Shown here: one piece after another, positions 1 to 64,000 of the stretch
How the letters are laid out: each line of letters starts with the position of its first letter
Numbering within the stretch: position 1 is the first letter of the stretch
Virus record (IMG/VR): IMGVR_UViG_3300020475_000546
Span: 1 to 64,000 of that record
Length of the DNA stretch: 64,000 nucleotides
From: an uncultured virus (IMG/VR IMGVR_UViG_3300020475_000546)
Lineage: Duplodnaviria; Heunggongvirae; Uroviricota; Caudoviricetes
Strand: one strand, 5' to 3'
Position numbers and translations under genes: made by a program
The notes under the pieces: generated by a model
Databases searched by the model: none
What the model saw: the letters and a program-made list of their open reading frames with translations, nothing else
Told to the model about the DNA's origin: nothing

Positions 1-189
1 TACTGTGTGCGTGTTTCGATTGGAGTTTGATGTGTGGTAATCATTTATTGTAGTCGGAACTACGCCATTCAACAAAGCTCTCTCATTGAAGTTAGTCAGC
101 GTTGGACTGGCTAACACATCAGTATCTCTTAATCCATCATTCTGATAGGATTGTTCCGCAGATTCATGCCCTTGACCCAAGCCCGCCAT
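1..189 (-). CDS. 5' part of a putative tail/baseplate-region protein (runs off window; MAGLGQGHESAEQSYQNDGLRD...)
   Basis: ATG at 189 preceded by GGAGG; 63 open codons to the window edge; follows the tail-tip genes. Confidence 0.65.
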   Translation of the reverse strand, partial: MAGLGQGHESAEQSYQNDGLRDTDVLASPTLTNFNERALLNGVVPTTINDYHTSNSNRNTHTV

Positions 190-265
190 CAATTATCCCT
201 CCTGTCAATGCTGACAGCTTTTTTCAGCAAATTGGGGCGGTGGCGAAATTGAGAATATGAGTCCA

Positions 266-607
266 TCAGCGTACCTCCAGTAGAACATCCACCTTTATTT
301 CATTGGTCGAGTCCTTTGTAATCGGCATGAATGTAGCACGGTAGGCAGGGGTGTCAAGTGCCGTGTCGCCATGCACTACCAGCTCTTTGATTGATTGGGA
401 TGAGGATTGCTGAGTATCAAATATAGCTGATACAGATAGGGTTCTATCATCTATCCTTCTTACATTGGGCGTAACTGTAATCTGAGGATTACCCGCCCCA
501 CCGTCTTTACTTGAAGAATCTCCACCCGTTGAACCCAATGTCATCCTTGTAACTAATGTGGAGAGATGGTCGGTAAGAGCTGACTTGAGAGTATCTAACA
601 CAGGCAT
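266..607 (-). CDS. small tail-tip/baseplate protein
   Basis: 113 aa, beta-strand-rich; start overlaps the upstream stop (TAATG); position after the tail-tip hub. Confidence 0.55.
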   Translation of the reverse strand: MPVLDTLKSALTDHLSTLVTRMTLGSTGGDSSSKDGGAGNPQITVTPNVRRIDDRTLSVSAIFDTQQSSSQSIKELVVHGDTALDTPAYRATFMPITKDSTNEIKVDVLLEVR

Positions 608-3600
608 TATTTCACCACATAAAATATTGATTTTGATTGACCGATAGGCAAAGCTCGCTTATTCCCACTACGCACACCTATTTTCCCCATTCCTTTTGCC
701 TCTTTCGCACCGATGAGGAATCCTCTATTGCTCACGGAACGAACTGATATACGATGAACCGCCTTTACTTTGATAGCCCCAGATACTGCAAGCTCAACCA
801 AATCTACAATCGTAGAAGCTGACTCATCTGTTGGTTCATTCGTTGAAGATACAGATTGCAGATCGGACAGCAGACCTTCAATTCCTTTGTCATATTGGCC
901 TACTACAAAGTTACTCTCAAGCCGATTGTAATTGTGTTCAGACTCAAAGACAGCATATTCTCCCCTTAGACCATGTAGTGGTAAATCAATGTTAATCATA
1001 TCTCCGGGTGTTATATCTGTAGCTCGAACAGCACCCTTGATTTCTATTACAGGTGTGGTATTCTCCGTTCTTGCTAAGATTGACTTGGCTAACTTCATGG
1101 CTTCCTGTTTGGTTTTCAAACCGGGAATGTTTTGTCTTAGAACTCTTGCTAAGTTGGATGTAGCACCCCTACCTGCTTCGCTTCTCATCCTTTCTGGGTC
1201 TTTGATAGCAACGAATACCTTCTCATTAGAAGCTAAATCATCACCACTAACAATCACTTCATTAGGCGAATCTATCATACGACTAACTCCAACCGACTTG
1301 ACGATACTCCCCATACCGATAGTAGCACCCTTATTTTTGAAGGTACTACTGCCGTATATCAGCCCGCCATTTCTTTCATTGACGAGCTGGCGACCATCTA
1401 ACTGAGTCAGATTCTTTATTGCTTCCATGATGCTTATGCCCCTTGTCTTTCGAGCTACGAATGTTGAAGAATGGTCATTGATGATGCGTAATGAAGGATG
1501 AGCTTTGAGTGTATCAGATATATCTCTATCATTAGCAATCAACGCAGAAGTCGGTGTAACATTGTATCCCGCCACATCAGCTTCAGCATCATCTAACATC
1601 ATCAAAGCTGCATCCGATGTTCTGATACCTACATACCCTAACTGGCCCAGAAGAATACCATTCTCCACATCCAAACCATGATCGGATAATGTATCTGCAT
1701 TGATATTCTTGAAAATTAAGGATGTGGTGTGGTTTTCAATCTTGACTCCACCTACTCTCAATCTCATACCATTCTTATCAAATAGATATGGTGGAGAGAA
1801 TGTTTCAGACAGCTCCCTACCATCAATTCTTATCTTTTGAATAGATGTTGATATGTTTTTCAGCTCAGCTATATTCTTACTGTTGGCTATCTTCAATGGC
1901 CTTTGACTGGTCATGATAAAGTCGGATGGATCGTATTCCAATAGGCCACGATATGTTAGAGATGTTTCTTTCACGGAATCTAATGATGTATCGTATCTTC
2001 TCCAGCTGTCTGATTCCAATTTAGCTATTACAAGTGTGTTGTCCGTTAATGTTGGTATGACTGGATAGGGTAGTGTGAGCGACCTTATGTCGTTGATGGT
2101 TGATGGTGAGGCTACGGTTGTGTAATGCAACACCTTGCCTTCTAAATCCCCAACAGATGTGTATCCTGTGATAGTGTTGCCGGATTGCGTGAGCTTGTTG
2201 CCCGATTTAGCGGAGTAAGAAAACTTGCCGCTTATTCCCGGTATGAATAAGACACCGGATGAGGGAAGTATGCTTGCATCATCAAGTATTAGGAAGGTGC
2301 TACCCGCAGTATAGTGGGATTTGACTTCAAAAGAAGGATAGGTTCTCATCAATGATTTCATTGAGATGTGCGTGACCTCATCTTCTAATCCGTGCTTAGC
2401 AAAGTCGCCACCAATGCCTGTTCCATCGTTGATATAACGAACTTGTGTTTGATATATCGGCTCACCACCACCGGGATGAAGCGTTTGAGAATATCGGGGT
2501 TCTATCTCTGGGTTAAATGAACCGTCAATTGTTTTTCGAGCTGCGTCTGATTTGAAGAATTGAAGCATAGATGCCGTTGGAATCAGATGCCACGCTATGT
2601 CGTAGTCATTCGCATCAGGCCAATCCATAGTGAATGCACCTTCGGGTGAGCCAACGAAACTACTGTTGCCTAGTCCTTGAGATACATCGGTTTCAAACAG
2701 ACCATATCTTCCATCTCTTGTGAATGGCTGATATGCTATGTTATCAGTATTGGTCGTTTTACATCTCGCACCATGAGTCCAACCATCTTGCAGAAGGCTT
2801 GATGCAAAACCAAATAACTTCAACGGCCTTACAGGTCTAACGATATAATCAACATACTTTCTTCGAGGATGACTGGTCATCGGTTTTCCGCCCGTGCCGA
2901 ATATCTCAGTAGATAATGACCCCTCTTGTGATCTGTTTAGGTAGCTCTTACGAAGGACATAGACTCCGCCCCAAGCAGGTAAATCTGCTGAACCCCTAAC
3001 TGCCCAAGCGTCAAGTGCATGGCTATTTGAATGCACTACGGGTTCTTCTGTTGTACCCGAACCAACAGTTACGGACACTAACGCATTTGACCCTGCATTA
3101 CTGAATACGATTGTAGGTTCTGAAGTATAACCCGAACCCCCATTTGTCATGGTAATGCTCTTTACCGATCCTGTTGAGGTCATAGAGGCAGTTACTGTTC
3201 CATGAGGAATAGATAAGGTAGGTGCTGTTTCATACCCTGCACCTGCATTAGTTGTTGATACACCACTCAAAGAACGAGTAGCAGATGCAAGAGTCGGTGA
3301 AAGAGATGCAAGCGTAATCCCGCCAAGAAGCAAAGGAGCTGTTACTGTGGGGTTAGATGTGTATCCCGAACCATAGTTAGTAACATGGATCTGCCTTACT
3401 GTTCCCGAACTCGCAGCCGTGTTTAGAGTCACGGTTGGCGCACCGTTGCCGAATTGGTAATTTCCGGGATAAGCTTCCCACAGTGAACCTGCGTTAAATT
3501 GTAATTCGTAAGACAAGGTGTGATTAGATTGGAAATGGTTGCCCCCAGAAAGTGTATTATTTGTAAGCACTTGAGTTACTTCATTTAGATTCAATGTTAG

Positions 3601-6600
3601 TATAGCTTGCGTAGCATTGGTGTTAGGATAATAATCGCTACCACTTTTAGCACCGTTAATCAATAATCTCCATGACGAACCCGCTTCAAAGGAATCACTC
3701 AATCGCATAGCAGTTGAGCCTGTTACATCTACTGCTGAAAGTGCGTGTCCTACATAGTAAGTAGCTGCAAAGTTAGAACCGCCCCCACCCGATACTCCAC
3801 AGCCCGCATTGGTGTTGTTGTATCCGCTACCCGCAGAAGAAATTGAAATTGAAGAAACCGCAGCACCATCTGATGTAGTCGTATATGTTCCTGTAAAAGC
3901 CGTTGTAGGATTACCACCCGATACCGATATGCTTCCCCCCGTTTCACTTGAGCTGTAAGCCCCTGAACCACCGCTATGAGATAGTCCAGATACAGATTTA
4001 TTCACGATGTAAGTACCTGCAAAGCTTGAACCGCCACCACCAGAAGCTGTTAATGTTCCATCAGAATATCCCGAACCACCTGCTGTGAGTGATAGTGCCG
4101 TTATTGCAGCACCGCCCATTCCCTTTGCATCATCACTATCTGGACTCCATGTCGGAGCTACATATTCATTTGAGTGGGTGACTGTGCTACCTGCCCCCCC
4201 ATCAAGTGTGAATGCGTCTTTCTCAAGCTTGGTCTTAACAACCCAAGAAGGCGTGATTGGGAAGTGCTGACCTACTGATAAGTCTGTATTTAGAGAGGTC
4301 GCTTTTGTTCCCATAATTTGGTATTCAACCGTTTTATTGAGGTTTCTTTCATTCTCAGTATCAATAATCAATCCCAATCTTGGTTCGGTTCTTGATTGAA
4401 CTTGGCGATGGTCGGCTATTTCAGATAGAGGAATTGCTTTCACGGTTTTAGTGGCGTTATTACTTGAATTGTATGTAGCCTCTCCCCATCCTGTTGTAGG
4501 ATAGTGTGTTTTCTTCTCACCGTTAGATGCAGCGAGCTGACGCATCCCTGAATGGTCAATTGCTGACGCATTGGTATGCAAAGCATTTCCTCGAAGGTGA
4601 TAGAAGCCACCTGTTACCCCAAATGCTGTTGTTTCACCGACAGCAGAACTCGATTTTGATTGATCGTAGGATTTTGAACCAGTATATTGCGTTAGGTCAA
4701 TGAATGGATCCGAACCTTTGTTGTGAGGTCTTGCTTTCAACGGTGTTTCAAGGTATTCTGTATCCCAAAGACCTGCGGGCATGGATGTAGGGAGAGTCAT
4801 CCCCCCAGATTCAAGTCCTAATGTAATTCCGATACCAATTGGTGACTCTCCCGAATTGACGGGCAGATTAGACCTTCTTACTGTGCTTGAGTAAGGTGTA
4901 GCATCAGCCGTATGCCCGCTAAGGACTAATCCAATAGGGGTTGAACGCTCAACACCGGAGTAATCTTTGTCGAAGAACCAAGAAGCACCGTGATCTGTGG
5001 CGTTAGGTATTTTCTGAACGGAATCATGTATTCCACCGTCAAATCTTGCCTTACCATATACTCCTTGTGTGTTAGTGCCTTCATTGGGGTCGCCCGCTAA
5101 CATATCCAGTGCATCTGAAGCTGTCCTAATGCCCCATGCCCTTATTGGTAATCTCCTACTCATATCATAGGCGACCATACTATCTCTAACTGCTATATAT
5201 TTCGTGAAAGTTTGACTATCGGTATCCACATCATAAGATATGATACCACCTTCTCTCTCTGGATTGATACCATCTCCTATACCTTCACCTCTTGAGTATC
5301 TTATATTCTCATATTGTTTGAGTAATCTGATAGTGCCGTGCGGTTCTCTAACAGTAGTATGACCCATAAGGACAGCATTCGCACTACGCAAACCATCTGT
5401 ATTCCCATGTCCTCCAGCATTCAATCCGTTGTATCCATAATTCTGAAGCCATTGATACACATATAGTCGTTCTATCGGAAGTGCGTTTTCAGCTTGAGCT
5501 GTGGTGGATGCGTGTGAATGATTACGCAGATACAGTCCTCTTACGGGTGGGTAGTTGAGAGAACGGGGCATCCCTGCTTCCCGATAGCGGAATGTGAGGA
5601 AGTGTTCTCGGCTTGTTCCAAAGAAAGCGGGATGATTGTATTCGGCAAGCCAATTACATAGAAATGCGTCAGGTTTTGCACCCGTTCCGGTGTTCGAAGC
5701 ACCAAGGAGAGCTAAATCTGCGTTGCTTGCCGTTATACCACCACCCCCACTATTCCGTGCAGCCAAATTGACATACTCAGGGTCGTGACACAAGAGAGGT
5801 GGGACTGTTGCTAACTCCGTGCCGATTCGGGGTACTGCTACGCCTTCTTCCCTTCCTGTTACGAAGTAAGCAGACGAACCAACATAGGTAATTGTAGGTA
5901 TTGGAGAGCCACCACCGAGATGGTAGTCCCCAAGCAATATACCGTTTATACTGACTTCTGAGGCCGTGTTATAGCGTGTTCCGCCCGATAATGCAGTAGC
6001 TAAAGTGAGCTTTGTAGGGCCAGCTACTGAGAAGGAAGCATCTTCACTTAATGCACCCCTTCTGACTTGATTCCCCGCCCCTAATCGTTTAGTGTGTTCT
6101 TGTCCGGGTGCAATAAGGTAGTCCAAATCATCTCTTGGCGTGACTGAGTTGTATGCAGCTTTCACATCGGGCAATCTGAATCCCTTAATTTCACCCAATG
6201 GAAGCCCGTCTGAGGCAAAAGAACCTGTTGAGTGGTCATACCCCGTCTGAGCCTTTGTATCAAGCGTATCAAGCTCAAATACGGTAGTGCTGTTAGAACT
6301 CTTACCCGATCCAAAGCCATGATGCTTGTGTTCTGTTTCAGCTTCAAACAACAAAGTGTAGGAAGAACCGTGAGAACGATGCAATTGTCGCCTCATAGCA
6401 GACGGTGTGCCTCGGTGCATTAACGGGGTAACGAAACTGTGTCCTTGCCGTGCAAAGCGTATTCTATGGTGTGGATAGGCATTTCCTGTGGGGCTACCGT
6501 TGTTCGTTTGAGTCAATACCGAACCTCTTTCTGCATGGTCAGTTATTCTATGTGCTGAGAATAAGCGTGTAGTACCGCTTGGAACAGCACCAGCGGGGGT

Positions 6601-8430
6601 ATGAGGGGTTAGACCCTGTTTCGTGCTTAAATCGGGATGCAGAAGCCTTTGTGTGTGGAAAATTAGTGTGCGGTCATGAGTGTCAAATTGGGAAGCTTCG
6701 TTTGAATCCTCAGCTATACCGGGTTTTCGAGGGTCGGGGGCGGTCAATCCACCCAACCCCCAAGTCATGTTTGAATGAGCTTGGATGCGATCATGCCCGC
6801 TTCTAACGAATATTTCTCCCGGTATTTCGGATGGGTCTGGAAGCTGGATTGCGAGATTTGGCGTTAATTTGCCGTCTGTTGTTGATGGCCCTGTAACTTC
6901 TTCTCCTGTAATTGGATCTTCTCTTGTGTTCTGTAGCTTGTAATCTTGAATCACTACGCCCCAAGGCGAACCACCGAATAAAGTCAATATGTTGCCTTGG
7001 TCGTCTTTGGTAGTCAAATCATCAAAGACCATATTCTCATTACTTATCTGCAACCCCCTAACTTTGGATGATGTGTTCAAGGATTTGGTAGTGAATATGG
7101 GTCGAGGGGCGTACCTATCGTTATCATATTTCAGACCTTGAGCTACAAAGTCACCAGAATATGTGGTCACGGATGTTAATTCATCAGTAGTATGGGCGAC
7201 TATATTCGTGGATGTGCCTGTTGTTGCCTTGTATCCTTCCTTAGTATGGAGTATATCTCCCGAAGTCATAGGTAGCTTAGTCCCATATTCCATATTCGCC
7301 ATCTTAACCTTGTTAGAACCTGTGGTATCTGAATCAACCTTTGTGATTCCTCTAAGAGATGGCTGTGTTACTGTGTAATCAGGCGGGGGAATATCGGGCA
7401 GGTCGCATGAGTTAAGTCCCTCTATGCTAAATCGGACATATCCGTGTCCCGATGAATGAGCTGTTGCTACTGACCCCTTACAATCGTAGTTAGTCGCAGG
7501 TAGCCCCATGTTGCCCCCATCTAACGGTTTAGCTAACAGATTCCATGTAGGAACGCTTTGCCCCAATCCTTGAATTACTGGGCCACCATTAGCTGGCGAC
7601 CAATAGTTGTGATCGCTATCCCAATTCGGGCTTGTAGCCCGTTGTTCCCAAGTAAGCACTATTGTATGCTTCTCCGGCTCACCCGCAATCTCAAAGGTTG
7701 CACCGCTAAGTGTATCAGGATGGCTACTCACTTGAGTAATAGTTGATGATAGGTTTTCTGTAATAGTGAAGTTGGCTTTGCTATCCTGTCCTGTGACTAC
7801 ATGGCCTAATCGCTTAGGGCCATAGTAATATCCAGATATGTTAGTGTAATTCAAAGTTAGATTTGTATGACTGGAATCATTGTAAGTAATTGTTCCTGTT
7901 GTAGGCAAATCGGAAGGGAATCCATTTCTGTAAGCCCCGTCAAACCTCAATATCAAATTGCTATCGCTTGTTGTTCTAAACGCAGATCCTGTGTATGTCG
8001 GCTTCCCAGACATTCTAACATACCTTGCTCGAAGATACCTTGTTCCGTTCTTTGATACCTGTTTTACCCGCCTACTGTTTATTTTCGCAGCGATAGCTCT
8101 TGTTGCTTCTTGGCTTCCTAAGTTGTATGTGAAGCCTGTTCCATTACTGCCCAAATCAGCATTGAGCTGATGCAAATCAACCACTATTACATTGTCAGCT
8201 TCAGATGGTACAGAAGATGTTGCTAATGGCGTTCTAATAAGTACCGTTAGCCCTTGCTTCCAGTTATTGCTATTAGCACCATACTGCCAAGTGGTAACAT
8301 CATCTGCGTATTCAGTATTGGGATAAGTAATGTGCATGGCGAAATAACCGCTTGCGGGATAACCGGATGCACCAGCTAATGGTTTGACTACTGCGGGGTA
8401 TAACTGCTTGGTATAACGAGTCATCACCAT
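607..8430 (-). CDS. giant tail-tip/baseplate protein (2607 aa) with an internal Gly/Ser GSGY repeat insertion
   Basis: Size and position after the TMP; C-terminal hub-like segment (DITPGDMINIDLPLHGL); internal G-S-G-Y-x-x-x-P-T repeats. Confidence 0.65.
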   Translation of the reverse strand: MVMTRYTKQLYPAVVKPLAGASGYPASGYFAMHITYPNTEYADDVTTWQYGANSNNWKQGLTVLIRTPLATSSVPSEADNVIVVDLHQLNADLGSNGTGFTYNLGSQEATRAIAAKINSRRVKQVSKNGTRYLRARYVRMSGKPTYTGSAFRTTSDSNLILRFDGAYRNGFPSDLPTTGTITYNDSSHTNLTLNYTNISGYYYGPKRLGHVVTGQDSKANFTITENLSSTITQVSSHPDTLSGATFEIAGEPEKHTIVLTWEQRATSPNWDSDHNYWSPANGGPVIQGLGQSVPTWNLLAKPLDGGNMGLPATNYDCKGSVATAHSSGHGYVRFSIEGLNSCDLPDIPPPDYTVTQPSLRGITKVDSDTTGSNKVKMANMEYGTKLPMTSGDILHTKEGYKATTGTSTNIVAHTTDELTSVTTYSGDFVAQGLKYDNDRYAPRPIFTTKSLNTSSKVRGLQISNENMVFDDLTTKDDQGNILTLFGGSPWGVVIQDYKLQNTREDPITGEEVTGPSTTDGKLTPNLAIQLPDPSEIPGEIFVRSGHDRIQAHSNMTWGLGGLTAPDPRKPGIAEDSNEASQFDTHDRTLIFHTQRLLHPDLSTKQGLTPHTPAGAVPSGTTRLFSAHRITDHAERGSVLTQTNNGSPTGNAYPHHRIRFARQGHSFVTPLMHRGTPSAMRRQLHRSHGSSYTLLFEAETEHKHHGFGSGKSSNSTTVFELDTLDTKAQTGYDHSTGSFASDGLPLGEIKGFRLPDVKAAYNSVTPRDDLDYLIAPGQEHTKRLGAGNQVRRGALSEDASFSVAGPTKLTLATALSGGTRYNTASEVSINGILLGDYHLGGGSPIPTITYVGSSAYFVTGREEGVAVPRIGTELATVPPLLCHDPEYVNLAARNSGGGGITASNADLALLGASNTGTGAKPDAFLCNWLAEYNHPAFFGTSREHFLTFRYREAGMPRSLNYPPVRGLYLRNHSHASTTAQAENALPIERLYVYQWLQNYGYNGLNAGGHGNTDGLRSANAVLMGHTTVREPHGTIRLLKQYENIRYSRGEGIGDGINPEREGGIISYDVDTDSQTFTKYIAVRDSMVAYDMSRRLPIRAWGIRTASDALDMLAGDPNEGTNTQGVYGKARFDGGIHDSVQKIPNATDHGASWFFDKDYSGVERSTPIGLVLSGHTADATPYSSTVRRSNLPVNSGESPIGIGITLGLESGGMTLPTSMPAGLWDTEYLETPLKARPHNKGSDPFIDLTQYTGSKSYDQSKSSSAVGETTAFGVTGGFYHLRGNALHTNASAIDHSGMRQLAASNGEKKTHYPTTGWGEATYNSSNNATKTVKAIPLSEIADHRQVQSRTEPRLGLIIDTENERNLNKTVEYQIMGTKATSLNTDLSVGQHFPITPSWVVKTKLEKDAFTLDGGAGSTVTHSNEYVAPTWSPDSDDAKGMGGAAITALSLTAGGSGYSDGTLTASGGGGSSFAGTYIVNKSVSGLSHSGGSGAYSSSETGGSISVSGGNPTTAFTGTYTTTSDGAAVSSISISSAGSGYNNTNAGCGVSGGGGSNFAATYYVGHALSAVDVTGSTAMRLSDSFEAGSSWRLLINGAKSGSDYYPNTNATQAILTLNLNEVTQVLTNNTLSGGNHFQSNHTLSYELQFNAGSLWEAYPGNYQFGNGAPTVTLNTAASSGTVRQIHVTNYGSGYTSNPTVTAPLLLGGITLASLSPTLASATRSLSGVSTTNAGAGYETAPTLSIPHGTVTASMTSTGSVKSITMTNGGSGYTSEPTIVFSNAGSNALVSVTVGSGTTEEPVVHSNSHALDAWAVRGSADLPAWGGVYVLRKSYLNRSQEGSLSTEIFGTGGKPMTSHPRRKYVDYIVRPVRPLKLFGFASSLLQDGWTHGARCKTTNTDNIAYQPFTRDGRYGLFETDVSQGLGNSSFVGSPEGAFTMDWPDANDYDIAWHLIPTASMLQFFKSDAARKTIDGSFNPEIEPRYSQTLHPGGGEPIYQTQVRYINDGTGIGGDFAKHGLEDEVTHISMKSLMRTYPSFEVKSHYTAGSTFLILDDASILPSSGVLFIPGISGKFSYSAKSGNKLTQSGNTITGYTSVGDLEGKVLHYTTVASPSTINDIRSLTLPYPVIPTLTDNTLVIAKLESDSWRRYDTSLDSVKETSLTYRGLLEYDPSDFIMTSQRPLKIANSKNIAELKNISTSIQKIRIDGRELSETFSPPYLFDKNGMRLRVGGVKIENHTTSLIFKNINADTLSDHGLDVENGILLGQLGYVGIRTSDAALMMLDDAEADVAGYNVTPTSALIANDRDISDTLKAHPSLRIINDHSSTFVARKTRGISIMEAIKNLTQLDGRQLVNERNGGLIYGSSTFKNKGATIGMGSIVKSVGVSRMIDSPNEVIVSGDDLASNEKVFVAIKDPERMRSEAGRGATSNLARVLRQNIPGLKTKQEAMKLAKSILARTENTTPVIEIKGAVRATDITPGDMINIDLPLHGLRGEYAVFESEHNYNRLESNFVVGQYDKGIEGLLSDLQSVSSTNEPTDESASTIVDLVELAVSGAIKVKAVHRISVRSVSNRGFLIGAKEAKGMGKIGVRSGNKRALPIGQSKSIFYVVK

Positions 8431-11400
8431 ACCCCCTTAGCATCCCATAAAGCCGTTGCATCGGCTTGTGTCAATGGATAATTATGTATTGCTACATTTG
8501 ATAGCGTTCCCGAAAAGAAGAGGGTATCGCTAATATCCATTCTTCCATCATTAGCCCCATCGGATGCGTCTATGAATGTGCCATCAGAACCTTTCTTGGC
8601 TATATGACTCATCTCCACATAGGAACTGCTTGTTATTGCATCATAGGGATGTTGATACATTTTTCCAATCATATTCGTAGTTGTTGAAGAACCGAAACTA
8701 ATTTTCTTCAATGCAGAAACGCCAATCAAACTCATCTTTGTTGCAGCAGTAGTGCCGAGAGCTGAGGGTATGGATGCTGCAACATAGAGAGCCGAAGATG
8801 AAGAAGTAGTAGATACATTCACTTCATTACTCAAAGAACCCCCATCGTGAACTCTTCGAGATGTGGTAATGTCTTGCATTCCTGTTAAATTAACAGTCCC
8901 AATATCCCATGAACCGCCTATGTTGTTGCCACCGAACTTCAACCCCGTTGCGTTAGCCAAATAGATTGTTGCGTTATCGCCTGACTTAGATGCAACAACA
9001 CAAGACCATGCGTCACGATCTATTCTCAGCCCGCCCCTATCTACATCATTAAAAACCACTTTCTTATTACCCGATGATGTGGCATAACAGAAGGCGACTT
9101 GGATATACTGATTCACACCCGCATTCTTTCCAGCTAAAAACAAACCCCAAGGCCGACCATTGGAATCTAAACCGGAGATTATTGGCCCACAAGTAGGATT
9201 TGATAATGACCCCTGATTAAAGAATGCACTAATTGAAAAATCAGTCCGGCAATCAAAATCTGCCATTGGCCCATACTCAGCTTCTACACCCGAATTGTAA
9301 TTGTATAGCGCAATACACTGGTCTTTCTCTCCTGTTCCGCCATCATTAAACTGAATGCCTTTATCTGCACTATCAACGCTATTTGCAGGGCCATTTACAA
9401 GCGTGAAATTAGCACCTGTTCCTGTTACACGAATCGGGGATCCATATATGTCCTCAGTCATTTGGGCATTGTTCTGACTATGAGAACCCGATGCAACCGT
9501 TTCATTCATCCTCACATATACTCGGCAACCATCAACCATGTTACCAGAACTATCCACGATTAACTTGTGATGGAATCCTCTTAGGGTGTTTTCGTTTATC
9601 GTATCTTCATTTGTTATGTCTGTAAAATCAAGAACGGCTGAAGCTGTTGATGTTTCGTGTAGGTTTTGGAATCCGCTAAATCCGGTAGGGCCTTTAGATA
9701 GGAAGTGTTTGTAGTCCGATGAGTAATCATTTGCCGTTCCATCGCTTATATCAAGCACCACACCCGTATGACCGCCACCAAAGAACACTATCCCATTGGG
9801 ATCGAGGCGAGGCCAAAGAATCTCAACATCTATGTTGTTAATCTCCGTAGCTGCATCTCCTACATCCTCATAGAATATCTGATAGAAAGAATCCAAATCC
9901 TCTCTGGGATATATCTTGTGGATATAGAATGCGTTTGTTGATGTTCCCGAACCTACCGATTGACTGATGTATTCAAAATCGGCTAATTGACCTTTTACTC
10001 TCATTATGCCTTTGTTAGCAGCAGAAGTCAATGCCCCTATCCTCTTCATCCAATCCTCAGTTTTTATGCTAACAGCTAATCCTGAGATATATCCTGTTGA
10101 TACTGCTGATGATACATTTGCTTGAGGAAATACCATTTTGCCGTTCCATAGTGCGTATGTATTTCCATCGGATGTTTGAACAACGGAAGGAGTTGCGACT
10201 GTCTTTATCTTGCATACGCCACCTAACCCATCGTATGACCTTATGTTGCCCTCGGCATCGTGTATAGAGCCGTGCGGTGCGCCTCTAAATGTGGATATAG
10301 GTACATAGGTTTCTCCATCCGAACCTATCGGTAACGGTGCAGGGAATGAGTTGGGGTGATACGACCTACTATTGTTAGCCGACAACCCCCCATACCCTAT
10401 TACCGTAGCTGGTTTGTAGGCATAGGGTGTGTTGTTGTTGATGTGTACGCAGAAGTTTCTGCCTGTTGCACCGGGAACGGTACTGTGTATTACAATTGAA
10501 GCCCCTGCTTCACCATCTCTACTCTCAGTATCCTTGCCCATGAAAGCTCGAACATACCCCATGTGCGTTCCTGTATCTGCATTAGTCGTAGCAAACAAAG
10601 GTGGCGGGTCAAAGGCACTACCACTTTGACTATTCTTAGCTTGGGGATGGCCCGCCATGTTGATTCGCCTAATGACTTCTTCAACACATAGATTGAAGTC
10701 GCCCATTTTGACGGCAATATCGTTGAAATCTAGCTCTAATGGTCGAACATAGTCCAATGCAGAACCATCGGATTTTTTGCCTTTCAATGAAAGGTGGCTA
10801 CATTTCATTATGACTGGAGGATCGGTATAACGGTCAGCAGATGCTTCTTGAACCTCAGCTATATCCCAATCAAAGGCTTCCATGTTAGGGCCTTCTTTGA
10901 TTAGGTATCGAGCTACATTATCGGGGTCTTGTTGTCTTGCAGATGAAGTCTTGCCTAACAAATTACAAGCTGCGGTAGCCATTTCTTCAGCTAACAATGG
11001 TGCTAATTTTGAGAACTCATAACCATCTAACGAGCTTGGTGTACCATGTGCTGAGTTGTAAGCTGCAATTACATCAGCCAAACTAGCTATGAAGTCTGCA
11101 TTTGTTACTGCGGTTGAGCTGTTACTACCATCTGCGTTTTGCACATACCCTACGCCCAAGTGTATGTATCCGCCCAATGTAGCTACAGAACCTGTAAAAA
11201 GCCCGTTAGGTGTTGTTGAGTCTTGGTCGGCCAATGTCACTGGATGGCGTATGGGGATTCCATTTACTCTCGTCAAAGTAGTGGCGTTGGTATATGTGAC
11301 CTTTACTAATTGACCTAAGCCATCGTTAATCGTAGGATGGCCTTCACCTATTGTGATCCAAAATGTATTATCACAATAATCTGCACTACCCCTCTCCAAA

Positions 11401-14400
11401 GTAGATTTAGCAAATGCAGAAGCATCATCCAGTGTGAAAACACCGCTATTGTAAGTCGTGATAACGCCTTGAACCGATGGCCTTTGACATCTTGAAATCC
11501 ATCTGCCTGTATCAGCCGTAAGGAAATCCCAATACTGGTCTGTAATTTCAATTGACGACACATCGTCAGCCATCCCCCAATCAATAGAAAACCTGCTTTC
11601 GTATGTTTTCATCTGAGGTCTGTTTGTTGCCGTCATGGTGCAATCAATACTCATCTTAGTGGATCGGACTGAGGATAGCGGTGTCCTTGAATCGTTATCC
11701 GAGTTTTCAATTGAATCAACATCGAAAAACATAGACGGGAATAATGGTATTTCGGTAATAGCTCTTGTTGAGGCATAATAGGTGGATGCTTGCTTGTCAT
11801 TCCTAACTGAAGCATTACCACTACCCACTATCCTGTCTTTCCAACCGGGAAATAGCGGGTGTTCGGTGTATGTGGGTTGAATATCTATTCCGCCCTGTCC
11901 TAATCCGCCTAAAGTCAAGCTAACAGTCGGTGTTCCTAAATCTCCTATTTCCTTAATCGGAGAACCCTGACTCAAATTAAAATCTCGTATCGCCCTGCTA
12001 TCTGCAATATCCATCAGTATTGAACGCCCCCTCAATACCAATTGAGTAGTACCCATATCGTCAGATATAGGGGCTACCTCTTCGATTCTTCCTTTCATAA
12101 GATTCAATTCAATTATAGCGGTTGATGAATTGCCACCCCCATCTCTTGTAGTCAGTATATCGTCTAATGTAGCAAATCTGCTTCTCTTAGCTGGATGGAC
12201 TAAGACTAAGCTCTCGTCTGTTTTGAGGTCATTGTCTATCAAATCAAAGCCTGTTAGATTAGACCGTCTAAATGATGCAGGTGTTTGGGTTTGCCCTCTA
12301 TAATCGGTCTGTTTTGACCGTTGTATGTTTTCTATGAATAATGAATGGTATTCCGAGTTGCTTGTGTCATCGGGGGTGTTAGTGCTTGGAACGGGCTTGG
12401 GTCGGCCATATCCTTGAATGCCCGTGCCTACTGTAACTACGCAATCTTCGATATTGATGAAAGGAGAGGGTGTTATGTCGCCTGTCGGTGAAGCTGTTAG
12501 CGAATGGCTTGAGAATGTGCCGTTGAATGATGCTGTTGGAACTGAAATCAGCCCGCCCGGAGCTGTAATCTTGAATAGTATGTCTTTGTGATTAGCAGGT
12601 GTGCTTGAAAAGGGCTTTCTAAGCCATTCTGAGAGCGACTTAGAGCCAAAGTATGCACTACCACAGGGAACGGTCTTACGCACGACCAAATAGCCTGTAT
12701 TCCCTATTGCATGATAGCCCGTAAGTTTGGTGTTGATTCCGCTTCTAAGATTAAACCCTGTTCCAGCTACTACTTCTCCAGTCAAATCTATTGCATCATA
12801 ATAGACTAACACTTTCGAAGGGCCACCTGCACTAACAAGTGCGGTTGGTGATTTGATAACTGCAATCCGAGCTTCCTTCTCTGGGGTTAGGTGTCGGATG
12901 TATGCGTCATTGGTGGGAACGCCATTGGATAATTGAGCTGTATGATCCGTATCTAAGCCCTTTAGCATGAATGGCCTAATATCTTCAACCGCCAAAGCGA
13001 CTATTTCATCACGGGTTGATGCAGAAAAGCTGTTGGTAGCGTATGCCCCTACTCCTGATTCCGTAATTATCCTGTTGAAAGGAACGCTACTTGCATCTGT
13101 AGCTAATACTGATGACGAAGTATTAGTAACTCTTGTAATTCCACCAGAATATACATTCTCAGTAACTTTGACTATATCGTTCTGCCCAATAATAGAGCCA
13201 ATAGACATATCATCGCTAATGTATTCAAACGAGTTAGCAATTCCTTGAACAGTCTGCTTCACCGTCTGCTCATCGGGCTGTGGTAATTTTTTGAGGAAGA
13301 AATCACCATCAACCAATGTGTATGATGTAACACCACCCATAGCTGGATATGTATCAGCAGGGTCAGCTAACACAGTAGCACTATTTGATGAAAGTGTGCG
13401 ACTTTTTGGAGATATGAAATATGCGTCATTGTTGAACTCGGTGCTATCCGAGAATCTTTGATTCTGAGTAAATGTGTATTTTGTAAATGTGTCCTTTGCC
13501 CTTGTTTTCTGACCGCCTACGCTTGCATGGGTATTCTCATTACCTTGATCAATCAATACATCGGATTTTCCTAATACAAACCATACAAGTGCATCCGTGC
13601 TTGGTGGGAACAATGGCTTTTGGGTTTCGGGGAGATTATCAACACCATTGTTCTGCTCATCATTAGCCAAATGAATAGATGTATAACTCAATTTACTATT
13701 TACGAAATCTATTGCAGTAATCCTAACTCTTTCTGGAACTATTGACATGGGATTCATATCAACCGCAGTAGCTGAAGCTGTTGCTACATCATCAGACCAC
13801 CTAATCATCTTGCTTGCCGGACTGGTGCAAAGACCAGTTAGTGGGTGCGTTCCAGAATGGTTGATTATCGCATTTAATGAAGTTGAGGCAACCCCGCTAA
13901 AGTATTCTGCATCGGTTAAGCTCAATGTTCCCGAAGCATACCATGTTTGATTCTTAATGTCCTCCAAATCAACGCCTGTGATGTAAGATGCTAACTTTTC
14001 CAATGCGGTATAACGATCCACACTTGCATTGGGATTAGCTGGATAATCACGGATCTTGAATGTAGTCCCGCTATCGCCTGTGAATGTATGTCCTACTGCT
14101 ACCATAGGTAAAGGCATCAAACCATCATGAGTATCCGGCCCATCTCTCCCTTGATTGGTAACTGCTGCACGGGCATTATCAAAGAAGTAAATATCGGGCA
14201 TTTCAAAATCATCTTCAAATAACCACAGTCCAAGTGTGGTGTCGTTGTTGGTTAATGGTTCTAATTTAGGGTCTGTAATCCCTCGATTCAATCTTATTGA
14301 CTCTATTATCCCCCTAAACTCTCCACCTTGACCCCCTATAAACAAGTCAGAAGATTTCTCAGCTACTAACGGTTTTTCACCTGCGAGATTTTGTTCAGCA

Positions 14401-14921
14401 ACAAGATCGCCATTGATATAACAGCGAATGAACTGCCTTGTGAATTGAGCTGTGAGCATTACCAATGGTTGTTCTCCAAGAGTAAGGTCGTGTGGCTTAT
14501 GCTCACTACCACTATATGTTCCTGAGTTGCTTTGAGTAGCTACAGGTGCATTGTATGTGGTTTCTAAGCGATATGTGCGTTCATCAGTAATAACATCAAA
14601 AACCATCGGCCCAGAAGAAAAAGGATTCCCATAGGTTAGCTTGAATTGTCCGGGTTTTTCAAGAACAACACCACCATAATCTGGGATAATACACGCATCA
14701 ATAGTAAATGAACCTCTAATCGTATTCAACGGATTAGAAATCGAAGGCTCATGCAACCTACCTATTCTTGGTGCATCGCTCTTAGGTGATTTTGCTGTTG
14801 CGGCAAATGCAGGGTGTCTTAGATCTATGCCCGATTCACGGAACTTGCCTGTCGGCACGACTAATCCATCAGTTAGGCCATTTAGCCTAACGGCTTTACC
14901 ATGATAACGAATCAACCCCAT
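8424..14921 (-). CDS. giant tail-tip protein with N- and C-terminal LamG/concanavalin A-like domains
   Basis: LamG-like motifs (RCYINGDLV..LFIGG..FRGIIESIR; FSGTLSNVAIHNYPLTQAD); probable start MGLIRY at 14921. Confidence 0.7.
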   Translation of the reverse strand: MGLIRYHGKAVRLNGLTDGLVVPTGKFRESGIDLRHPAFAATAKSPKSDAPRIGRLHEPSISNPLNTIRGSFTIDACIIPDYGGVVLEKPGQFKLTYGNPFSSGPMVFDVITDERTYRLETTYNAPVATQSNSGTYSGSEHKPHDLTLGEQPLVMLTAQFTRQFIRCYINGDLVAEQNLAGEKPLVAEKSSDLFIGGQGGEFRGIIESIRLNRGITDPKLEPLTNNDTTLGLWLFEDDFEMPDIYFFDNARAAVTNQGRDGPDTHDGLMPLPMVAVGHTFTGDSGTTFKIRDYPANPNASVDRYTALEKLASYITGVDLEDIKNQTWYASGTLSLTDAEYFSGVASTSLNAIINHSGTHPLTGLCTSPASKMIRWSDDVATASATAVDMNPMSIVPERVRITAIDFVNSKLSYTSIHLANDEQNNGVDNLPETQKPLFPPSTDALVWFVLGKSDVLIDQGNENTHASVGGQKTRAKDTFTKYTFTQNQRFSDSTEFNNDAYFISPKSRTLSSNSATVLADPADTYPAMGGVTSYTLVDGDFFLKKLPQPDEQTVKQTVQGIANSFEYISDDMSIGSIIGQNDIVKVTENVYSGGITRVTNTSSSVLATDASSVPFNRIITESGVGAYATNSFSASTRDEIVALAVEDIRPFMLKGLDTDHTAQLSNGVPTNDAYIRHLTPEKEARIAVIKSPTALVSAGGPSKVLVYYDAIDLTGEVVAGTGFNLRSGINTKLTGYHAIGNTGYLVVRKTVPCGSAYFGSKSLSEWLRKPFSSTPANHKDILFKITAPGGLISVPTASFNGTFSSHSLTASPTGDITPSPFINIEDCVVTVGTGIQGYGRPKPVPSTNTPDDTSNSEYHSLFIENIQRSKQTDYRGQTQTPASFRRSNLTGFDLIDNDLKTDESLVLVHPAKRSRFATLDDILTTRDGGGNSSTAIIELNLMKGRIEEVAPISDDMGTTQLVLRGRSILMDIADSRAIRDFNLSQGSPIKEIGDLGTPTVSLTLGGLGQGGIDIQPTYTEHPLFPGWKDRIVGSGNASVRNDKQASTYYASTRAITEIPLFPSMFFDVDSIENSDNDSRTPLSSVRSTKMSIDCTMTATNRPQMKTYESRFSIDWGMADDVSSIEITDQYWDFLTADTGRWISRCQRPSVQGVITTYNSGVFTLDDASAFAKSTLERGSADYCDNTFWITIGEGHPTINDGLGQLVKVTYTNATTLTRVNGIPIRHPVTLADQDSTTPNGLFTGSVATLGGYIHLGVGYVQNADGSNSSTAVTNADFIASLADVIAAYNSAHGTPSSLDGYEFSKLAPLLAEEMATAACNLLGKTSSARQQDPDNVARYLIKEGPNMEAFDWDIAEVQEASADRYTDPPVIMKCSHLSLKGKKSDGSALDYVRPLELDFNDIAVKMGDFNLCVEEVIRRINMAGHPQAKNSQSGSAFDPPPLFATTNADTGTHMGYVRAFMGKDTESRDGEAGASIVIHSTVPGATGRNFCVHINNNTPYAYKPATVIGYGGLSANNSRSYHPNSFPAPLPIGSDGETYVPISTFRGAPHGSIHDAEGNIRSYDGLGGVCKIKTVATPSVVQTSDGNTYALWNGKMVFPQANVSSAVSTGYISGLAVSIKTEDWMKRIGALTSAANKGIMRVKGQLADFEYISQSVGSGTSTNAFYIHKIYPREDLDSFYQIFYEDVGDAATEINNIDVEILWPRLDPNGIVFFGGGHTGVVLDISDGTANDYSSDYKHFLSKGPTGFSGFQNLHETSTASAVLDFTDITNEDTINENTLRGFHHKLIVDSSGNMVDGCRVYVRMNETVASGSHSQNNAQMTEDIYGSPIRVTGTGANFTLVNGPANSVDSADKGIQFNDGGTGEKDQCIALYNYNSGVEAEYGPMADFDCRTDFSISAFFNQGSLSNPTCGPIISGLDSNGRPWGLFLAGKNAGVNQYIQVAFCYATSSGNKKVVFNDVDRGGLRIDRDAWSCVVASKSGDNATIYLANATGLKFGGNNIGGSWDIGTVNLTGMQDITTSRRVHDGGSLSNEVNVSTTSSSSALYVAASIPSALGTTAATKMSLIGVSALKKISFGSSTTTNMIGKMYQHPYDAITSSSYVEMSHIAKKGSDGTFIDASDGANDGRMDISDTLFFSGTLSNVAIHNYPLTQADATALWDAKGVW

Positions 14922-14922
14922 C

Positions 14923-16206
14923 TCAAATACCGACCAATTGCTCAACAACAGCCAAGCTCAATTCATAACTCCAAAATCCATCGCCAGCTTCGTATGAAGG
15001 ATTCCAAGTCAGAAGAGTACAAGGTAATGCAACACCCTGTTCCAAATATGGGTTGGGTCGCACTTTTTCGTTATTTACAATTGACACAGGGTCAAACTCT
15101 CTTGTGTTTTGTGAGGCAGAATAGTTTGTTCCCGGCCCTGCGGGTATTATGAATTGCCTCAATACTTCTTGGCCTGTGCTTGAACTTGCTATTGACTCAT
15201 AAGGAACTCGAACACCTACGATATACTTCTTCACCACTTCGGCATCTTCAATTTGTAAGAACCTTGATGCGTCAAAAGATGCAACGCTATCGGGCAAATC
15301 AATTACATCGCCCGTTAGTGTATTTGGGGAGAGTAAAGCACCACCCGCAGACATATTAGCAAGATTCAGTAATTCTTGCACCTTATCTCCCATTGTCATT
15401 TTATTGGAATTAACGCCACCAGTCATATTGCTAACATAGAACGACTTATCCCATTTAGCTCTTGAACCATCAACCAAAGCGTATGTATTACTACCTGCAT
15501 TCACGCCTTTTTGAATTGAAACCGCAACATCTCCGCCCGATCCTATTGATTTATTCTTGATTAAGATCTGCTCGCCATTATAGACGGTGCTTATATCGCC
15601 TGTTTGGTGAAAATATGAATTATTCATCTGTTGGCCTTTGGCTTGAGATATGGAAAAGGCCGTTGTGAAGGCGGTTGTTGCACCATCAATGGTTATACTT
15701 GCAGAATTGAGTGCATTTACAATAGTAGTAGCAAGAGAGTCTGATGTAGTCGTTGAGCTGATATTTACACCGATTATACTATCTCCTACACTTGATGTTG
15801 TAGTGCCGTTGGCGAGCCTTATGGCAGTAGTTTCTCCTAGCCCTGCATCAAGTTGCCCTTTTGATTTGAATGAAATCTCAACACCGTCTAAATCTGCTTT
15901 TACTGTGTTCCATGCACCTGATGATGTTGAATACTGCCCATACCATGTTGAGCTAGGGATTGTTCCTGAAGCTTGAGATAGATCTATGGTAAAAGCTGAC
16001 CCTGTACCCAATACTTCGCTATCGTCATCTGTAACTATTCCACCTATGCTGATTCCTACATCGGTTAGGTTGGTATCAATACCAAAACGCTGACCTAAGA
16101 ATGGTATCGGTGCAACCGTAGTGTTTCTTTTCAAATCAAAGGTGATGGTATTCGCATCTAACTCGATAATTGAGCTATCCCTTCTAATGAGCTGTATCTT
16201 CGGCAT
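14923..16206 (-). CDS. distal tail (Dit-like) protein
   Basis: Directly follows the TMP; compact N- and C-terminal beta segments flank an inserted Ser/Thr-rich domain. Confidence 0.55.
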   Translation of the reverse strand: MPKIQLIRRDSSIIELDANTITFDLKRNTTVAPIPFLGQRFGIDTNLTDVGISIGGIVTDDDSEVLGTGSAFTIDLSQASGTIPSSTWYGQYSTSSGAWNTVKADLDGVEISFKSKGQLDAGLGETTAIRLANGTTTSSVGDSIIGVNISSTTTSDSLATTIVNALNSASITIDGATTAFTTAFSISQAKGQQMNNSYFHQTGDISTVYNGEQILIKNKSIGSGGDVAVSIQKGVNAGSNTYALVDGSRAKWDKSFYVSNMTGGVNSNKMTMGDKVQELLNLANMSAGGALLSPNTLTGDVIDLPDSVASFDASRFLQIEDAEVVKKYIVGVRVPYESIASSSTGQEVLRQFIIPAGPGTNYSASQNTREFDPVSIVNNEKVRPNPYLEQGVALPCTLLTWNPSYEAGDGFWSYELSLAVVEQLVGI

Positions 16207-16208
16207 TA

Positions 16209-17828
16209 TCAGACACCCCTTGTGAAGCCCATTCCTCTTGACCTATTTCTGAATGTGCGTTGAACCTCTTGACTGACGGCTCTAGCTATATCCTTAGCAT
16301 TACCGCCACCCTTCACAGCGATATTAACCGTGATGTTATCTCCACTACCGCCACCCATTCCTTTGACGGTTACAGGGATAGTCCTACCGTCTGGAAGAGG
16401 AACTACCGCTTCCGTTCCGTGTAATGCGACAGGGTATCCGCTTGTTGGCCCTCTTGATATACCCCCAGAAGCAAACGGATTCAGACTATCTAACAAACCA
16501 CCACCCGCATCCATAAGGCCACCTAATGATATTGAGTCAATTGCATCAATTAACTCATTGATTGGGGACATAACATAATCAATAGCTTCTGTTATTGGAT
16601 CCTTTATTGCATCATACATTGATTCGAATATGCCCGCTACTTCTTCAAATACATACACAAATGGTGCGATAATCGCTTCCCCAATGTTGATGAATATCGC
16701 TACCAAAGAGTCAAACAAATCTCCGGCTATATCCAAAACCTTGCTAAACAAGCCACCGATGATTCCCGGTATGTCACGCCAATTCCCTGTGAATATAGCC
16801 ATCCATACATCTGCAATTGTTTTCATCACGGCAAAAGCGATTCTAAATGCAGCTACTACTATTGCTATTGCCCCCGCAATTACATTTATGATGATTTTAA
16901 CTACACTAACAATTCCAACAGCAATTGGCCCTAAGAAGAATGCGAGAACTTTTGCGGTTAGAACCAATATCTCCCCTACTACGATTACAAAGGGTGGTAA
17001 AACCGCACCTATCCAACCAATCAAATCCGCAAAGAATAGCAATAACCCGCTATTTATCATGAAATCAACAAAACCGCCAAAGATTGCTGATACTGCCGCA
17101 AACACCGAATCAAAGTTTATACCGAAGGCATTCAATATCTCTCCAATGTAACCAAAGACCAATAATACTGCGGTCAAAATGCCTGAATAGCCATCAATAA
17201 TAGCTTGGAATGCACCTGTTTCGGCCATATATGTGAATAATCTAGCGAACTCTCCAATTACCATAGCAATTACATTGAATGCAAACACATAGAATTGCAT
17301 TATTAGTGATATAAGACCCATGATTGCTACTGTTGCTACATTCAGTAAAGGCGACCAGTCTAATGCAAGAATTGTAGCTCCGATAGTCTGAAGATGACCA
17401 ATGACTTCCATTATAGAGTCCTTAATATTTTCAAATGCGGCAAAGAACTCAGGGAACGCTGCCGTAGCCCCTCCTATTGATCCTGTAAATATCACAAGAG
17501 CTGTTGATACCAAAGCAAATATTCCAACAAGGAATAAAATCGTCATTTTCATGGCTTGAAGCGTCTTTGTTAGTGGGCTTAATGCGTCACTCAACGCTTC
17601 AACGGATTCTGTTGTTTCATCAACGGTCTTATCCGTGTCTGTAAATGCCTCAGCTAACAGAATAAGATACTGTTTTGCCTTCATGAATATATCAGTTAGT
17701 GGCCCTAATGTCGTATTCAGAACTTTGTACTTCAATGCGGCTACTTGTGCTTCTTTGCTAGATTTTTTCATCCCAACCATAGCGTTGGCTAATCCACTTA
17801 ACCCGGCTGTAAAATCACCTGCCGCCAT
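16209..17828 (-). CDS. tail tape measure protein
   Basis: Long amphipathic/hydrophobic helices; C-terminal FASGG...LHGTEAVVPL motif typical of TMPs; follows the chaperone pair. Confidence 0.85.
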   Translation of the reverse strand: MAAGDFTAGLSGLANAMVGMKKSSKEAQVAALKYKVLNTTLGPLTDIFMKAKQYLILLAEAFTDTDKTVDETTESVEALSDALSPLTKTLQAMKMTILFLVGIFALVSTALVIFTGSIGGATAAFPEFFAAFENIKDSIMEVIGHLQTIGATILALDWSPLLNVATVAIMGLISLIMQFYVFAFNVIAMVIGEFARLFTYMAETGAFQAIIDGYSGILTAVLLVFGYIGEILNAFGINFDSVFAAVSAIFGGFVDFMINSGLLLFFADLIGWIGAVLPPFVIVVGEILVLTAKVLAFFLGPIAVGIVSVVKIIINVIAGAIAIVVAAFRIAFAVMKTIADVWMAIFTGNWRDIPGIIGGLFSKVLDIAGDLFDSLVAIFINIGEAIIAPFVYVFEEVAGIFESMYDAIKDPITEAIDYVMSPINELIDAIDSISLGGLMDAGGGLLDSLNPFASGGISRGPTSGYPVALHGTEAVVPLPDGRTIPVTVKGMGGGSGDNITVNIAVKGGGNAKDIARAVSQEVQRTFRNRSRGMGFTRGV

Positions 17829-18195
17829 CTCCCTCTCCCCTCATGTCAGCATTGACACGATCAAAGAAATCTTCCAGCTCCCCCGCATCACTGGTAGTCC
17901 GTATAACACGCCCGCCTTTATTGTTGCCTTTGTTATACTGCCTTTGTTGCTCTTTACGCTGTTTATCCAAAGCTTCTGCCTGTTTTTCTTGCGACACCTG
18001 CACGAACATATAATCGAGCATAACACGATCATATGGTTGGTCATCCCATGAATGAGGTGGGCAATTAAAATGCGTTCCAAGAACAAATCTAATCGTTTGA
18101 AAGGTCAAGGCGTTTGTTTGTTCCTTGCTGAAAGGATTGACCTTCCCTTCACTATCAATATACTTCTTCAAGTTGGGGAAGGTTATCCCAAAGGG
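17815..18195 (-). CDS. tail assembly chaperone, -1 frameshift extension (gpGT-like part)
   Basis: The -1 frame is open from slippery site C CCT TTG through PFGITFPNLKKYIDSEGK; sits just before the TMP. Confidence 0.8.
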   Translation of the reverse strand, partial: PFGITFPNLKKYIDSEGKVNPFSKEQTNALTFQTIRFVLGTHFNCPPHSWDDQPYDRVMLDYMFVQVSQEKQAEALDKQRKEQQRQYNKGNNKGGRVIRTTSDAGELEDFFDRVNADMRGEGDGGR

Positions 18196-18530
18196 GATGT
18201 TTCGCCACCTATGTTCTCCATCAATTGAGTAAGGCTAGGCAATACTGCCTGTAGCTTTGAGCCGACTTCAGGCTTTAGCTTATTCAGATCCGACTTTTTG
18301 ATTTGAGGCTCGGTTTTCACTACACACTTGTTTAGAACATATTTCCAATAACCGCCAAAATCCAATTGGGGGCTAATATCATCTCCCTCCATATTGAACT
18401 CAACGAACTTAGTAAGAGCTTCTTGTTGCTCAATCCAAGATAATGGTTTAATCCAAACCTCAAGGTTGCCCTCTTTGGTTTCTATTGTATGATGATCTGG
18501 ATCACTACTAATTATGAAACGACTACTCAA
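18183..18530 (-). CDS. tail assembly chaperone (gpG-like)
   Basis: Lies between tail tube and TMP; probable TTG start at 18530 after GGTGA; ends in the slippery site. Confidence 0.8.
   Translation of the reverse strand: MSSRFIISSDPDHHTIETKEGNLEVWIKPLSWIEQQEALTKFVEFNMEGDDISPQLDFGGYWKYVLNKCVVKTEPQIKKSDLNKLKPEVGSKLQAVLPSLTQLMENIGGETSPLG
18189..18195 (-). promoter_or_regulatory. -1 programmed ribosomal frameshift slippery heptamer CCCTTTG
   Basis: X XXY YYZ pattern in the correct frame, one codon (GGA) before the TAA stop of the chaperone gene. Confidence 0.8.
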
Positions 18531-18912
18531 TCGTATCACCTTCTGACTCGCCATCAACCGCTATTTCATCAGACTCCCCCGAATCCTCCACAGCTTCTTC
18601 CACTACAACCCCAACACCATCGGGGTTGGATGCTTCCCAAGCCCTAAGTCGAGTAATTAAATCGCTCTTGTTACCATAAATTGGCTCTCCCCTTTCTGTT
18701 AAGAGAACTCTCAAATCTACTACCGTCAAACTTTCGTAATTATCAGTCACAACCGCTTCCGCTTCAACCTCAACAGGGATAAACAAAGAACCAGTCCAAG
18801 ATAGCCCTGCTGAGCTTAAACCACCCGCAGATGTTATTGTTCCCGTTTCATCAATAGTCCAATCAACAAGGTGGCTTGAACCACCGACAATTACTGTTCC
18901 ATGTATCCTCAT
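18523..18912 (-). CDS. SAP-domain protein
   Basis: LTVVDLRVLLTERGEPIYGNKSDLITRL matches the SAP helix-extension-helix pattern; acidic tail. Confidence 0.75.
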   Translation of the reverse strand: MRIHGTVIVGGSSHLVDWTIDETGTITSAGGLSSAGLSWTGSLFIPVEVEAEAVVTDNYESLTVVDLRVLLTERGEPIYGNKSDLITRLRAWEASNPDGVGVVVEEAVEDSGESDEIAVDGESEGDTIE

Positions 18913-18951
18913 TGTATCATCTCATCTTTCTCTCTTTCATAACAGTTTTCA

Positions 18952-21153
18952 TCATAGTATGAAGTATGGCGAGTTTTCAGACACCTTCATGTGCCTTACG
19001 ACTATCTCCACATCAGCCATGACGGGAGATTTATCAGACGGAACTTGGTGTTCCGATTTAGTAATCGTATAGTCCTCTAAAGTAATGGTCGCAGTTTCTC
19101 TTGTTGCATTACTTCCAACCTTAGTCATAGTGATTGTAATGTCATTGGTGTTTTTGTGATGTTTTCTGGTTCTCAATTCATCCCAAAGCCTCTCATCCTC
19201 AACCATTACCTGCATAGAGAAGCTGTATTCTCTCTTGCCCTCAGTAATCTCAAGTGGAAGTTGTGTTGCACCGTGTTGAATCTGATCGTTATCAACGGTA
19301 GTGCCTTCATATCCTCGAATAAACCATCGTGATTCCAAATTATTAGTTACAGATAGGCTGAACTGTGTTCCTCTAAGGACTGGTCTGCCGAACACTTCAA
19401 CATTCACATCTTGGAACAGATATGGTTTCTCACCATCTACTGCAATACCAGATATTTTTCTATTTACCGCAGATTCAGCAGTATTGTCAAACATCCTGTG
19501 AGGCTTCATCGTGTTTGTTGTAGCGGTGTAGTGCCTTGCAGCTTCATAACTTAGGTTTAGTTTGACTTCGCCCTCAGAATCAGCATCAATGGTAGCTTCA
19601 GTAGCCTTGCACCCGCTATACAGACGAAGCAATTGCTTTGAATCCACATCTGCGTCTTTCTGCCTAAAGGATTGCTCAACCGTGAATGAAGGCAATACAT
19701 TGTGTCCGAACAAAGTATGAGTCACACCGAATTGTAGCTCTTTTGATGTTGCATCTATGTGTGGGCTTCCTCTTTGATTGCTCGTTCCGGTGTATTGTAG
19801 CCTCTCAACGCCACATGATGTAGATGTGTGGTCAAATGTTAGTGGTTCTTCCACATAAATATAATCGGCATCATTACCGTTAGATGTGCCTATTGCTATA
19901 ACTCTTCTAAGCTCATTCTTGAATATCTGACGATCTGTTTCAGCTGCATCTTGCCCCGGTATGGTGTGCTTGTCTTTGTCTATGATTTGCACATAACTTG
20001 TTCCAGCTGTGAACTTAGCAGCATTAGCCGAACCGACTTTGATTCTAATATCGCCCGCAGATATGTTAGCAGTAACACTACCTAACAGATAAACCGCTTT
20101 ATCTTCAGTCTGCGCCCTCGCTAAAGCTCCAGAATCTATATCTGCACAGCTACTCAAAACCGCCCCAGAAGCTGAACCGTAGGATCCATAGAGGACAGCA
20201 CCCGTAGCTGAGAGAACCTTGAAGATTCCACCCGTTGTAAGGGCGTTTTCGAATGTGGTTGCGATTGCAGTATCAAATGTAATGTCCGTGCCTGTGTCTG
20301 CCGTAACCATTCCACCCAATAGGAAATTACCCGTTAGGCTATTTCCTGTCATAGTAAGAGCCGAGCTATTTGTTGCGGTGATTGAAGTGTCTGTGTCGTC
20401 TGAAACGCCATATCCTTGAGCTGCAAAAGTAGCGGAAACTGAACCCGTTTTGATATTTAGAGGGAAGCCACCTATCGCTGTCCCTGCTGCCGAGCTGTAT
20501 GCGAACTCACCTTGACTCTTGGCCGAATGACCGCCCAATGCGTATTTCATCCACCTTAGAGTATGTGCATTTAGTTGCATAGAACCGCCCGATAGGGTTT
20601 CTCTCCCGCTTGTTAGGATATTTACATCTCTTCCAAGACCTACAATGTGCTGTTGTCTAACATCAATTTCTGGTTCGGGTATTGCGAACTCATTCAACAA
20701 GCCAATGAACTGATCCGTCTTTACCTGCTGATTAGTTGTAGTCATAGTTGATTCAAAGGTAGGACACCGATAGAAATCAATTACCAAGTTATCGTCATCT
20801 GTAGTCGCTGTTGCGGCAGTAGTCAATAAAGCAGGTTGAACGGTAATCGTACCTGCTCCAGTATCATTTGCAGTAATGTAATATGTTCTCTTAGTGGTAG
20901 CAAAGTCATCTGCGGAATAAGCACCCCCGCCTTCAATCCTCATTGTGCAACCAACAAGTATGTTATCGGGCAGTTTCAAATCAGGGCCTGTTGCTGTCCA
21001 GTATTCGTCAGCACCCAATGTCAAAAGACTGGTATTTCCAGATACCGAAGTATGAACCCAATTGGCTTGAGATGTTTTTCCATCAATTCTAAGTCCGGTT
21101 TCCTTGCCGAATGATACTTCCGCTAAGTCACCTTTGTAAAGCGTGTTCGCCAT
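18952..21153 (-). CDS. major tail tube protein with inserted domains
   Basis: Start MANTLYKGDLAEVSFGKE; tube-like motifs (PSFTVEQ, YSGCK, FSLSVTNNL, ITEGKREYS); precedes the chaperones. Confidence 0.75.
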   Translation of the reverse strand: MANTLYKGDLAEVSFGKETGLRIDGKTSQANWVHTSVSGNTSLLTLGADEYWTATGPDLKLPDNILVGCTMRIEGGGAYSADDFATTKRTYYITANDTGAGTITVQPALLTTAATATTDDDNLVIDFYRCPTFESTMTTTNQQVKTDQFIGLLNEFAIPEPEIDVRQQHIVGLGRDVNILTSGRETLSGGSMQLNAHTLRWMKYALGGHSAKSQGEFAYSSAAGTAIGGFPLNIKTGSVSATFAAQGYGVSDDTDTSITATNSSALTMTGNSLTGNFLLGGMVTADTGTDITFDTAIATTFENALTTGGIFKVLSATGAVLYGSYGSASGAVLSSCADIDSGALARAQTEDKAVYLLGSVTANISAGDIRIKVGSANAAKFTAGTSYVQIIDKDKHTIPGQDAAETDRQIFKNELRRVIAIGTSNGNDADYIYVEEPLTFDHTSTSCGVERLQYTGTSNQRGSPHIDATSKELQFGVTHTLFGHNVLPSFTVEQSFRQKDADVDSKQLLRLYSGCKATEATIDADSEGEVKLNLSYEAARHYTATTNTMKPHRMFDNTAESAVNRKISGIAVDGEKPYLFQDVNVEVFGRPVLRGTQFSLSVTNNLESRWFIRGYEGTTVDNDQIQHGATQLPLEITEGKREYSFSMQVMVEDERLWDELRTRKHHKNTNDITITMTKVGSNATRETATITLEDYTITKSEHQVPSDKSPVMADVEIVVRHMKVSENSPYFIL

Positions 21154-21176
21154 GGCTATCAAATAGACTACGAAGG

Positions 21177-21190
21177 ACAATCGTTCTTAA
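21177..21190 (-). promoter_or_regulatory. putative late promoter TTAAGAACGATTGT
   Basis: Matches the repeated intergenic motif; 23 nt before the tail tube ATG. Confidence 0.55.
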
Positions 21191-21204
21191 GCAGTTGCTA
21201 AAAA

Positions 21205-21480
21205 TCATTCTTCTTCAGCGTCTGGTTCTTGATTTTCCGGTATAACGCCCTCATCTCTAATGCGGATTGCATTCTGAATCTCGCTAATATCGTTCAATAA
21301 TTGCGTTCTTGCACCATCAACGGCTGCATAGAATCTCTCTAAAGCTCTAACGAAAACTAATCTATCGGCAGAAATAACTTCAGATCGCTTGAGCATATTC
21401 AAAAGCTCTTCTCCTGATATAACACGCTCTTGCGGTTCTACTGTTTCTTCGACCTTTTCAGACTTGCCTTTCTTCGCCAT
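21205..21480 (-). CDS. small helical/coiled-coil protein, possibly a fibre chaperone
   Basis: 91 aa, helical; follows the fibre/adhesin block. Confidence 0.5.
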   Translation of the reverse strand: MAKKGKSEKVEETVEPQERVISGEELLNMLKRSEVISADRLVFVRALERFYAAVDGARTQLLNDISEIQNAIRIRDEGVIPENQEPDAEEE

Positions 21481-21497
21481 TAGTGCAGGGGGATGGC

Positions 21498-22109
21498 TTA
21501 TGGTTCTTGAATGCTATCATCCTTGACAGGAATGTAAGGCCAATTCCAACCGTTTATGTCGCCTACGAAATCTCCATACTTCTCAAACATTCTTTGGATG
21601 TATTCTTCTATCGGTTCTTCGTGAGTAAGCCAAGTATCAAACCAAGCGAAATCCCAATAGCTTCCTTCTGGGGCTTCCCATGTGTCTATATCGGCATGAA
21701 TCAATGTAAATCGGTCATCTTTCGAACAATGTTCCCAAACCAAATCAATCACATCTTGCTCTTTTTCAACAATAGTAACGCTTGTAATATCGTCTGAAGC
21801 TAATAGGGGGATGTTAATCATCCCTATCCCTAAACCGCCAATAAGAACAGAACCACTTCTCTCAGTAACCCATTTATGTTCTTTGTATTCTCTCGGTGAG
21901 TCTTGCATTATATTGAGCTTAGCGTTTTGAGGGCCATAAGCCTCAAACAAAACAGTATATGTTCCATCGGGCAAATCTGCATATTTACAATAAGTCTGCC
22001 AAGATAAAGGGCCTTTTGGCTCGGTATCAACCCTTTGATAATCTAATATCTGTATAGAAAATCGCCCTGATTCTCCTTCAGGTATTCCTGTTACCTCCCA
22101 ACGACTCAT
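21498..22109 (-). CDS. class I SAM-dependent methyltransferase (spermidine-synthase-like fold)
   Basis: VLIGGLGIG (motif I), VTIVE, IHAD, WDFAWFD. Confidence 0.8.
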   Translation of the reverse strand: MSRWEVTGIPEGESGRFSIQILDYQRVDTEPKGPLSWQTYCKYADLPDGTYTVLFEAYGPQNAKLNIMQDSPREYKEHKWVTERSGSVLIGGLGIGMINIPLLASDDITSVTIVEKEQDVIDLVWEHCSKDDRFTLIHADIDTWEAPEGSYWDFAWFDTWLTHEEPIEEYIQRMFEKYGDFVGDINGWNWPYIPVKDDSIQEP

Positions 22110-22113
22110 ATTA

Positions 22114-24072
22114 TCACGGAATCTCTATATTCACTTTAAGTTGCGTGGCTGTGGTACTGCCTGAGCTATTAGTAGCAGTAGCATCAACATCAAAATGAAA
22201 CCCATCGCCCGATTGACTCAACAACAAATATCCTCTTCCTCCTGAATTGTGTTCCGCAACAGCCGTTTCGCCTATTCCGCCCGTACCCGTGCAATCTTGA
22301 GCTGTTGATGGCGTACCAGATGTGCTGACACTCGCAAGTGCGCTAAAGGTGTCTTGATTTACAGTAGCACCGCTTAAATCCCATGCGTAGCTAGTAGCCC
22401 CTGATGCACGAATATAAGCTCTCACAGCCCATCTTAGAATACCGCTATTATTCAATAGAGCCTGATTGTAATCTTGACCAAAAACCAGATCTAATGTCAC
22501 TTGATTACTTGAAAAACCACTACCATCAGATGCGGGTGCTGATGTCATAGGATTTTGACCGGAAGCCCCAAGTGTAGTCAATTCAATACTGACCGCATTA
22601 TTGTAATTTCCACTTGAGCTGGTTGCTATGCTTACCCCTGATGGTGCGCTTGCATTATTCTGAGTAGTTGCGTTAGCTACAGAAGAATAAGCTCCATCCC
22701 CTCCGGGGTCGGTATATGCTCGAACTCTAAAGTAATAAGTGGTATTCAATGTCAATCCCGTTGCATTATAAGATGTGGATGCTGTAGTCCCAATCTGAGA
22801 ATATCCCGAACCGGATGATGTGGATCGTTCAATTTTGTATCCGGCTTCCGTGCCTGTGGGGTTATTCCATGACAAATTGATTTGAGTATTTGATACCGCA
22901 CTTGCAGACAGTCCAGAAACTTGATTAGGTAATGTAAAACGGTTCTCTATACTTGAATATGCACTGGTGCCTTCAGTATTTACAGCTTTGATTCTGTAAT
23001 AGTACCGTGTCCCTGCACTTAATCCAGTATCGTTATATGATGTTGCCGTAACACCTGACGCAATTTGCGAATATCCCGAACCGGATGAAAGAGAGCGATC
23101 AATTGTGTATGAATCCGTGCTTCCACTACCCGAACCATCTGACCAAGATAGGTTTAGCTGTGAAGTTGAAGCTGTGGTTATTGCTAAACTTGTAGGCACT
23201 CCGGGTATTTGAGCTAACACGACTCTATTAACTTCATCATCCGTTTCTTCTATGATATACAGATAACTCCAATCGTCATCAAACCAAATACCGCCACCCG
23301 TGCTTAATCCAAAACCCCCCGATGACGAATGAAATGCTGCTGTTGATATATCCCATGCAGTTGTAAGATTGTATTTGTGACAATCGCCACCACTATTATC
23401 ATACACTACAAAGGCATATCCATCACTTGAAAAATGGAGTCCAGATGTAACTACTGATTTTGCCGATATGTCAAATGATTGATTATGACTCGCTGTGCCT
23501 AAATCATAAGCCGTTGATAAGTCATATTCATCTACATTGTCTGGTTGATAGCCAACAACATATAGCTTTAGGCCATCATTTCTCACATAGCCATCATACA
23601 TAGTAGTGGTTTGACTTGAAACTGATAATGTGTTCGTTACATGAGATCCTGTTGAGAGGTCATAAGCGGTGGATAAATCCCACCTATCAACAACAGTCCT
23701 TCCAAATGTGAAGAGCTTACTACCATCATCTGCAAAATCAAAACCACCGAGTAGGTGTTCGTAAGTGCCGATAGATAAGTGGTCTGAAGCTGTGCTTGAT
23801 ACGGATGCCGTTGAAAGGTCAAAGTTGGTACTTAGGGGGTATTCAATCACATAATCATTGAATGTTCCCGCCATTGAACCCGCAAACAAAATAGAACCGT
23901 CTGGTTTTAGCCCAACGCCATGAGCGTATGTTGTTTTGCCGTCTAAATCGTAAGTCTGATCAATATTGCCACTATTGAAGCCGGATAATGTCTTAGCCCA
24001 AATATCGGGGTCTGCTTCGTTAGCAGATTCAAATTGTTGAATACAGCCAATCAGACCTTTCATGTATGCCAT
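22114..24072 (-). CDS. putative adhesin with beta-propeller (YDLSTA repeats) and two fibronectin type III domains
   Basis: Repeated Y-x-L-S/T-T-A-[YW]-D-[LI]-S-T-A blades; FN3 signatures LSW...Y...YNDTGL...YYYRIKAVN and YYFRVRAY. Confidence 0.75.
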   Translation of the reverse strand: MAYMKGLIGCIQQFESANEADPDIWAKTLSGFNSGNIDQTYDLDGKTTYAHGVGLKPDGSILFAGSMAGTFNDYVIEYPLSTNFDLSTASVSSTASDHLSIGTYEHLLGGFDFADDGSKLFTFGRTVVDRWDLSTAYDLSTGSHVTNTLSVSSQTTTMYDGYVRNDGLKLYVVGYQPDNVDEYDLSTAYDLGTASHNQSFDISAKSVVTSGLHFSSDGYAFVVYDNSGGDCHKYNLTTAWDISTAAFHSSSGGFGLSTGGGIWFDDDWSYLYIIEETDDEVNRVVLAQIPGVPTSLAITTASTSQLNLSWSDGSGSGSTDSYTIDRSLSSGSGYSQIASGVTATSYNDTGLSAGTRYYYRIKAVNTEGTSAYSSIENRFTLPNQVSGLSASAVSNTQINLSWNNPTGTEAGYKIERSTSSGSGYSQIGTTASTSYNATGLTLNTTYYFRVRAYTDPGGDGAYSSVANATTQNNASAPSGVSIATSSSGNYNNAVSIELTTLGASGQNPMTSAPASDGSGFSSNQVTLDLVFGQDYNQALLNNSGILRWAVRAYIRASGATSYAWDLSGATVNQDTFSALASVSTSGTPSTAQDCTGTGGIGETAVAEHNSGGRGYLLLSQSGDGFHFDVDATATNSSGSTTATQLKVNIEIP

Positions 24073-24076
24073 TGAA

Positions 24077-27000
24077 TCACCCGATGTATATCCACTTATC
24101 AGCTACAGGGCTAATGTAGGTTCTTGCGGTTTCATCGGCCATAGCAGCGTGAGCTGTCCAGTTTGTTGCGATTGCGTTGCCTGAACCTAAGCTTGGTGTT
24201 GCTGCACCATTTGTATTGTTGATGATAACGAACTGCTGACCTGCTTCGGCATTAGCGGGTAATGTAAGTGTCCCACCAGTCCAATAAATGGTCTTGCCCG
24301 AATCAGCATCTACTAATGATGTGTTAGAGCTAACTGCCTTGATAACGGTCTTGTAGCCTTGAATTGTTCCGGCAACAGTCAAAGCTGAACCATCAAAGGT
24401 CATATTTGCTTCTGCGTTCATAGCGTCTGCGCCTGTTGCCGTTAGGACTCTATTGTTAGAGCCGTTAGACATGAAGTCAGATACATCTACGCTGAAGGTA
24501 GTACTGCTCAAATCTAAACCTGTTCCAGCTGAGTAGGTAGTGTTAGTATCTGTAACAGTAGATGTAATAGTAACTGTTCCATCAGCAGTTGTTTCAGTTT
24601 CTATTCCTGTTCCACCTGTAAATGTCAATGTTTCTCCATGAGCAATTGTTGTAGAATTACTATTTGTATCTACACCAATATTGAATGTAGTTAATTGGTT
24701 AGTGTTAGTATTAGTATCGGTAGGCGTTGCCCATGTTCCATCCTTCCTCAAGAATGTATCATTGTGAGTAGAGCTACCTGCAATAACAAGCCCTGCTGCG
24801 TATGAGTTACCGCTACCCATCGCACTATATGTCGTGTTAGTGTCGGTATCGGGCGGAACTACCCATGTTCCATCTCTTCGAAGGAAATACCCACCATGAG
24901 TAGCATTACCCGCAGGTGTTAGACCCGCAGCGTATGAGTTACCGCTACCCATTGTAGAATATGTCGTATTAGTATCAATTGCATCTTGTAAATTATCAAG
25001 TGTCATATACTTCCAAGCATCAGCCGATTCATCCCATAACAGGATTTTATCATCGGTAGCATCAGTTGATTCATTTAATTCCGATAGGTTTGCAGGATCA
25101 TCTAACCCTAATGTAGCTGAATAACTACCCGAACCAGTATTTGTTTCACTTGATATTGTAATAGGAGAAGTTACTGTTAAATCAACACCAGTTATATCGC
25201 CCGTATTTGTTGTATATCCGTATGCTAAAATCTTATCTTCAATAGCGGCAGAAGTCATTATTGATGTATCATTGTTAGAAAAGGACTCGCTACTGAGCTG
25301 TATGCTATTAGCGGCAAACTCAGATACAGTCAAACCGCTTACATTGAGAGTTACGCCACCGCTTGACCCTCCACCCGATAACCCCGTTCCGGCAGTTACG
25401 CCTGTAATGTCACCTGTATTGGTAGTGTAGCTGTATGATAGAATCTTATCTTCAATAGCAGCTGAGGTCATTATTGATGTATCGTTATTGGCGAAGGATT
25501 CTGATGATAATTGAATTGAGTTGGCTGCAAACTCAGATACAGTCAATCCACTCACATTAAGCGTAGCAGATCCACTGGTAGCTCCGCCACTCAATCCCGT
25601 TCCAGCTACTACTGCTGTAATGTCGCCTGTATTGGTCGTATAGCCAAAGTCCGTGACGAAAGTATGTATCTGATCGGCGGTGGCTAAACCACTTCCACCA
25701 TCAGCAATTGTAGCGGTATCTAAGACCGCACCCGTTCCTAACCCTAAGTTGGTTCTTGCTGTTCCGGCATTAGCTAAGTCAGATAAGTTGCTCGATTTAG
25801 CGAGCTTAGTGCCGATGCTTGTAGTAATAGTGGATGAGAAGGAAGCATCATCGTTAATCGCTGCCGCCAATTCGTTTAGCGTGTCTAACGCAGCAGGGGC
25901 AGAAGCGACCAAGTTAGATACAGAAGTATCAACATAGGTCTTGATTGACTGTTGGGATGCAGCGTGAGTCGCTGAGTTTGAAGTCATATCATCTTCATCT
26001 TTCAAATCAATATTGAGCGTGACACCGCCACTTGAACCGCCACCAGATAGACCTGTACCCGCAGTAACCCCAGTTATGTCGCCTGTGTTGGTAGTATATC
26101 CATAAGCCTCAATCTTATCGGCAATAGCAGCAGAAGTCATCAAAGAAGTGTCGTCATCAGAAAATGACTCGGAACTTAACTGAATACTACCTGCTGCTAA
26201 TTCTGAAACAGTAAGACCACTTACATTGAGAGTTGCAGAACCACTTGTTGCACCGCCACTCAGACCTGTTCCAGCTACTACTGCTGTAATGTCGCCCCCG
26301 CCTGTTCCATATCCGTATGATTCTATTTTATCTGCAATAGCGGCAGAAGTCATCAAAGATGTGTCGTTATCTGTAAAACTGGTGGCGATTGTAGTAACAG
26401 TAGCACCGCTTCCTATCTTAATACCCGAATTGTTTGCTGTGAGTTTGGTTGAGCCACCTGTACCAAGTGTTATCACATCAGGAGTAAATCCAATTTTTGT
26501 ATTTGTATCCCCATCGTGAATAATTTCTGTTTCTACTGTAACGGTGCTGAATGACGGATCTGCACTTACATTGAGAGTAGCTGCACCACTTGTAGCTCCA
26601 CCCGAAAGATTTGTTCCGGCTACTACTGATGTAATATCTCCTGTGTTAGTCGTATATCCATAGCTCTCAATTTTCTCCTTAATTGCACCAGATGACATAA
26701 TATGGTCATCAGTATCAACAAACTCAGAACCAATATCAATATCATCAAACGCATGACCGCCTATTGTTACCGAACCTGCGGTAGTAAATCCGCCCGCAGT
26801 AATTACACCTGATGTTGTATCGTTAGCGTTATTGACTAAGAAAGCATCATCCACATTGAAAGTAGTACCACTCAATGAGATGTTAGTACCTGCTGAGTAA
26901 GTCGTTCCCGAATCTCCCCATTCTAAGATAGTACCGCTTGATGGAACTTTCAATATCTGACCAGAAGAACCTATTGTGTTAGGTAGTTTGAAAACAACCG

Positions 27001-30000
27001 CACCCTCCTTATGTATCTCAACATTCCCCGTACCATCAGTTTCTAATTCAATATGAGAATTAGCTGCTGCGACACTATCATACGCAATTGTGATTTTCGA
27101 GTGTCCTGTTGCCGCACTATTCCTCAATATCAAGTTATGAGAACCCGATGTGAGCGTTCCCGCTGCCGCACCATTGGCTATATTGAGCGTGTTAGTCGCA
27201 TCAGTATAGAAGAAAGTGGATGACCCTGTAATGTTCGTTCCGCTTCCAAACGCTACCTGAGTATTAGCGATGCTACCCCCAATCCCTCCCGATGCAGTAG
27301 TGTCAATGGAATCTTGTAGGTTATCAAGCGTCATGTATTTCCAAGATCCGGCAGACTCATCCCAAAGCAGAATCTTATCGTCAGTAGCATCCGTGCTTTC
27401 ATTAAGCTCAGATAGATTAGCAGGGTCATCTAAACCAAGTGTTGCCGAGTATGAACCAGATGTTGTGTTTGTTTCACTTGAAATTGTAATCGGAGATGTG
27501 ACGGTTAAATCAACACCCGTAATATCTCCTGTATTCGTAGTATAACCGTATGCTTCTATCTTATCTTGAATTGCAGCTGAGGTCATCAAGCTCGTATCGT
27601 CATCTGAGAAAGACTCAGAACTGAGTTGTAAGCTATTTGCAGCCAATTCAGACACAGTAAGGCCACTAACATTGAGAGTCGCAGACCCACTCGTAGCCCC
27701 GCCCGATAAGCCCGTTCCCGCTACAACAGCAGTTATGTCGCCTGTGTTGGTTGTGTATCCGTATGCCTCTATCTTATCTTGAATTGCGGCACTTGTCATT
27801 ACAGAAGTATCATTATCAGCAAAGGACTCAGAACTGAGTTGAATACTGTTAGCAGCGAACTCAGATACTGTTAGCCCACTAACATTGAGGGTTGCAGACC
27901 CACTCGTAGCTCCACCAGAAAGTCCTGTCCCTGCTACTACCGCAGTAATATCTCCTGTATTCGTAGTGTAACCGAAATCAGTAACAAATGTATGTATCTG
28001 ATCTGCTGTAGCTAACCCCGAACCCCCATCGGCTATCGCAGCAGTATCTAAAACCGCACCTGTGCCTAATCCTAAGTTTGTTCGAGCCGTACCTGCATTG
28101 GCTAGATCCGATAGATTACTTGATTTTGCGAGTTTAGTACCAATACTGGTAGTAATAGTGGATGAGAAGCTTGCATCGTCATTGATAGCGGCAGCTAATT
28201 CATTCAAGGTATCTAATGCACCGGGGGCTGAAGCGACTAATCCAGATACTTCTGCATCCACATACGCTTTGATTGATTGCTGAGAAGCTGCGTGTGTTGC
28301 GGAGTCTGAAGCCATGTCATCTTCATCTTTCAAATCAACATTAAGCGTAACACTACCACTTGACCCTCCACCCGATAATCCTGTTCCAGCGGTCACACCA
28401 GTAATATCACCCGCATTTGTAGTATAACCAAATGATTCTATTCTATCGTTAATTGCGGCAGAAGTCATTAGAGTTGTATCATTGTCTGCAAACGATTCTG
28501 ACGATGTAGTTAGAGATGCACCTGCTAATTCAGATACTGTTATCCCACTTACATTCAATGTTACAGAACCACTACTGCCTCCACCGGATAATCCTGTCCC
28601 GGCTGTAACTCCTGTAATATCTCCCGTAGTAGTAGAATATCCGTATGATTCAATCTTATCTGCAATTGCAGCGGAAGTCATTACAGAAGTGTCATTGTCT
28701 GCAAAAGATTCTGAGCTGAGCTGGATGCTATTAGCAGCAAACTCGGACACGGTTAATCCACTTACATTAAGCGTAGCCGATCCAGATGTTGCCCCGCCCG
28801 ATAGCCCTGTTCCAGCTACGACAGCAGTAATATCTCCCGCACCCGAACCAAAACCTTGAGCATCTATGTAATCATATACTGCATTACCTGTAACTAAACC
28901 TGCTTCTCCGTCTGCAACGCCCGATGAACCATCTGTAGCTACTGCCTTTACCGCAGCCGTGCCTAATCCCAAATTAGTCCGTGCCGTTCCAGCATTGACC
29001 AAATCAGAAAGGTTGCTTGATTTAGCAAGCTTAGTACCTATACTGGTTGTAACTGTTGTTGAGAATGACGCATCATCATTCAAAGCGGCTGCAAGCTCGT
29101 TTAGAGTATCTAATGCGTCTGGTGCAGAATCAACAATACTTGCCGTCTTATTGTCTATGTATGTCTTGATAGACTGTTGAGATGCTACTTTTGTAGCACT
29201 ATTGCTCGCCATGTCATCTTCATCTAACAAATCGGATGAGATAGCGTAGTTATTCGCACTTGTAGCTATACCGTCTAACTTAGTCTTGAGAGTATTAGTG
29301 AAGTTATTCTGCGTTAATCCCCCGTCACCAACGCTATATGTGGTGTTAGTATCTGTTGATGCGATTGTTACTGCACCTGCACTTTCAGTTATTGTTACAT
29401 TAGAACCCGCAGTAAAGGCAAGGGTTTCTGATGCCCCAAGAGTATTGCCCCCCGCAGTTACTGTTCTGACTGTGTTTGTATCTATCTTGTCTTGAAGGTC
29501 ATCTATTCTAATGTAATTCCAATCACCTTCGCTGTTATCCCAAATGTAAATCTGATCTGCATCATCAACAATTGTAGTGCTTCCCGCACCATCATCCGTC
29601 AATTGAGATACGGAAGCAGGGTCATTGAGAGAAAATACAGTACCATTCAACAAAAGCCCCGTTCCGGCAGTATAAGTAGTGTTTGTATTAGTGGTAAATG
29701 TTAGATTGTTCTGCATATAGGTCTGCAATACAGATGTATCCATTTTTTTAAGAACACCTGCATCGCTAATCACAAACTCATCGGTGCTTGCTAATCCGCT
29801 TGTAATTGCAGCTTGACCTGTTATATCCCCTACAACAAAGTTAGATGAGCCTGATGTAGCGAAGTTTTGAGCTGCGATATAATCAAACACAGCATTACCC
29901 GTAACCAAATCACCCTCACCATCGGCAACACCGCCCGAACCATCAGTAGCAACGCCCTTTACCGCAGCAGCCCCCAATCCTAAGTTTGTTCGAGCTGTTC

Positions 30001-32644
30001 CCGCATTAGCTAAGTCCGAAAGATTGCTTGACTTTGCTAATTTAGTACCGATGCTAGTGGTAATTGTTGTTGAGAAAGAAGCATCGTCATTCAATGCGGC
30101 TGCTAACTCATTTAATGTGTTCAATGCGGCAGGTGCAGTATCTACAATTCCAGATACCTGTGAATCAACATAAGCCTTGATTGATTGCTGACTTGCGGCA
30201 GCAGTAGCACTATTTGATGAAAAATCATCTTCATCATGTAGTGTTAATTGTGTATTCGTATCTGTTGATGCAATAGTTACTGCACCGCTACTTTCACTAA
30301 TCGTTATGTTAGATCCTGCCGTAAAAGCCAATGTTTCAGAAGAACCTAATGTATTTCCACCTGCCGTAATGGGTCTGAATGTATTAGTATCGCTAACAGA
30401 ATTAGTAATTGTTACTGCACCACCGCTTTCAGCGATAGTAATCCCCGTTCCGGCAGTAAAGGCCAATGTTTCTGATGCCCCTAATGTGTTGCCACCTGCG
30501 GTGACTGTCCTAAATGAGTTAGAATCGGTGCTATATCCATAAGACAATATCTTGTCTTGTATAGCGGCAGAAGTCATTAAGCTCGTATCATTATCAGCAA
30601 AAGATTCTGAGCTAAGTTGAATACTGTTGGCGGCCAATTCCGATACCGTCAATCCACTAACATTGAGAGTCACCGTGCCTGATGTTCCACCACCCGTCAA
30701 ACCAGTCCCTGCAACAACGCCTTCAATATCAGCTGCATTGGTGGCTATTGTGATTGTATCTCCGCTTGGGGTTATGGTGATGTTAGTACCTGCTTCAAGC
30801 GTAATATCGTCATTACCCGTTCCACTACCCCCTGCTGTAAGGCGGATAATTGCATCATCACCAGAATCAACGGCACTAATTGAGTAAGTAGTATCTGTAT
30901 CTGTTACGGATTCAGTAGCTGAAGCTATGCCTGTTACATGGCCGTCTGAATCAAGAGTAATGTCTTGAATGTAAGTCCTACCACTATTATCTACTGAGCT
31001 GGCTGCACTAATGTTGGGATGAGCTGAAGCTATGGTTATCTGATCGGGTGTTGTTGAAGTATCGGGCGTTATAGTGATGTTAGAACCCGCAACCAATTTC
31101 ACCGATACCGTTCCAGAACCACTACCACCTGCTATCAAATCAATCAAAGCATCACTTGAGCTATCAGATGCAGCGAGCGTGTAAGTCGTATCTGTATTAG
31201 CTGACGATGTATCTATTGAGTCTTGTAGATTATCAAGAGTCATGTATTTCCAAGCAGAAGCGGATTCATCCCAAAGCAATATCTTATCATCGGTAGCATC
31301 TGAAGCTTCATCAAGTTGAGATAATGTTACCGGATCTGCAAGTCCAACCGTATCGCCCGTCAAAGTGATTGGGGATGAAACAGCAAGATTCGTATCATCA
31401 CTAACATCAATCTGACCTAATGTGATTGCTTGGCTGCTTATTGATAGATAGTCATGACTAGATGTTATGAGAGTCACATTAGTTGAGTTATCAGTACCTG
31501 CTGCATCAACACCTAAGTTAGTCCGAGCTGTTCCCGCATTAGTAAGGTCAGAAAGATTACTTGATTTTGCTAACTTAGTCCCAACAAGATTGGTAATTGT
31601 AGTATGAAATGATGAGTCGTCATTGATTGCAGCGGCCAATTCATTTAGTGTATCTAACGCACCCGGAGCAGATGCAACCAAATCTGTAACTTTTGTATCA
31701 ACATACGCCTTTATTGATTGTTGAGATGAAGCATGGGTAGCTGAGTCAGACGACATATCATCTTCGTCTTTCAAATCAAGATTGAGAGTAACTGAACCCG
31801 ATGAGCCACCACCTGATAGGCCAGTCCCTGCGGTCACACCTGTAATATCGCCTACTTGTGTAGTGTAGCCATAGCTCAGAATCTTATCTTGTATGGCGGC
31901 AGAAGTCATCAATGAAGTATCATTGTCTGCAAACGACTCAGAACTAATCTGAAGGCTATTTGCTGCTATCTCAGATACTGTAATTCCACTTACATTCAAG
32001 GTAACTGCACCGCTTGAGCCACCACCCGTCAAACCTGTTCCGGCTGTGACGGAAGTAATATCGCCTAACTCTTGAGTAGTCCAAACTCCATCAATAGCTA
32101 CAACAGCGTGATTGTTTGTAGGTGTAAGATTAGCAAACTCGGTCAGTTGAGGATCATAACTTTGCCATACATCTGCACCAACAATGTCATTCGTTGAAGG
32201 ATTGATGAATGATACATCACTACCAGCTGATAGGCTAAAGGTGACTACCTCAAATTGCATTGTGTATCTAAACAGCTTCTTTGCCCTGTCCGATAAGTCG
32301 GTTCGAGTCTTGAAGATAACACGATCAATGTTTTTGTTATCTCCCTTCCTAAACCCATGAAGTATTCTTCTAACCTCATTTCTTATTTCAGACAAACGCT
32401 TTCTGCTCTTGACTGTTCTAATGTCTATTGTGAGGTTGATATGCTCATTGACGAAATCATACAAAAGCTCTGGTTGTGATTCATTGTGAGCTGTTTCAAA
32501 GATTCTGATTACATCTTTATCTTGTAGCCTTACTCTCTTACCATCGCCCTTGTCTATGTTAGCAATATCTTGTATAGATGGCTTAGGTGCTTTAGACCAA
32601 TTAGCGTCAAGAATATTGACGAGAATTGCGATTGCGTCAGTCAC
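24077..32644 (-). CDS. 2855-aa repetitive fibre protein fused to an N-terminal tail-terminator/neck-like domain
   Basis: About 140-aa globular N-terminus (LTIDIRT..RLSEIRNEVRRIL..FRYTMQFEV); then 5 x AP.ALdTLNELAAA.NDD and about 13 x GDIT.V.AGTGL.GG repeats. Confidence 0.75.
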   Translation of the reverse strand: MTDAIAILVNILDANWSKAPKPSIQDIANIDKGDGKRVRLQDKDVIRIFETAHNESQPELLYDFVNEHINLTIDIRTVKSRKRLSEIRNEVRRILHGFRKGDNKNIDRVIFKTRTDLSDRAKKLFRYTMQFEVVTFSLSAGSDVSFINPSTNDIVGADVWQSYDPQLTEFANLTPTNNHAVVAIDGVWTTQELGDITSVTAGTGLTGGGSSGAVTLNVSGITVSEIAANSLQISSESFADNDTSLMTSAAIQDKILSYGYTTQVGDITGVTAGTGLSGGGSSGSVTLNLDLKDEDDMSSDSATHASSQQSIKAYVDTKVTDLVASAPGALDTLNELAAAINDDSSFHTTITNLVGTKLAKSSNLSDLTNAGTARTNLGVDAAGTDNSTNVTLITSSHDYLSISSQAITLGQIDVSDDTNLAVSSPITLTGDTVGLADPVTLSQLDEASDATDDKILLWDESASAWKYMTLDNLQDSIDTSSANTDTTYTLAASDSSSDALIDLIAGGSGSGTVSVKLVAGSNITITPDTSTTPDQITIASAHPNISAASSVDNSGRTYIQDITLDSDGHVTGIASATESVTDTDTTYSISAVDSGDDAIIRLTAGGSGTGNDDITLEAGTNITITPSGDTITIATNAADIEGVVAGTGLTGGGTSGTVTLNVSGLTVSELAANSIQLSSESFADNDTSLMTSAAIQDKILSYGYSTDSNSFRTVTAGGNTLGASETLAFTAGTGITIAESGGAVTITNSVSDTNTFRPITAGGNTLGSSETLAFTAGSNITISESSGAVTIASTDTNTQLTLHDEDDFSSNSATAAASQQSIKAYVDSQVSGIVDTAPAALNTLNELAAALNDDASFSTTITTSIGTKLAKSSNLSDLANAGTARTNLGLGAAAVKGVATDGSGGVADGEGDLVTGNAVFDYIAAQNFATSGSSNFVVGDITGQAAITSGLASTDEFVISDAGVLKKMDTSVLQTYMQNNLTFTTNTNTTYTAGTGLLLNGTVFSLNDPASVSQLTDDGAGSTTIVDDADQIYIWDNSEGDWNYIRIDDLQDKIDTNTVRTVTAGGNTLGASETLAFTAGSNVTITESAGAVTIASTDTNTTYSVGDGGLTQNNFTNTLKTKLDGIATSANNYAISSDLLDEDDMASNSATKVASQQSIKTYIDNKTASIVDSAPDALDTLNELAAALNDDASFSTTVTTSIGTKLAKSSNLSDLVNAGTARTNLGLGTAAVKAVATDGSSGVADGEAGLVTGNAVYDYIDAQGFGSGAGDITAVVAGTGLSGGATSGSATLNVSGLTVSEFAANSIQLSSESFADNDTSVMTSAAIADKIESYGYSTTTGDITGVTAGTGLSGGGSSGSVTLNVSGITVSELAGASLTTSSESFADNDTTLMTSAAINDRIESFGYTTNAGDITGVTAGTGLSGGGSSGSVTLNVDLKDEDDMASDSATHAASQQSIKAYVDAEVSGLVASAPGALDTLNELAAAINDDASFSSTITTSIGTKLAKSSNLSDLANAGTARTNLGLGTGAVLDTAAIADGGSGLATADQIHTFVTDFGYTTNTGDITAVVAGTGLSGGATSGSATLNVSGLTVSEFAANSIQLSSESFADNDTSVMTSAAIQDKIEAYGYTTNTGDITAVVAGTGLSGGATSGSATLNVSGLTVSELAANSLQLSSESFSDDDTSLMTSAAIQDKIEAYGYTTNTGDITGVDLTVTSPITISSETNTTSGSYSATLGLDDPANLSELNESTDATDDKILLWDESAGSWKYMTLDNLQDSIDTTASGGIGGSIANTQVAFGSGTNITGSSTFFYTDATNTLNIANGAAAGTLTSGSHNLILRNSAATGHSKITIAYDSVAAANSHIELETDGTGNVEIHKEGAVVFKLPNTIGSSGQILKVPSSGTILEWGDSGTTYSAGTNISLSGTTFNVDDAFLVNNANDTTSGVITAGGFTTAGSVTIGGHAFDDIDIGSEFVDTDDHIMSSGAIKEKIESYGYTTNTGDITSVVAGTNLSGGATSGAATLNVSADPSFSTVTVETEIIHDGDTNTKIGFTPDVITLGTGGSTKLTANNSGIKIGSGATVTTIATSFTDNDTSLMTSAAIADKIESYGYGTGGGDITAVVAGTGLSGGATSGSATLNVSGLTVSELAAGSIQLSSESFSDDDTSLMTSAAIADKIEAYGYTTNTGDITGVTAGTGLSGGGSSGGVTLNIDLKDEDDMTSNSATHAASQQSIKTYVDTSVSNLVASAPAALDTLNELAAAINDDASFSSTITTSIGTKLAKSSNLSDLANAGTARTNLGLGTGAVLDTATIADGGSGLATADQIHTFVTDFGYTTNTGDITAVVAGTGLSGGATSGSATLNVSGLTVSEFAANSIQLSSESFANNDTSIMTSAAIEDKILSYSYTTNTGDITGVTAGTGLSGGGSSGGVTLNVSGLTVSEFAANSIQLSSESFSNNDTSIMTSAAIEDKILAYGYTTNTGDITGVDLTVTSPITISSETNTGSGSYSATLGLDDPANLSELNESTDATDDKILLWDESADAWKYMTLDNLQDAIDTNTTYSTMGSGNSYAAGLTPAGNATHGGYFLRRDGTWVVPPDTDTNTTYSAMGSGNSYAAGLVIAGSSTHNDTFLRKDGTWATPTDTNTNTNQLTTFNIGVDTNSNSTTIAHGETLTFTGGTGIETETTADGTVTITSTVTDTNTTYSAGTGLDLSSTTFSVDVSDFMSNGSNNRVLTATGADAMNAEANMTFDGSALTVAGTIQGYKTVIKAVSSNTSLVDADSGKTIYWTGGTLTLPANAEAGQQFVIINNTNGAATPSLGSGNAIATNWTAHAAMADETARTYISPVADKWIYIG

Positions 32645-32891
32645 CCTGCATCACCCCTTCAAAGGGCTTGATAGCATCTCTTAAGGTGTTAGTGAAAGGA
32701 TGGTGTTCTATCTGCCTATCTACTATACCTTCTATCTCAACATCGGTGTATTCCAACCCATCTTCAATTGATGATTGCTTCTCGGTTTGTATTAACTTCT
32801 CACGAATCATAGGCATCTTCGATACATAATTTTCCATAGCTACTACTAATTCTTCAGTAGCCTTTGCCAATTCATTAAAAAACGCATCCAC
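32637..32891 (-). CDS. small helical hypothetical protein (neck region)
   Basis: 84 aa; translationally coupled to both neighbours. Confidence 0.6.
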   Translation of the reverse strand: MDAFFNELAKATEELVVAMENYVSKMPMIREKLIQTEKQSSIEDGLEYTDVEIEGIVDRQIEHHPFTNTLRDAIKPFEGVMQGD

Positions 32892-34730
32892 TCAACCACC
32901 CACCCCTGCTACGATAATGGTTTCTTGATAGGGTATTAGCAATCTCTTTGTTTCTTCATCTAACTTTTGGATTTTAGCATCAAGTGAAACATTCTGCGTT
33001 CCTTCTGGGAATAGAGATGTGTAATCGTCAGACATTAGAATATCTCTTACTACTAATTTAGTGCAAACATCCTCAATGACCTTATCCAAATACCTCTCGC
33101 CATAAATGTATGATACTTTCAAGCTATGATTCTCAAAGAAGGGATATTGATTGTTGAACATGATTGCACCGTTATCCTCAATAGACCACCAATCCTTTTG
33201 CCTTTCTTCATCACTAACATCTGTTTTGAATCTGTATTGCTTTATCTTGCCTACAACCGCAGTAGCAGAAGCTCCCGATCCACCACCGCCACTAAAGGTA
33301 ACTGCTATGTTACTATCTGTTGATAGGTAAGCCGAACCTGCATTTGTGATTGTAATACTGGTTACAGACCCATTAGTGACTGTTGCGGTAGCTGCCGCAT
33401 TTACTCCACTACCCCCCGAAATAGAGATAGTTGGTGCAGAACTGTATCCACTACCCCCCTTAACTAGGGTAATATTGCTTAATCCCCCCACATTTGAGGC
33501 GAAACTTGAGGTTAAATCGGTGGTAATTGTTATACTATCATCATCTCTTGAACACAATGCTACATGATTTGCACCATTTAACCCTTCAATGTAATACAAT
33601 CCAGAACCTTGAACCATACCGCTTGCATCGGTTGTAGTAAAGGAAGTAGTAGGCGTTCCTGTTTCTGTTAGAAGATCAACAGCGATTTCGTTACCCTTAT
33701 CGAATGTAAAGCTATTTCTTTGACTAACTGCAATAGTGCTGTTAATACCATCTTCGCCTTCTCTCATACTACTAATGCAAACTACCCCATCACCCTCATC
33801 GCTATTTGCTGTAGCTAAGTATTCGTTTGATACATTCAAAGCCGAACCATTTTGAGTAAGACTTCCAATCTGTATTGCAGCTTTACTGGTATCTGAATCT
33901 TCATTGATTAACGCACCAATTTCTTCAGCTACTGATTTCTTACCAAAATCTCTAACCCATTTAGTAGTAGTTGTAGCAGATGATTGAGCTGCTTGTAGTG
34001 TTCCAACATGAGCTACATTAGGGCATAGGAATATTTTATCGGTATCAGCCATCTTATGCGTCTTATCTACATACAGCTCCATACGACCCGCTGCAAGCTC
34101 ACGATAGTAATCGCCTTGCCAAACACCCATTTTGAGAATCTGCCTAATGCTTCTATGATTTAGATAGACAGCACCTACATAGTCAGTATAGTATCTCCTT
34201 CTATACGGTTTGAAAGTTGTGAAGTTTTTGTATTCATCCACTACAATACGGGGTCGCCAAGCCATTCTTGTAATCGTATCAATGTAATCCTGTCTTTTCT
34301 TGATTAGATTCTCAACGCCCGATTTTGTAATGCCTCTCTCATTACTATCAGTCAATATGCTTGCAGGTTGAACATAGGCATTGTTAGCAGTAGTGAATGA
34401 GTTATTTTGGGATTCTGGTGCTAACAACCATACCAACCCACTTGAACCAGCTGATTGTGTTCCATTCAAAATGTAATCAATACCTTTAGCATTAACATCA
34501 TCATAGACCTTTACAGTATCACCAGAAGCAAAACCCCACCTTCTGAAATCCGCACCTGCAATAGGTATTCGAATAGTAGTGCCTGATATTGATGTATCTC
34601 CACCAAGAGCTACAGGTTCTGTATCAGGTAGCTGAAGGTACTGAACTACCTTAGCTACTGTTGAATAAACCAATGCGTCTGGAAATAACGGTTGGCTTGG
34701 TCTATGGCCGGGATTGAATGTTCTTGGCAT
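32892..34730 (-). CDS. head-tail adaptor protein with insertions
   Basis: Adaptor-like N-terminus (YSTVAKVVQYL; DYIDTIT) and C-terminus (LKVSYIYG...VIEDVCTKLV); located after the capsid genes. Confidence 0.65.
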   Translation of the reverse strand: MPRTFNPGHRPSQPLFPDALVYSTVAKVVQYLQLPDTEPVALGGDTSISGTTIRIPIAGADFRRWGFASGDTVKVYDDVNAKGIDYILNGTQSAGSSGLVWLLAPESQNNSFTTANNAYVQPASILTDSNERGITKSGVENLIKKRQDYIDTITRMAWRPRIVVDEYKNFTTFKPYRRRYYTDYVGAVYLNHRSIRQILKMGVWQGDYYRELAAGRMELYVDKTHKMADTDKIFLCPNVAHVGTLQAAQSSATTTTKWVRDFGKKSVAEEIGALINEDSDTSKAAIQIGSLTQNGSALNVSNEYLATANSDEGDGVVCISSMREGEDGINSTIAVSQRNSFTFDKGNEIAVDLLTETGTPTTSFTTTDASGMVQGSGLYYIEGLNGANHVALCSRDDDSITITTDLTSSFASNVGGLSNITLVKGGSGYSSAPTISISGGSGVNAAATATVTNGSVTSITITNAGSAYLSTDSNIAVTFSGGGGSGASATAVVGKIKQYRFKTDVSDEERQKDWWSIEDNGAIMFNNQYPFFENHSLKVSYIYGERYLDKVIEDVCTKLVVRDILMSDDYTSLFPEGTQNVSLDAKIQKLDEETKRLLIPYQETIIVAGVGG

Positions 34731-34743
34731 CCTTCACCCTCCA

Positions 34744-35088
34744 TCACTCCTTCCATGTACTCGGAACTGATGCGAAGTCACGCCCCGATTCCATAGACCT
34801 TCGCCTTGATTTGCATTTGTTAGCGGGCTTTCTTGGATCTTTACCGCAACGCTCGCCTGTTTCAGCACCACATTGAGGACAGGGTGCAGCTTTAGCAACC
34901 GCCCATGCCTTTTCAAAAGAGCAATCGCACATTTCATCGTCTGCGAACATCAGCTCGTTATCCCCGCCTCTCTTGGGCATACCGCAATCTTCGCAATTAT
35001 CTGTTCCACCCATAGCTTGATTTTTCAAATCCCTCAACGGATCAAAATAATTTGGGCCGAAGAACTTCTTTACATCGTCTTTGCTCAT
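34744..35088 (-). CDS. small Cys-rich protein carrying FEKAWAVAK
   Basis: CxxC pairs; shares the motif seen in the 62-64 kb genes. Confidence 0.6.
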   Translation of the reverse strand: MSKDDVKKFFGPNYFDPLRDLKNQAMGGTDNCEDCGMPKRGGDNELMFADDEMCDCSFEKAWAVAKAAPCPQCGAETGERCGKDPRKPANKCKSRRRSMESGRDFASVPSTWKE

Positions 35089-35390
35089 GAATACTTCCCC
35101 ATATTGTAGTCCATCTTACCGCCACACCCTGCACAGGCGGGAGTCCAACAGAAATGTAGTAGTCCACAGTCGGTGCATCTTGTACCTGCACCTATGTTCT
35201 GAATATCAAATCTTTCTCGGCCTCTAGTTTGAACCCGGACTGAATGAGAGTTTTTCTCCATATTCTTCTTACTGAAGATGGATTCATCGGAACGAGCTGA
35301 ACCAGTAGTCAGCTCAGCAAGACGCTTACCACGCCTCTTCTCTATCTCCAATGCTTCTTGGAGATTTATTTCACCTACTTGAAGTCCCAT
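35085..35390 (-). CDS. zinc-ribbon protein
   Basis: C-terminal CTDC...CAGC. Confidence 0.65.
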   Translation of the reverse strand: MGLQVGEINLQEALEIEKRRGKRLAELTTGSARSDESIFSKKNMEKNSHSVRVQTRGRERFDIQNIGAGTRCTDCGLLHFCWTPACAGCGGKMDYNMGKYS

Positions 35391-35404
35391 AAGGCAAGCC
35401 CCGC

Positions 35405-35728
35405 TTAGGCTCGCCCACCTGTGACCGAGATATATACGGTGAGTGCTGATAGATCCACTCCATTAGCTACTGCTATCAAAGCTCCATCTGCACCTGCATC
35501 GTAGTCTGCATAGTAGGCAAGCAGTTTATTTTCCGATCTGTCATAGGCCCATGCGTATCCACCCAAATCAGATTCAATATGAACCGTATCAATATTAGCC
35601 ACATAATCTGTGAGAATCAATTCCTCACCTGCGGCAAGCCATGACGAATCAGGTGTTATCTTCAAGGCAACCGACAAGCGATTACCACTTACATTTGTTC
35701 TTCCAAGTTGCTCGACAGTTAGTGCCAT
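35405..35728 (-). CDS. putative minor capsid/decoration protein
   Basis: 107 aa, beta-rich, downstream of the MCP; has its own promoter-like motif. Confidence 0.55.
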   Translation of the reverse strand: MALTVEQLGRTNVSGNRLSVALKITPDSSWLAAGEELILTDYVANIDTVHIESDLGGYAWAYDRSENKLLAYYADYDAGADGALIAVANGVDLSALTVYISVTGGRA

Positions 35729-35745
35729 ACAGAACTATTCATGGG

Positions 35746-35759
35746 ACAATCCTATTTAA
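35746..35759 (-). promoter_or_regulatory. putative late promoter TTAAATAGGATTGT
   Basis: TATA-like TTAAATA plus GATTGT, 17 nt before the ATG at 35728. Confidence 0.65.
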
Positions 35760-35768
35760 TGGATTTTG

Positions 35769-35775
35769 AAAAAAA
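35769..35775 (-). terminator. archaeal oligo-T terminator (T7)
   Basis: Run of 7 T on the minus strand just after the stop at 35780 and before the next promoter. Confidence 0.45.
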
Positions 35776-35779
35776 CGGC

Positions 35780-36265
35780 TTATTCGTAAATAATGACCAT
35801 TCTTATTGTTCCGCCTGTGAATGCACCTGCACTCGTAGCTAAAGTGATTTTCAAAGCCCCGCAGACCAAACCATTCCATGATGCAGCTACACTACCCGGA
35901 CTGGTAACGGTGAAATGAACACCTGCTGTATCGGTGTTAGCTCCTTCCGCCACTTGAAAGTGCAAAGGTGTATTACTTGCTGTTCTGAAGTCCAAGCTAC
36001 TTACTGCATTACAGTAAGTGTATTCGGTGCTACCTGAATCCTCAATATCCATTGAAAAAGTCATAGACCCTGATGATGAAGTTACAGAACCATTAGAAGT
36101 AGCTCGGCTTGGATCTAAGACGATTCTTCCAATCTTACCATTGAGCTGTATGGTTTCGGATACACTACTACCCGATAAGTCAAAACTCACAACCCTCCGG
36201 TTGATTCTTTGTCTTGAAGCGTAGCGACCATCGCCATCATCAATGTCCGTGAAATTATCGGTCAC
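35780..36265 (-). CDS. putative virion structural protein (beta-sandwich)
   Basis: 161 aa, Ser/Thr/Gly-rich; in the MCP operon. Confidence 0.55.
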   Translation of the reverse strand: MTDNFTDIDDGDGRYASRQRINRRVVSFDLSGSSVSETIQLNGKIGRIVLDPSRATSNGSVTSSSGSMTFSMDIEDSGSTEYTYCNAVSSLDFRTASNTPLHFQVAEGANTDTAGVHFTVTSPGSVAASWNGLVCGALKITLATSAGAFTGGTIRMVIIYE

Positions 36266-36831
36266 TCAGAAGCCCCCGCTAAATATTGGCGGGCTTTTCC
36301 AGTTAGTGATGCTTTCGTGTCGGTATTAACGGTAGCTATTCCTCTTGAGCCACACCAATTCTGCATCTGCGCCCTTGTCATACCTGCCGAGAATCCAGCT
36401 CCCATTAGCATCTCATCAGTCACATCGTCAGCAGTTAGAGTAGTTTCTTCACTTACTATTTCTGGAACTTCCGGTACTAAGTCCTCACTTGTTACAGTAG
36501 TTGGTTCTTCAACGACTGGCTCAGGTTCGGGTTCGGGTTCTGGTTCGGGTTCGGGTTCGGGTTCAGGTTCAGGAGTTGGCTCAGCTACAGGTTCAGCTTT
36601 CTTGGCTGCATCTTGAAGAGCTTTGATCATCTCTTTGCCTTGTGATTTTGGGGTTGCCCCAGATACGACCCACATTGTAGTGCCGTTAGCAATAGCAGGT
36701 AGTATCTCTTGTTCTATCCACCAATCGGGAATATCATCCCTGCTAACGCCTCTTGCGAAGCCATACCGAACACCATTTATTGATAGCTCGGTGTAAGCCT
36801 TCCCACCTGCATATTTCAAGGTTAGAGCCAC
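36262..36831 (-). CDS. protein with Pro-Glu linker and C-terminal HeH/SAP-like domain
   Basis: (PE)n linker; MTRAQMQNWCGSRGI..DTKASL. Confidence 0.6.
   Translation of the reverse strand: MALTLKYAGGKAYTELSINGVRYGFARGVSRDDIPDWWIEQEILPAIANGTTMWVVSGATPKSQGKEMIKALQDAAKKAEPVAEPTPEPEPEPEPEPEPEPEPEPVVEEPTTVTSEDLVPEVPEIVSEETTLTADDVTDEMLMGAGFSAGMTRAQMQNWCGSRGIATVNTDTKASLTGKARQYLAGASE
36521..36573. repeat. hexamer tandem repeat encoding (PE)n
   Basis: ggttcg/ggttca/ggttct units. Confidence 0.85.
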
Positions 36832-36840
36832 TGGCTCACC

Positions 36841-37209
36841 TCAAGCATACAGCACAGTCATTCTTACGGTATCGGCCGCAGCAGCTGTCCATGAAATGGA
36901 TGTAGTGCTGTTAAGCTCGTAATCGGTAGCCAAAGCCGGACTTGTGCCGGGATTGGTTGCACCAAGGAAAGCCAAGATTCTTGTTCCGCTAACGCCAGTA
37001 ATTCCTGTATCTGTTATGTCGAACTCACAGGCTGCCGTTGATGCTTGAACTAGATCCACTACAAGTAGCTTCAGTCCGTTTTCTGCATCACCAGATGATA
37101 CACCTGCTATTCCATTCAACCATGAGGTTGAACCATCTCTCGTTCCAGCCCATAGTCCTAAATCAAGAACTACTGAGCAGCTTGCTTCTGTTAGATTTGT
37201 GTTTGCCAT
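36841..37209 (-). CDS. putative capsid decoration/cement protein
   Basis: Directly after the MCP; strong GAGGTGA RBS; beta-rich. Confidence 0.55.
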   Translation of the reverse strand: MANTNLTEASCSVVLDLGLWAGTRDGSTSWLNGIAGVSSGDAENGLKLLVVDLVQASTAACEFDITDTGITGVSGTRILAFLGATNPGTSPALATDYELNSTTSISWTAAAADTVRMTVLYA

Positions 37210-37245
37210 TTTCTTGTCACCTCTTTATCTCCATATCCTCAGCAC

Positions 37246-38415
37246 TTATGCGCTCAAGTCCCTCACTTTTCCATGCGCCCCGTAAAACAGTTGCCATAGG
37301 TCGCCCATTGTGTGGAACATTCCCATTTGACCGAGCCTGTTGATTCCGAATGGATCGCCAGTTTCGATACCACTCTCATGATAGAGAGTTGGTTTTGCTG
37401 TGCAGAAGTATAGATAATCAGTATCCATGTAGTAAAGGCGACTTAGACCGCCACCATCTTCGACTACATCTTTAGAAGGAATTAGAGGAACACCGTTGTA
37501 GGTAGCTACGATGAATCCGGCTTCCATACCGGGAACACCCTTTACACCATTCACACCGGGAACTACTCTCTTCATCTCAGTAAATCTTTGCTGAGGCTGG
37601 AGAAGTTGTTGAATCTTCTCAAGAGTATCGTAGCCAGTTAGGATAACCTTTGGCTGACCACCACGCTCCCACACACTTCGGAACATTCCGTCAAGGATGT
37701 TCAAAGTTAGTGGCCTTTGAGCTGATGTAGTACCCGCATCCACATTGGAATCATACCAAGACTGGGAAGAACCATCGTCTGCCCTATCAATGTTGTATTG
37801 CTTGTGGTCGCCCGCAGCTACATCGCTGAAGCTTGTAGTTTCAATGTTGGTTGCTGAAAGACAGCGATCCAATGACTCGAAGTCATTCAAAGTAGTAGAA
37901 CGATTGCTTACATCGCTTAGAAGCATCTTATTGATGACCTCAGCGTGATGCTTAGCCATCTCCATCTTCATAACAGCTCTTGCATCTCCAAGACCGTCAT
38001 CTTTGTCTGCAAGGAACATAGCAGTTTCGCTCAGATCGAATGTGTGAGCTACTGTGCGTGGTTTGTCGCTTACATGAGCAAAGGTAGGCTTGATTGTATC
38101 TGGTAGTGTTCCGTTCTCAGGAAGCCCGCCACCTACTGCACCTGCGTTAGGCTTGGCTGTGACGACTCTCCATCCAGACTTCTCCCATGGCTTCTTTGGC
38201 AGAATTGAAAAGGCGTTGAACTCTTGGTTGAGTTGCGACCATACCTTTCGGCCAAAAATTGCTTGGTAAGTACCTGCTGTGGTACTCATTAGCGGAGAAT
38301 CAGCCTTGAGAAGGTCTGTTCCACTATATGCCCACGCATTATCACCAGCACCTGCACCGTAGTACAGGCGTTCCATATCTTCAATTGTTCTAATGTATCC
38401 TCTTGATCCACTCAT
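37246..38415 (-). CDS. major capsid protein (HK97 fold)
   Basis: About 390 aa after the protease; E-loop (GGLPENGTLPDT), spine helix (MAKHHAEVINKMLL), YNGVPLIPS; start MSGSRG after GAGGTGA. Confidence 0.9.
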   Translation of the reverse strand: MSGSRGYIRTIEDMERLYYGAGAGDNAWAYSGTDLLKADSPLMSTTAGTYQAIFGRKVWSQLNQEFNAFSILPKKPWEKSGWRVVTAKPNAGAVGGGLPENGTLPDTIKPTFAHVSDKPRTVAHTFDLSETAMFLADKDDGLGDARAVMKMEMAKHHAEVINKMLLSDVSNRSTTLNDFESLDRCLSATNIETTSFSDVAAGDHKQYNIDRADDGSSQSWYDSNVDAGTTSAQRPLTLNILDGMFRSVWERGGQPKVILTGYDTLEKIQQLLQPQQRFTEMKRVVPGVNGVKGVPGMEAGFIVATYNGVPLIPSKDVVEDGGGLSRLYYMDTDYLYFCTAKPTLYHESGIETGDPFGINRLGQMGMFHTMGDLWQLFYGAHGKVRDLSA

Positions 38416-38456
38416 TTTTTTCACCTCAATTTTTATCTCCGTATTCTAAGGAACAA

Positions 38457-39797
38457 TCAGTTGCCCCTTACAGCCCTCCGTGCTAAGTCCTCAACGGCTC
38501 TCCAGCCATCAAGGTCTGTACCCATAGCTGCATATTCTTCATGCGTGGGGACTCGAATATCTGTTGGTTGAACAACAGCAGATTTCTGAATCTCGCTGTT
38601 AGTTGTTCTTAGATTTGCGATTTCACTCTTTAGAGCGTCAATTTGCCCTGAGTAATCTTTTGATTTCTGAACCGCCAAAGCTCTTGCTGTTTCAGCATCG
38701 TAGCGGGACTCCCAGTCAGACTTTACCAAGTCTTTGAGAGCTTCTTCATCTCTTAGACTGGCGTATGCCCTGTATCCCTTCTCAAGACCTGCTGGTGTAA
38801 TTTCACCAGATGGCTTGCTTCTGCGGGATTTGATTACATTTCTGTTTCCAGATGGTTTGTTGTAAGCCATGTTGGATACTCCGGGTTGCTTGATAACATA
38901 TTTGTTACCGCCCGGTGCTGCAAGAGATGGATATGAAGGCTCGGAAGCATCTTCTCCGCTACCAATTTCATCGCCCTGACCCCTATGGGTGTGGCCGCTG
39001 TTACCATCTACACCTGCTAAGTATGCCTTTTCAAGTCCGAAATGTCCTCGTAGCTTATCGAGGTCAATTCCTTGCTCATGGGCAAACTTCTCAAGAGTAT
39101 CAATGTATGCTACTGCATCATTGTTCTCAGTTTCTGTCTTTGCTACCGATGATCCATCATCCATGTGTTTTAGCACACGGGCTAGTCCATCTCTTATTTC
39201 AGTCAATGCTTCACTTTCTGTCACTTTTTCACTTCCTTTTACTATTTCAGATTCATCCATCTTTAGGATTGTATATCGAGCTTCAGGATTTATCCCTTTC
39301 TTGCATAGAGTAACCTCATGCAATTCTAGCTCGGTAATCTCACGGTGGCTTCCATGTTCTGGTGTATGTTTTGATACACGGAACAATGCTTGCCCTCCTA
39401 TTGAAAAGGCTCGTAGGTCGCCATCCCTAATTTGGTTCTGCACCTCTCTTGCCTTCTGTATGTCGCTTCGTATCTTACAAACGACAAAGAGGCCGTGATC
39501 ATCCACTTCGGATTTCCACACACGACCTTGTGAATCTTGGTGGTCGGCTACAACCTCTCCAACCTGTATTCCGCTATGAGCAAGCTGGACATTTCTAAAC
39601 GCTTTGTTATCCATGAACTTCTCAAATGCCTTTTTCAAAGCCTCACCGGGAATCCTGTCACCCTGCTTATCTACCATATCTACACTTGCATATCCAGCGA
39701 TGTATAGATCGCCACCAACCTGTGATTTCAGAATGAAATCTGAACCTACTGCACTCCACTTAAGGGAGGGTTGTAACACAGCTTCTGCGGTTGTCAT
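38457..39797 (-). CDS. prohead protease (XkdF/HK97-type) fused to a scaffold domain
   Basis: IAGYASVDMVDKQGD, catalytic His (LAH), FSIGG Ser, EVTLC..GINPEA; C-terminal coiled coil. Confidence 0.9.
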   Translation of the reverse strand: MTTAEAVLQPSLKWSAVGSDFILKSQVGGDLYIAGYASVDMVDKQGDRIPGEALKKAFEKFMDNKAFRNVQLAHSGIQVGEVVADHQDSQGRVWKSEVDDHGLFVVCKIRSDIQKAREVQNQIRDGDLRAFSIGGQALFRVSKHTPEHGSHREITELELHEVTLCKKGINPEARYTILKMDESEIVKGSEKVTESEALTEIRDGLARVLKHMDDGSSVAKTETENNDAVAYIDTLEKFAHEQGIDLDKLRGHFGLEKAYLAGVDGNSGHTHRGQGDEIGSGEDASEPSYPSLAAPGGNKYVIKQPGVSNMAYNKPSGNRNVIKSRRSKPSGEITPAGLEKGYRAYASLRDEEALKDLVKSDWESRYDAETARALAVQKSKDYSGQIDALKSEIANLRTTNSEIQKSAVVQPTDIRVPTHEEYAAMGTDLDGWRAVEDLARRAVRGN

Positions 39798-39858
39798 TGA
39801 CAGACTATCGTTATTCAATGGTATATGAATAGTAGGTTGTCAATACTGACAGGATATT

Positions 39859-42800
39859 TTACACCGAATCCGTGCGAATCGTAGGCTGTGCCTCTAAATC
39901 TGCATTTTTTTCATTTTTTTCTTTGATTGGTATTCTCATAATCACTTTCTCGCCTTCAAACTCAATTTGTGGTTGTTCAACCTCAGAAGAAGGGTCTAAT
40001 TTAAGGTTAGGAATATCTATCTCATCAGCTTCCCTATCTTCATTTTTAGGGTCAGCAAATGTGGTATTGTTTTCGTCAGTTATTTCTGTTGCACCCATAG
40101 GTGCTGTAATGTCTGCTTGCATACCCGACCAAGCTCCACCATCGGATGAAGCTCTATTCATTCGAGGAAATGCAAACTTTTCAACAACAGTAGTATCGGC
40201 TATGTCGTCATCAATAGCTTCATTCAAAGTCCATTTGTTATCTTCCGTTTGCTCAATGCCGTATTCGCCACCAAATCTTAGCAAGTGATCATGTTTCAAA
40301 CCCTCAACCTTCTCTTCTAACTCTTCTGAGCTAAGAGATTCTTCAGCATCATCTATTGCCTCTCTAACATGACCCATCATGTGATGAACACTATCTTCCT
40401 CTTCATCATCAATTATTGCAGGTGCTTTTTCAACAAGCTTACGCTTTTTTCGCTTTGTAGCTACTGAATGAACGGGTTGGTATGTTCCTTCGGTGGTTGA
40501 AGATACCATTCCTGTACCGCCACCCCCGCCATCACCACCACCAGCTCCGCCTTCTTTCAGCAAGAATGCAACAGGTGGTGTCCAAAGGACTTCTTGAGAT
40601 TGAGCTTGTTTTACCAAATGAGGTTGCCCTTCGTAAGTATCAATGTATATTCCATCGTCATCTTTAGCCAACATTACTTTGACTGGAGATAGGATTTCAG
40701 GATATTCCAAGATTACGGTATTTCCTTTGACCATTACTTCTGGTAAAGGAGGGTATATTTTTGATTTAGAAATATCATCGTTGGCGAATAATACCCACTT
40801 GGGGTGCAATTCCTTCTCTTTGATGAATGTAGATGTAGCATCTCGGATTAAGAACTCGCCCCTATCAAAAGAAGCGATTGCCTTTACCAGTCCTTCATCA
40901 TCTGAATTAACACAATTAGAAGGTGCGGGGAAGTGGATATTATCTGTTGAATGGTATAATGTTCTCAAAACATTGATTCTATCTTCTAATGGTTCAAAGG
41001 ATAAGTCCGTTCCTTTATGCACCAACAAATCAACAACATTCAATGTTTCATCATCCAAATACGCATCAAGGGTAAAATCACCTTTCATATCTTTCAAATC
41101 CTTAGATACGGTATTTGGAACACGGGGTTCTATGCTTTTACCCCTTTTCTCAATAAGCATACGCTCACCTGATGGTTTGTGTTGAACAATCCAATCACCG
41201 CTAAATCCTTTCAATGTAGTCAAATCATCTATATCTTTCACCACATGAGCTGGTGTAATGAGCTTCTTACCAAACACGCCCGTTGGCTCATAATCATCAT
41301 CCGATTTATGCAAATCAGTAACGAGAGAAGGATAACCCATGTGATTTGATGTTAGTAATCTAATGTCCTCATCTTTAGTTTGAATAGGTTTCTTGCTATA
41401 TGCAGGGTCTATCATACGAACATGACCCTCATGAGCCGTTCTTTGCATAATTGTAAATGGCTGTTCAGCTAATGAGAAAGTTATCCCGGTAGTCGGATCG
41501 TCAGACCAAATCAATGTAGCGGGCATTCTATGACCCCAAGCATCGGTATTGCCTGTATTGAATATTGGTGGAACAACCCCCATTGATGTAGGGGCAACAG
41601 GGCCTAATGTTCCATCTTGTGATGATAGTTGCCCAGAACTAAGGTCTGCTAAGGGCATTACTGAATGACCACCTGCATCTCCATACTTCATTAGTGAATA
41701 ATTCGCAGCGACCATCAATTGCTGTATGTTGCCTCTTGCTACGGTATTAGCTTCAACATCACTCCAAGCATCTTCACTTAGACTTCCAATCAATACTTCC
41801 GAACCTAATTGCTGATTTACTATACCCGCAAGTCGCATAGCTTCTCTAGTCAAAGCCTTATCAGCTTCTGCAAAGAAAGAATTGTGAAGCTTGTGATAAT
41901 CAGGGTTAGAGTTTGGATGACTCATACCAATAAACTGTGCAAGAGGCGCACCATGCTCTCCAACATTCATCATAGCTCTACCAAATGGTGCAATCATGTA
42001 GGCACTATGCGGTATCTCCATCATTGAGCCTTGAGATTGTATCTCAGAAGGATGCAGATGGTGATGGAATGATGCAGCACCACTCCAATTAGCTCGCTTT
42101 CTTTCAAAATCTAAATCGGACATTGAGTCAGATGATACAACACCAGCTAACTCGCCTTGACCTGCTTCAGTATTAGCAGCCATTGGGAAGTGAGAACCTG
42201 CAATCGAATGCCTACCCATCAAGGGTATTCCGTCAAATAGCATATCTCCAAGCCAAGAACCGTTGAATATCTTTGAGTAGCTTTCAGAAAACATTGTTTT
42301 CAAAGAGCCAATATCTCGACCTACACCACCCCAATATAGGAATGGTTGCCACCAATGGTGATTATGATTAGGTACTATCCCTTCTTCGCTTAGATTCCAA
42401 GGTGAATTGTGATGCCTATCTGGAGCTGAGGCATCAGCCCCTGCTTCAACAGGCCCAGATTTATCAGCAGGTCGCATCCACCATGAAGCCAAAGGCGTGA
42501 ATCTATCTCTCCAATTGCGTAATGCCCTGCCCCATGATACGCCTGTCTTTTCAGCTAACTTGTTGTATATCGTTTTAGCTTCGGGAGAACCATCTTCTGT
42601 TTCTCCTAACCTACTCATCAAATCCATGAATGAGTCACGCTGTTGAGATGTTTGATACTCTAAGCCAAACAAGTAGGATAGCAAACCAAAGTCATTTGTA
42701 AGCTCGGTTTTCTTATTCTCAATGTATCCTTCATCAGAAAGCTCGCCAAAACGACTTCTATCTATGTTGTAAAGGTCTAACATAGATTCAGTAGGATCGC

Positions 42801-43272
42801 CCATAATGTCAAAGATTGGCCTAACATCATTTCTGATTCTCCTTTCTGCTTCTCGATTATCGCCTAACTGGTTAATGAATCCAAGAATGTGTTCGGCATA
42901 CATGGGGCTACCATGAACTGCACCATGCAATAGAGGACAGCTATTTGATTCGGGATGAAATGGATGATGTTTTCCAAATCTATTGTCTATATCAGCTTCA
43001 GGCCAATCACCTGCATAACTCGTTGAAATCTTTGTATGACCGCTAAGGTAGGCATTCATGTCTTGCGGGATAACCATCGTTGAAGGATCCATCGGGTTAT
43101 CCAAATCTCTCATTGAATATGGTGGCGGGTCTGAAGCTACTGCAAGAGTAGCTGCATCTTGAGGTGAATCAACAACACCCAATTCTTCCTTGTATAGGTC
43201 TATGTCATAATCAGCACCAGTAAGTGCGGAGAGTAAAGTTTCTGTTCTCCTTCTTACTAACTCATCCGACAT
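39859..43272 (-). CDS. 1137-aa multidomain head-module protein with a degenerate ATP-dependent DNA ligase-like domain
   Basis: WIVQHKPSGER (motif I KxDGxR), FTLDAY (III), VDLLVHKGTDLSFEPLEDR (IIIa), EFLIRD (IV), KWVL (V). Confidence 0.7.
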   Translation of the reverse strand: MSDELVRRRTETLLSALTGADYDIDLYKEELGVVDSPQDAATLAVASDPPPYSMRDLDNPMDPSTMVIPQDMNAYLSGHTKISTSYAGDWPEADIDNRFGKHHPFHPESNSCPLLHGAVHGSPMYAEHILGFINQLGDNREAERRIRNDVRPIFDIMGDPTESMLDLYNIDRSRFGELSDEGYIENKKTELTNDFGLLSYLFGLEYQTSQQRDSFMDLMSRLGETEDGSPEAKTIYNKLAEKTGVSWGRALRNWRDRFTPLASWWMRPADKSGPVEAGADASAPDRHHNSPWNLSEEGIVPNHNHHWWQPFLYWGGVGRDIGSLKTMFSESYSKIFNGSWLGDMLFDGIPLMGRHSIAGSHFPMAANTEAGQGELAGVVSSDSMSDLDFERKRANWSGAASFHHHLHPSEIQSQGSMMEIPHSAYMIAPFGRAMMNVGEHGAPLAQFIGMSHPNSNPDYHKLHNSFFAEADKALTREAMRLAGIVNQQLGSEVLIGSLSEDAWSDVEANTVARGNIQQLMVAANYSLMKYGDAGGHSVMPLADLSSGQLSSQDGTLGPVAPTSMGVVPPIFNTGNTDAWGHRMPATLIWSDDPTTGITFSLAEQPFTIMQRTAHEGHVRMIDPAYSKKPIQTKDEDIRLLTSNHMGYPSLVTDLHKSDDDYEPTGVFGKKLITPAHVVKDIDDLTTLKGFSGDWIVQHKPSGERMLIEKRGKSIEPRVPNTVSKDLKDMKGDFTLDAYLDDETLNVVDLLVHKGTDLSFEPLEDRINVLRTLYHSTDNIHFPAPSNCVNSDDEGLVKAIASFDRGEFLIRDATSTFIKEKELHPKWVLFANDDISKSKIYPPLPEVMVKGNTVILEYPEILSPVKVMLAKDDDGIYIDTYEGQPHLVKQAQSQEVLWTPPVAFLLKEGGAGGGDGGGGGTGMVSSTTEGTYQPVHSVATKRKKRKLVEKAPAIIDDEEEDSVHHMMGHVREAIDDAEESLSSEELEEKVEGLKHDHLLRFGGEYGIEQTEDNKWTLNEAIDDDIADTTVVEKFAFPRMNRASSDGGAWSGMQADITAPMGATEITDENNTTFADPKNEDREADEIDIPNLKLDPSSEVEQPQIEFEGEKVIMRIPIKEKNEKNADLEAQPTIRTDSV

Positions 43273-43281
43273 ATACTCACC

Positions 43282-44073
43282 TCACAGGCGAGCATAGACT
43301 TGTTCGGTAAGGCTCGCAATTTCTTCAATGATGCCGACTTTACCGGGATAAGATTTCTTGAGCTGAGTCAATTTTTCTTCCCATTGATCTATGTTATCAG
43401 CTACTCCACCGCCATCGTTTAGTTTCATGTGCAAGGATGAACCGTCTGCACCGTAGCCTGTTTGAGCTACTGACGGCATTTTCGCAACCTCGCTAATCGG
43501 GCTTCTTGATGGCCCATCTTCCATGTAAGGAACTCTTTGATTGGTACTATACACGGTTGCTCGTATCTGTTCGCTTCCTGATACTTCCATAAGTTGAGGA
43601 ACAACATCATTAACAGATGTTTCTTGTTCGTATTTGACGATAATACCTCTCTCTCTTAGGAATTGAGTAGTTGCATCGCCTTTCTTCATTTGCTTAAAGT
43701 CGTCACCATCAATGTCACCATCCTTGTCCTTATCAAGCTCTTTCTGACCACCGACTAAAGGTTTCTTGCCCTTTTTGGATTTGCCCGCCATATTCTTATT
43801 TCCTTTAGGAGAAGGAAGATTGGGCATTTTTCCATCGCCCCTGTCAGACTTGTATCCCTCTTTTGCAGATTTCTTAGTATCGGAGTTAGGAGAACACACT
43901 TCACAAGTTTCTCCTTCATCACTCTTACAACCCATGCAATTCATGTTCTTATCCATGTAAGCCATACTGCCGTTCTTTGACTTGACTACATTTTCTAATT
44001 GCTTGACGATTGCCAAAAGCTGGCCTTCGGGAGTATCTTCCATTGGGTCGTGATATGCAAATCCGTGATTCAT
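43282..44073 (-). CDS. hypothetical head-module protein with an EF-hand-like loop
   Basis: DKDKDGDIDGDD; CxxC..CxxC; probable start MNHGF at 44073. Confidence 0.6.
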   Translation of the reverse strand: MNHGFAYHDPMEDTPEGQLLAIVKQLENVVKSKNGSMAYMDKNMNCMGCKSDEGETCEVCSPNSDTKKSAKEGYKSDRGDGKMPNLPSPKGNKNMAGKSKKGKKPLVGGQKELDKDKDGDIDGDDFKQMKKGDATTQFLRERGIIVKYEQETSVNDVVPQLMEVSGSEQIRATVYSTNQRVPYMEDGPSRSPISEVAKMPSVAQTGYGADGSSLHMKLNDGGGVADNIDQWEEKLTQLKKSYPGKVGIIEEIASLTEQVYARL

Positions 44074-44399
44074 GTTCGTGTCGCCTCTTCCGCATCTATC
44101 CATTCCTGTAGCTCATCATAGCGACTTTTTGATTTTGTAAATAGGTCGCCCGAACCATCGAAAGGAGTATCAATTCTCATATCATCTGTACCTGCTCTAT
44201 TTAGGGGGTCAAATGTTTCAGCCGCATGAGGTGTAGTAACTCTCATCCAACCTGCTTTTTGCATCATTGTTTCTGGATCAGAAACTGCTTTGCGTAGCTC
44301 TAGGTTCTCATTCTCAACAAAAGCAATTCTTTCATTTAATGCACGAAGCTCTCCTACGACTTGTTTCAATATTTCTAATTCGCCACTTTCATCGCTCAT
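44070..44399 (-). CDS. coiled-coil hypothetical protein
   Basis: 109 aa with heptad pattern; overlapping start/stop codons. Confidence 0.65.
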   Translation of the reverse strand: MSDESGELEILKQVVGELRALNERIAFVENENLELRKAVSDPETMMQKAGWMRVTTPHAAETFDPLNRAGTDDMRIDTPFDGSGDLFTKSKSRYDELQEWIDAEEATRT

Positions 44400-44938
44400 A
44401 ATCCCATACCTCCAAACATACTATTCAAACCATTTACGGGCGGGTTAGCCACATTAGGGTTTGCTATATCCGTCATGTTAGGGGCTTGGACTGGTGCGTC
44501 ATACTCTAACATCGTCATAACCTGTGGGTCTTTCTGCATAGCGGCCAACAAAGAAAACATCTCATCGTATTTTTCCATAACTAACCCCAATACCATATCA
44601 AATTGGGATATGCCTTCACTCGGCATACCATTACTTGCCCATTGAGCCAAATAGCCCTTCCTTGAACCAAGCATATCTCCTAACTGTCCGGCTGCCGATA
44701 ATAGCTCATCGTAGTATTTCTTACCTGCTGCGGAAGCAGGTACTACCGGGGGAACGAGAGATTGGTCTTGAACAGGTTGAGTATTAGCTAACCCTGCACC
44801 TGCGGGTGTATTTGGGTCAGAAGCCATCATAGCAGCATTAGGATCTGCTGGCCCTGCTTTCTGAATAAGAGTTGAACGAATAGACAAAGACCTCATTCGG
44901 TCTGCTATTGAACCTCTATCTGATGTAAATCCCGCCAC
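44396..44938 (-). CDS. hypothetical protein
   Basis: GTG start after GAGGTGA; in operon. Confidence 0.65.
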   Translation of the reverse strand: MAGFTSDRGSIADRMRSLSIRSTLIQKAGPADPNAAMMASDPNTPAGAGLANTQPVQDQSLVPPVVPASAAGKKYYDELLSAAGQLGDMLGSRKGYLAQWASNGMPSEGISQFDMVLGLVMEKYDEMFSLLAAMQKDPQVMTMLEYDAPVQAPNMTDIANPNVANPPVNGLNSMFGGMGL

Positions 44939-44947
44939 CTTTTCACC

Positions 44948-45304
44948 TCAGAACACTTGATGCTTTCGATAGAGCTTATCGCTTCTGCCGGGTCTTACAA
45001 CACCATAAGCAATAGCATCTTCTCCACCATTGAAGTTGCCTTCCGTGTTCTGGGGGGTGTATGTAACACCCTTTCTTATCTCATCCGAAGGGATTTGATT
45101 ACCAAGTGCTTTATGCAGGGTATCGTGAAGAACTAAATCTTCTGAAAGAGCTTTGAGAGCATTCGTAGCAGCTTCAAGATGTTTTGCTACATCGTCACGA
45201 TTATTCAAATCAATTGCTTTCTGCATGGCTTCAACAGAAGCTACACATCTGCGAGCCATAGGATCCATTTTTGAGAGGTCAAATAGTGCTTCGCCCATAT
45301 CCAT
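44948..45304 (-). CDS. helical hypothetical protein downstream of the portal
   Basis: ATG 17 nt after the promoter-like motif; rich in hydrophobic-x-K sites. Confidence 0.6.
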   Translation of the reverse strand: MDMGEALFDLSKMDPMARRCVASVEAMQKAIDLNNRDDVAKHLEAATNALKALSEDLVLHDTLHKALGNQIPSDEIRKGVTYTPQNTEGNFNGGEDAIAYGVVRPGRSDKLYRKHQVF

Positions 45305-45321
45305 CAACCCTCTTAGCATAT

Positions 45322-45335
45322 ACAATCCTATTCAA
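45322..45335 (-). promoter_or_regulatory. putative late promoter TTGAATAGGATTGT
   Basis: 13/14 identical to the copy at 35746-35759, with the same 17-nt spacing to ATG. Confidence 0.65.
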
Positions 45336-47113
45336 GAGTTTTCATCACTCTTACCTCTTTGCCCGTCTATATTCAATCTTTTCAGTTTAGCATCAGCTAT
45401 CTTCTCGGCTGATGTTTTGTCTGTATCTTTATTGCCTTTAGAAGATGTAGGAGAGCCTTCATTGTGTATTACTCTTTGATTCTTTTTTGTTTGCCCGCCT
45501 CTTGTTTGAGCTACGCCACCTTCTCGTAATGGCTTGATACCAGAACCTCTTGTAGATACCATAGCTGAAGCGTCTGGGATGCTACCATGAACAGGATCGG
45601 TTACATCTCTTTTGAATAGCTCAAACTGCCCCATTTTCTGAACGGGAGTTTGCCCCCCTCCTTGTTGCTCGGCCATCGCAGCCTCTTGTGCAGCTACTTC
45701 TTCTTCATTTGGTTCTGAATAGTCAAACTTGAGATATACATCATCTATATCATCTCTTAACTTAGCGTTGAACCCTGATTGCTTCATCTGCATCATGTTG
45801 CGGATAGCCATTTCATCCCTGCGTAGTTGCATAATCTCATCTTCCTCTTCATGAGGTGTAAGGGTAATCTCCCATTCATCTATACCAAACGCTTCAAGCA
45901 ACGCAGGGAATAGTAGCCTGTTGTAAATTGATTGTGAGAATGATACAGAACGATTGCTAACTACAATCTGCATACCTTCGTTGTTCAAACCACCACCCGA
46001 TACATCATTCATGAATACATTTGAAACACCATAGAACGCAGATATTCTTTGACGAATATCATCTTTGATAGGTATGTATTGTAATTCTTCAAGCGTATCC
46101 ATCATACGGACATACTCTAAACCACCCCTACCTGATTCGGTTTCAACACCAATCGTAGGGATGTAATTGGGATCACGCTCAAGATGCTCTTGGATATTAC
46201 GAGCTGTTCTTTCAACAGTTTCCATATTTGATGATTTGATGACCATAACACCTCTCGGCATCCTTCTCTTTTGATAAGCTGAATAGACATAGTTATCCAT
46301 AGCTATGAGAGTATTTACCTGTCGCCACATCGTAGCTACAGGGCTTCGGCCATACAGTTTAGATGGCGACCACTTGCTAATGTGTATAACTTCACCTTCA
46401 GTATAGACTTGACCCGAACCAACACCTGCGAGATTCATGTAATGAATAGGTACTACGGCCATACCAGTAGTTGGGCAAACCGAATCAGGGTCTGTTGTTC
46501 TATACGCCCTATCAACCAAACTTGTATATTGAGAACCACCTCTAACCCCTCTTTTATCCGAAAGTATTCTCATGAATATAGGGTCAGCTCTTGAAATCTC
46601 TTTGATTCTAAAGAAGGTGGCTGATTTTGTTTGAGGGTCAATGAAATACTCTTTGGTAACTATTAGGTATGCGTCATCTACAATGTTCAAATCCATTTCA
46701 ATTTCTCTTAGAATGTCTATGAATGTTTGACCCATACCATTAACATTGTTGAATATAGCATCTGCATATTCAATTTGTGACCTATCTGCCTTCCTTACTT
46801 CGCCACCTGTTTCAGGATCCATTTCATACTCTTGGTTATATTTCCGGTCTGTATCTACGCTTTTAACAACAAATCTCGGCTTCCAACCCCACCCCTTTCT
46901 GAATGTTTCAACACAAAGATGGTTCAAAATAGACCTGAGAACCATACATTCGTATGAAGCGGCATATAGAGCTGGGATGGTAATTCCTTGAAGTAGGGGT
47001 GGTTCTTGCACACCCGATGTAAATAACGGCATAGATGGAATGGGCGTAGTGTGCCTTTCCATATCCAATCCAACGGCTGAAAATATCTTATCCATTCGCT
47101 TCTTATCAACCAC
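45332..47113 (-). CDS. portal protein
   Basis: EVIHI..LYGRSPV, PRGV, RISAFYGVS motifs; lies between TerL and the protease. Confidence 0.9.
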   Translation of the reverse strand: MVDKKRMDKIFSAVGLDMERHTTPIPSMPLFTSGVQEPPLLQGITIPALYAASYECMVLRSILNHLCVETFRKGWGWKPRFVVKSVDTDRKYNQEYEMDPETGGEVRKADRSQIEYADAIFNNVNGMGQTFIDILREIEMDLNIVDDAYLIVTKEYFIDPQTKSATFFRIKEISRADPIFMRILSDKRGVRGGSQYTSLVDRAYRTTDPDSVCPTTGMAVVPIHYMNLAGVGSGQVYTEGEVIHISKWSPSKLYGRSPVATMWRQVNTLIAMDNYVYSAYQKRRMPRGVMVIKSSNMETVERTARNIQEHLERDPNYIPTIGVETESGRGGLEYVRMMDTLEELQYIPIKDDIRQRISAFYGVSNVFMNDVSGGGLNNEGMQIVVSNRSVSFSQSIYNRLLFPALLEAFGIDEWEITLTPHEEEDEIMQLRRDEMAIRNMMQMKQSGFNAKLRDDIDDVYLKFDYSEPNEEEVAAQEAAMAEQQGGGQTPVQKMGQFELFKRDVTDPVHGSIPDASAMVSTRGSGIKPLREGGVAQTRGGQTKKNQRVIHNEGSPTSSKGNKDTDKTSAEKIADAKLKRLNIDGQRGKSDENS

Positions 47114-48443
47114 TCTTCGTCACCTCTTCTTTCATCAAGTCAAACTCACTTACTGATAACTTCTTACTCTTCAAAAACTTCACTTGTTTCTTCTTATCCA
47201 ATGAATCATGCACCATCACAGTAAGAGCATTCTTATCGTGTCTGAGAGCCTTCTCTAACATGAATGCTTCGTGATTCTCGGATGTTATGTGCGGTAAAGC
47301 CATATCTAATGCTTTCAAAACACCTTTTTCTCCTTCTATTATTAGGCCACCCGTTGAAGGCTTTACACATTCAACCCCTATTTCTTTGTTCAAAGCATTC
47401 GAATACCAAGGTGCAGTAGGGGCTTTGAAGTTTAGCTCTATGCGGGGATTAGACCTTACATCAAACTTAACCTTTGAACCGCTTTCAATTAACCCTGCTA
47501 AGAATCGGGGTGCATCCTTTAGAATTACATCCCGCCTCTTTATGTCGTAAAATAAACCTCTTCCAACCGACTTACTAACTACGCCAACAGATACAATATC
47601 ATACAAAAATCCATGTGATTTGATTAGTGATGAAATCTCAGCTGGACTTGCACTAACGCCATTAAACTTCAAAGTGTGAGCATTCAAAGCACCCTTGCGA
47701 ATTAGTAAATCTGAACATTGTTGTAGTATGTTTCTTTCACGATTTGAAATACGCTGATCGGCATCAACAACAGATTTCCATATATTGTATGAATCATTTT
47801 TTGCTTCCGATGTATTTGCAGATTCCCACATCTTAACGAATCTTCGAAAAGGTATTCCTAATCTTTCGGAATATCTGTTTAGCCTATCATAATCAACATC
47901 GGTCAATGGTAATTGCTTTACTAAATGTGGAGATACACCGGGAAAAGAGGATATTATGGCTCTTTTTTCTGCAAGAAGCAAAGGGTATAATGCGTCTAAA
48001 GCTTCTAACTCTTGTTTTTGTATCAATAATGAAGCCATTTCAGAACCAGTCATGCCGAAGTTATTCAAAAACCAATTCTTATCAAGAGATAATTGAATGT
48101 CGGTAGGTAGTCCATCCTCAGTCGGTGCAGATACTTTTTCATCAACATCGGCAGACGGAGATGAGCTTTGCGAATTGTTCATCCCTTCAATCTCCGCCCC
48201 TTGTCCTTCTTGAGTCTTAGCCCTCTTAGCCCTGTCAGCATCTGTTTTCTGTGATGATTGCAGATCTTTCGTAGCTTGCTCAACCTTCTCTTGGGCTATT
48301 CTTGTAGCTTCAGAACCTATGCCCGTAGCTAAACCACCTACTGCTGCTAAACCTGCCGCAGCTAATGGGTTCTTCCTAATGTCAAGTGAGTCTGCAAGAG
48401 TTTCAACACCGACCAATGGCTCAATGTATCTTCTCTCACGCAT
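47106..48443 (-). CDS. protein with a degenerate LAGLIDADG-like C-terminal domain
   Basis: FLAGLIESGS followed by a beta hairpin (PRIEL); probable start MRERR at 48443. Confidence 0.6.
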   Translation of the reverse strand: MRERRYIEPLVGVETLADSLDIRKNPLAAAGLAAVGGLATGIGSEATRIAQEKVEQATKDLQSSQKTDADRAKRAKTQEGQGAEIEGMNNSQSSSPSADVDEKVSAPTEDGLPTDIQLSLDKNWFLNNFGMTGSEMASLLIQKQELEALDALYPLLLAEKRAIISSFPGVSPHLVKQLPLTDVDYDRLNRYSERLGIPFRRFVKMWESANTSEAKNDSYNIWKSVVDADQRISNRERNILQQCSDLLIRKGALNAHTLKFNGVSASPAEISSLIKSHGFLYDIVSVGVVSKSVGRGLFYDIKRRDVILKDAPRFLAGLIESGSKVKFDVRSNPRIELNFKAPTAPWYSNALNKEIGVECVKPSTGGLIIEGEKGVLKALDMALPHITSENHEAFMLEKALRHDKNALTVMVHDSLDKKKQVKFLKSKKLSVSEFDLMKEEVTKSG

Positions 48444-49851
48444 CTTGCCACCCCAACCTTCTTTGCCATGTAGCACCGTCAAGTATAACGATGTTCTCTC
48501 TATATTCCTTAGTGGCTTGAACAGATAAAGCCAACGCAATTACCATATCGTCATGCGCCCCCAAGCTCTCCATTTTACCATTCTCAAGCATGGTGAAGTA
48601 AGATAACTCGGTCAATAAAGCATTCATGTGCCTTCGAGTAGCACCTTCATCTTTGTAAGGGATAATCAGATGCTTCTGCTCAAAGTGTAGTTGTAAAGTA
48701 TGTATCAAAGCTTCCTTTCTCATACGACTCATATTGAACGGTTTGATAGGTAAATCGCTTATTTCTTGAAGAACTTGATTGAAAGCCATAGCAAAGTTGT
48801 TCGTTTCTAACTCTATTATGACAGGATTGAATCGAGCGTTTAATTCTATGATTTTGTCTATCTGCTGATTAAAATCCATATTTTTCTCATGATGAACATG
48901 AACGATGCGTTTGTGTCTATTCTCATCCATACCTATTACTATCATGCAAGTATAGTCAGCTCTCCTGTCTGCGCTGATTGCCGGATCCCAACCTATGTAG
49001 TAATTCAGATGCTCATCTGTATCGGGATAGTAAGACAACGATAGAGAGTCATCCTTCACACGCTCTAGTGTTTCTTCTGGGAATAAGCTAGACTCGCTTG
49101 CTATCGGTTTGCATAGATACTCTCTTGTAAATGCAATAGAAGTCATCTCACCCTTACGAGCATTCAACGCATCAAGATTCCATCTCTCCGGCCATAGTGG
49201 TTCTCCTGTAGCTTCATTGATTGCGGGGTATTCTCTAACGCAATAACCATCCAAGCCCTTTAGCTCAGAATACAAGTCAGTATATGAGAAAGGCGTTCCT
49301 ACAATACACATCTGAGCTGTGTGGTGCAGAACAGGTAGAAGTGCGGTATAGAACCATGTAGCTATGGATTTTAGCTGAGTCTGAGCTTCACTAGATAGAA
49401 TATCGTCAAGCACTACAATATCAGGGTGCGCCCCACGAACCGCTTTACCGATAGACATAGCTCGAATAGATGAACGGTTTGTGAACTTGAATAACTGCTT
49501 AGCCCAACCTCTCTTTGGTTTTAGGTGAGCTAAAGCAGGTGTAGTCACTATAAGCTCATCCATCTTACTCATGTGGTCAATAGACTGGTGCTGACTGTGG
49601 CTGAAGAATAGAACCTCAGTATTGGGATTGTAAGCCATCTTCCATAGCAAGTAGCATCTAAAGAATACAGATTTGCCGTGATCACGACTTGCTATAACAC
49701 ATATCTTACTGTTATTCTCGGCATTCTCATACCATTCTTTGTGAAAGTGTGCAAGCTGGAATCCGCATATATCCTCAAAGAAGTATTGGAAGTCACGCCT
49801 TCCCATCTCAAAATCAACCTTACTGGCTAATCTTTGAACTGCGTCACTCAG
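48436..49851 (-). CDS. terL: terminase large subunit
   Basis: Walker A ASRDHGKS, RGAHPD, Walker B IVVLDD, RNase H GWDPA..DYT..HDDMVIALAL; start codon uncertain. Confidence 0.95.
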   Translation of the reverse strand: MSDAVQRLASKVDFEMGRRDFQYFFEDICGFQLAHFHKEWYENAENNSKICVIASRDHGKSVFFRCYLLWKMAYNPNTEVLFFSHSQHQSIDHMSKMDELIVTTPALAHLKPKRGWAKQLFKFTNRSSIRAMSIGKAVRGAHPDIVVLDDILSSEAQTQLKSIATWFYTALLPVLHHTAQMCIVGTPFSYTDLYSELKGLDGYCVREYPAINEATGEPLWPERWNLDALNARKGEMTSIAFTREYLCKPIASESSLFPEETLERVKDDSLSLSYYPDTDEHLNYYIGWDPAISADRRADYTCMIVIGMDENRHKRIVHVHHEKNMDFNQQIDKIIELNARFNPVIIELETNNFAMAFNQVLQEISDLPIKPFNMSRMRKEALIHTLQLHFEQKHLIIPYKDEGATRRHMNALLTELSYFTMLENGKMESLGAHDDMVIALALSVQATKEYRENIVILDGATWQRRLGWQDA

Positions 49852-50764
49852 TATCCCACCCCGCAGGTAGCAAGCTTGTATCAGCTCTTGGTGCTTCATC
49901 TCCCTTGTTGAATGCACTTGATGGTAATAGGCTCATATCATCTCCTTGTCTTGCATCAAAACCTGCGTTTTTGAGAGCATCTTCTGGTGAGTCGCCCTTG
50001 ATTAAATCGGGCTGAAGTGAGAATGTGGGTGTATCATCGTGCGTAACTTCGGGTGGTTGTTCCTCAGTTAGGGATGCAAAGCCATCATTGAAGAACGGGT
50101 TTGCGAATGGATCCTTAACGACAGTCCAGCTATCTGCTACTTGATGTGGTTCTGAAGCCCTTTCTAATAATTCATCAGCTACCGTTTCATCTATGTCGGG
50201 ATTTTCCATAAGAATATCCTTAGCCCGTTGAGTCCTTCCTCTTTCTCGTTGAATATGTTCGGGCATAGGCGGTGTAGGCGCACCCTCAGCTCCGCCTCTA
50301 AATCCTGTTCGAGGAATCTCAGCTCTAACGGTTTCTGGTCGGATTTCGCTTGGCTCAACACTCTCACGCTCTCTTGGTGGTGGTGTGGCCGTGACGGAAT
50401 CTACCGACTCAGGCATAGCAGGTGGCGGTGGCCTGTTCATAGCCTCTAACGCTCGATGATGAGCTTCAACGCCAGCTTCTAAACCATCGGGGTGTCTAAT
50501 CAGATTATTGACTATGTATGCGTTTCGAGCCTCTTGTTCCCTTTGCTTCTGCTTTACCTTTCTTGCGAAATTGTCAAAGAAGCCCTTTTCCAAATCCTCA
50601 TCGCTTTCGGGTTTTGGCTTTGGCTTTGGCTTTGGTTTGCCTGTCTTTGGTAATGGCCCACCACGCTTTCTTCTCTCATCCATCTGATTCCAATCATCAG
50701 ACGAAGGTAATCTCCAACCCTTAGCAACATTCCAAGCTTGGTCAAATATATCATCTGTAGGCAA
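49844..50764 (-). CDS. Pro/Glu-rich protein beginning with FDQAWNVAK (candidate internal head protein)
   Basis: N-terminal motif plus internal DSWTVVK; low complexity. Confidence 0.6.
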   Translation of the reverse strand: MPTDDIFDQAWNVAKGWRLPSSDDWNQMDERRKRGGPLPKTGKPKPKPKPKPESDEDLEKGFFDNFARKVKQKQREQEARNAYIVNNLIRHPDGLEAGVEAHHRALEAMNRPPPPAMPESVDSVTATPPPRERESVEPSEIRPETVRAEIPRTGFRGGAEGAPTPPMPEHIQRERGRTQRAKDILMENPDIDETVADELLERASEPHQVADSWTVVKDPFANPFFNDGFASLTEEQPPEVTHDDTPTFSLQPDLIKGDSPEDALKNAGFDARQGDDMSLLPSSAFNKGDEAPRADTSLLPAGWDTE

Positions 50765-51875
50765 GTCGAACTACCTCCGTACTTCGCCTGTCCGTTATCT
50801 CCAATCTTGCTTTATGGATTCCATAGTAATGGTTGAGAATATCTTCTGAAGCTTGTATAGCAGATGTATCTCCCGCCATCAGCCTCCTTTGTTGATTCTG
50901 AGCGTTAGCCATATCTTGTCTGCCCTGCCCTCTTTGATATGCGTTATACCCTGCACCTAACACATTTGACATACCACCCGTCAAAAGACCGAGATAAGGG
51001 TTAGTAGCAAAGCCACCCTTTGTATTCGCCCGCTTGTTCGCCTCGGTTAATGCCGTCTGAGAATCCGCTATTGCTGTATTTCCAAATGCTCTTTTCGCTT
51101 CTTCTCCAAGATTATACGGTTGCTGATTCTGAGCAGGTTGCCCCTCAGAAGCGTTTTGTTCGGGCGGTGCTTGATTCACTGGCGTTTCTGTTGTGGAGGC
51201 TTGTGGTGGCGATGCTTGTGGTATGCCTTGCCCTGCTGACCCTAATCCTACATTGGATTGGTTAGCTCGGACTTTGTTGTAAGCACCTACGCCTTGGCCG
51301 ATTAGATTACCTACGCCCGATGCGAATTGACCCATGAAATCGGTAGCACTACCACCTGTGGCTGCTCCTGTTTGAGATTCAACCAATGGATCTTGACCGC
51401 CTTGTATATTGCCCATTGTGTCCTTTGCTTGGTCTGAAGCTAACCCCGGAGCATTCCGCATGAGCTTTGTTTGTGCAGCGTTTTGACCTGCTAACTTACT
51501 ATCCACCTTCTGTTGTTCTAAAGCTGCATTTTGCTGTTCTACAAGACCTGATTGTTTATCTGGACTCATTCCCGTTCTCTCTCTTTGAGCCGCAGCTCGA
51601 TTAGATGCGGTTGGTAGATTACCAGAAGCCATAGCTGAACCTGCATCTCTCACAGCTCCAAGAGTATTCATTACAGAACCGCCTGTTCTAACTCTTTGAT
51701 TATCGGGTGCTTCTGGGTTTTTGCCCAAAGGAAGTGGATTTCTGCTTTGACCACCTGCCGACAAATCCCCTTGCGTTCCTGTAACTCTATCAAGAGCATT
51801 AACGGCCATTTGCCCCAAGCGTTTTTCAAGTTGTTCTTGCTCATAGAGGCGGGCTTTGAGAATCAAATCATTCAT
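50751..51875 (-). CDS. Gly/Gln/Ala-rich protein (candidate internal/ejection protein)
   Basis: Low complexity with glycine-zipper-like segments; N-terminal LILK. Confidence 0.6.
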   Translation of the reverse strand: MNDLILKARLYEQEQLEKRLGQMAVNALDRVTGTQGDLSAGGQSRNPLPLGKNPEAPDNQRVRTGGSVMNTLGAVRDAGSAMASGNLPTASNRAAAQRERTGMSPDKQSGLVEQQNAALEQQKVDSKLAGQNAAQTKLMRNAPGLASDQAKDTMGNIQGGQDPLVESQTGAATGGSATDFMGQFASGVGNLIGQGVGAYNKVRANQSNVGLGSAGQGIPQASPPQASTTETPVNQAPPEQNASEGQPAQNQQPYNLGEEAKRAFGNTAIADSQTALTEANKRANTKGGFATNPYLGLLTGGMSNVLGAGYNAYQRGQGRQDMANAQNQQRRLMAGDTSAIQASEDILNHYYGIHKARLEITDRRSTEVVRLAYR

Positions 51876-53712
51876 GGAATGCCACCTTCACTATTTGCAC
51901 CTGTTCATGCTGAACGCCTATTGTCTTAGCGATGTTTCTCCAATCGCCCTTTGAGAATAATATGCTGATTACATCAGAAGTAGGTCTTTGAATGTGCGCC
52001 CCCATCATGGCTATGTCTGTTGGAGAGTTTATATCAAAAACAGGCACATCATAACTATCCTCTAAAACAGCCTTAGCAATCTCCATTTGCACATTTTCAA
52101 GATATTGCTCTATTTGATTTGCATCGTCAGAACGCAAGATAGTCCTGTTTCCGGCTATACGGCCAAGAATTGTAGCTATCTGATCCATAATACCGCCCCC
52201 GCCTATACCCTGTGCATCTGCACCCGTCAATGGTATATTTGTGTTTATACCGCTTTGGGGATTAAGAGTAGGTATTGGTGATGAAACTAATGGAGGTGGT
52301 GTGTTTGCTTCTGGTCGAGCTATTGGGGCTACAGGGGGTTCGGGGGCTTGGGGTGGCGGTGCGGTATGTACTGTAATCGGTTCGGGTCGTTGTAGTACCT
52401 CAGTCGGTTGTTGTACCGCAGCTTGTGAGGGGTCTAATGCCTCAGCTACATTTGGCGGTGGTGCATCGTCATACCATGTAGGTACTGCTGATGATTGAGT
52501 TACATGATGATTGAGTAGAGCTTCTAAGAATCTATTCTTGATACTACCACTTGTAGGCATACCGTTCTGCTTTCTACTTACATCTTCTACGAATTGTGAA
52601 GCTTCCATCTCATCCATGAAATGATGGTCGGTCAAATAGCCTACTACCTTTGGATTAGCCATTCCTGTATCTTTGTCATAGAATGAATGTCTTTGATTAG
52701 ATACCATATTTTTCAACCATGTGGTTTCTCTATGATCGGGGTGTATAACGGCTGAAGGGTTAGTCTGCGGAGCTTGAGTTACTTCGGGGTCAGTACCCTG
52801 CCTCATCTGCATTTCGTGTTCTATCTCCGCATCGGAGAACGGTTGCTCGCCATCATCTGGGCGTATAACACGGCCATAGGTTGATTCTTGGGCATGGTGA
52901 TGATGCCCAGTCATGTGGAATGCCCTGTTGTCTTGCATCCACATTTCCTTTGCGTGGTTCATGGCTGAAGATCTATCCAACCCCTGAGCAAGAGCTTGTT
53001 GAAAATGCTCACGAACTGCGGTATTCATCTGTAAAGCCTGATTATTGTCATTAAACGAAATCAGATTACGATTGCTAAGATCCTTATGCCCTCGGATATA
53101 CCTATCGTTTCTCTTTGTTTCTTCTCTCCCTGAACTTTGTAGTGCTTCTTCATAGGGTCTTGCCCAACCTTCTTCCCTTTTCGTATTAGAACTCGTTATA
53201 TGAGTAATCAATTGATTATTAGAATTAAAGGGGTTTGCGTTTTTTGTTCCCGGTAGGAGTACCTGCTTAGGTTCGGCAGAAGCACCATGTACCCAAGGCA
53301 CATTAACTTGAACAGAACCAGTCCTATCCGATTGGAACGCCATAGGCATAGGTGGTATTCCCCTACCTGCATTGATTTGATTTTGTTGTTGGATTGCAGT
53401 ATTGATGATAGGTGCGCCCGCTTGTATAGCTAACTTTGCGGCATTCTCAAACTGAGGGTCAGTAGGGCCACTATGCAATACCTCATACACTTCAGATGTA
53501 ATCAAGGCATTACGAATAGCCATGTCTATTGCGTCTATCTCAACCCCCGATAACAAACCTTCTCGAACATTATGATGGTCTAATTGCATTAAATCTTGAA
53601 CCGCAGCTCCCTGACCATTGACAAAGGACTCTATCACTTGGTCGAGGTCATACACTCCCCAACCCTTTTGGATAGTGAAATAATTAGGGTCAAACATCCA
53701 TGAACGGCTCAT
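51868..53712 (-). CDS. 614-aa hypothetical protein with a C-terminal HTH-like segment
   Basis: Long ORF; WRNIAKTIGVQHEQV. Confidence 0.6.
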   Translation of the reverse strand: MSRSWMFDPNYFTIQKGWGVYDLDQVIESFVNGQGAAVQDLMQLDHHNVREGLLSGVEIDAIDMAIRNALITSEVYEVLHSGPTDPQFENAAKLAIQAGAPIINTAIQQQNQINAGRGIPPMPMAFQSDRTGSVQVNVPWVHGASAEPKQVLLPGTKNANPFNSNNQLITHITSSNTKREEGWARPYEEALQSSGREETKRNDRYIRGHKDLSNRNLISFNDNNQALQMNTAVREHFQQALAQGLDRSSAMNHAKEMWMQDNRAFHMTGHHHHAQESTYGRVIRPDDGEQPFSDAEIEHEMQMRQGTDPEVTQAPQTNPSAVIHPDHRETTWLKNMVSNQRHSFYDKDTGMANPKVVGYLTDHHFMDEMEASQFVEDVSRKQNGMPTSGSIKNRFLEALLNHHVTQSSAVPTWYDDAPPPNVAEALDPSQAAVQQPTEVLQRPEPITVHTAPPPQAPEPPVAPIARPEANTPPPLVSSPIPTLNPQSGINTNIPLTGADAQGIGGGGIMDQIATILGRIAGNRTILRSDDANQIEQYLENVQMEIAKAVLEDSYDVPVFDINSPTDIAMMGAHIQRPTSDVISILFSKGDWRNIAKTIGVQHEQVQIVKVAFHE

Positions 53713-54884
53713 TTCTTGCCCACTACTCCCGCTACTAAGAGGGGAGTAGCATCATGATAGAACATCCAAGGCTTCTCATCGTTTTCTGTTCCGCCTTGAG
53801 GTGCGCTTGCAGTATCTTGACTAGGGGTAGCACCTGCCTTATCTTTTGCTTCGTTTTCGGGTGTCGCCTTCGTCAATTTTTCTAATTTCCTCATCAACGC
53901 CTCAATTTTCTTTTTGAGTCCGATAATTTCTGTTCTGTTTAAGCTACCTAAGCCACCTTTTGATTTTAGCATCTTTAACGGATCTTCCGAACCAAGAGGG
54001 TCGCCAAGCTGTTTGTCCGTGAGCTTATCGGGTTTTCTTGATTCCTCTCTCATAGGCATAGGCATCCTTGTTCCCATATTAGGAGAAGGTGGTAGCTTTG
54101 TTCCCCTGCCCTGTTTCATATCGGGCATTGGACTACCTGCACCCATTCGCCTCTTTGATTGCTGTTGGTTATATTGACCCGGATTGCGGAACTTTAGAGG
54201 CATCTGAGCTTCAGACCCCCTGCTTCTTGGCGGTGGTGCAGCCCCTCTCTTAGGCATCGGCATCTTCTTTTTTGCTTTCTTTTTGGCCTTGCCTTTCTTA
54301 GCAGGTCGCTTGTTAGACCTCTTTTCACGCTTGTTTGATTTCTTCTTAGGCTTTTCATCATCCTCGTCATCTTCATACTTGCGTGACTTGTACTTGTCTT
54401 TCGCAGCTTTGAGTAAATCTTCTGACTTGCCGAAGGCATTAGTAGTGCCTCGCCCATAATTCACATACGGTGTATCGCTTCTAACCGTGCCTCTATGTGC
54501 GCCAGCCGAGAAGGATAATCCTCTTGCACCCAAATCTACCCCCAATCTTGACTCAAGAAGTTTGTTTTCTTCTTCAAATCTCGGAGAACGCTCGATTACA
54601 TCAGACATAACTTCTGGTTTGATTTGTATGTGTTGTAGTCCGGGCATCAATTCCCTCAAAGCTCTTTCACGCCTCTTATCGGGGTCAGCTTGATCCCTGC
54701 TTTCTGTATCCTCAGTCGTGTTGCGAGAGTTATGAGCTAAATCATCATCATCTTCATTGGGGTTGATTTGCAGATCTAAGACCTGTCTTGGATTGAAACC
54801 ACCTGTCATCTCTTGGGTTCGTGGTCGCCATATATTCCCCATATCACGGGGATTAGCTGCTATTTTGACGATTTCATCAGTCAC
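53709..54884 (-). CDS. Lys/Pro-rich low-complexity protein
   Basis: Basic tract KKGKAKKKAKKK; overlapping junctions with neighbours. Confidence 0.6.
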   Translation of the reverse strand: MTDEIVKIAANPRDMGNIWRPRTQEMTGGFNPRQVLDLQINPNEDDDDLAHNSRNTTEDTESRDQADPDKRRERALRELMPGLQHIQIKPEVMSDVIERSPRFEEENKLLESRLGVDLGARGLSFSAGAHRGTVRSDTPYVNYGRGTTNAFGKSEDLLKAAKDKYKSRKYEDDEDDEKPKKKSNKREKRSNKRPAKKGKAKKKAKKKMPMPKRGAAPPPRSRGSEAQMPLKFRNPGQYNQQQSKRRMGAGSPMPDMKQGRGTKLPPSPNMGTRMPMPMREESRKPDKLTDKQLGDPLGSEDPLKMLKSKGGLGSLNRTEIIGLKKKIEALMRKLEKLTKATPENEAKDKAGATPSQDTASAPQGGTENDEKPWMFYHDATPLLVAGVVGKK

Positions 54885-55381
54885 TTATGCAACCCCCTTC
54901 TTGCTATGTCATCCTCTCTTCTGATTGCCTCTCTTGCTCTATCTCTTTCAAGTTGCCTAATACCTTTGAATGCCGTTGCGACACGCATGGGTAGGTTGAG
55001 ATACCAATGAGATAAAGATGGAACTCTCGCATAGGATTTAGCTAGTGGGAGATATGCGTTCTTGAGCTTGTTCATCTGCTTCATAACATCAACAAAGTCC
55101 ATTTGTTCGGTGCTTTGTTCGTCTAAGTATGAATAAATCGCAAATCTTGTGTTTATGTTATGACTGTATATTTCATGCGATACTTCTTCCGCCATATCGG
55201 TCAAACCAAAGGGTATCATTGATTCTCCCCATTCCTTGATTACATAGTCCATAGCGTCAAGCAATTCGAATAGACCATCGTATGTAGTAGGCAAATCGCC
55301 ATGCAATACTGATTCGTAGTTGCTATACGGCCCTTCCTTGAGCTGTAATTCCTCCGGCCTTCTTCCGATATGGTAGCTCAT
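54881..55381 (-). CDS. helical hypothetical protein
   Basis: 166 aa; ATGA overlap with the upstream gene. Confidence 0.6.
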   Translation of the reverse strand: MSYHIGRRPEELQLKEGPYSNYESVLHGDLPTTYDGLFELLDAMDYVIKEWGESMIPFGLTDMAEEVSHEIYSHNINTRFAIYSYLDEQSTEQMDFVDVMKQMNKLKNAYLPLAKSYARVPSLSHWYLNLPMRVATAFKGIRQLERDRAREAIRREDDIARRGLHK

Positions 55382-56088
55382 TCATCCATCACCCCCGCTT
55401 CTGCTAACATCTGCCTAATCGTTCTCCACTCGTCTGGTGCCTTCTCCGAGAAATACTCTTGCATTATGGTGATTACAGACACACTTTCAACCTTATCCAC
55501 TTCCTTGAGCTTATCCATCCATTTGGCTAACTCTCCCAATGTTTCACGGACTTCACGGTGCATCTTGATGGCTAAATCCAAATCCTTGCTTGATACCATA
55601 TCTGCATTCTCAACCATCTGTTCCTCTAATCGGTCTAAGTGCATAGATAGCAAAGTATCCATTCTATTCATGTTAGATTCAACACGATTCAAGCTATCGT
55701 GCGTAGTTTGAATTGCTTTCGGTATAACTTCGATATTTGCCTGTCTTTGGATTAGAGGCTTGGTATGTTTCTCCATGTGATGAGTAATGGTCAATTCGGG
55801 AATATCTAATTCTTCCGAAAAATCAATTATTGTAGCTCTATGGTCAAGAATGGCCGATTCTATTTCAGACCTTTCTGGATGAGTACAGACTGGGCAATCC
55901 ACATTTGACTCATTGAAGAAAGCACCTGCATGGTTTCTCATGTGCCTGTGAGCTAAACCATTAGCCCAACCTTGATCTCTATCTACATCATTAGTGTCAA
56001 GCTTCCCAGCTCTTATGTCTAATTCAATAGAATCTCTTTCTGGATGTTGGCAGAAGGGACAATTCTTGCGTATCCGCCTACCACCCAT
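55378..56088 (-). CDS. putative terminase small subunit (tandem CxxC-HP / HTH / HxxxH repeats plus coiled coil)
   Basis: Two CPxCxHPERxxIE...HxxxH repeats followed by an oligomerisation helix; first gene of the operon leading to TerL. Confidence 0.6.
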   Translation of the reverse strand: MGGRRIRKNCPFCQHPERDSIELDIRAGKLDTNDVDRDQGWANGLAHRHMRNHAGAFFNESNVDCPVCTHPERSEIESAILDHRATIIDFSEELDIPELTITHHMEKHTKPLIQRQANIEVIPKAIQTTHDSLNRVESNMNRMDTLLSMHLDRLEEQMVENADMVSSKDLDLAIKMHREVRETLGELAKWMDKLKEVDKVESVSVITIMQEYFSEKAPDEWRTIRQMLAEAGVMDE

Positions 56089-56105
56089 GTATTGCTTGAT
56101 GTTAT

Positions 56106-56119
56106 ACCATCGTTATTGG
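56106..56119 (-). promoter_or_regulatory. putative promoter CCAATAACGATGGT
   Basis: Variant of the repeated motif, 17 nt before the ATG at 56088. Confidence 0.5.
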
Positions 56120-56122
56120 CTA

Positions 56123-56524
56123 TTACGCTTCATGCTTGCGTAGATGTATGCCACAATAACCCTTTTGTGATTTGTCCGATATACGCCTTTGACACCTATT
56201 TCCAGATGATGTTACTGCTATGCACCTTTCTTCATCAGTTGGGTTTCGATAGCACTCAACGCACACCCCCGTTTGATACTTTGATTTCTTTTTCAATGGC
56301 TTCCCACACCGAGAACATTCTTTCTTGCGAGGCAATACTTGATCGGCTAAAGCGTGTAAATCATCAATCCCTAACTTGCCGTCATTATTCCTATCAGCTA
56401 CAGCCCTTATGTCTGCAAAATTGACCTTTCCATCCCTGTTAAAGTCAAGTGGTGAATACCCCTTGTTTTGAGAAGGCTGTTGATAGAAGGCCGCTGGTGT
56501 AGGTGGGCGGTACTGCCCCGCCAT
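56123..56524 (-). CDS. EF-hand pair plus zinc-finger protein
   Basis: DFNRDGKVNFAD and DRNNDGKLGIDD loops; CSRC..CVEC; RCIAVTSSGNRC..YCGIH. Confidence 0.7.
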   Translation of the reverse strand: MAGQYRPPTPAAFYQQPSQNKGYSPLDFNRDGKVNFADIRAVADRNNDGKLGIDDLHALADQVLPRKKECSRCGKPLKKKSKYQTGVCVECYRNPTDEERCIAVTSSGNRCQRRISDKSQKGYCGIHLRKHEA

Positions 56525-56541
56525 CGGCAAAGATGGGGGGC

Positions 56542-56796
56542 TTACCGAAAAGCCGCATATTGTCTAACTGCAAGGAAGAATGTAAAGAATACTCCAAATA
56601 TAGCAACCATAGAGAAAGTCGGATCCATAGACGGGCCTTTCCAAAGCATTACAGATGTAATTAGAAGCATGAAAGATATGATAAAAATCATCGTTGCACT
56701 TTCAACCAACATTTTGTTCGGTGCAAACATTTCCATTGTCGTATCAGCCATTGTCGTTCCATAAGGTGTTCTTTGTTCCCTATCTTCTTCCTTCAT
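56542..56796 (-). CDS. small two-TM membrane protein
   Basis: Two hydrophobic stretches of about 20 aa. Confidence 0.7.
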   Translation of the reverse strand: MKEEDREQRTPYGTTMADTTMEMFAPNKMLVESATMIFIISFMLLITSVMLWKGPSMDPTFSMVAIFGVFFTFFLAVRQYAAFR

Positions 56797-56957
56797 TATT
56801 CTTCTTCCCCCTTTGTTGAGCCGCCAAGACCCGAAAACATACTACTAACGAAAACCTTTCTTCGTCTATTCTTTTTCAAACGATACTTACCAGAAAGAAA
56901 ATGCTTCTTGCGAGCTTTGAACTTACTCCAGTATCTTGCTCTAACGCCTTCCTTCAT
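56796..56957 (-). CDS. 53-aa highly basic peptide (not in the ORF track)
   Basis: MKEGVRARYWSKFKARKKHFLSGKYRLKKNRRRKVF...; GAGGGG RBS; TAATG coupling to the next gene. Confidence 0.6.
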   Translation of the reverse strand: MKEGVRARYWSKFKARKKHFLSGKYRLKKNRRRKVFVSSMFSGLGGSTKGEEE

Positions 56958-56967
56958 TTGAATCCCC

Positions 56968-57606
56968 TCATATTAGAGCTGCTGCCCCTGCACCCATAGC
57001 ACCCATACCGCCTTGGTTCTGCATTTGCTGACCTAACAGGCCACCGACTAAGCTACCAAAGAATCCCGGTTGAGGGTTCATCATAGGGTTATGTGCTTGT
57101 AGTAGCATTTGTGTTTGTTGTTGATTCATCTGAAGCTGTTGTTGAGCTGATTGCCTCAAAGTCTGCAAAGTCAAAGCAAGGTTTTCAGGAGATAGTGTTG
57201 CTATGTTAGCGGGGAGCGTAGTTGTGTCTAAACTGAGCTTACCATCTTCACCTGCTGCAAGTTGAACATTAGAAAAGAAGTCCTTTAGCGATAGTGTAAC
57301 AATTTCTGCTACTAAATCCATCATCATGCTAAATTGATTAGCTACAATGAATTGATTTAGAGGGTCGTAATACTGCAACAATCTTGATGTGGCGATAACT
57401 GGGTCATTAGCCATCTGTTGCATCATGGGATTTTGCCCCATCTGTTGCATCATCATCGGATCCATCATTCCACCCGCAGCACCCATAGCACCCATTCCAC
57501 CTTGCATTCCATATCCTCCCATACCTGTCATTCCCATGCTATTTGATGCACCGAATTGTTGTGTTGGGGTTTCATTATTCCTGTTAAAAAACCAGCCCAT
57601 TTTCAT
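56968..57606 (-). CDS. Met/Gly/Gln-rich low-complexity protein with glycine-zipper-like C-terminus
   Basis: GMGG and MMQQ repeats; GFFGSLVGGLLG. Confidence 0.7.
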   Translation of the reverse strand: MKMGWFFNRNNETPTQQFGASNSMGMTGMGGYGMQGGMGAMGAAGGMMDPMMMQQMGQNPMMQQMANDPVIATSRLLQYYDPLNQFIVANQFSMMMDLVAEIVTLSLKDFFSNVQLAAGEDGKLSLDTTTLPANIATLSPENLALTLQTLRQSAQQQLQMNQQQTQMLLQAHNPMMNPQPGFFGSLVGGLLGQQMQNQGGMGAMGAGAAALI

Positions 57607-57615
57607 TTCTCCTTT

Positions 57616-58626
57616 CTAATTTGTTTGTTGCCCTACTCCCGTTGATTGAGGACTTTGATTAACCCCTGCCTGTGCAGACGGTATTGTATTTTGGGTCATA
57701 TTGGCGTTTTGAAGGCCAATCGCTTGCCTTTGGGACATAGCGTCACTCATCTGCAAAGCTCTAAGGTCAAATGTAACCGACACTAAATCGGCCACACCTG
57801 TTATTGGATTGGGATATTGAGTTAGGACAATGCCCTTCTTGTGTTTGGTGTCTTGCTGAATCATCTTGAAGAATGGTTCGTATTTTAACAAGGATTCTGT
57901 TGTTGAACGGTTTTGGGCAGAAGAACCCCCCATCAAAGCACTCATACCGGGAACTTTGAGAAACTTAGTACCTTTGCTGACTGGGCGTAAGCCATCGGCA
58001 GACATTTCATCCTCTTGCACTAGCTTTCTCAATGTATGATAAATATGCAGATGAGCCGGACATAGTGTGCTATTCATTTCATCACCATGATCGCCTCTTG
58101 TTCGAGCATGAGGGATTATTGAGTTGCCTGTTTCATCGTCAAACCAATACAAATCTGCTAAACTGACCTTACCGGGCAAATCATAATCAATAATTTGGGC
58201 GTAATCGTTATCCCCTTCAAGAAAACGCCTCACATCAACACCACAGCAAGCACACTCAAATGTTCCATTATATCTGTAAATACGCCAAAGACCCAACAAA
58301 TAGCTCGGTGGCCTCAACGCTTTTCGCAATTTCTTGATGTTTTTCTTTCGTGCCTTTTTGGGATTATCGGGGTTTTGCACCAATTGAACCTCAACCGTAG
58401 GTACTACTTCCTCAGCTCCACCGTAGCCACCAGTAGCTCCGGCACTTGCGATTTCAGCTCTTTGTTGGGCTTTCAACATAGGAAATGCAAGCCCTGTGTT
58501 GGCCGCTACCTGTTTTAATTGTTCATCGGTTAAACCTGCTAATTTTGCGTTGGGATTGCCCGCAATCCAGTTGGGCAAGATGTTGCCTGTCCAGCTCATG
58601 TTAGCTATCCCAACCTTGACAACCAA
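57616..58626 (-). CDS. hypothetical Zn-binding protein
   Basis: CACC and LCPAH; Gln-rich tail. Confidence 0.65.
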   Translation of the reverse strand: MVVKVGIANMSWTGNILPNWIAGNPNAKLAGLTDEQLKQVAANTGLAFPMLKAQQRAEIASAGATGGYGGAEEVVPTVEVQLVQNPDNPKKARKKNIKKLRKALRPPSYLLGLWRIYRYNGTFECACCGVDVRRFLEGDNDYAQIIDYDLPGKVSLADLYWFDDETGNSIIPHARTRGDHGDEMNSTLCPAHLHIYHTLRKLVQEDEMSADGLRPVSKGTKFLKVPGMSALMGGSSAQNRSTTESLLKYEPFFKMIQQDTKHKKGIVLTQYPNPITGVADLVSVTFDLRALQMSDAMSQRQAIGLQNANMTQNTIPSAQAGVNQSPQSTGVGQQTN

Positions 58627-58642
58627 TTAAGCATTCCGTGTT

Positions 58643-59371
58643 TTACAGTAGTTCTACAATAGATATTAACACCTTTTCCACATTTACGCCATGTTGTGCC
58701 GATATTGCATCTATATCGGCTCTAACTCCGGCCTTTCTAAGCCGTCTTAACTCGTTTCTAAAGGGGGCAACGATGGGATGTTCCCTTTGCAGGTTATTAT
58801 CCCAAAGGTATTGAGCTTGAGGCGACCACCATAAATCCATTTTATTCACTAAGAATACTACGACTTTCGGCATATAGTTGCTACGAGAAGTTTTTTTCGC
58901 CTTTCTGGATATGGCCGTGCTAACATCTTTTCGAGTTATGTTGTCTATTAAATATCTAAATGAAGCCAAAGAATCCTTAGCAAAAGACGGACTTGTTAAT
59001 ACTCTATGATCCACCATGAATATGACTATCTCGCACTTACGGCCAAACATATCTTCTATCCAGAGATTCCTAAATTGAGCTTGCCCTGCAATATCCGAAT
59101 TAGAAATTGGGATCCTATCTTTTTTGTATTTGATTAACTTTCTATGAGGTTTAGGGGCTTTGGCGTGACCATTGACCATAGGGTGGGATGTTCGCATCTC
59201 AATTGGTATCGGGTCTATGTCGCCCGGAACGGTCAGATATTGGTCTAATGTAGTCTTACCAGTCATACTTGGGCCGTATATTCCAATACGATATGGCCTA
59301 AGAATACGGTAAAACTTCTGCAAGGCGTGAACCGAGCTAATTAGCAGATGCCCTGCGATGACCGCACTCAT
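58643..59371 (-). CDS. Ras-superfamily small GTPase, Arf/Sar-like
   Basis: G1 GPSMTGKT, G3 DIAGQ(AQFRNLW), IVIFMVD, G4 NKMD, G5 SAQ; N-terminal amphipathic segment. Confidence 0.9.
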   Translation of the reverse strand: MSAVIAGHLLISSVHALQKFYRILRPYRIGIYGPSMTGKTTLDQYLTVPGDIDPIPIEMRTSHPMVNGHAKAPKPHRKLIKYKKDRIPISNSDIAGQAQFRNLWIEDMFGRKCEIVIFMVDHRVLTSPSFAKDSLASFRYLIDNITRKDVSTAISRKAKKTSRSNYMPKVVVFLVNKMDLWWSPQAQYLWDNNLQREHPIVAPFRNELRRLRKAGVRADIDAISAQHGVNVEKVLISIVELL

Positions 59372-59384
59372 ACGGCCAGCCCAC

Positions 59385-59606
59385 TCATATTTGGTCTTTC
59401 AAATACTCCCAAAGCCCGACTGGGGATGTTCCTAATTCGTCTAATATAATTAAGATGGCGAAAGTTCCGCCTATGCCTATTGCTAATGCTACAAATGTGC
59501 GAACCCAACCCGCCATTCGTTCCATTTTTCTTTCGTAGGAGTTTTCTGCTAATATCTGAGCCATTTCTGCTGCTTGTCTTTCTTGTCTTGTTGAAAACGG
59601 CCACAT
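59385..59606 (-). CDS. small membrane protein
   Basis: One TM (FVALAIGIGGTFAILIIL); MWPF N-terminus; RBS present. Confidence 0.7.
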   Translation of the reverse strand: MWPFSTRQERQAAEMAQILAENSYERKMERMAGWVRTFVALAIGIGGTFAILIILDELGTSPVGLWEYLKDQI

Positions 59607-59622
59607 TTAGTCCCCACCTACT

Positions 59623-60114
59623 TCAGTTGTTGGATCGCCCATCATCCTCATCTGAAGCAGGTGTGTTGGGAAGTCCAAATACATCTCTTCCTTGAGATTG
59701 TTGCTGCATAACAGCCATTTGCCCCTGTAGCTCTTGGTAATATTGTTGTTTTTGCATACGCCTGTTGGTCATTTGCATTTGATTTCTAAACCATTTGTCA
59801 TAACTCGCTTCCTTTGAAAACTCAGCTCTCATAGCCATACTATCTCTTATTCCGCCTACTTGGAACAGAACCATAGATGTGCATAAAAAGCCAAATGCGA
59901 TTAGTCCGTATTGTAATCCCATTTCGGCTGGTGTTGCATTCGGTAGATACCAATCTTTGTGAGATATGCCTACTGCAACGCCTGTAAGAAGCGATTGCCA
60001 TAGAAGCATAGCTATCAGATTAACATCAACCCTATTCCCTGTTTGTTCAGCTGGTGGTTGCCACATTGGTATTTGTGATGATCCATTCATTTTCTTATCC
60101 TTCCTTTTGCTCAT
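59623..60114 (-). CDS. two-TM membrane protein with Gln-rich coiled-coil tail
   Basis: Two hydrophobic segments; QMQM/QQY tail. Confidence 0.7.
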   Translation of the reverse strand: MSKRKDKKMNGSSQIPMWQPPAEQTGNRVDVNLIAMLLWQSLLTGVAVGISHKDWYLPNATPAEMGLQYGLIAFGFLCTSMVLFQVGGIRDSMAMRAEFSKEASYDKWFRNQMQMTNRRMQKQQYYQELQGQMAVMQQQSQGRDVFGLPNTPASDEDDGRSNN

Positions 60115-60238
60115 CTATGAGCCTAAAGTAGTGCTGCAACGCATGATTCACATACGATGATTTGGATTCTCGACCCCTTTCTTTCTCCATTCTGCGGTAT
60201 AATTCTTCCCACATCACTACCGATACATGACGGCTCAT
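60095..60238 (-). CDS. ribbon-helix-helix (CopG-like) transcription regulator
   Basis: MSRHVSVVMWEELYRRME..RG..SKSSYVNHAL fits strand-helix-helix; probable start 60238. Confidence 0.7.
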   Translation of the reverse strand: MSRHVSVVMWEELYRRMEKERGRESKSSYVNHALQHYFRLIDEQKEG

Positions 60239-60296
60239 CGTATCGGCCTGTAATATGAGAGCCTTATGAGCGTTGTTATAGATGACAGGGTTGAAA

Positions 60297-62063
60297 TCAT
60301 ATTTTACGCATGAATTGAGTAATATCCAAACCAGAATCAACGACTCTCGGTTTTAGGTCATCACCATAGGCGACTCTAAGATTTTGTCGTGAGTTAAGAT
60401 TTTGAGGACGGTTTTTGGTACTGCCTTGATGAACATTGAAACTTATCGGTTCAGTTCCATGCCAACAATCATCACAATTGTAATCTTCACAATTACCTCC
60501 TAACATAGAAGCGGGGCATGACTTAACTGAAGGATCTAAGGAAGATGCCGAGCTTGCCTTTATTCGAGGATGCTCTAATAATTCTTCATAACCTGCTGAG
60601 AAATCCTCTCCCAAGAGAGGCAAACCATACGCTTCATTTATTTCATTATCAACAGCTTGTCCTATCCATGGTAATGACAACATGACATTCATATTCTTAG
60701 GTATAGCATCCCATCCTCTTCTATCTAAGAATGATTTGACCCCTGCCGATTCTCTTGTAGGCAACCAATGTTCTAATTGAGGTGTTGCTGAAGCTATATC
60801 GTTCAACATAGCGAAATGTTGCGCCCCATAATCACGATCTGTTTCTTCTTCACCTTCTTGTAAATCCCCACTATCCATGTGCCTAAACTTGTTAGTGCCG
60901 TAATAAAACGATTCAGCTGGCGCACGGTGAGCAAAGGCAGAAGCGTAGCTCAAAGGGTCATCATCCGTTAGTCCGTGAAAGTTCCTCCATAGTTGAGTCT
61001 GTTTTGGGTTCAATGGGTATCTGCCTTGCTTTGCATAACACATTTTACCGTCTGAGCCACCGCAGGTTGAACCAGCTACCATACCTAATCGGCCACCTAC
61101 ATGACACAGATGCACAGGCAAACCGAAGGAAGCTCCGGGCATTTTATCCGGTGCGCCAAAACCTCCACTCGGATTCATACTAACTATTTTATTGGCTTCG
61201 CTCACGGGTCTTTTACCCGAAGTTCGCCCCATTGTGTCTGAAAACTTAGGGATTTTGACTTGTTCATCAACATCCCATCTAACCTTTCTATCGTCTTTGT
61301 ATCTATTCATTATGTCCTTGTTGTTTTCTAACCAATCAAATATCTGGCGACCATCACCCGGATATTTGCCCCCAAAGAACCGATCCCACCAAAACATATC
61401 ATCGGGGTCGCCAAGAGCTTTCAGTAGCAAAGAGCGAATGGTCATCGGTTCGCCAGTATGAATATCTTGGAATTGTTGGGTGAAAGGCAGGTGTTTTGAA
61501 TCGCCTCTTGGCTCGAAAGGTGTGCCGTCTTTTTTCCAACCGCCCGCATGAATGTCGCCTCTTCTGCCCGCATCAACGGTTTGCTCTTGCGATCTGTATG
61601 TTATTTCACTGGATAACGCTTCAGCAAAGTCCTCACTAAGATTCGCAGCTTCGTTTGCAGGGTTAAACAGCGACACAGCTAATTCCATGCGTTCATCTTC
61701 AGAAAGATTGGGGTTATGCTCAAACCTTGAAAACTGCGTTCTAAACTCATCTAACAAATCACGGTATCTGTTTATCTCGGAATGAGGTAGCAAACCCAAA
61801 GGTCGAGGATAAGGCAGGGGGTTAGAGAAGTATCTTTCATCATACGCCTCTCTCTCTTCTTCTGACATTTCTTCCCAATCACGGGGATTGCTACCTTTGC
61901 CGTGAGCTTCTTCCCAATACTCGTTTGGATGCTTTTCTGCATAGCCTTCTGGGACTAATCCAGTAGGATCATATTCAGCTTGAAAATCAAACCTATCGGG
62001 CTTATCATCGGATTCCTTAGTGATAGACCAACCCACTTCAAAAGGGCTAACGCTACCACTCAT
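60297..62063 (-). CDS. Gp88-like Cys-rich phage protein with an acidic N-terminal extension
   Basis: KMPGASFGLP..C..G..STC..CYAKQGRY, FRHMDSGDL, HWLPTRE, C-terminal CPA..C..C..CW; N-terminus FEVGWSITK. Confidence 0.7.
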   Translation of the reverse strand: MSGSVSPFEVGWSITKESDDKPDRFDFQAEYDPTGLVPEGYAEKHPNEYWEEAHGKGSNPRDWEEMSEEEREAYDERYFSNPLPYPRPLGLLPHSEINRYRDLLDEFRTQFSRFEHNPNLSEDERMELAVSLFNPANEAANLSEDFAEALSSEITYRSQEQTVDAGRRGDIHAGGWKKDGTPFEPRGDSKHLPFTQQFQDIHTGEPMTIRSLLLKALGDPDDMFWWDRFFGGKYPGDGRQIFDWLENNKDIMNRYKDDRKVRWDVDEQVKIPKFSDTMGRTSGKRPVSEANKIVSMNPSGGFGAPDKMPGASFGLPVHLCHVGGRLGMVAGSTCGGSDGKMCYAKQGRYPLNPKQTQLWRNFHGLTDDDPLSYASAFAHRAPAESFYYGTNKFRHMDSGDLQEGEEETDRDYGAQHFAMLNDIASATPQLEHWLPTRESAGVKSFLDRRGWDAIPKNMNVMLSLPWIGQAVDNEINEAYGLPLLGEDFSAGYEELLEHPRIKASSASSLDPSVKSCPASMLGGNCEDYNCDDCWHGTEPISFNVHQGSTKNRPQNLNSRQNLRVAYGDDLKPRVVDSGLDITQFMRKI

Positions 62064-62135
62064 GCTAACAATGTGTATTACCATTCATGAAAAGATTACC
62101 GCACTATTCATAATGAATTGTAGTATTAGTAATAT

Positions 62136-62230
62136 TGTGAGAGGAAGCAGACTCGTCTAAGCGTTCATTTTGACTCCCCTATTGTATGTGCTGCAATTTA
62201 CCATACATTCTTTCCTTGCTTCCTCTCGCA
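62136..62230 (+). ncRNA. candidate structured small RNA or regulatory hairpin
   Basis: Perfect 11-bp inverted repeat (62139-62149 / 62217-62227) extendable to 14 bp with one G-U on the + strand; AT-rich TATA-like sequence about 25 nt upstream. Confidence 0.35.
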
Positions 62231-62235
62231 CCTCA

Positions 62236-62373
62236 CTAAACCCCTAATTTTCTAGTTAGAGCTACGACAAAATCAATAATCTTCACCATAGGCCACAGTA
62301 TCATGGTTAATGGTAGCACTATCGCAAACGCCAACAATTCGACTAACATATCCGACTTAGAGCTGTCAGACAT
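62236..62373 (-). CDS. 45-aa single-TM peptide (not in the ORF track)
   Basis: MSDSSKSDMLVELLAFAIVLPLTMILWPMVKIIDFVVALTRKLGV; GGGGTG upstream. Confidence 0.45.
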   Translation of the reverse strand: MSDSSKSDMLVELLAFAIVLPLTMILWPMVKIIDFVVALTRKLGV

Positions 62374-62436
62374 GACAATGGCGCACCCCTATGCGTATAT
62401 GTTCCTTTTCAATCCGAACAACACCATTGATAAGAC

Positions 62437-62874
62437 TTAGAAATGCTCATTCCAATGTTCTTCGCAAAGCCAGCTCGCTGATCCTTCTCCGGCATTAACG
62501 CCTACGGATGGTTTCATGCACTCGCCCGTTTCATCACCATAATCACAGATTCGCTCGTCTGGATAATTTGGGTTTTCCTTTTGTGAACCCGGCCCGTGAG
62601 AGTAAGCTATATCAGCACACTTTTCACACACGCCACCATCGGGTGAAAATCTGTCGCAAACCTCAACCGAACATTCAGAAATACTTTCTATCGGCATCCC
62701 CGTTTCTTCATCCACATCCCAGCTCACAGGTTTCTCCATGTCATGGTCAATAATTCGGAATCCTCTCCGTTCTCCTTCTTCGTGATATTCTTTTACCCTC
62801 TCGCCCCATTCTCGGAGCTTTTCGGGGTCATCTGAAAACTTGACTATTTTCCAAGCCTTGTCGAATGCGGTCAT
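62437..62874 (-). CDS. FDKAW-motif Cys-rich acidic protein
   Basis: MTAFDKAWKIVK; several CxxC/CxxH. Confidence 0.7.
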   Translation of the reverse strand: MTAFDKAWKIVKFSDDPEKLREWGERVKEYHEEGERRGFRIIDHDMEKPVSWDVDEETGMPIESISECSVEVCDRFSPDGGVCEKCADIAYSHGPGSQKENPNYPDERICDYGDETGECMKPSVGVNAGEGSASWLCEEHWNEHF

Positions 62875-62879
62875 CTTAA

Positions 62880-63041
62880 TCATCTCGTATTTTCCAAATG
62901 TTCATTATGACATTCTCGGCATAAGCCATGATAAAAAGGGCCATCAAAAGGCACACGGGCAACAATTGGCTTATTTTCATTACATGAGTCGCATTCTTCT
63001 TCGTCTTTCACAATATCCCAAGCCTTGTCGAATGCGGTCAT
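62880..63041 (-). CDS. FDKAW-motif zinc-finger peptide
   Basis: MTAFDKAWDIVK; CDSC..CREC; GAGGTGAGG RBS. Confidence 0.7.
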   Translation of the reverse strand: MTAFDKAWDIVKDEEECDSCNENKPIVARVPFDGPFYHGLCRECHNEHLENTR

Positions 63042-63048
63042 CCTCACC

Positions 63049-63444
63049 TCACCTCCCAAACTCATCCCATTCCCATGAATCGGTATCAGTATGATTAGTA
63101 AAACCGCATTCCCAACAATTCATAACCATATCTTCCTCGTTTAGAAGGTATGCCTCCATATTCATATCACCACAGTTAGGGCATGGTTGAGGCACGATTC
63201 TGATTTCTGGATTAAAATCAGAACGGGGTTTTATCTCTTCATCTTCCTTCGTTGGTGAGTTAGGATTTCTCATTACCCCTGACTCAATCAATCTTCTATC
63301 ACTACAATCATTACAAAGCGACCCCGGTTTAACATCATGATAGGAGACACGGGATATGTTTTGTCCGGTAAGTTCTATTCCACAGGATGAACAATCGCTT
63401 TCAGAATCTTTAACAATGCCCCAAGCCTTGTCAAATGCGGTCAT
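63049..63444 (-). CDS. FDKAW-motif double zinc-ribbon protein
   Basis: MTAFDKAWGIVK; CSSC..CNDC, CPNC..CWEC. Confidence 0.7.
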   Translation of the reverse strand: MTAFDKAWGIVKDSESDCSSCGIELTGQNISRVSYHDVKPGSLCNDCSDRRLIESGVMRNPNSPTKEDEEIKPRSDFNPEIRIVPQPCPNCGDMNMEAYLLNEEDMVMNCWECGFTNHTDTDSWEWDEFGR

Positions 63445-64000
63445 CTGTAAGCCTCTACATAAGCTCGCATCAATTTAGAACCGTTTAATCCGAGAATGCG
63501 TGATACCTGCCTAACAGCATCCATGACTTCATAACCCTGCATGACTAACTCTCTTACATCATCTACATAGAAAGCTTCATCTGATTTCTTTACAGGGCCA
63601 GCCTTTCTTGCTCTATCAATCAGACCTTTTGAACCAAGAGCATTGGGGGCTGAATGTGAAGGCGGTTCGTTGTCAAACATATCCTTGAGCCTTTCATACT
63701 CATCTTCAATACCATCATTATCTGTTTCTAATATGTTAGCCATAACCTTTCGATTATGATCCTCACCAGTCGTTGGCTTCAAATCGCTAAACTTCTCTGG
63801 AACGCCTCTTGCACCTTCCTTCATCCTTCGCAGCTTTTCGTTAAACTTCTCTCCGAATCTTTCATTCTTAGCTACAGTCCAAGCCTTCTCAAAATTATCA
63901 GGTTGCATCAAACCGCCATCGGCATTATCATGCACATCGTCAATATGTGCGTTTAGCCCAAACTCTTGAGCTACTTGACCCAATGCCTTTTCCAATTCAA
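63441..64000 (-). CDS. partial protein with internal FEKAWTVAK motif
   Basis: Frame open to the window edge; ATGA overlap with the downstream gene. Confidence 0.6.
   Translation of the reverse strand, partial: ELEKALGQVAQEFGLNAHIDDVHDNADGGLMQPDNFEKAWTVAKNERFGEKFNEKLRRMKEGARGVPEKFSDLKPTTGEDHNRKVMANILETDNDGIEDEYERLKDMFDNEPPSHSAPNALGSKGLIDRARKAGPVKKSDEAFYVDDVRELVMQGYEVMDAVRQVSRILGLNGSKLMRAYVEAYR

Follow-up and report, generated by a model that had tools for sequence, protein, structure and literature searches.

What could a small GTPase do for a tailed virus when its gene lies among genes for small membrane proteins? This question is raised by a gene block at positions 56,123-60,238 of the uncultured virus IMGVR_UViG_3300020475_000546 (Caudoviricetes). 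The window that we analysed is the stretch of 64,000 nt at positions 1-64,000 of this record; the contig of the virus is 74 kb long and lacks the replication region. A sequence-only reading of the block had suggested that it may act in membrane remodelling, egress, a viral factory or vesiculation. A literature search returned no publication that describes the cassette.

Layout and conservation of the gene block

The nine ORFs listed in the sequence-only reading were all present where it had placed them. They lie on the minus strand, which also carries the main ORFs of the window, and the cassette is located upstream of the terminase, portal, protease and capsid genes on the same strand. By their coordinates, neighbouring genes of the block are separated by 9 to 16 nt or overlap, by 20 nt for the RHH-like gene and the first 2-TM gene and by 1 nt for the basic ORF and the second 2-TM gene. 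The block is therefore tightly packed. Tight packing was also observed downstream of it, with overlaps of 4, 4, 4 and 8 nt. When the genes from the RHH-like protein to p614 were compared with a 92%-identical relative, the dN/dS values of all 12 genes tested were 0.02 to 0.11, and these are therefore real coding genes. Strong purifying selection acts on the cassette genes.

Conservation was analysed in 80 related viral loci, where the GTPase was present in 80/80 with an identity of 36-97%. All 80 loci keep the order 2-TM protein, 1-TM protein, GTPase, Cys/His protein, Met/Gly/Gln-rich protein, second 2-TM protein and double-zinc protein. Synteny had been proposed as a check, and the neighbours in this order indeed travel with the GTPase: the two 2-TM proteins and the double-zinc protein were missing only where a contig ends before their position. 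In loci that were anchored at TerL and had 10 kb of upstream DNA, the cassette genes were found in 23/23, and the cassette occurs on at least 191 viral contigs. The three membrane proteins stay around the GTPase even at 36% identity, where the RHH-like and EF-hand/Zn genes were not detected. The block had been described as self-contained. This was not supported, as the conserved order runs on through the double-zinc protein, p166, p391 and p614 towards the packaging genes with no boundary seen.

The GTPase and its relation to the Arf family

The GTPase gene (58643..59371, minus strand) encodes 242 residues. The G1, G3, G4 and G5 motifs that had been read in it were all recovered in order, at G33-T41, D93-Q97, N176-D179 and S224-Q226. 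In 72 distinct orthologues the G1, G3 and G4 residues were invariant, and likewise R60-T61 and W104. The catalytic glutamine of DxxGQ is a Q in 36 of the 72, an E in 17, a D in 16 and an H in 3. The AF2 model (pLDDT 91.0, pTM 0.86) predicts a Ras-like core and a helix at residues 2-24, upstream of the G domain. A Foldseek search of the PDB with this model gave at least 500 matches at E<=0.001, and the matches listed were small GTPases. When the PDB was searched by profile, the best match was the Asgard protein GerdArfR1 (8oun_A, E 2.6e-9), followed by Arl8 (Arl8A, 2.4e-5), Arl5, Rab33 and Arf1. After re-ranking of the folds with VIA, the best 22 rows were all of the Arf family with Z 17.0-18.2, led by Arl1 (4dcn_A, Z 18.2, rmsd 2.4, 163 residues aligned); GerdArfR1 (8oum_A) had a Z of 17.4 and the Rabs 15.6 or less. 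In Pfam, every match of the GTPase was under the gathering score, with Arf (PF00025) at 16.5 bits against a cut-off of 22.3. Among 26 members of the viral family, Arf was the Pfam family most often matched (16/26), with a best E of 2e-4. The proposed Arf-like identity was thereby borne out by the PDB profile matches and the fold ranking, both of which are led by the Arf family. Judged by its motifs, profile and predicted fold, ORF 58643-59371 encodes a genuine small GTPase that has diverged very strongly, with Arf-family proteins as its nearest solved relatives.

The comparison covered the eukaryotic Arf1, Arf6, Arl1, Arl3, Arl6 and Arl8 and the Asgard proteins GerdArfR1 (PDB 8OUN/8OUM) and HodArfR1 (8OUK). 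As in these proteins, an N-terminal helix precedes the Ras-like G domain, and switch II is of the DxxGQxxxRxLW type with an invariant Trp. In contrast to them, the GTPase is encoded by a tailed virus, shares only about 20% identity with the family and falls under the Pfam Arf cut-off. About 15 additional residues follow switch I and a basic insertion precedes G4, the N-terminal helix is uncharged and hydrophobic, and the catalytic Gln is kept in half of the viral family. The Asgard structures are described in bioRxiv 10.1101/2024.02.28.582541, which in one passage calls ArfR almost exclusive to Asgard archaea and in another describes an interswitch toggle of the Arf family through which the binding of GTP is linked to the freeing of the N-terminal helix.

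The N-terminal helix was then characterised in the 72 orthologues. Positions 2-17 are without a charged residue in 70 of them (mean Kyte-Doolittle 0.96), and G7 is kept in 68, so that the segment is conserved. Residues 1-18 have a hydrophobic moment of only 0.10, whereas a value of 0.51 is reached for residues 8-25. By these measures the helix appears hydrophobic rather than clearly amphipathic, and it stays below the TM threshold used; it could therefore equally pack against a partner. We take it to be more like an SR-beta-type anchor than like the helix of Arf1.

A second system for comparison is the ArvA-ArvB-ArvC (OapABC) operon. According to its description (PMC10927574), it occurs in Haloferax volcanii, other Euryarchaeota and DPANN, and ArvA is an Arf-like GTPase with an N-terminal helix that drives Haloferax vesicle formation with a Zn-ribbon partner. 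Both ArvABC and the viral cassette have an archaeal-world GTPase with an N-terminal hydrophobic helix, next to the gene of a zinc-binding protein. The P-loop regions are strikingly alike (RIGIYGPxxxGKTTL), and hhalign gave a probability of 95% (E 3e-8) over 43-74 columns only. In contrast, G3 is DTPG in ArvA and DxxGQ in the viral GTPase, and in the same search space the viral profile scored ArvA sequences at 19-29 bits and GerdArfR1 at 40 bits. The arvABC order was present in 26/30 reference loci, with ArvB and ArvC in 28 each. When 10 viral families were compared with ArvB (DUF2073) and ArvC (DUF2072 Zn-ribbon), no match was obtained, with probabilities of 13% or lower; the best score was that of the EF-hand/Zn protein with ArvC (13%). 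The cassette has three TM proteins, whereas the arv operon shows none, going by how the paper describes ArvB and ArvC and by the ORFs of one locus. In Haloferax, ArvA acts on the cell membrane.

Small GTPases had been called unusual in tailed viruses, and this agreed with our searches, which gave no PHROG match and no tblastn match in 50,697 phage records. The best 50 folds in BFVD were all from giant viruses. The Rab, Ran and Ras GTPases of these viruses (Nucleocytoviricota) are also virus-encoded and have the same fold, but these viruses infect eukaryotes, and the BFVD names suggest that the GTPases were copied recently from host Rab, Ran and Ras. The cassette GTPase, in contrast, has no close cellular relative and is fixed next to membrane-protein genes. 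Among 1.84 billion proteins, its family had 63 representatives at E<=0.001, none of them above 280 aa, and the names of 110 related clusters were all hypothetical. By this distribution, the family seems to be viral only.

Proteins encoded beside the GTPase

The TM segments that had been predicted in three neighbours of the GTPase were reproduced. They are at residues 33-51 and 66-84 of the 163-aa 2-TM protein (59623..60114), 37-55 of the 73-aa 1-TM protein (59385..59606) and 33-51 and 59-77 of the 84-aa 2-TM protein (56542..56796). On this prediction, three cassette partners of the GTPase are integral membrane proteins. The 163-aa protein has a Gln-rich C-terminal tail (16% Q in its last 79 residues) and had no match in Pfam or PHROG. 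It was found in 78/80 loci and the 84-aa protein in 79/80, and all misses were at contig ends. The 1-TM protein starts with a conserved stretch, MWPFS...YERKMER..GW, that is predicted to be cytosolic. By HMM search it was detected in 50/80 loci; the slot in the distant loci (L074-L103) was filled via ORFs of 80-85 aa that have the YER..GW motif and a hydrophobic stretch. Of the 23 distinct sequences listed for these loci, 13 were over the TM threshold used.

Downstream of the GTPase gene, the 336-aa Cys/His protein p336 (57616..58626) and the Met/Gly/Gln-rich protein of 212 aa (56968..57606) were each present in 80/80 loci. In the orthologue alignment of p336, the residues C125, G129, C189, P190, H192, H194 and H197 are invariant. 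The earlier assignment as a Zn-binding protein fits the invariant Cys and His residues among these, and p336 is probably a zinc-binding protein. Its AF2 model had a pLDDT of 76.3, with averages of 84-96 for the 10-residue blocks of 81-210. No PDB match was obtained with Foldseek at E<=0.001 and none by profile, and in the wide VIA search the best Z of 5.0 covered the N-terminal helices only. The Met/Gly/Gln-rich protein was confirmed to be of low complexity, with 12.7% M, 12.3% G and 13.2% Q. The low-complexity parts are at its ends and the centre is conserved; it had no match in Pfam or PHROG.

A basic peptide gene had been counted as part of the block. The ORF of 53 aa (56796..56957) exists, but its membership in the cassette is doubtful, as it is lineage-specific to the window and one near relative. 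It was found in 1/16 loci of one set and 1/80 of another, which are the same relative's contig fetched twice. The two copies share about 89% DNA identity over 123 nt, and when the alignment was read by eye most substitutions in the frame were silent.

The first gene of the conserved block (60095..60238, ATG at 60238) encodes 47 aa and had been labelled an RHH regulator. No model confirmed this label, and the protein matched 0 Pfam families at E<=1. A profile of 25 orthologues gave a best E of 1.2 in the PDB, to an unrelated chain, for a protein whose shortness makes detection hard. The strand-helix-helix pattern was read from the residues only. The gene has a dN/dS of 0.02 and an HMM match in 48/80 loci, with none in the group of 36-39% GTPase identity.

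At the other end of the block, the 135-aa protein (56123..56530) has two Ca-type loops, DFNRDGKVNFAD and DRNNDGKLGIDD, of the pattern DxNxDGxhxxxD, only 5 residues apart, together with an inner CxxC...CxxC and a C-terminal Cys/His knuckle. The loops of the proposed EF-hand/Zn-finger protein are thus visible, but Pfam EF-hand_1 scored 21.3 bits against a cut-off of 25.4. The gene was detected in 48/80 loci and not in the other 32. Of the 48 orthologues, 6 have two loops, 25 have one and 17 have none, whereas the C...C...C..H pattern is present in 48/48. The proposed regulation by Ca was not supported, with loops in only 31/80 loci (31/48 detected orthologues). Just outside the range of the earlier reading, the 236-aa double-zinc protein (55378..56088, minus strand) is conserved together with the block. 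It has two CPxCxHPER...HxxxH units and a helical C-terminal half, and was found in 79/80 loci, with the single miss at a contig end. In the protein atlas it fell into viral clusters only, some with minority HTH members (HTH_20 28%, GerE 11%), and we take these families as a lead only.

The partners of the GTPase had no match above the curated cut-off in Pfam, PHROG or NCBIfam, and no likeness was found to coat, GAP, GEF, ArvB, ArvC, holin or any known fold.

Host and possible role of the cassette

The host is probably an archaeon of the Poseidoniales (Marine Group II), which are abundant in the ocean. This assignment is based on the thermosome carried by the complete relative G001 and not on the window contig, and the margin is small, with 45-46% identity to Poseidoniales-type MAGs and 36-44% to other archaea. 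In this putative host order, homologues of the viral GTPase were found in 0/301 genomes, and ArvA and Arf-type GTPases each in 0/151 genomes searched. Magroviruses have a tailed structural block, a genome of about 100 kb and an archaeal-type replisome that includes a family B DNA polymerase (Philosof et al. 2017, PMC5434244). A tailed-virus structural block is present in the window. PF00136 was found in 0/3 relatives at close or intermediate distance, one of them the 100%-complete G001, and in 4/4 complete, more distant genomes that bear the cassette.

We infer that the cassette may work late in infection as a membrane module switched by GTP, possibly for egress. In full, our best explanation, which we consider about evenly balanced between right and wrong, is that it belongs to tailed viruses of one lineage, which infect marine archaea and have genomes of roughly 100 kb, and is centred on a virus-specific Arf-like switch that acts on the membrane, most likely for progeny release. 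Through the uncharged helix at its N-terminus, the GTPase would be held on the cytoplasmic side of the host membrane and might dock on the small membrane proteins whose genes lie just upstream; it would cycle between the GTP and GDP states. When active, it would assemble the three membrane proteins, the Cys/His protein and the Met/Gly/Gln-rich protein, and this assembly would alter the membrane late in infection, most likely for the release of the progeny. Like holin-based lysis cassettes of phages, the block has several small membrane proteins on the late-gene strand upstream of the packaging genes. In contrast to these, the scan of 50 window proteins gave neither an endolysin, as had been observed earlier, nor a PHROG of the lysis category. 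To our knowledge, phage lysis cassettes do not include a GTPase.

The position of the cassette, directly upstream of the genes towards terminase and portal in an unbroken conserved order, would also suit a viral factory with a membrane-associated site of assembly or packaging in place of an exit device, which we consider unlikely. Here the small TM proteins would form a membrane patch, the GTPase would recruit capsid-assembly or packaging proteins, and the Met/Gly/Gln-rich protein, in line with its low-complexity composition, would be a scaffold or condensate; the HTH leads in the atlas clusters related to the double-zinc protein point the same way. However, we know of no tailed virus that needs a membrane site for head assembly. 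Less probable still is a system of host takeover or superinfection exclusion. It would modify the host envelope or transport, for instance to keep rival viruses out or to change vesicle release, and would be dispensable for particle release. Small membrane proteins are typical of phage exclusion systems, and the lack of ArvA and Arf-type GTPases in the host genomes searched is consistent with a virus that supplies a function its host lacks. Exclusion genes, however, are usually variable accessory genes, whereas the cassette is kept in 80/80 loci and in 23/23 TerL-anchored loci under strong purifying selection.

In the least probable explanation, the GTPase works as a soluble regulatory switch, in concert with the RHH-like and double-zinc proteins, for a process such as packaging or the expression of late genes. 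The N-terminal helix, neither clearly amphipathic nor a clear TM segment, would then be buried in a protein partner, and the membrane proteins would be neighbours kept by the operon structure. This agrees with the DNA-binding-type neighbours on the flanks of the block and with an order that is conserved over the whole region, beyond the cassette. Against it, both sequence and fold match best to the Arf family, whose members act on membranes, and at 36% GTPase identity it is the three membrane proteins that are kept, not the RHH-like and EF-hand/Zn proteins.

Returning to progeny release, the players of the egress system of tailed archaeal viruses are called completely uncharacterised in a passage of a 2024 review (PMC10791045). 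Tentatively, the cassette could be the missing release machine of these viruses, with a GTP-timed breaching or budding of the host membrane. In this view, the Arf-type switch of the virus would be anchored via its N-terminal helix and would drive the three small membrane proteins together with two orphan partners. If so, membrane remodelling driven by small GTPases would be an ancient viral device beyond eukaryotes and Asgard archaea, and it would work in Marine Group II, where the genomes searched had no Arf- or ArvA-type GTPase. The cassette provides a fixed, strongly selected and clonable candidate for the exit step of tailed archaeal viruses. The viral GTPase widens the known range of Arf-like GTPases, and a branch confined to viruses is relevant to the question of how switches of this kind spread.

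Gene order of the cassette and its genomic setting

The GTPase gene lies in a run of nine ORFs on the minus strand (56123..60238), all of which were present at the positions first read from the sequence. In order, they encode an RHH-like protein, a 163-aa protein with two transmembrane segments (2-TM), a 1-TM protein, the GTPase, a 336-aa Cys/His protein (p336), a Met/Gly/Gln-rich protein, a 53-aa protein, an 84-aa 2-TM protein and an EF-hand/Zn protein. Neighbouring ORFs either overlap or have gaps of 9-16 nt between them. Since equally tight packing goes on downstream, the appearance of an operon is not peculiar to the cassette. On the minus strand lie the main ORFs of the window, whose 64 kb are the first 64,000 of the 74,349 bases of the virus record.

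The cassette is upstream of the packaging genes and on the same strand. Downstream of it follow the large terminase TerL (PHROG 38, 8.6e-75), the portal, the prohead protease and an HK97-type capsid protein, and beyond the capsid genes a tape-measure-like protein and giant tail-fibre-like proteins. The presence of these genes identifies a tailed virus. Three giant ORFs on the minus strand encode 2607 aa with a match to a virion structural protein (607-8430), 2174 aa (8424-14948) and 2855 aa with repeated tail-fibre-type PHROG matches (24077-32644; phrog_1197, 1.8e-65, five stretches). No tRNA genes were found in the window.

Conservation was followed in related loci. A protein-level scan of IMG/VR yielded 16 loci. 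With a profile, 191 stretches matched, and the best 80 of these were used, the genes being counted per locus with iterated HMMs on same-strand ORFs. The neighbours stay with the GTPase in related viruses, so that one of the conditions that would have refuted the sequence-only reading did not arise; the gene order is identical throughout these 80 loci. Within these 80, the GTPase, p336 and the Met/Gly/Gln protein were present in all, the 84-aa 2-TM protein and the 236-aa double-zinc protein encoded by the next gene downstream (55378-56088) in 79 each, and the 163-aa 2-TM protein in 78, the single misses and the two misses, respectively, being contig ends. The 1-TM protein was detected by HMM in 50/80. 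The RHH-like and the EF-hand/Zn proteins were each detected in 48/80, and neither in the distant group. The 30 loci with the most distant GTPases (36-39% identity) have, in the 1-TM slot, an ORF of 80-85 aa with the shared YER..GW motif and a hydrophobic stretch, and 13 of 23 distinct sequences from this slot in distant loci exceed the TM threshold.

When the search was anchored on TerL instead, 23 loci had 10 kb of upstream DNA. The GTPase was reached in 19 of them and the remaining four had downstream cassette genes at the edge, so that the cassette was absent from none. All 12 genes tested against a 92%-identical relative had dN/dS values of 0.02-0.11. In the relative IMGVR_UViG_3300006793_000018 (L012/L046, L235), the terminase is 79% and the GTPase 56% identical to those of the window; the cassette has diverged more quickly than the packaging enzyme, with the order retained. 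In three related loci (L043, L095 and L100), the p336 gene is displaced by about 0.25 to 1 kb: it begins 1614, 1773 and 993 nt from the start of the GTPase gene, where about 680-800 nt is usual. This suggests that an element has been inserted between the GTPase and p336 genes.

The cassette had also been regarded as self-contained, which is not supported. The conserved order extends into p166, p391 and p614, the genes that follow the double-zinc gene towards the packaging genes, and for this reason the downstream limit of the module is unset. The 391-aa protein (53709-54884, minus strand) contains a long stretch of low complexity, rich in Lys and Pro (K 12.3%, R 8.4%, P 8.4%); its place downstream of the cassette is kept across relatives and it has no family match. 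Upstream of the cassette, the gene of a GP88-family protein (60297-62084, minus strand; PF17338, 5.4e-11) marks a variable edge of the conserved block. Across relatives the matches to this protein range from 89 to 809 aa, the position shifts and the gene is sometimes duplicated. It is on the opposite strand in G001, a complete relative of 108 kb.

The GTPase and its affinity to the Arf family

The small GTPase (242 aa; 58643-59371, minus strand) has the motifs G1 at G33-T41, G3 at D93-Q97, G4 at N176-D179 and G5 at S224-Q226. The single sequence gave only sub-threshold Pfam matches, with Arf at 16.5 bits (cut-off 22.3) followed by Roc and Ras, and no match in PHROG or NCBIfam. No named phage relative was found by tblastn in 50,697 phage records. 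Among 1.84 billion representatives, searched exhaustively with HMMER, 63 proteins matched at E<=0.001; since many are short pieces and none is longer than 280 aa, they look like one small family. A word-indexed search gave 110 clusters, all metagenomic and with no name beyond 'hypothetical'; the contigs that carry them reach about 117 kb.

A profile of 26 members was then compared with the PDB. The best match was the Asgard Arf-related GTPase GerdArfR1 (8oun_A, 2.6e-9), followed by Arl8A (2.4e-5), Arl5, Rab33B, Arf1, KRas and G-alpha; the RecA rows in this ranking match by the P-loop alone. The AlphaFold model (pLDDT 91.0, pTM 0.86) has a helix at residues 2-24 ahead of a Ras-like core. With this model, Foldseek matched small GTPases of every kind. 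After re-ranking with VIA-align, the first 22 chains were of the Arf family (Z 17.0-18.2), including GerdArfR1 and a second Asgard Arf-related protein, HodArfR1, whereas a Loki RagA-like protein followed at Z 16.6 and the Rabs at 15.6 or below. The earlier assignment agrees with these rankings: by profile and fold, the GTPase is Arf-like.

No variation was seen in the G1, G3 and G4 residues, in R60-T61 or in W104 across 72 distinct viral orthologues; R60-T61 holds the candidate switch I threonine. At residue 97, the position of the catalytic-type Gln of DxxGQ, 36 of these orthologues have Q, 17 have E, 16 have D and 3 have H. Such variation at this residue, while the remaining nucleotide pocket is invariant, is unusual among switches of the Ras superfamily. 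The N-terminal helix appears hydrophobic rather than amphipathic, with no charge at positions 2-17 in 70/72 orthologues. Unlike Arf, the viral GTPase thus has the Gln of DxxGQ in half of the orthologues and an uncharged hydrophobic N-terminal helix.

Partner proteins of the cassette

By hydropathy, three partners are integral membrane proteins: the 163-aa 2-TM protein, which has a Gln-rich tail, the 73-aa 1-TM protein, whose N-terminal stretch is strongly conserved, and the 84-aa 2-TM protein. In the 212-aa Met/Gly/Gln protein these three residues make up 38% of the sequence. In the EF-hand/Zn protein, only five residues lie between the two Ca-type loops, and the match to the Pfam EF-hand family is below its cut-off. 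Ca-type loops occur in 31 of its 48 orthologues, and a Ca-regulated module, as proposed earlier, is not supported. The 47-aa protein had been called an RHH regulator from the look of its sequence; this label is not supported, as Pfam gave 0 families at E<=1 and a profile search of the PDB a best E of 1.2.

p336 (57616-58626) has the invariant residues C125, C189, H192, H194 and H197, and its family covers the same range of metagenomes as that of the GTPase. No Pfam match passed the curated cut-off (best AtuA_ferredoxin, E 0.2, 12.4 bits, cut-off 27), and NCBIfam and the profile search of the PDB gave none. The core of the p336 model was predicted with confidence. Foldseek found nothing for it at E<=0.001, the wide VIA search reached at best Z 5.0 over the N-terminal helices only, and the protein atlas gave no useful neighbour (best 0.80). 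The stretch 'DHGD...N..LCPAH' looks HNH-like by eye, but an HNH, an ArfGAP or another known zinc fold found no support in the sequence or fold searches. A complex predicted for p336 residues 24-310 and the GTPase, with GTP and Mg included, scored 0.00 in both runs, which speaks neither for nor against binding.

The 53-aa Lys/Arg-rich ORF (56796-56957, minus strand) lies in an insert of ~170 nt between the Met/Gly/Gln and the 84-aa 2-TM genes. Among the related loci searched, it is confined to the window virus and one relative with a 97%-identical GTPase. It may be a young small gene, since the substitutions in its frame are mostly silent in an alignment by eye. In the double-zinc protein (minus strand), the unit CPxCxHPER...(H)xHMxxH occurs twice ahead of a long helical part, and the protein is conserved to the same extent as the cassette. 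Its atlas neighbours are viral clusters, with HTH families on a minority of members; it might bind DNA or act as a small terminase.

Lineage, host and comparison with ArvABC

G001 is rated 100% complete, and its GTPase and TerL are 81% and 85% identical to those of the window. It encodes a Hef/XPF-type nuclease and a thermosome subunit (527.8 bits, NCBIfam cut-off 450). The best cellular matches of this thermosome are Poseidoniales and Tara 'Euryarchaeota UBA' MAGs with 45-46% identity, compared with 36-44% for other archaea. TerL is uninformative on the host, its nearest matches among named phages being Bacteroides phages with 27% identity. Thermosomes have been described in magrovirus groups A and D, and a family B polymerase in all 26 magroviruses (Philosof et al., PMC5434244). 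The polymerase family PF00136 had no match in G001 or the two other close or intermediate relatives searched, and was found in all four complete, more distant cassette-bearing genomes (G388-G391). The cassette therefore spans polymerase-bearing genomes of the magrovirus type and the sub-lineage of the window, in which the PF00136 query found no such polymerase. A 1238-aa protein of G001 (L020:6019-9735) was considered as a hidden polymerase and had no Pfam, NCBIfam or PDB match; it might be a replacement replicase.

In the putative host order, Poseidoniales, the viral GTPase profile matched 0/5 and 0/301 genomes, and Pfam Arf (PF00025), an unspecific model that matches 11 to 12 of 14 control genomes, matched 0/151. 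The profile of ArvA likewise matched 0/151 there and 70/81 Halobacteriota. Since the genomes of the putative host order are incomplete MAGs, these negatives mean not found in the genomes searched.

ArvA is an Arf-like GTPase with an N-terminal helix that drives vesicle formation in Haloferax, together with ArvB (DUF2073) and the Zn-ribbon protein ArvC (Mills et al., PMC10927574). The arvABC loci of 30 genomes were taken for comparison, and 26 of them had the three genes in this order. Around the P-loop, the viral GTPase is similar to ArvA (hhalign 95%, over 43-74 columns only). In the same search space, however, the viral profile scored ArvA at 19-29 bits and ArfR, the Asgard Arf-related GTPases, at 40 bits, and no viral partner matches ArvB or ArvC. 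Judged by these comparisons, the viral cassette would at most work like ArvABC and is not a member of it.

We found no description of the cassette in the literature on magroviruses, Poseidoniales viruses, Caudoviricetes and small GTPases of archaeal viruses. The word 'GTPase' is absent from the main text of PMC5434244 and PMC11706807, whose supplementary gene tables might carry such an annotation. In an Asgard genome, Arf GTPases have been reported from a region that resembles a mobile element (PMC11529989). Taken together, the first observation was largely right. From precedent, we reason that the cassette may act on the membrane, possibly in egress.
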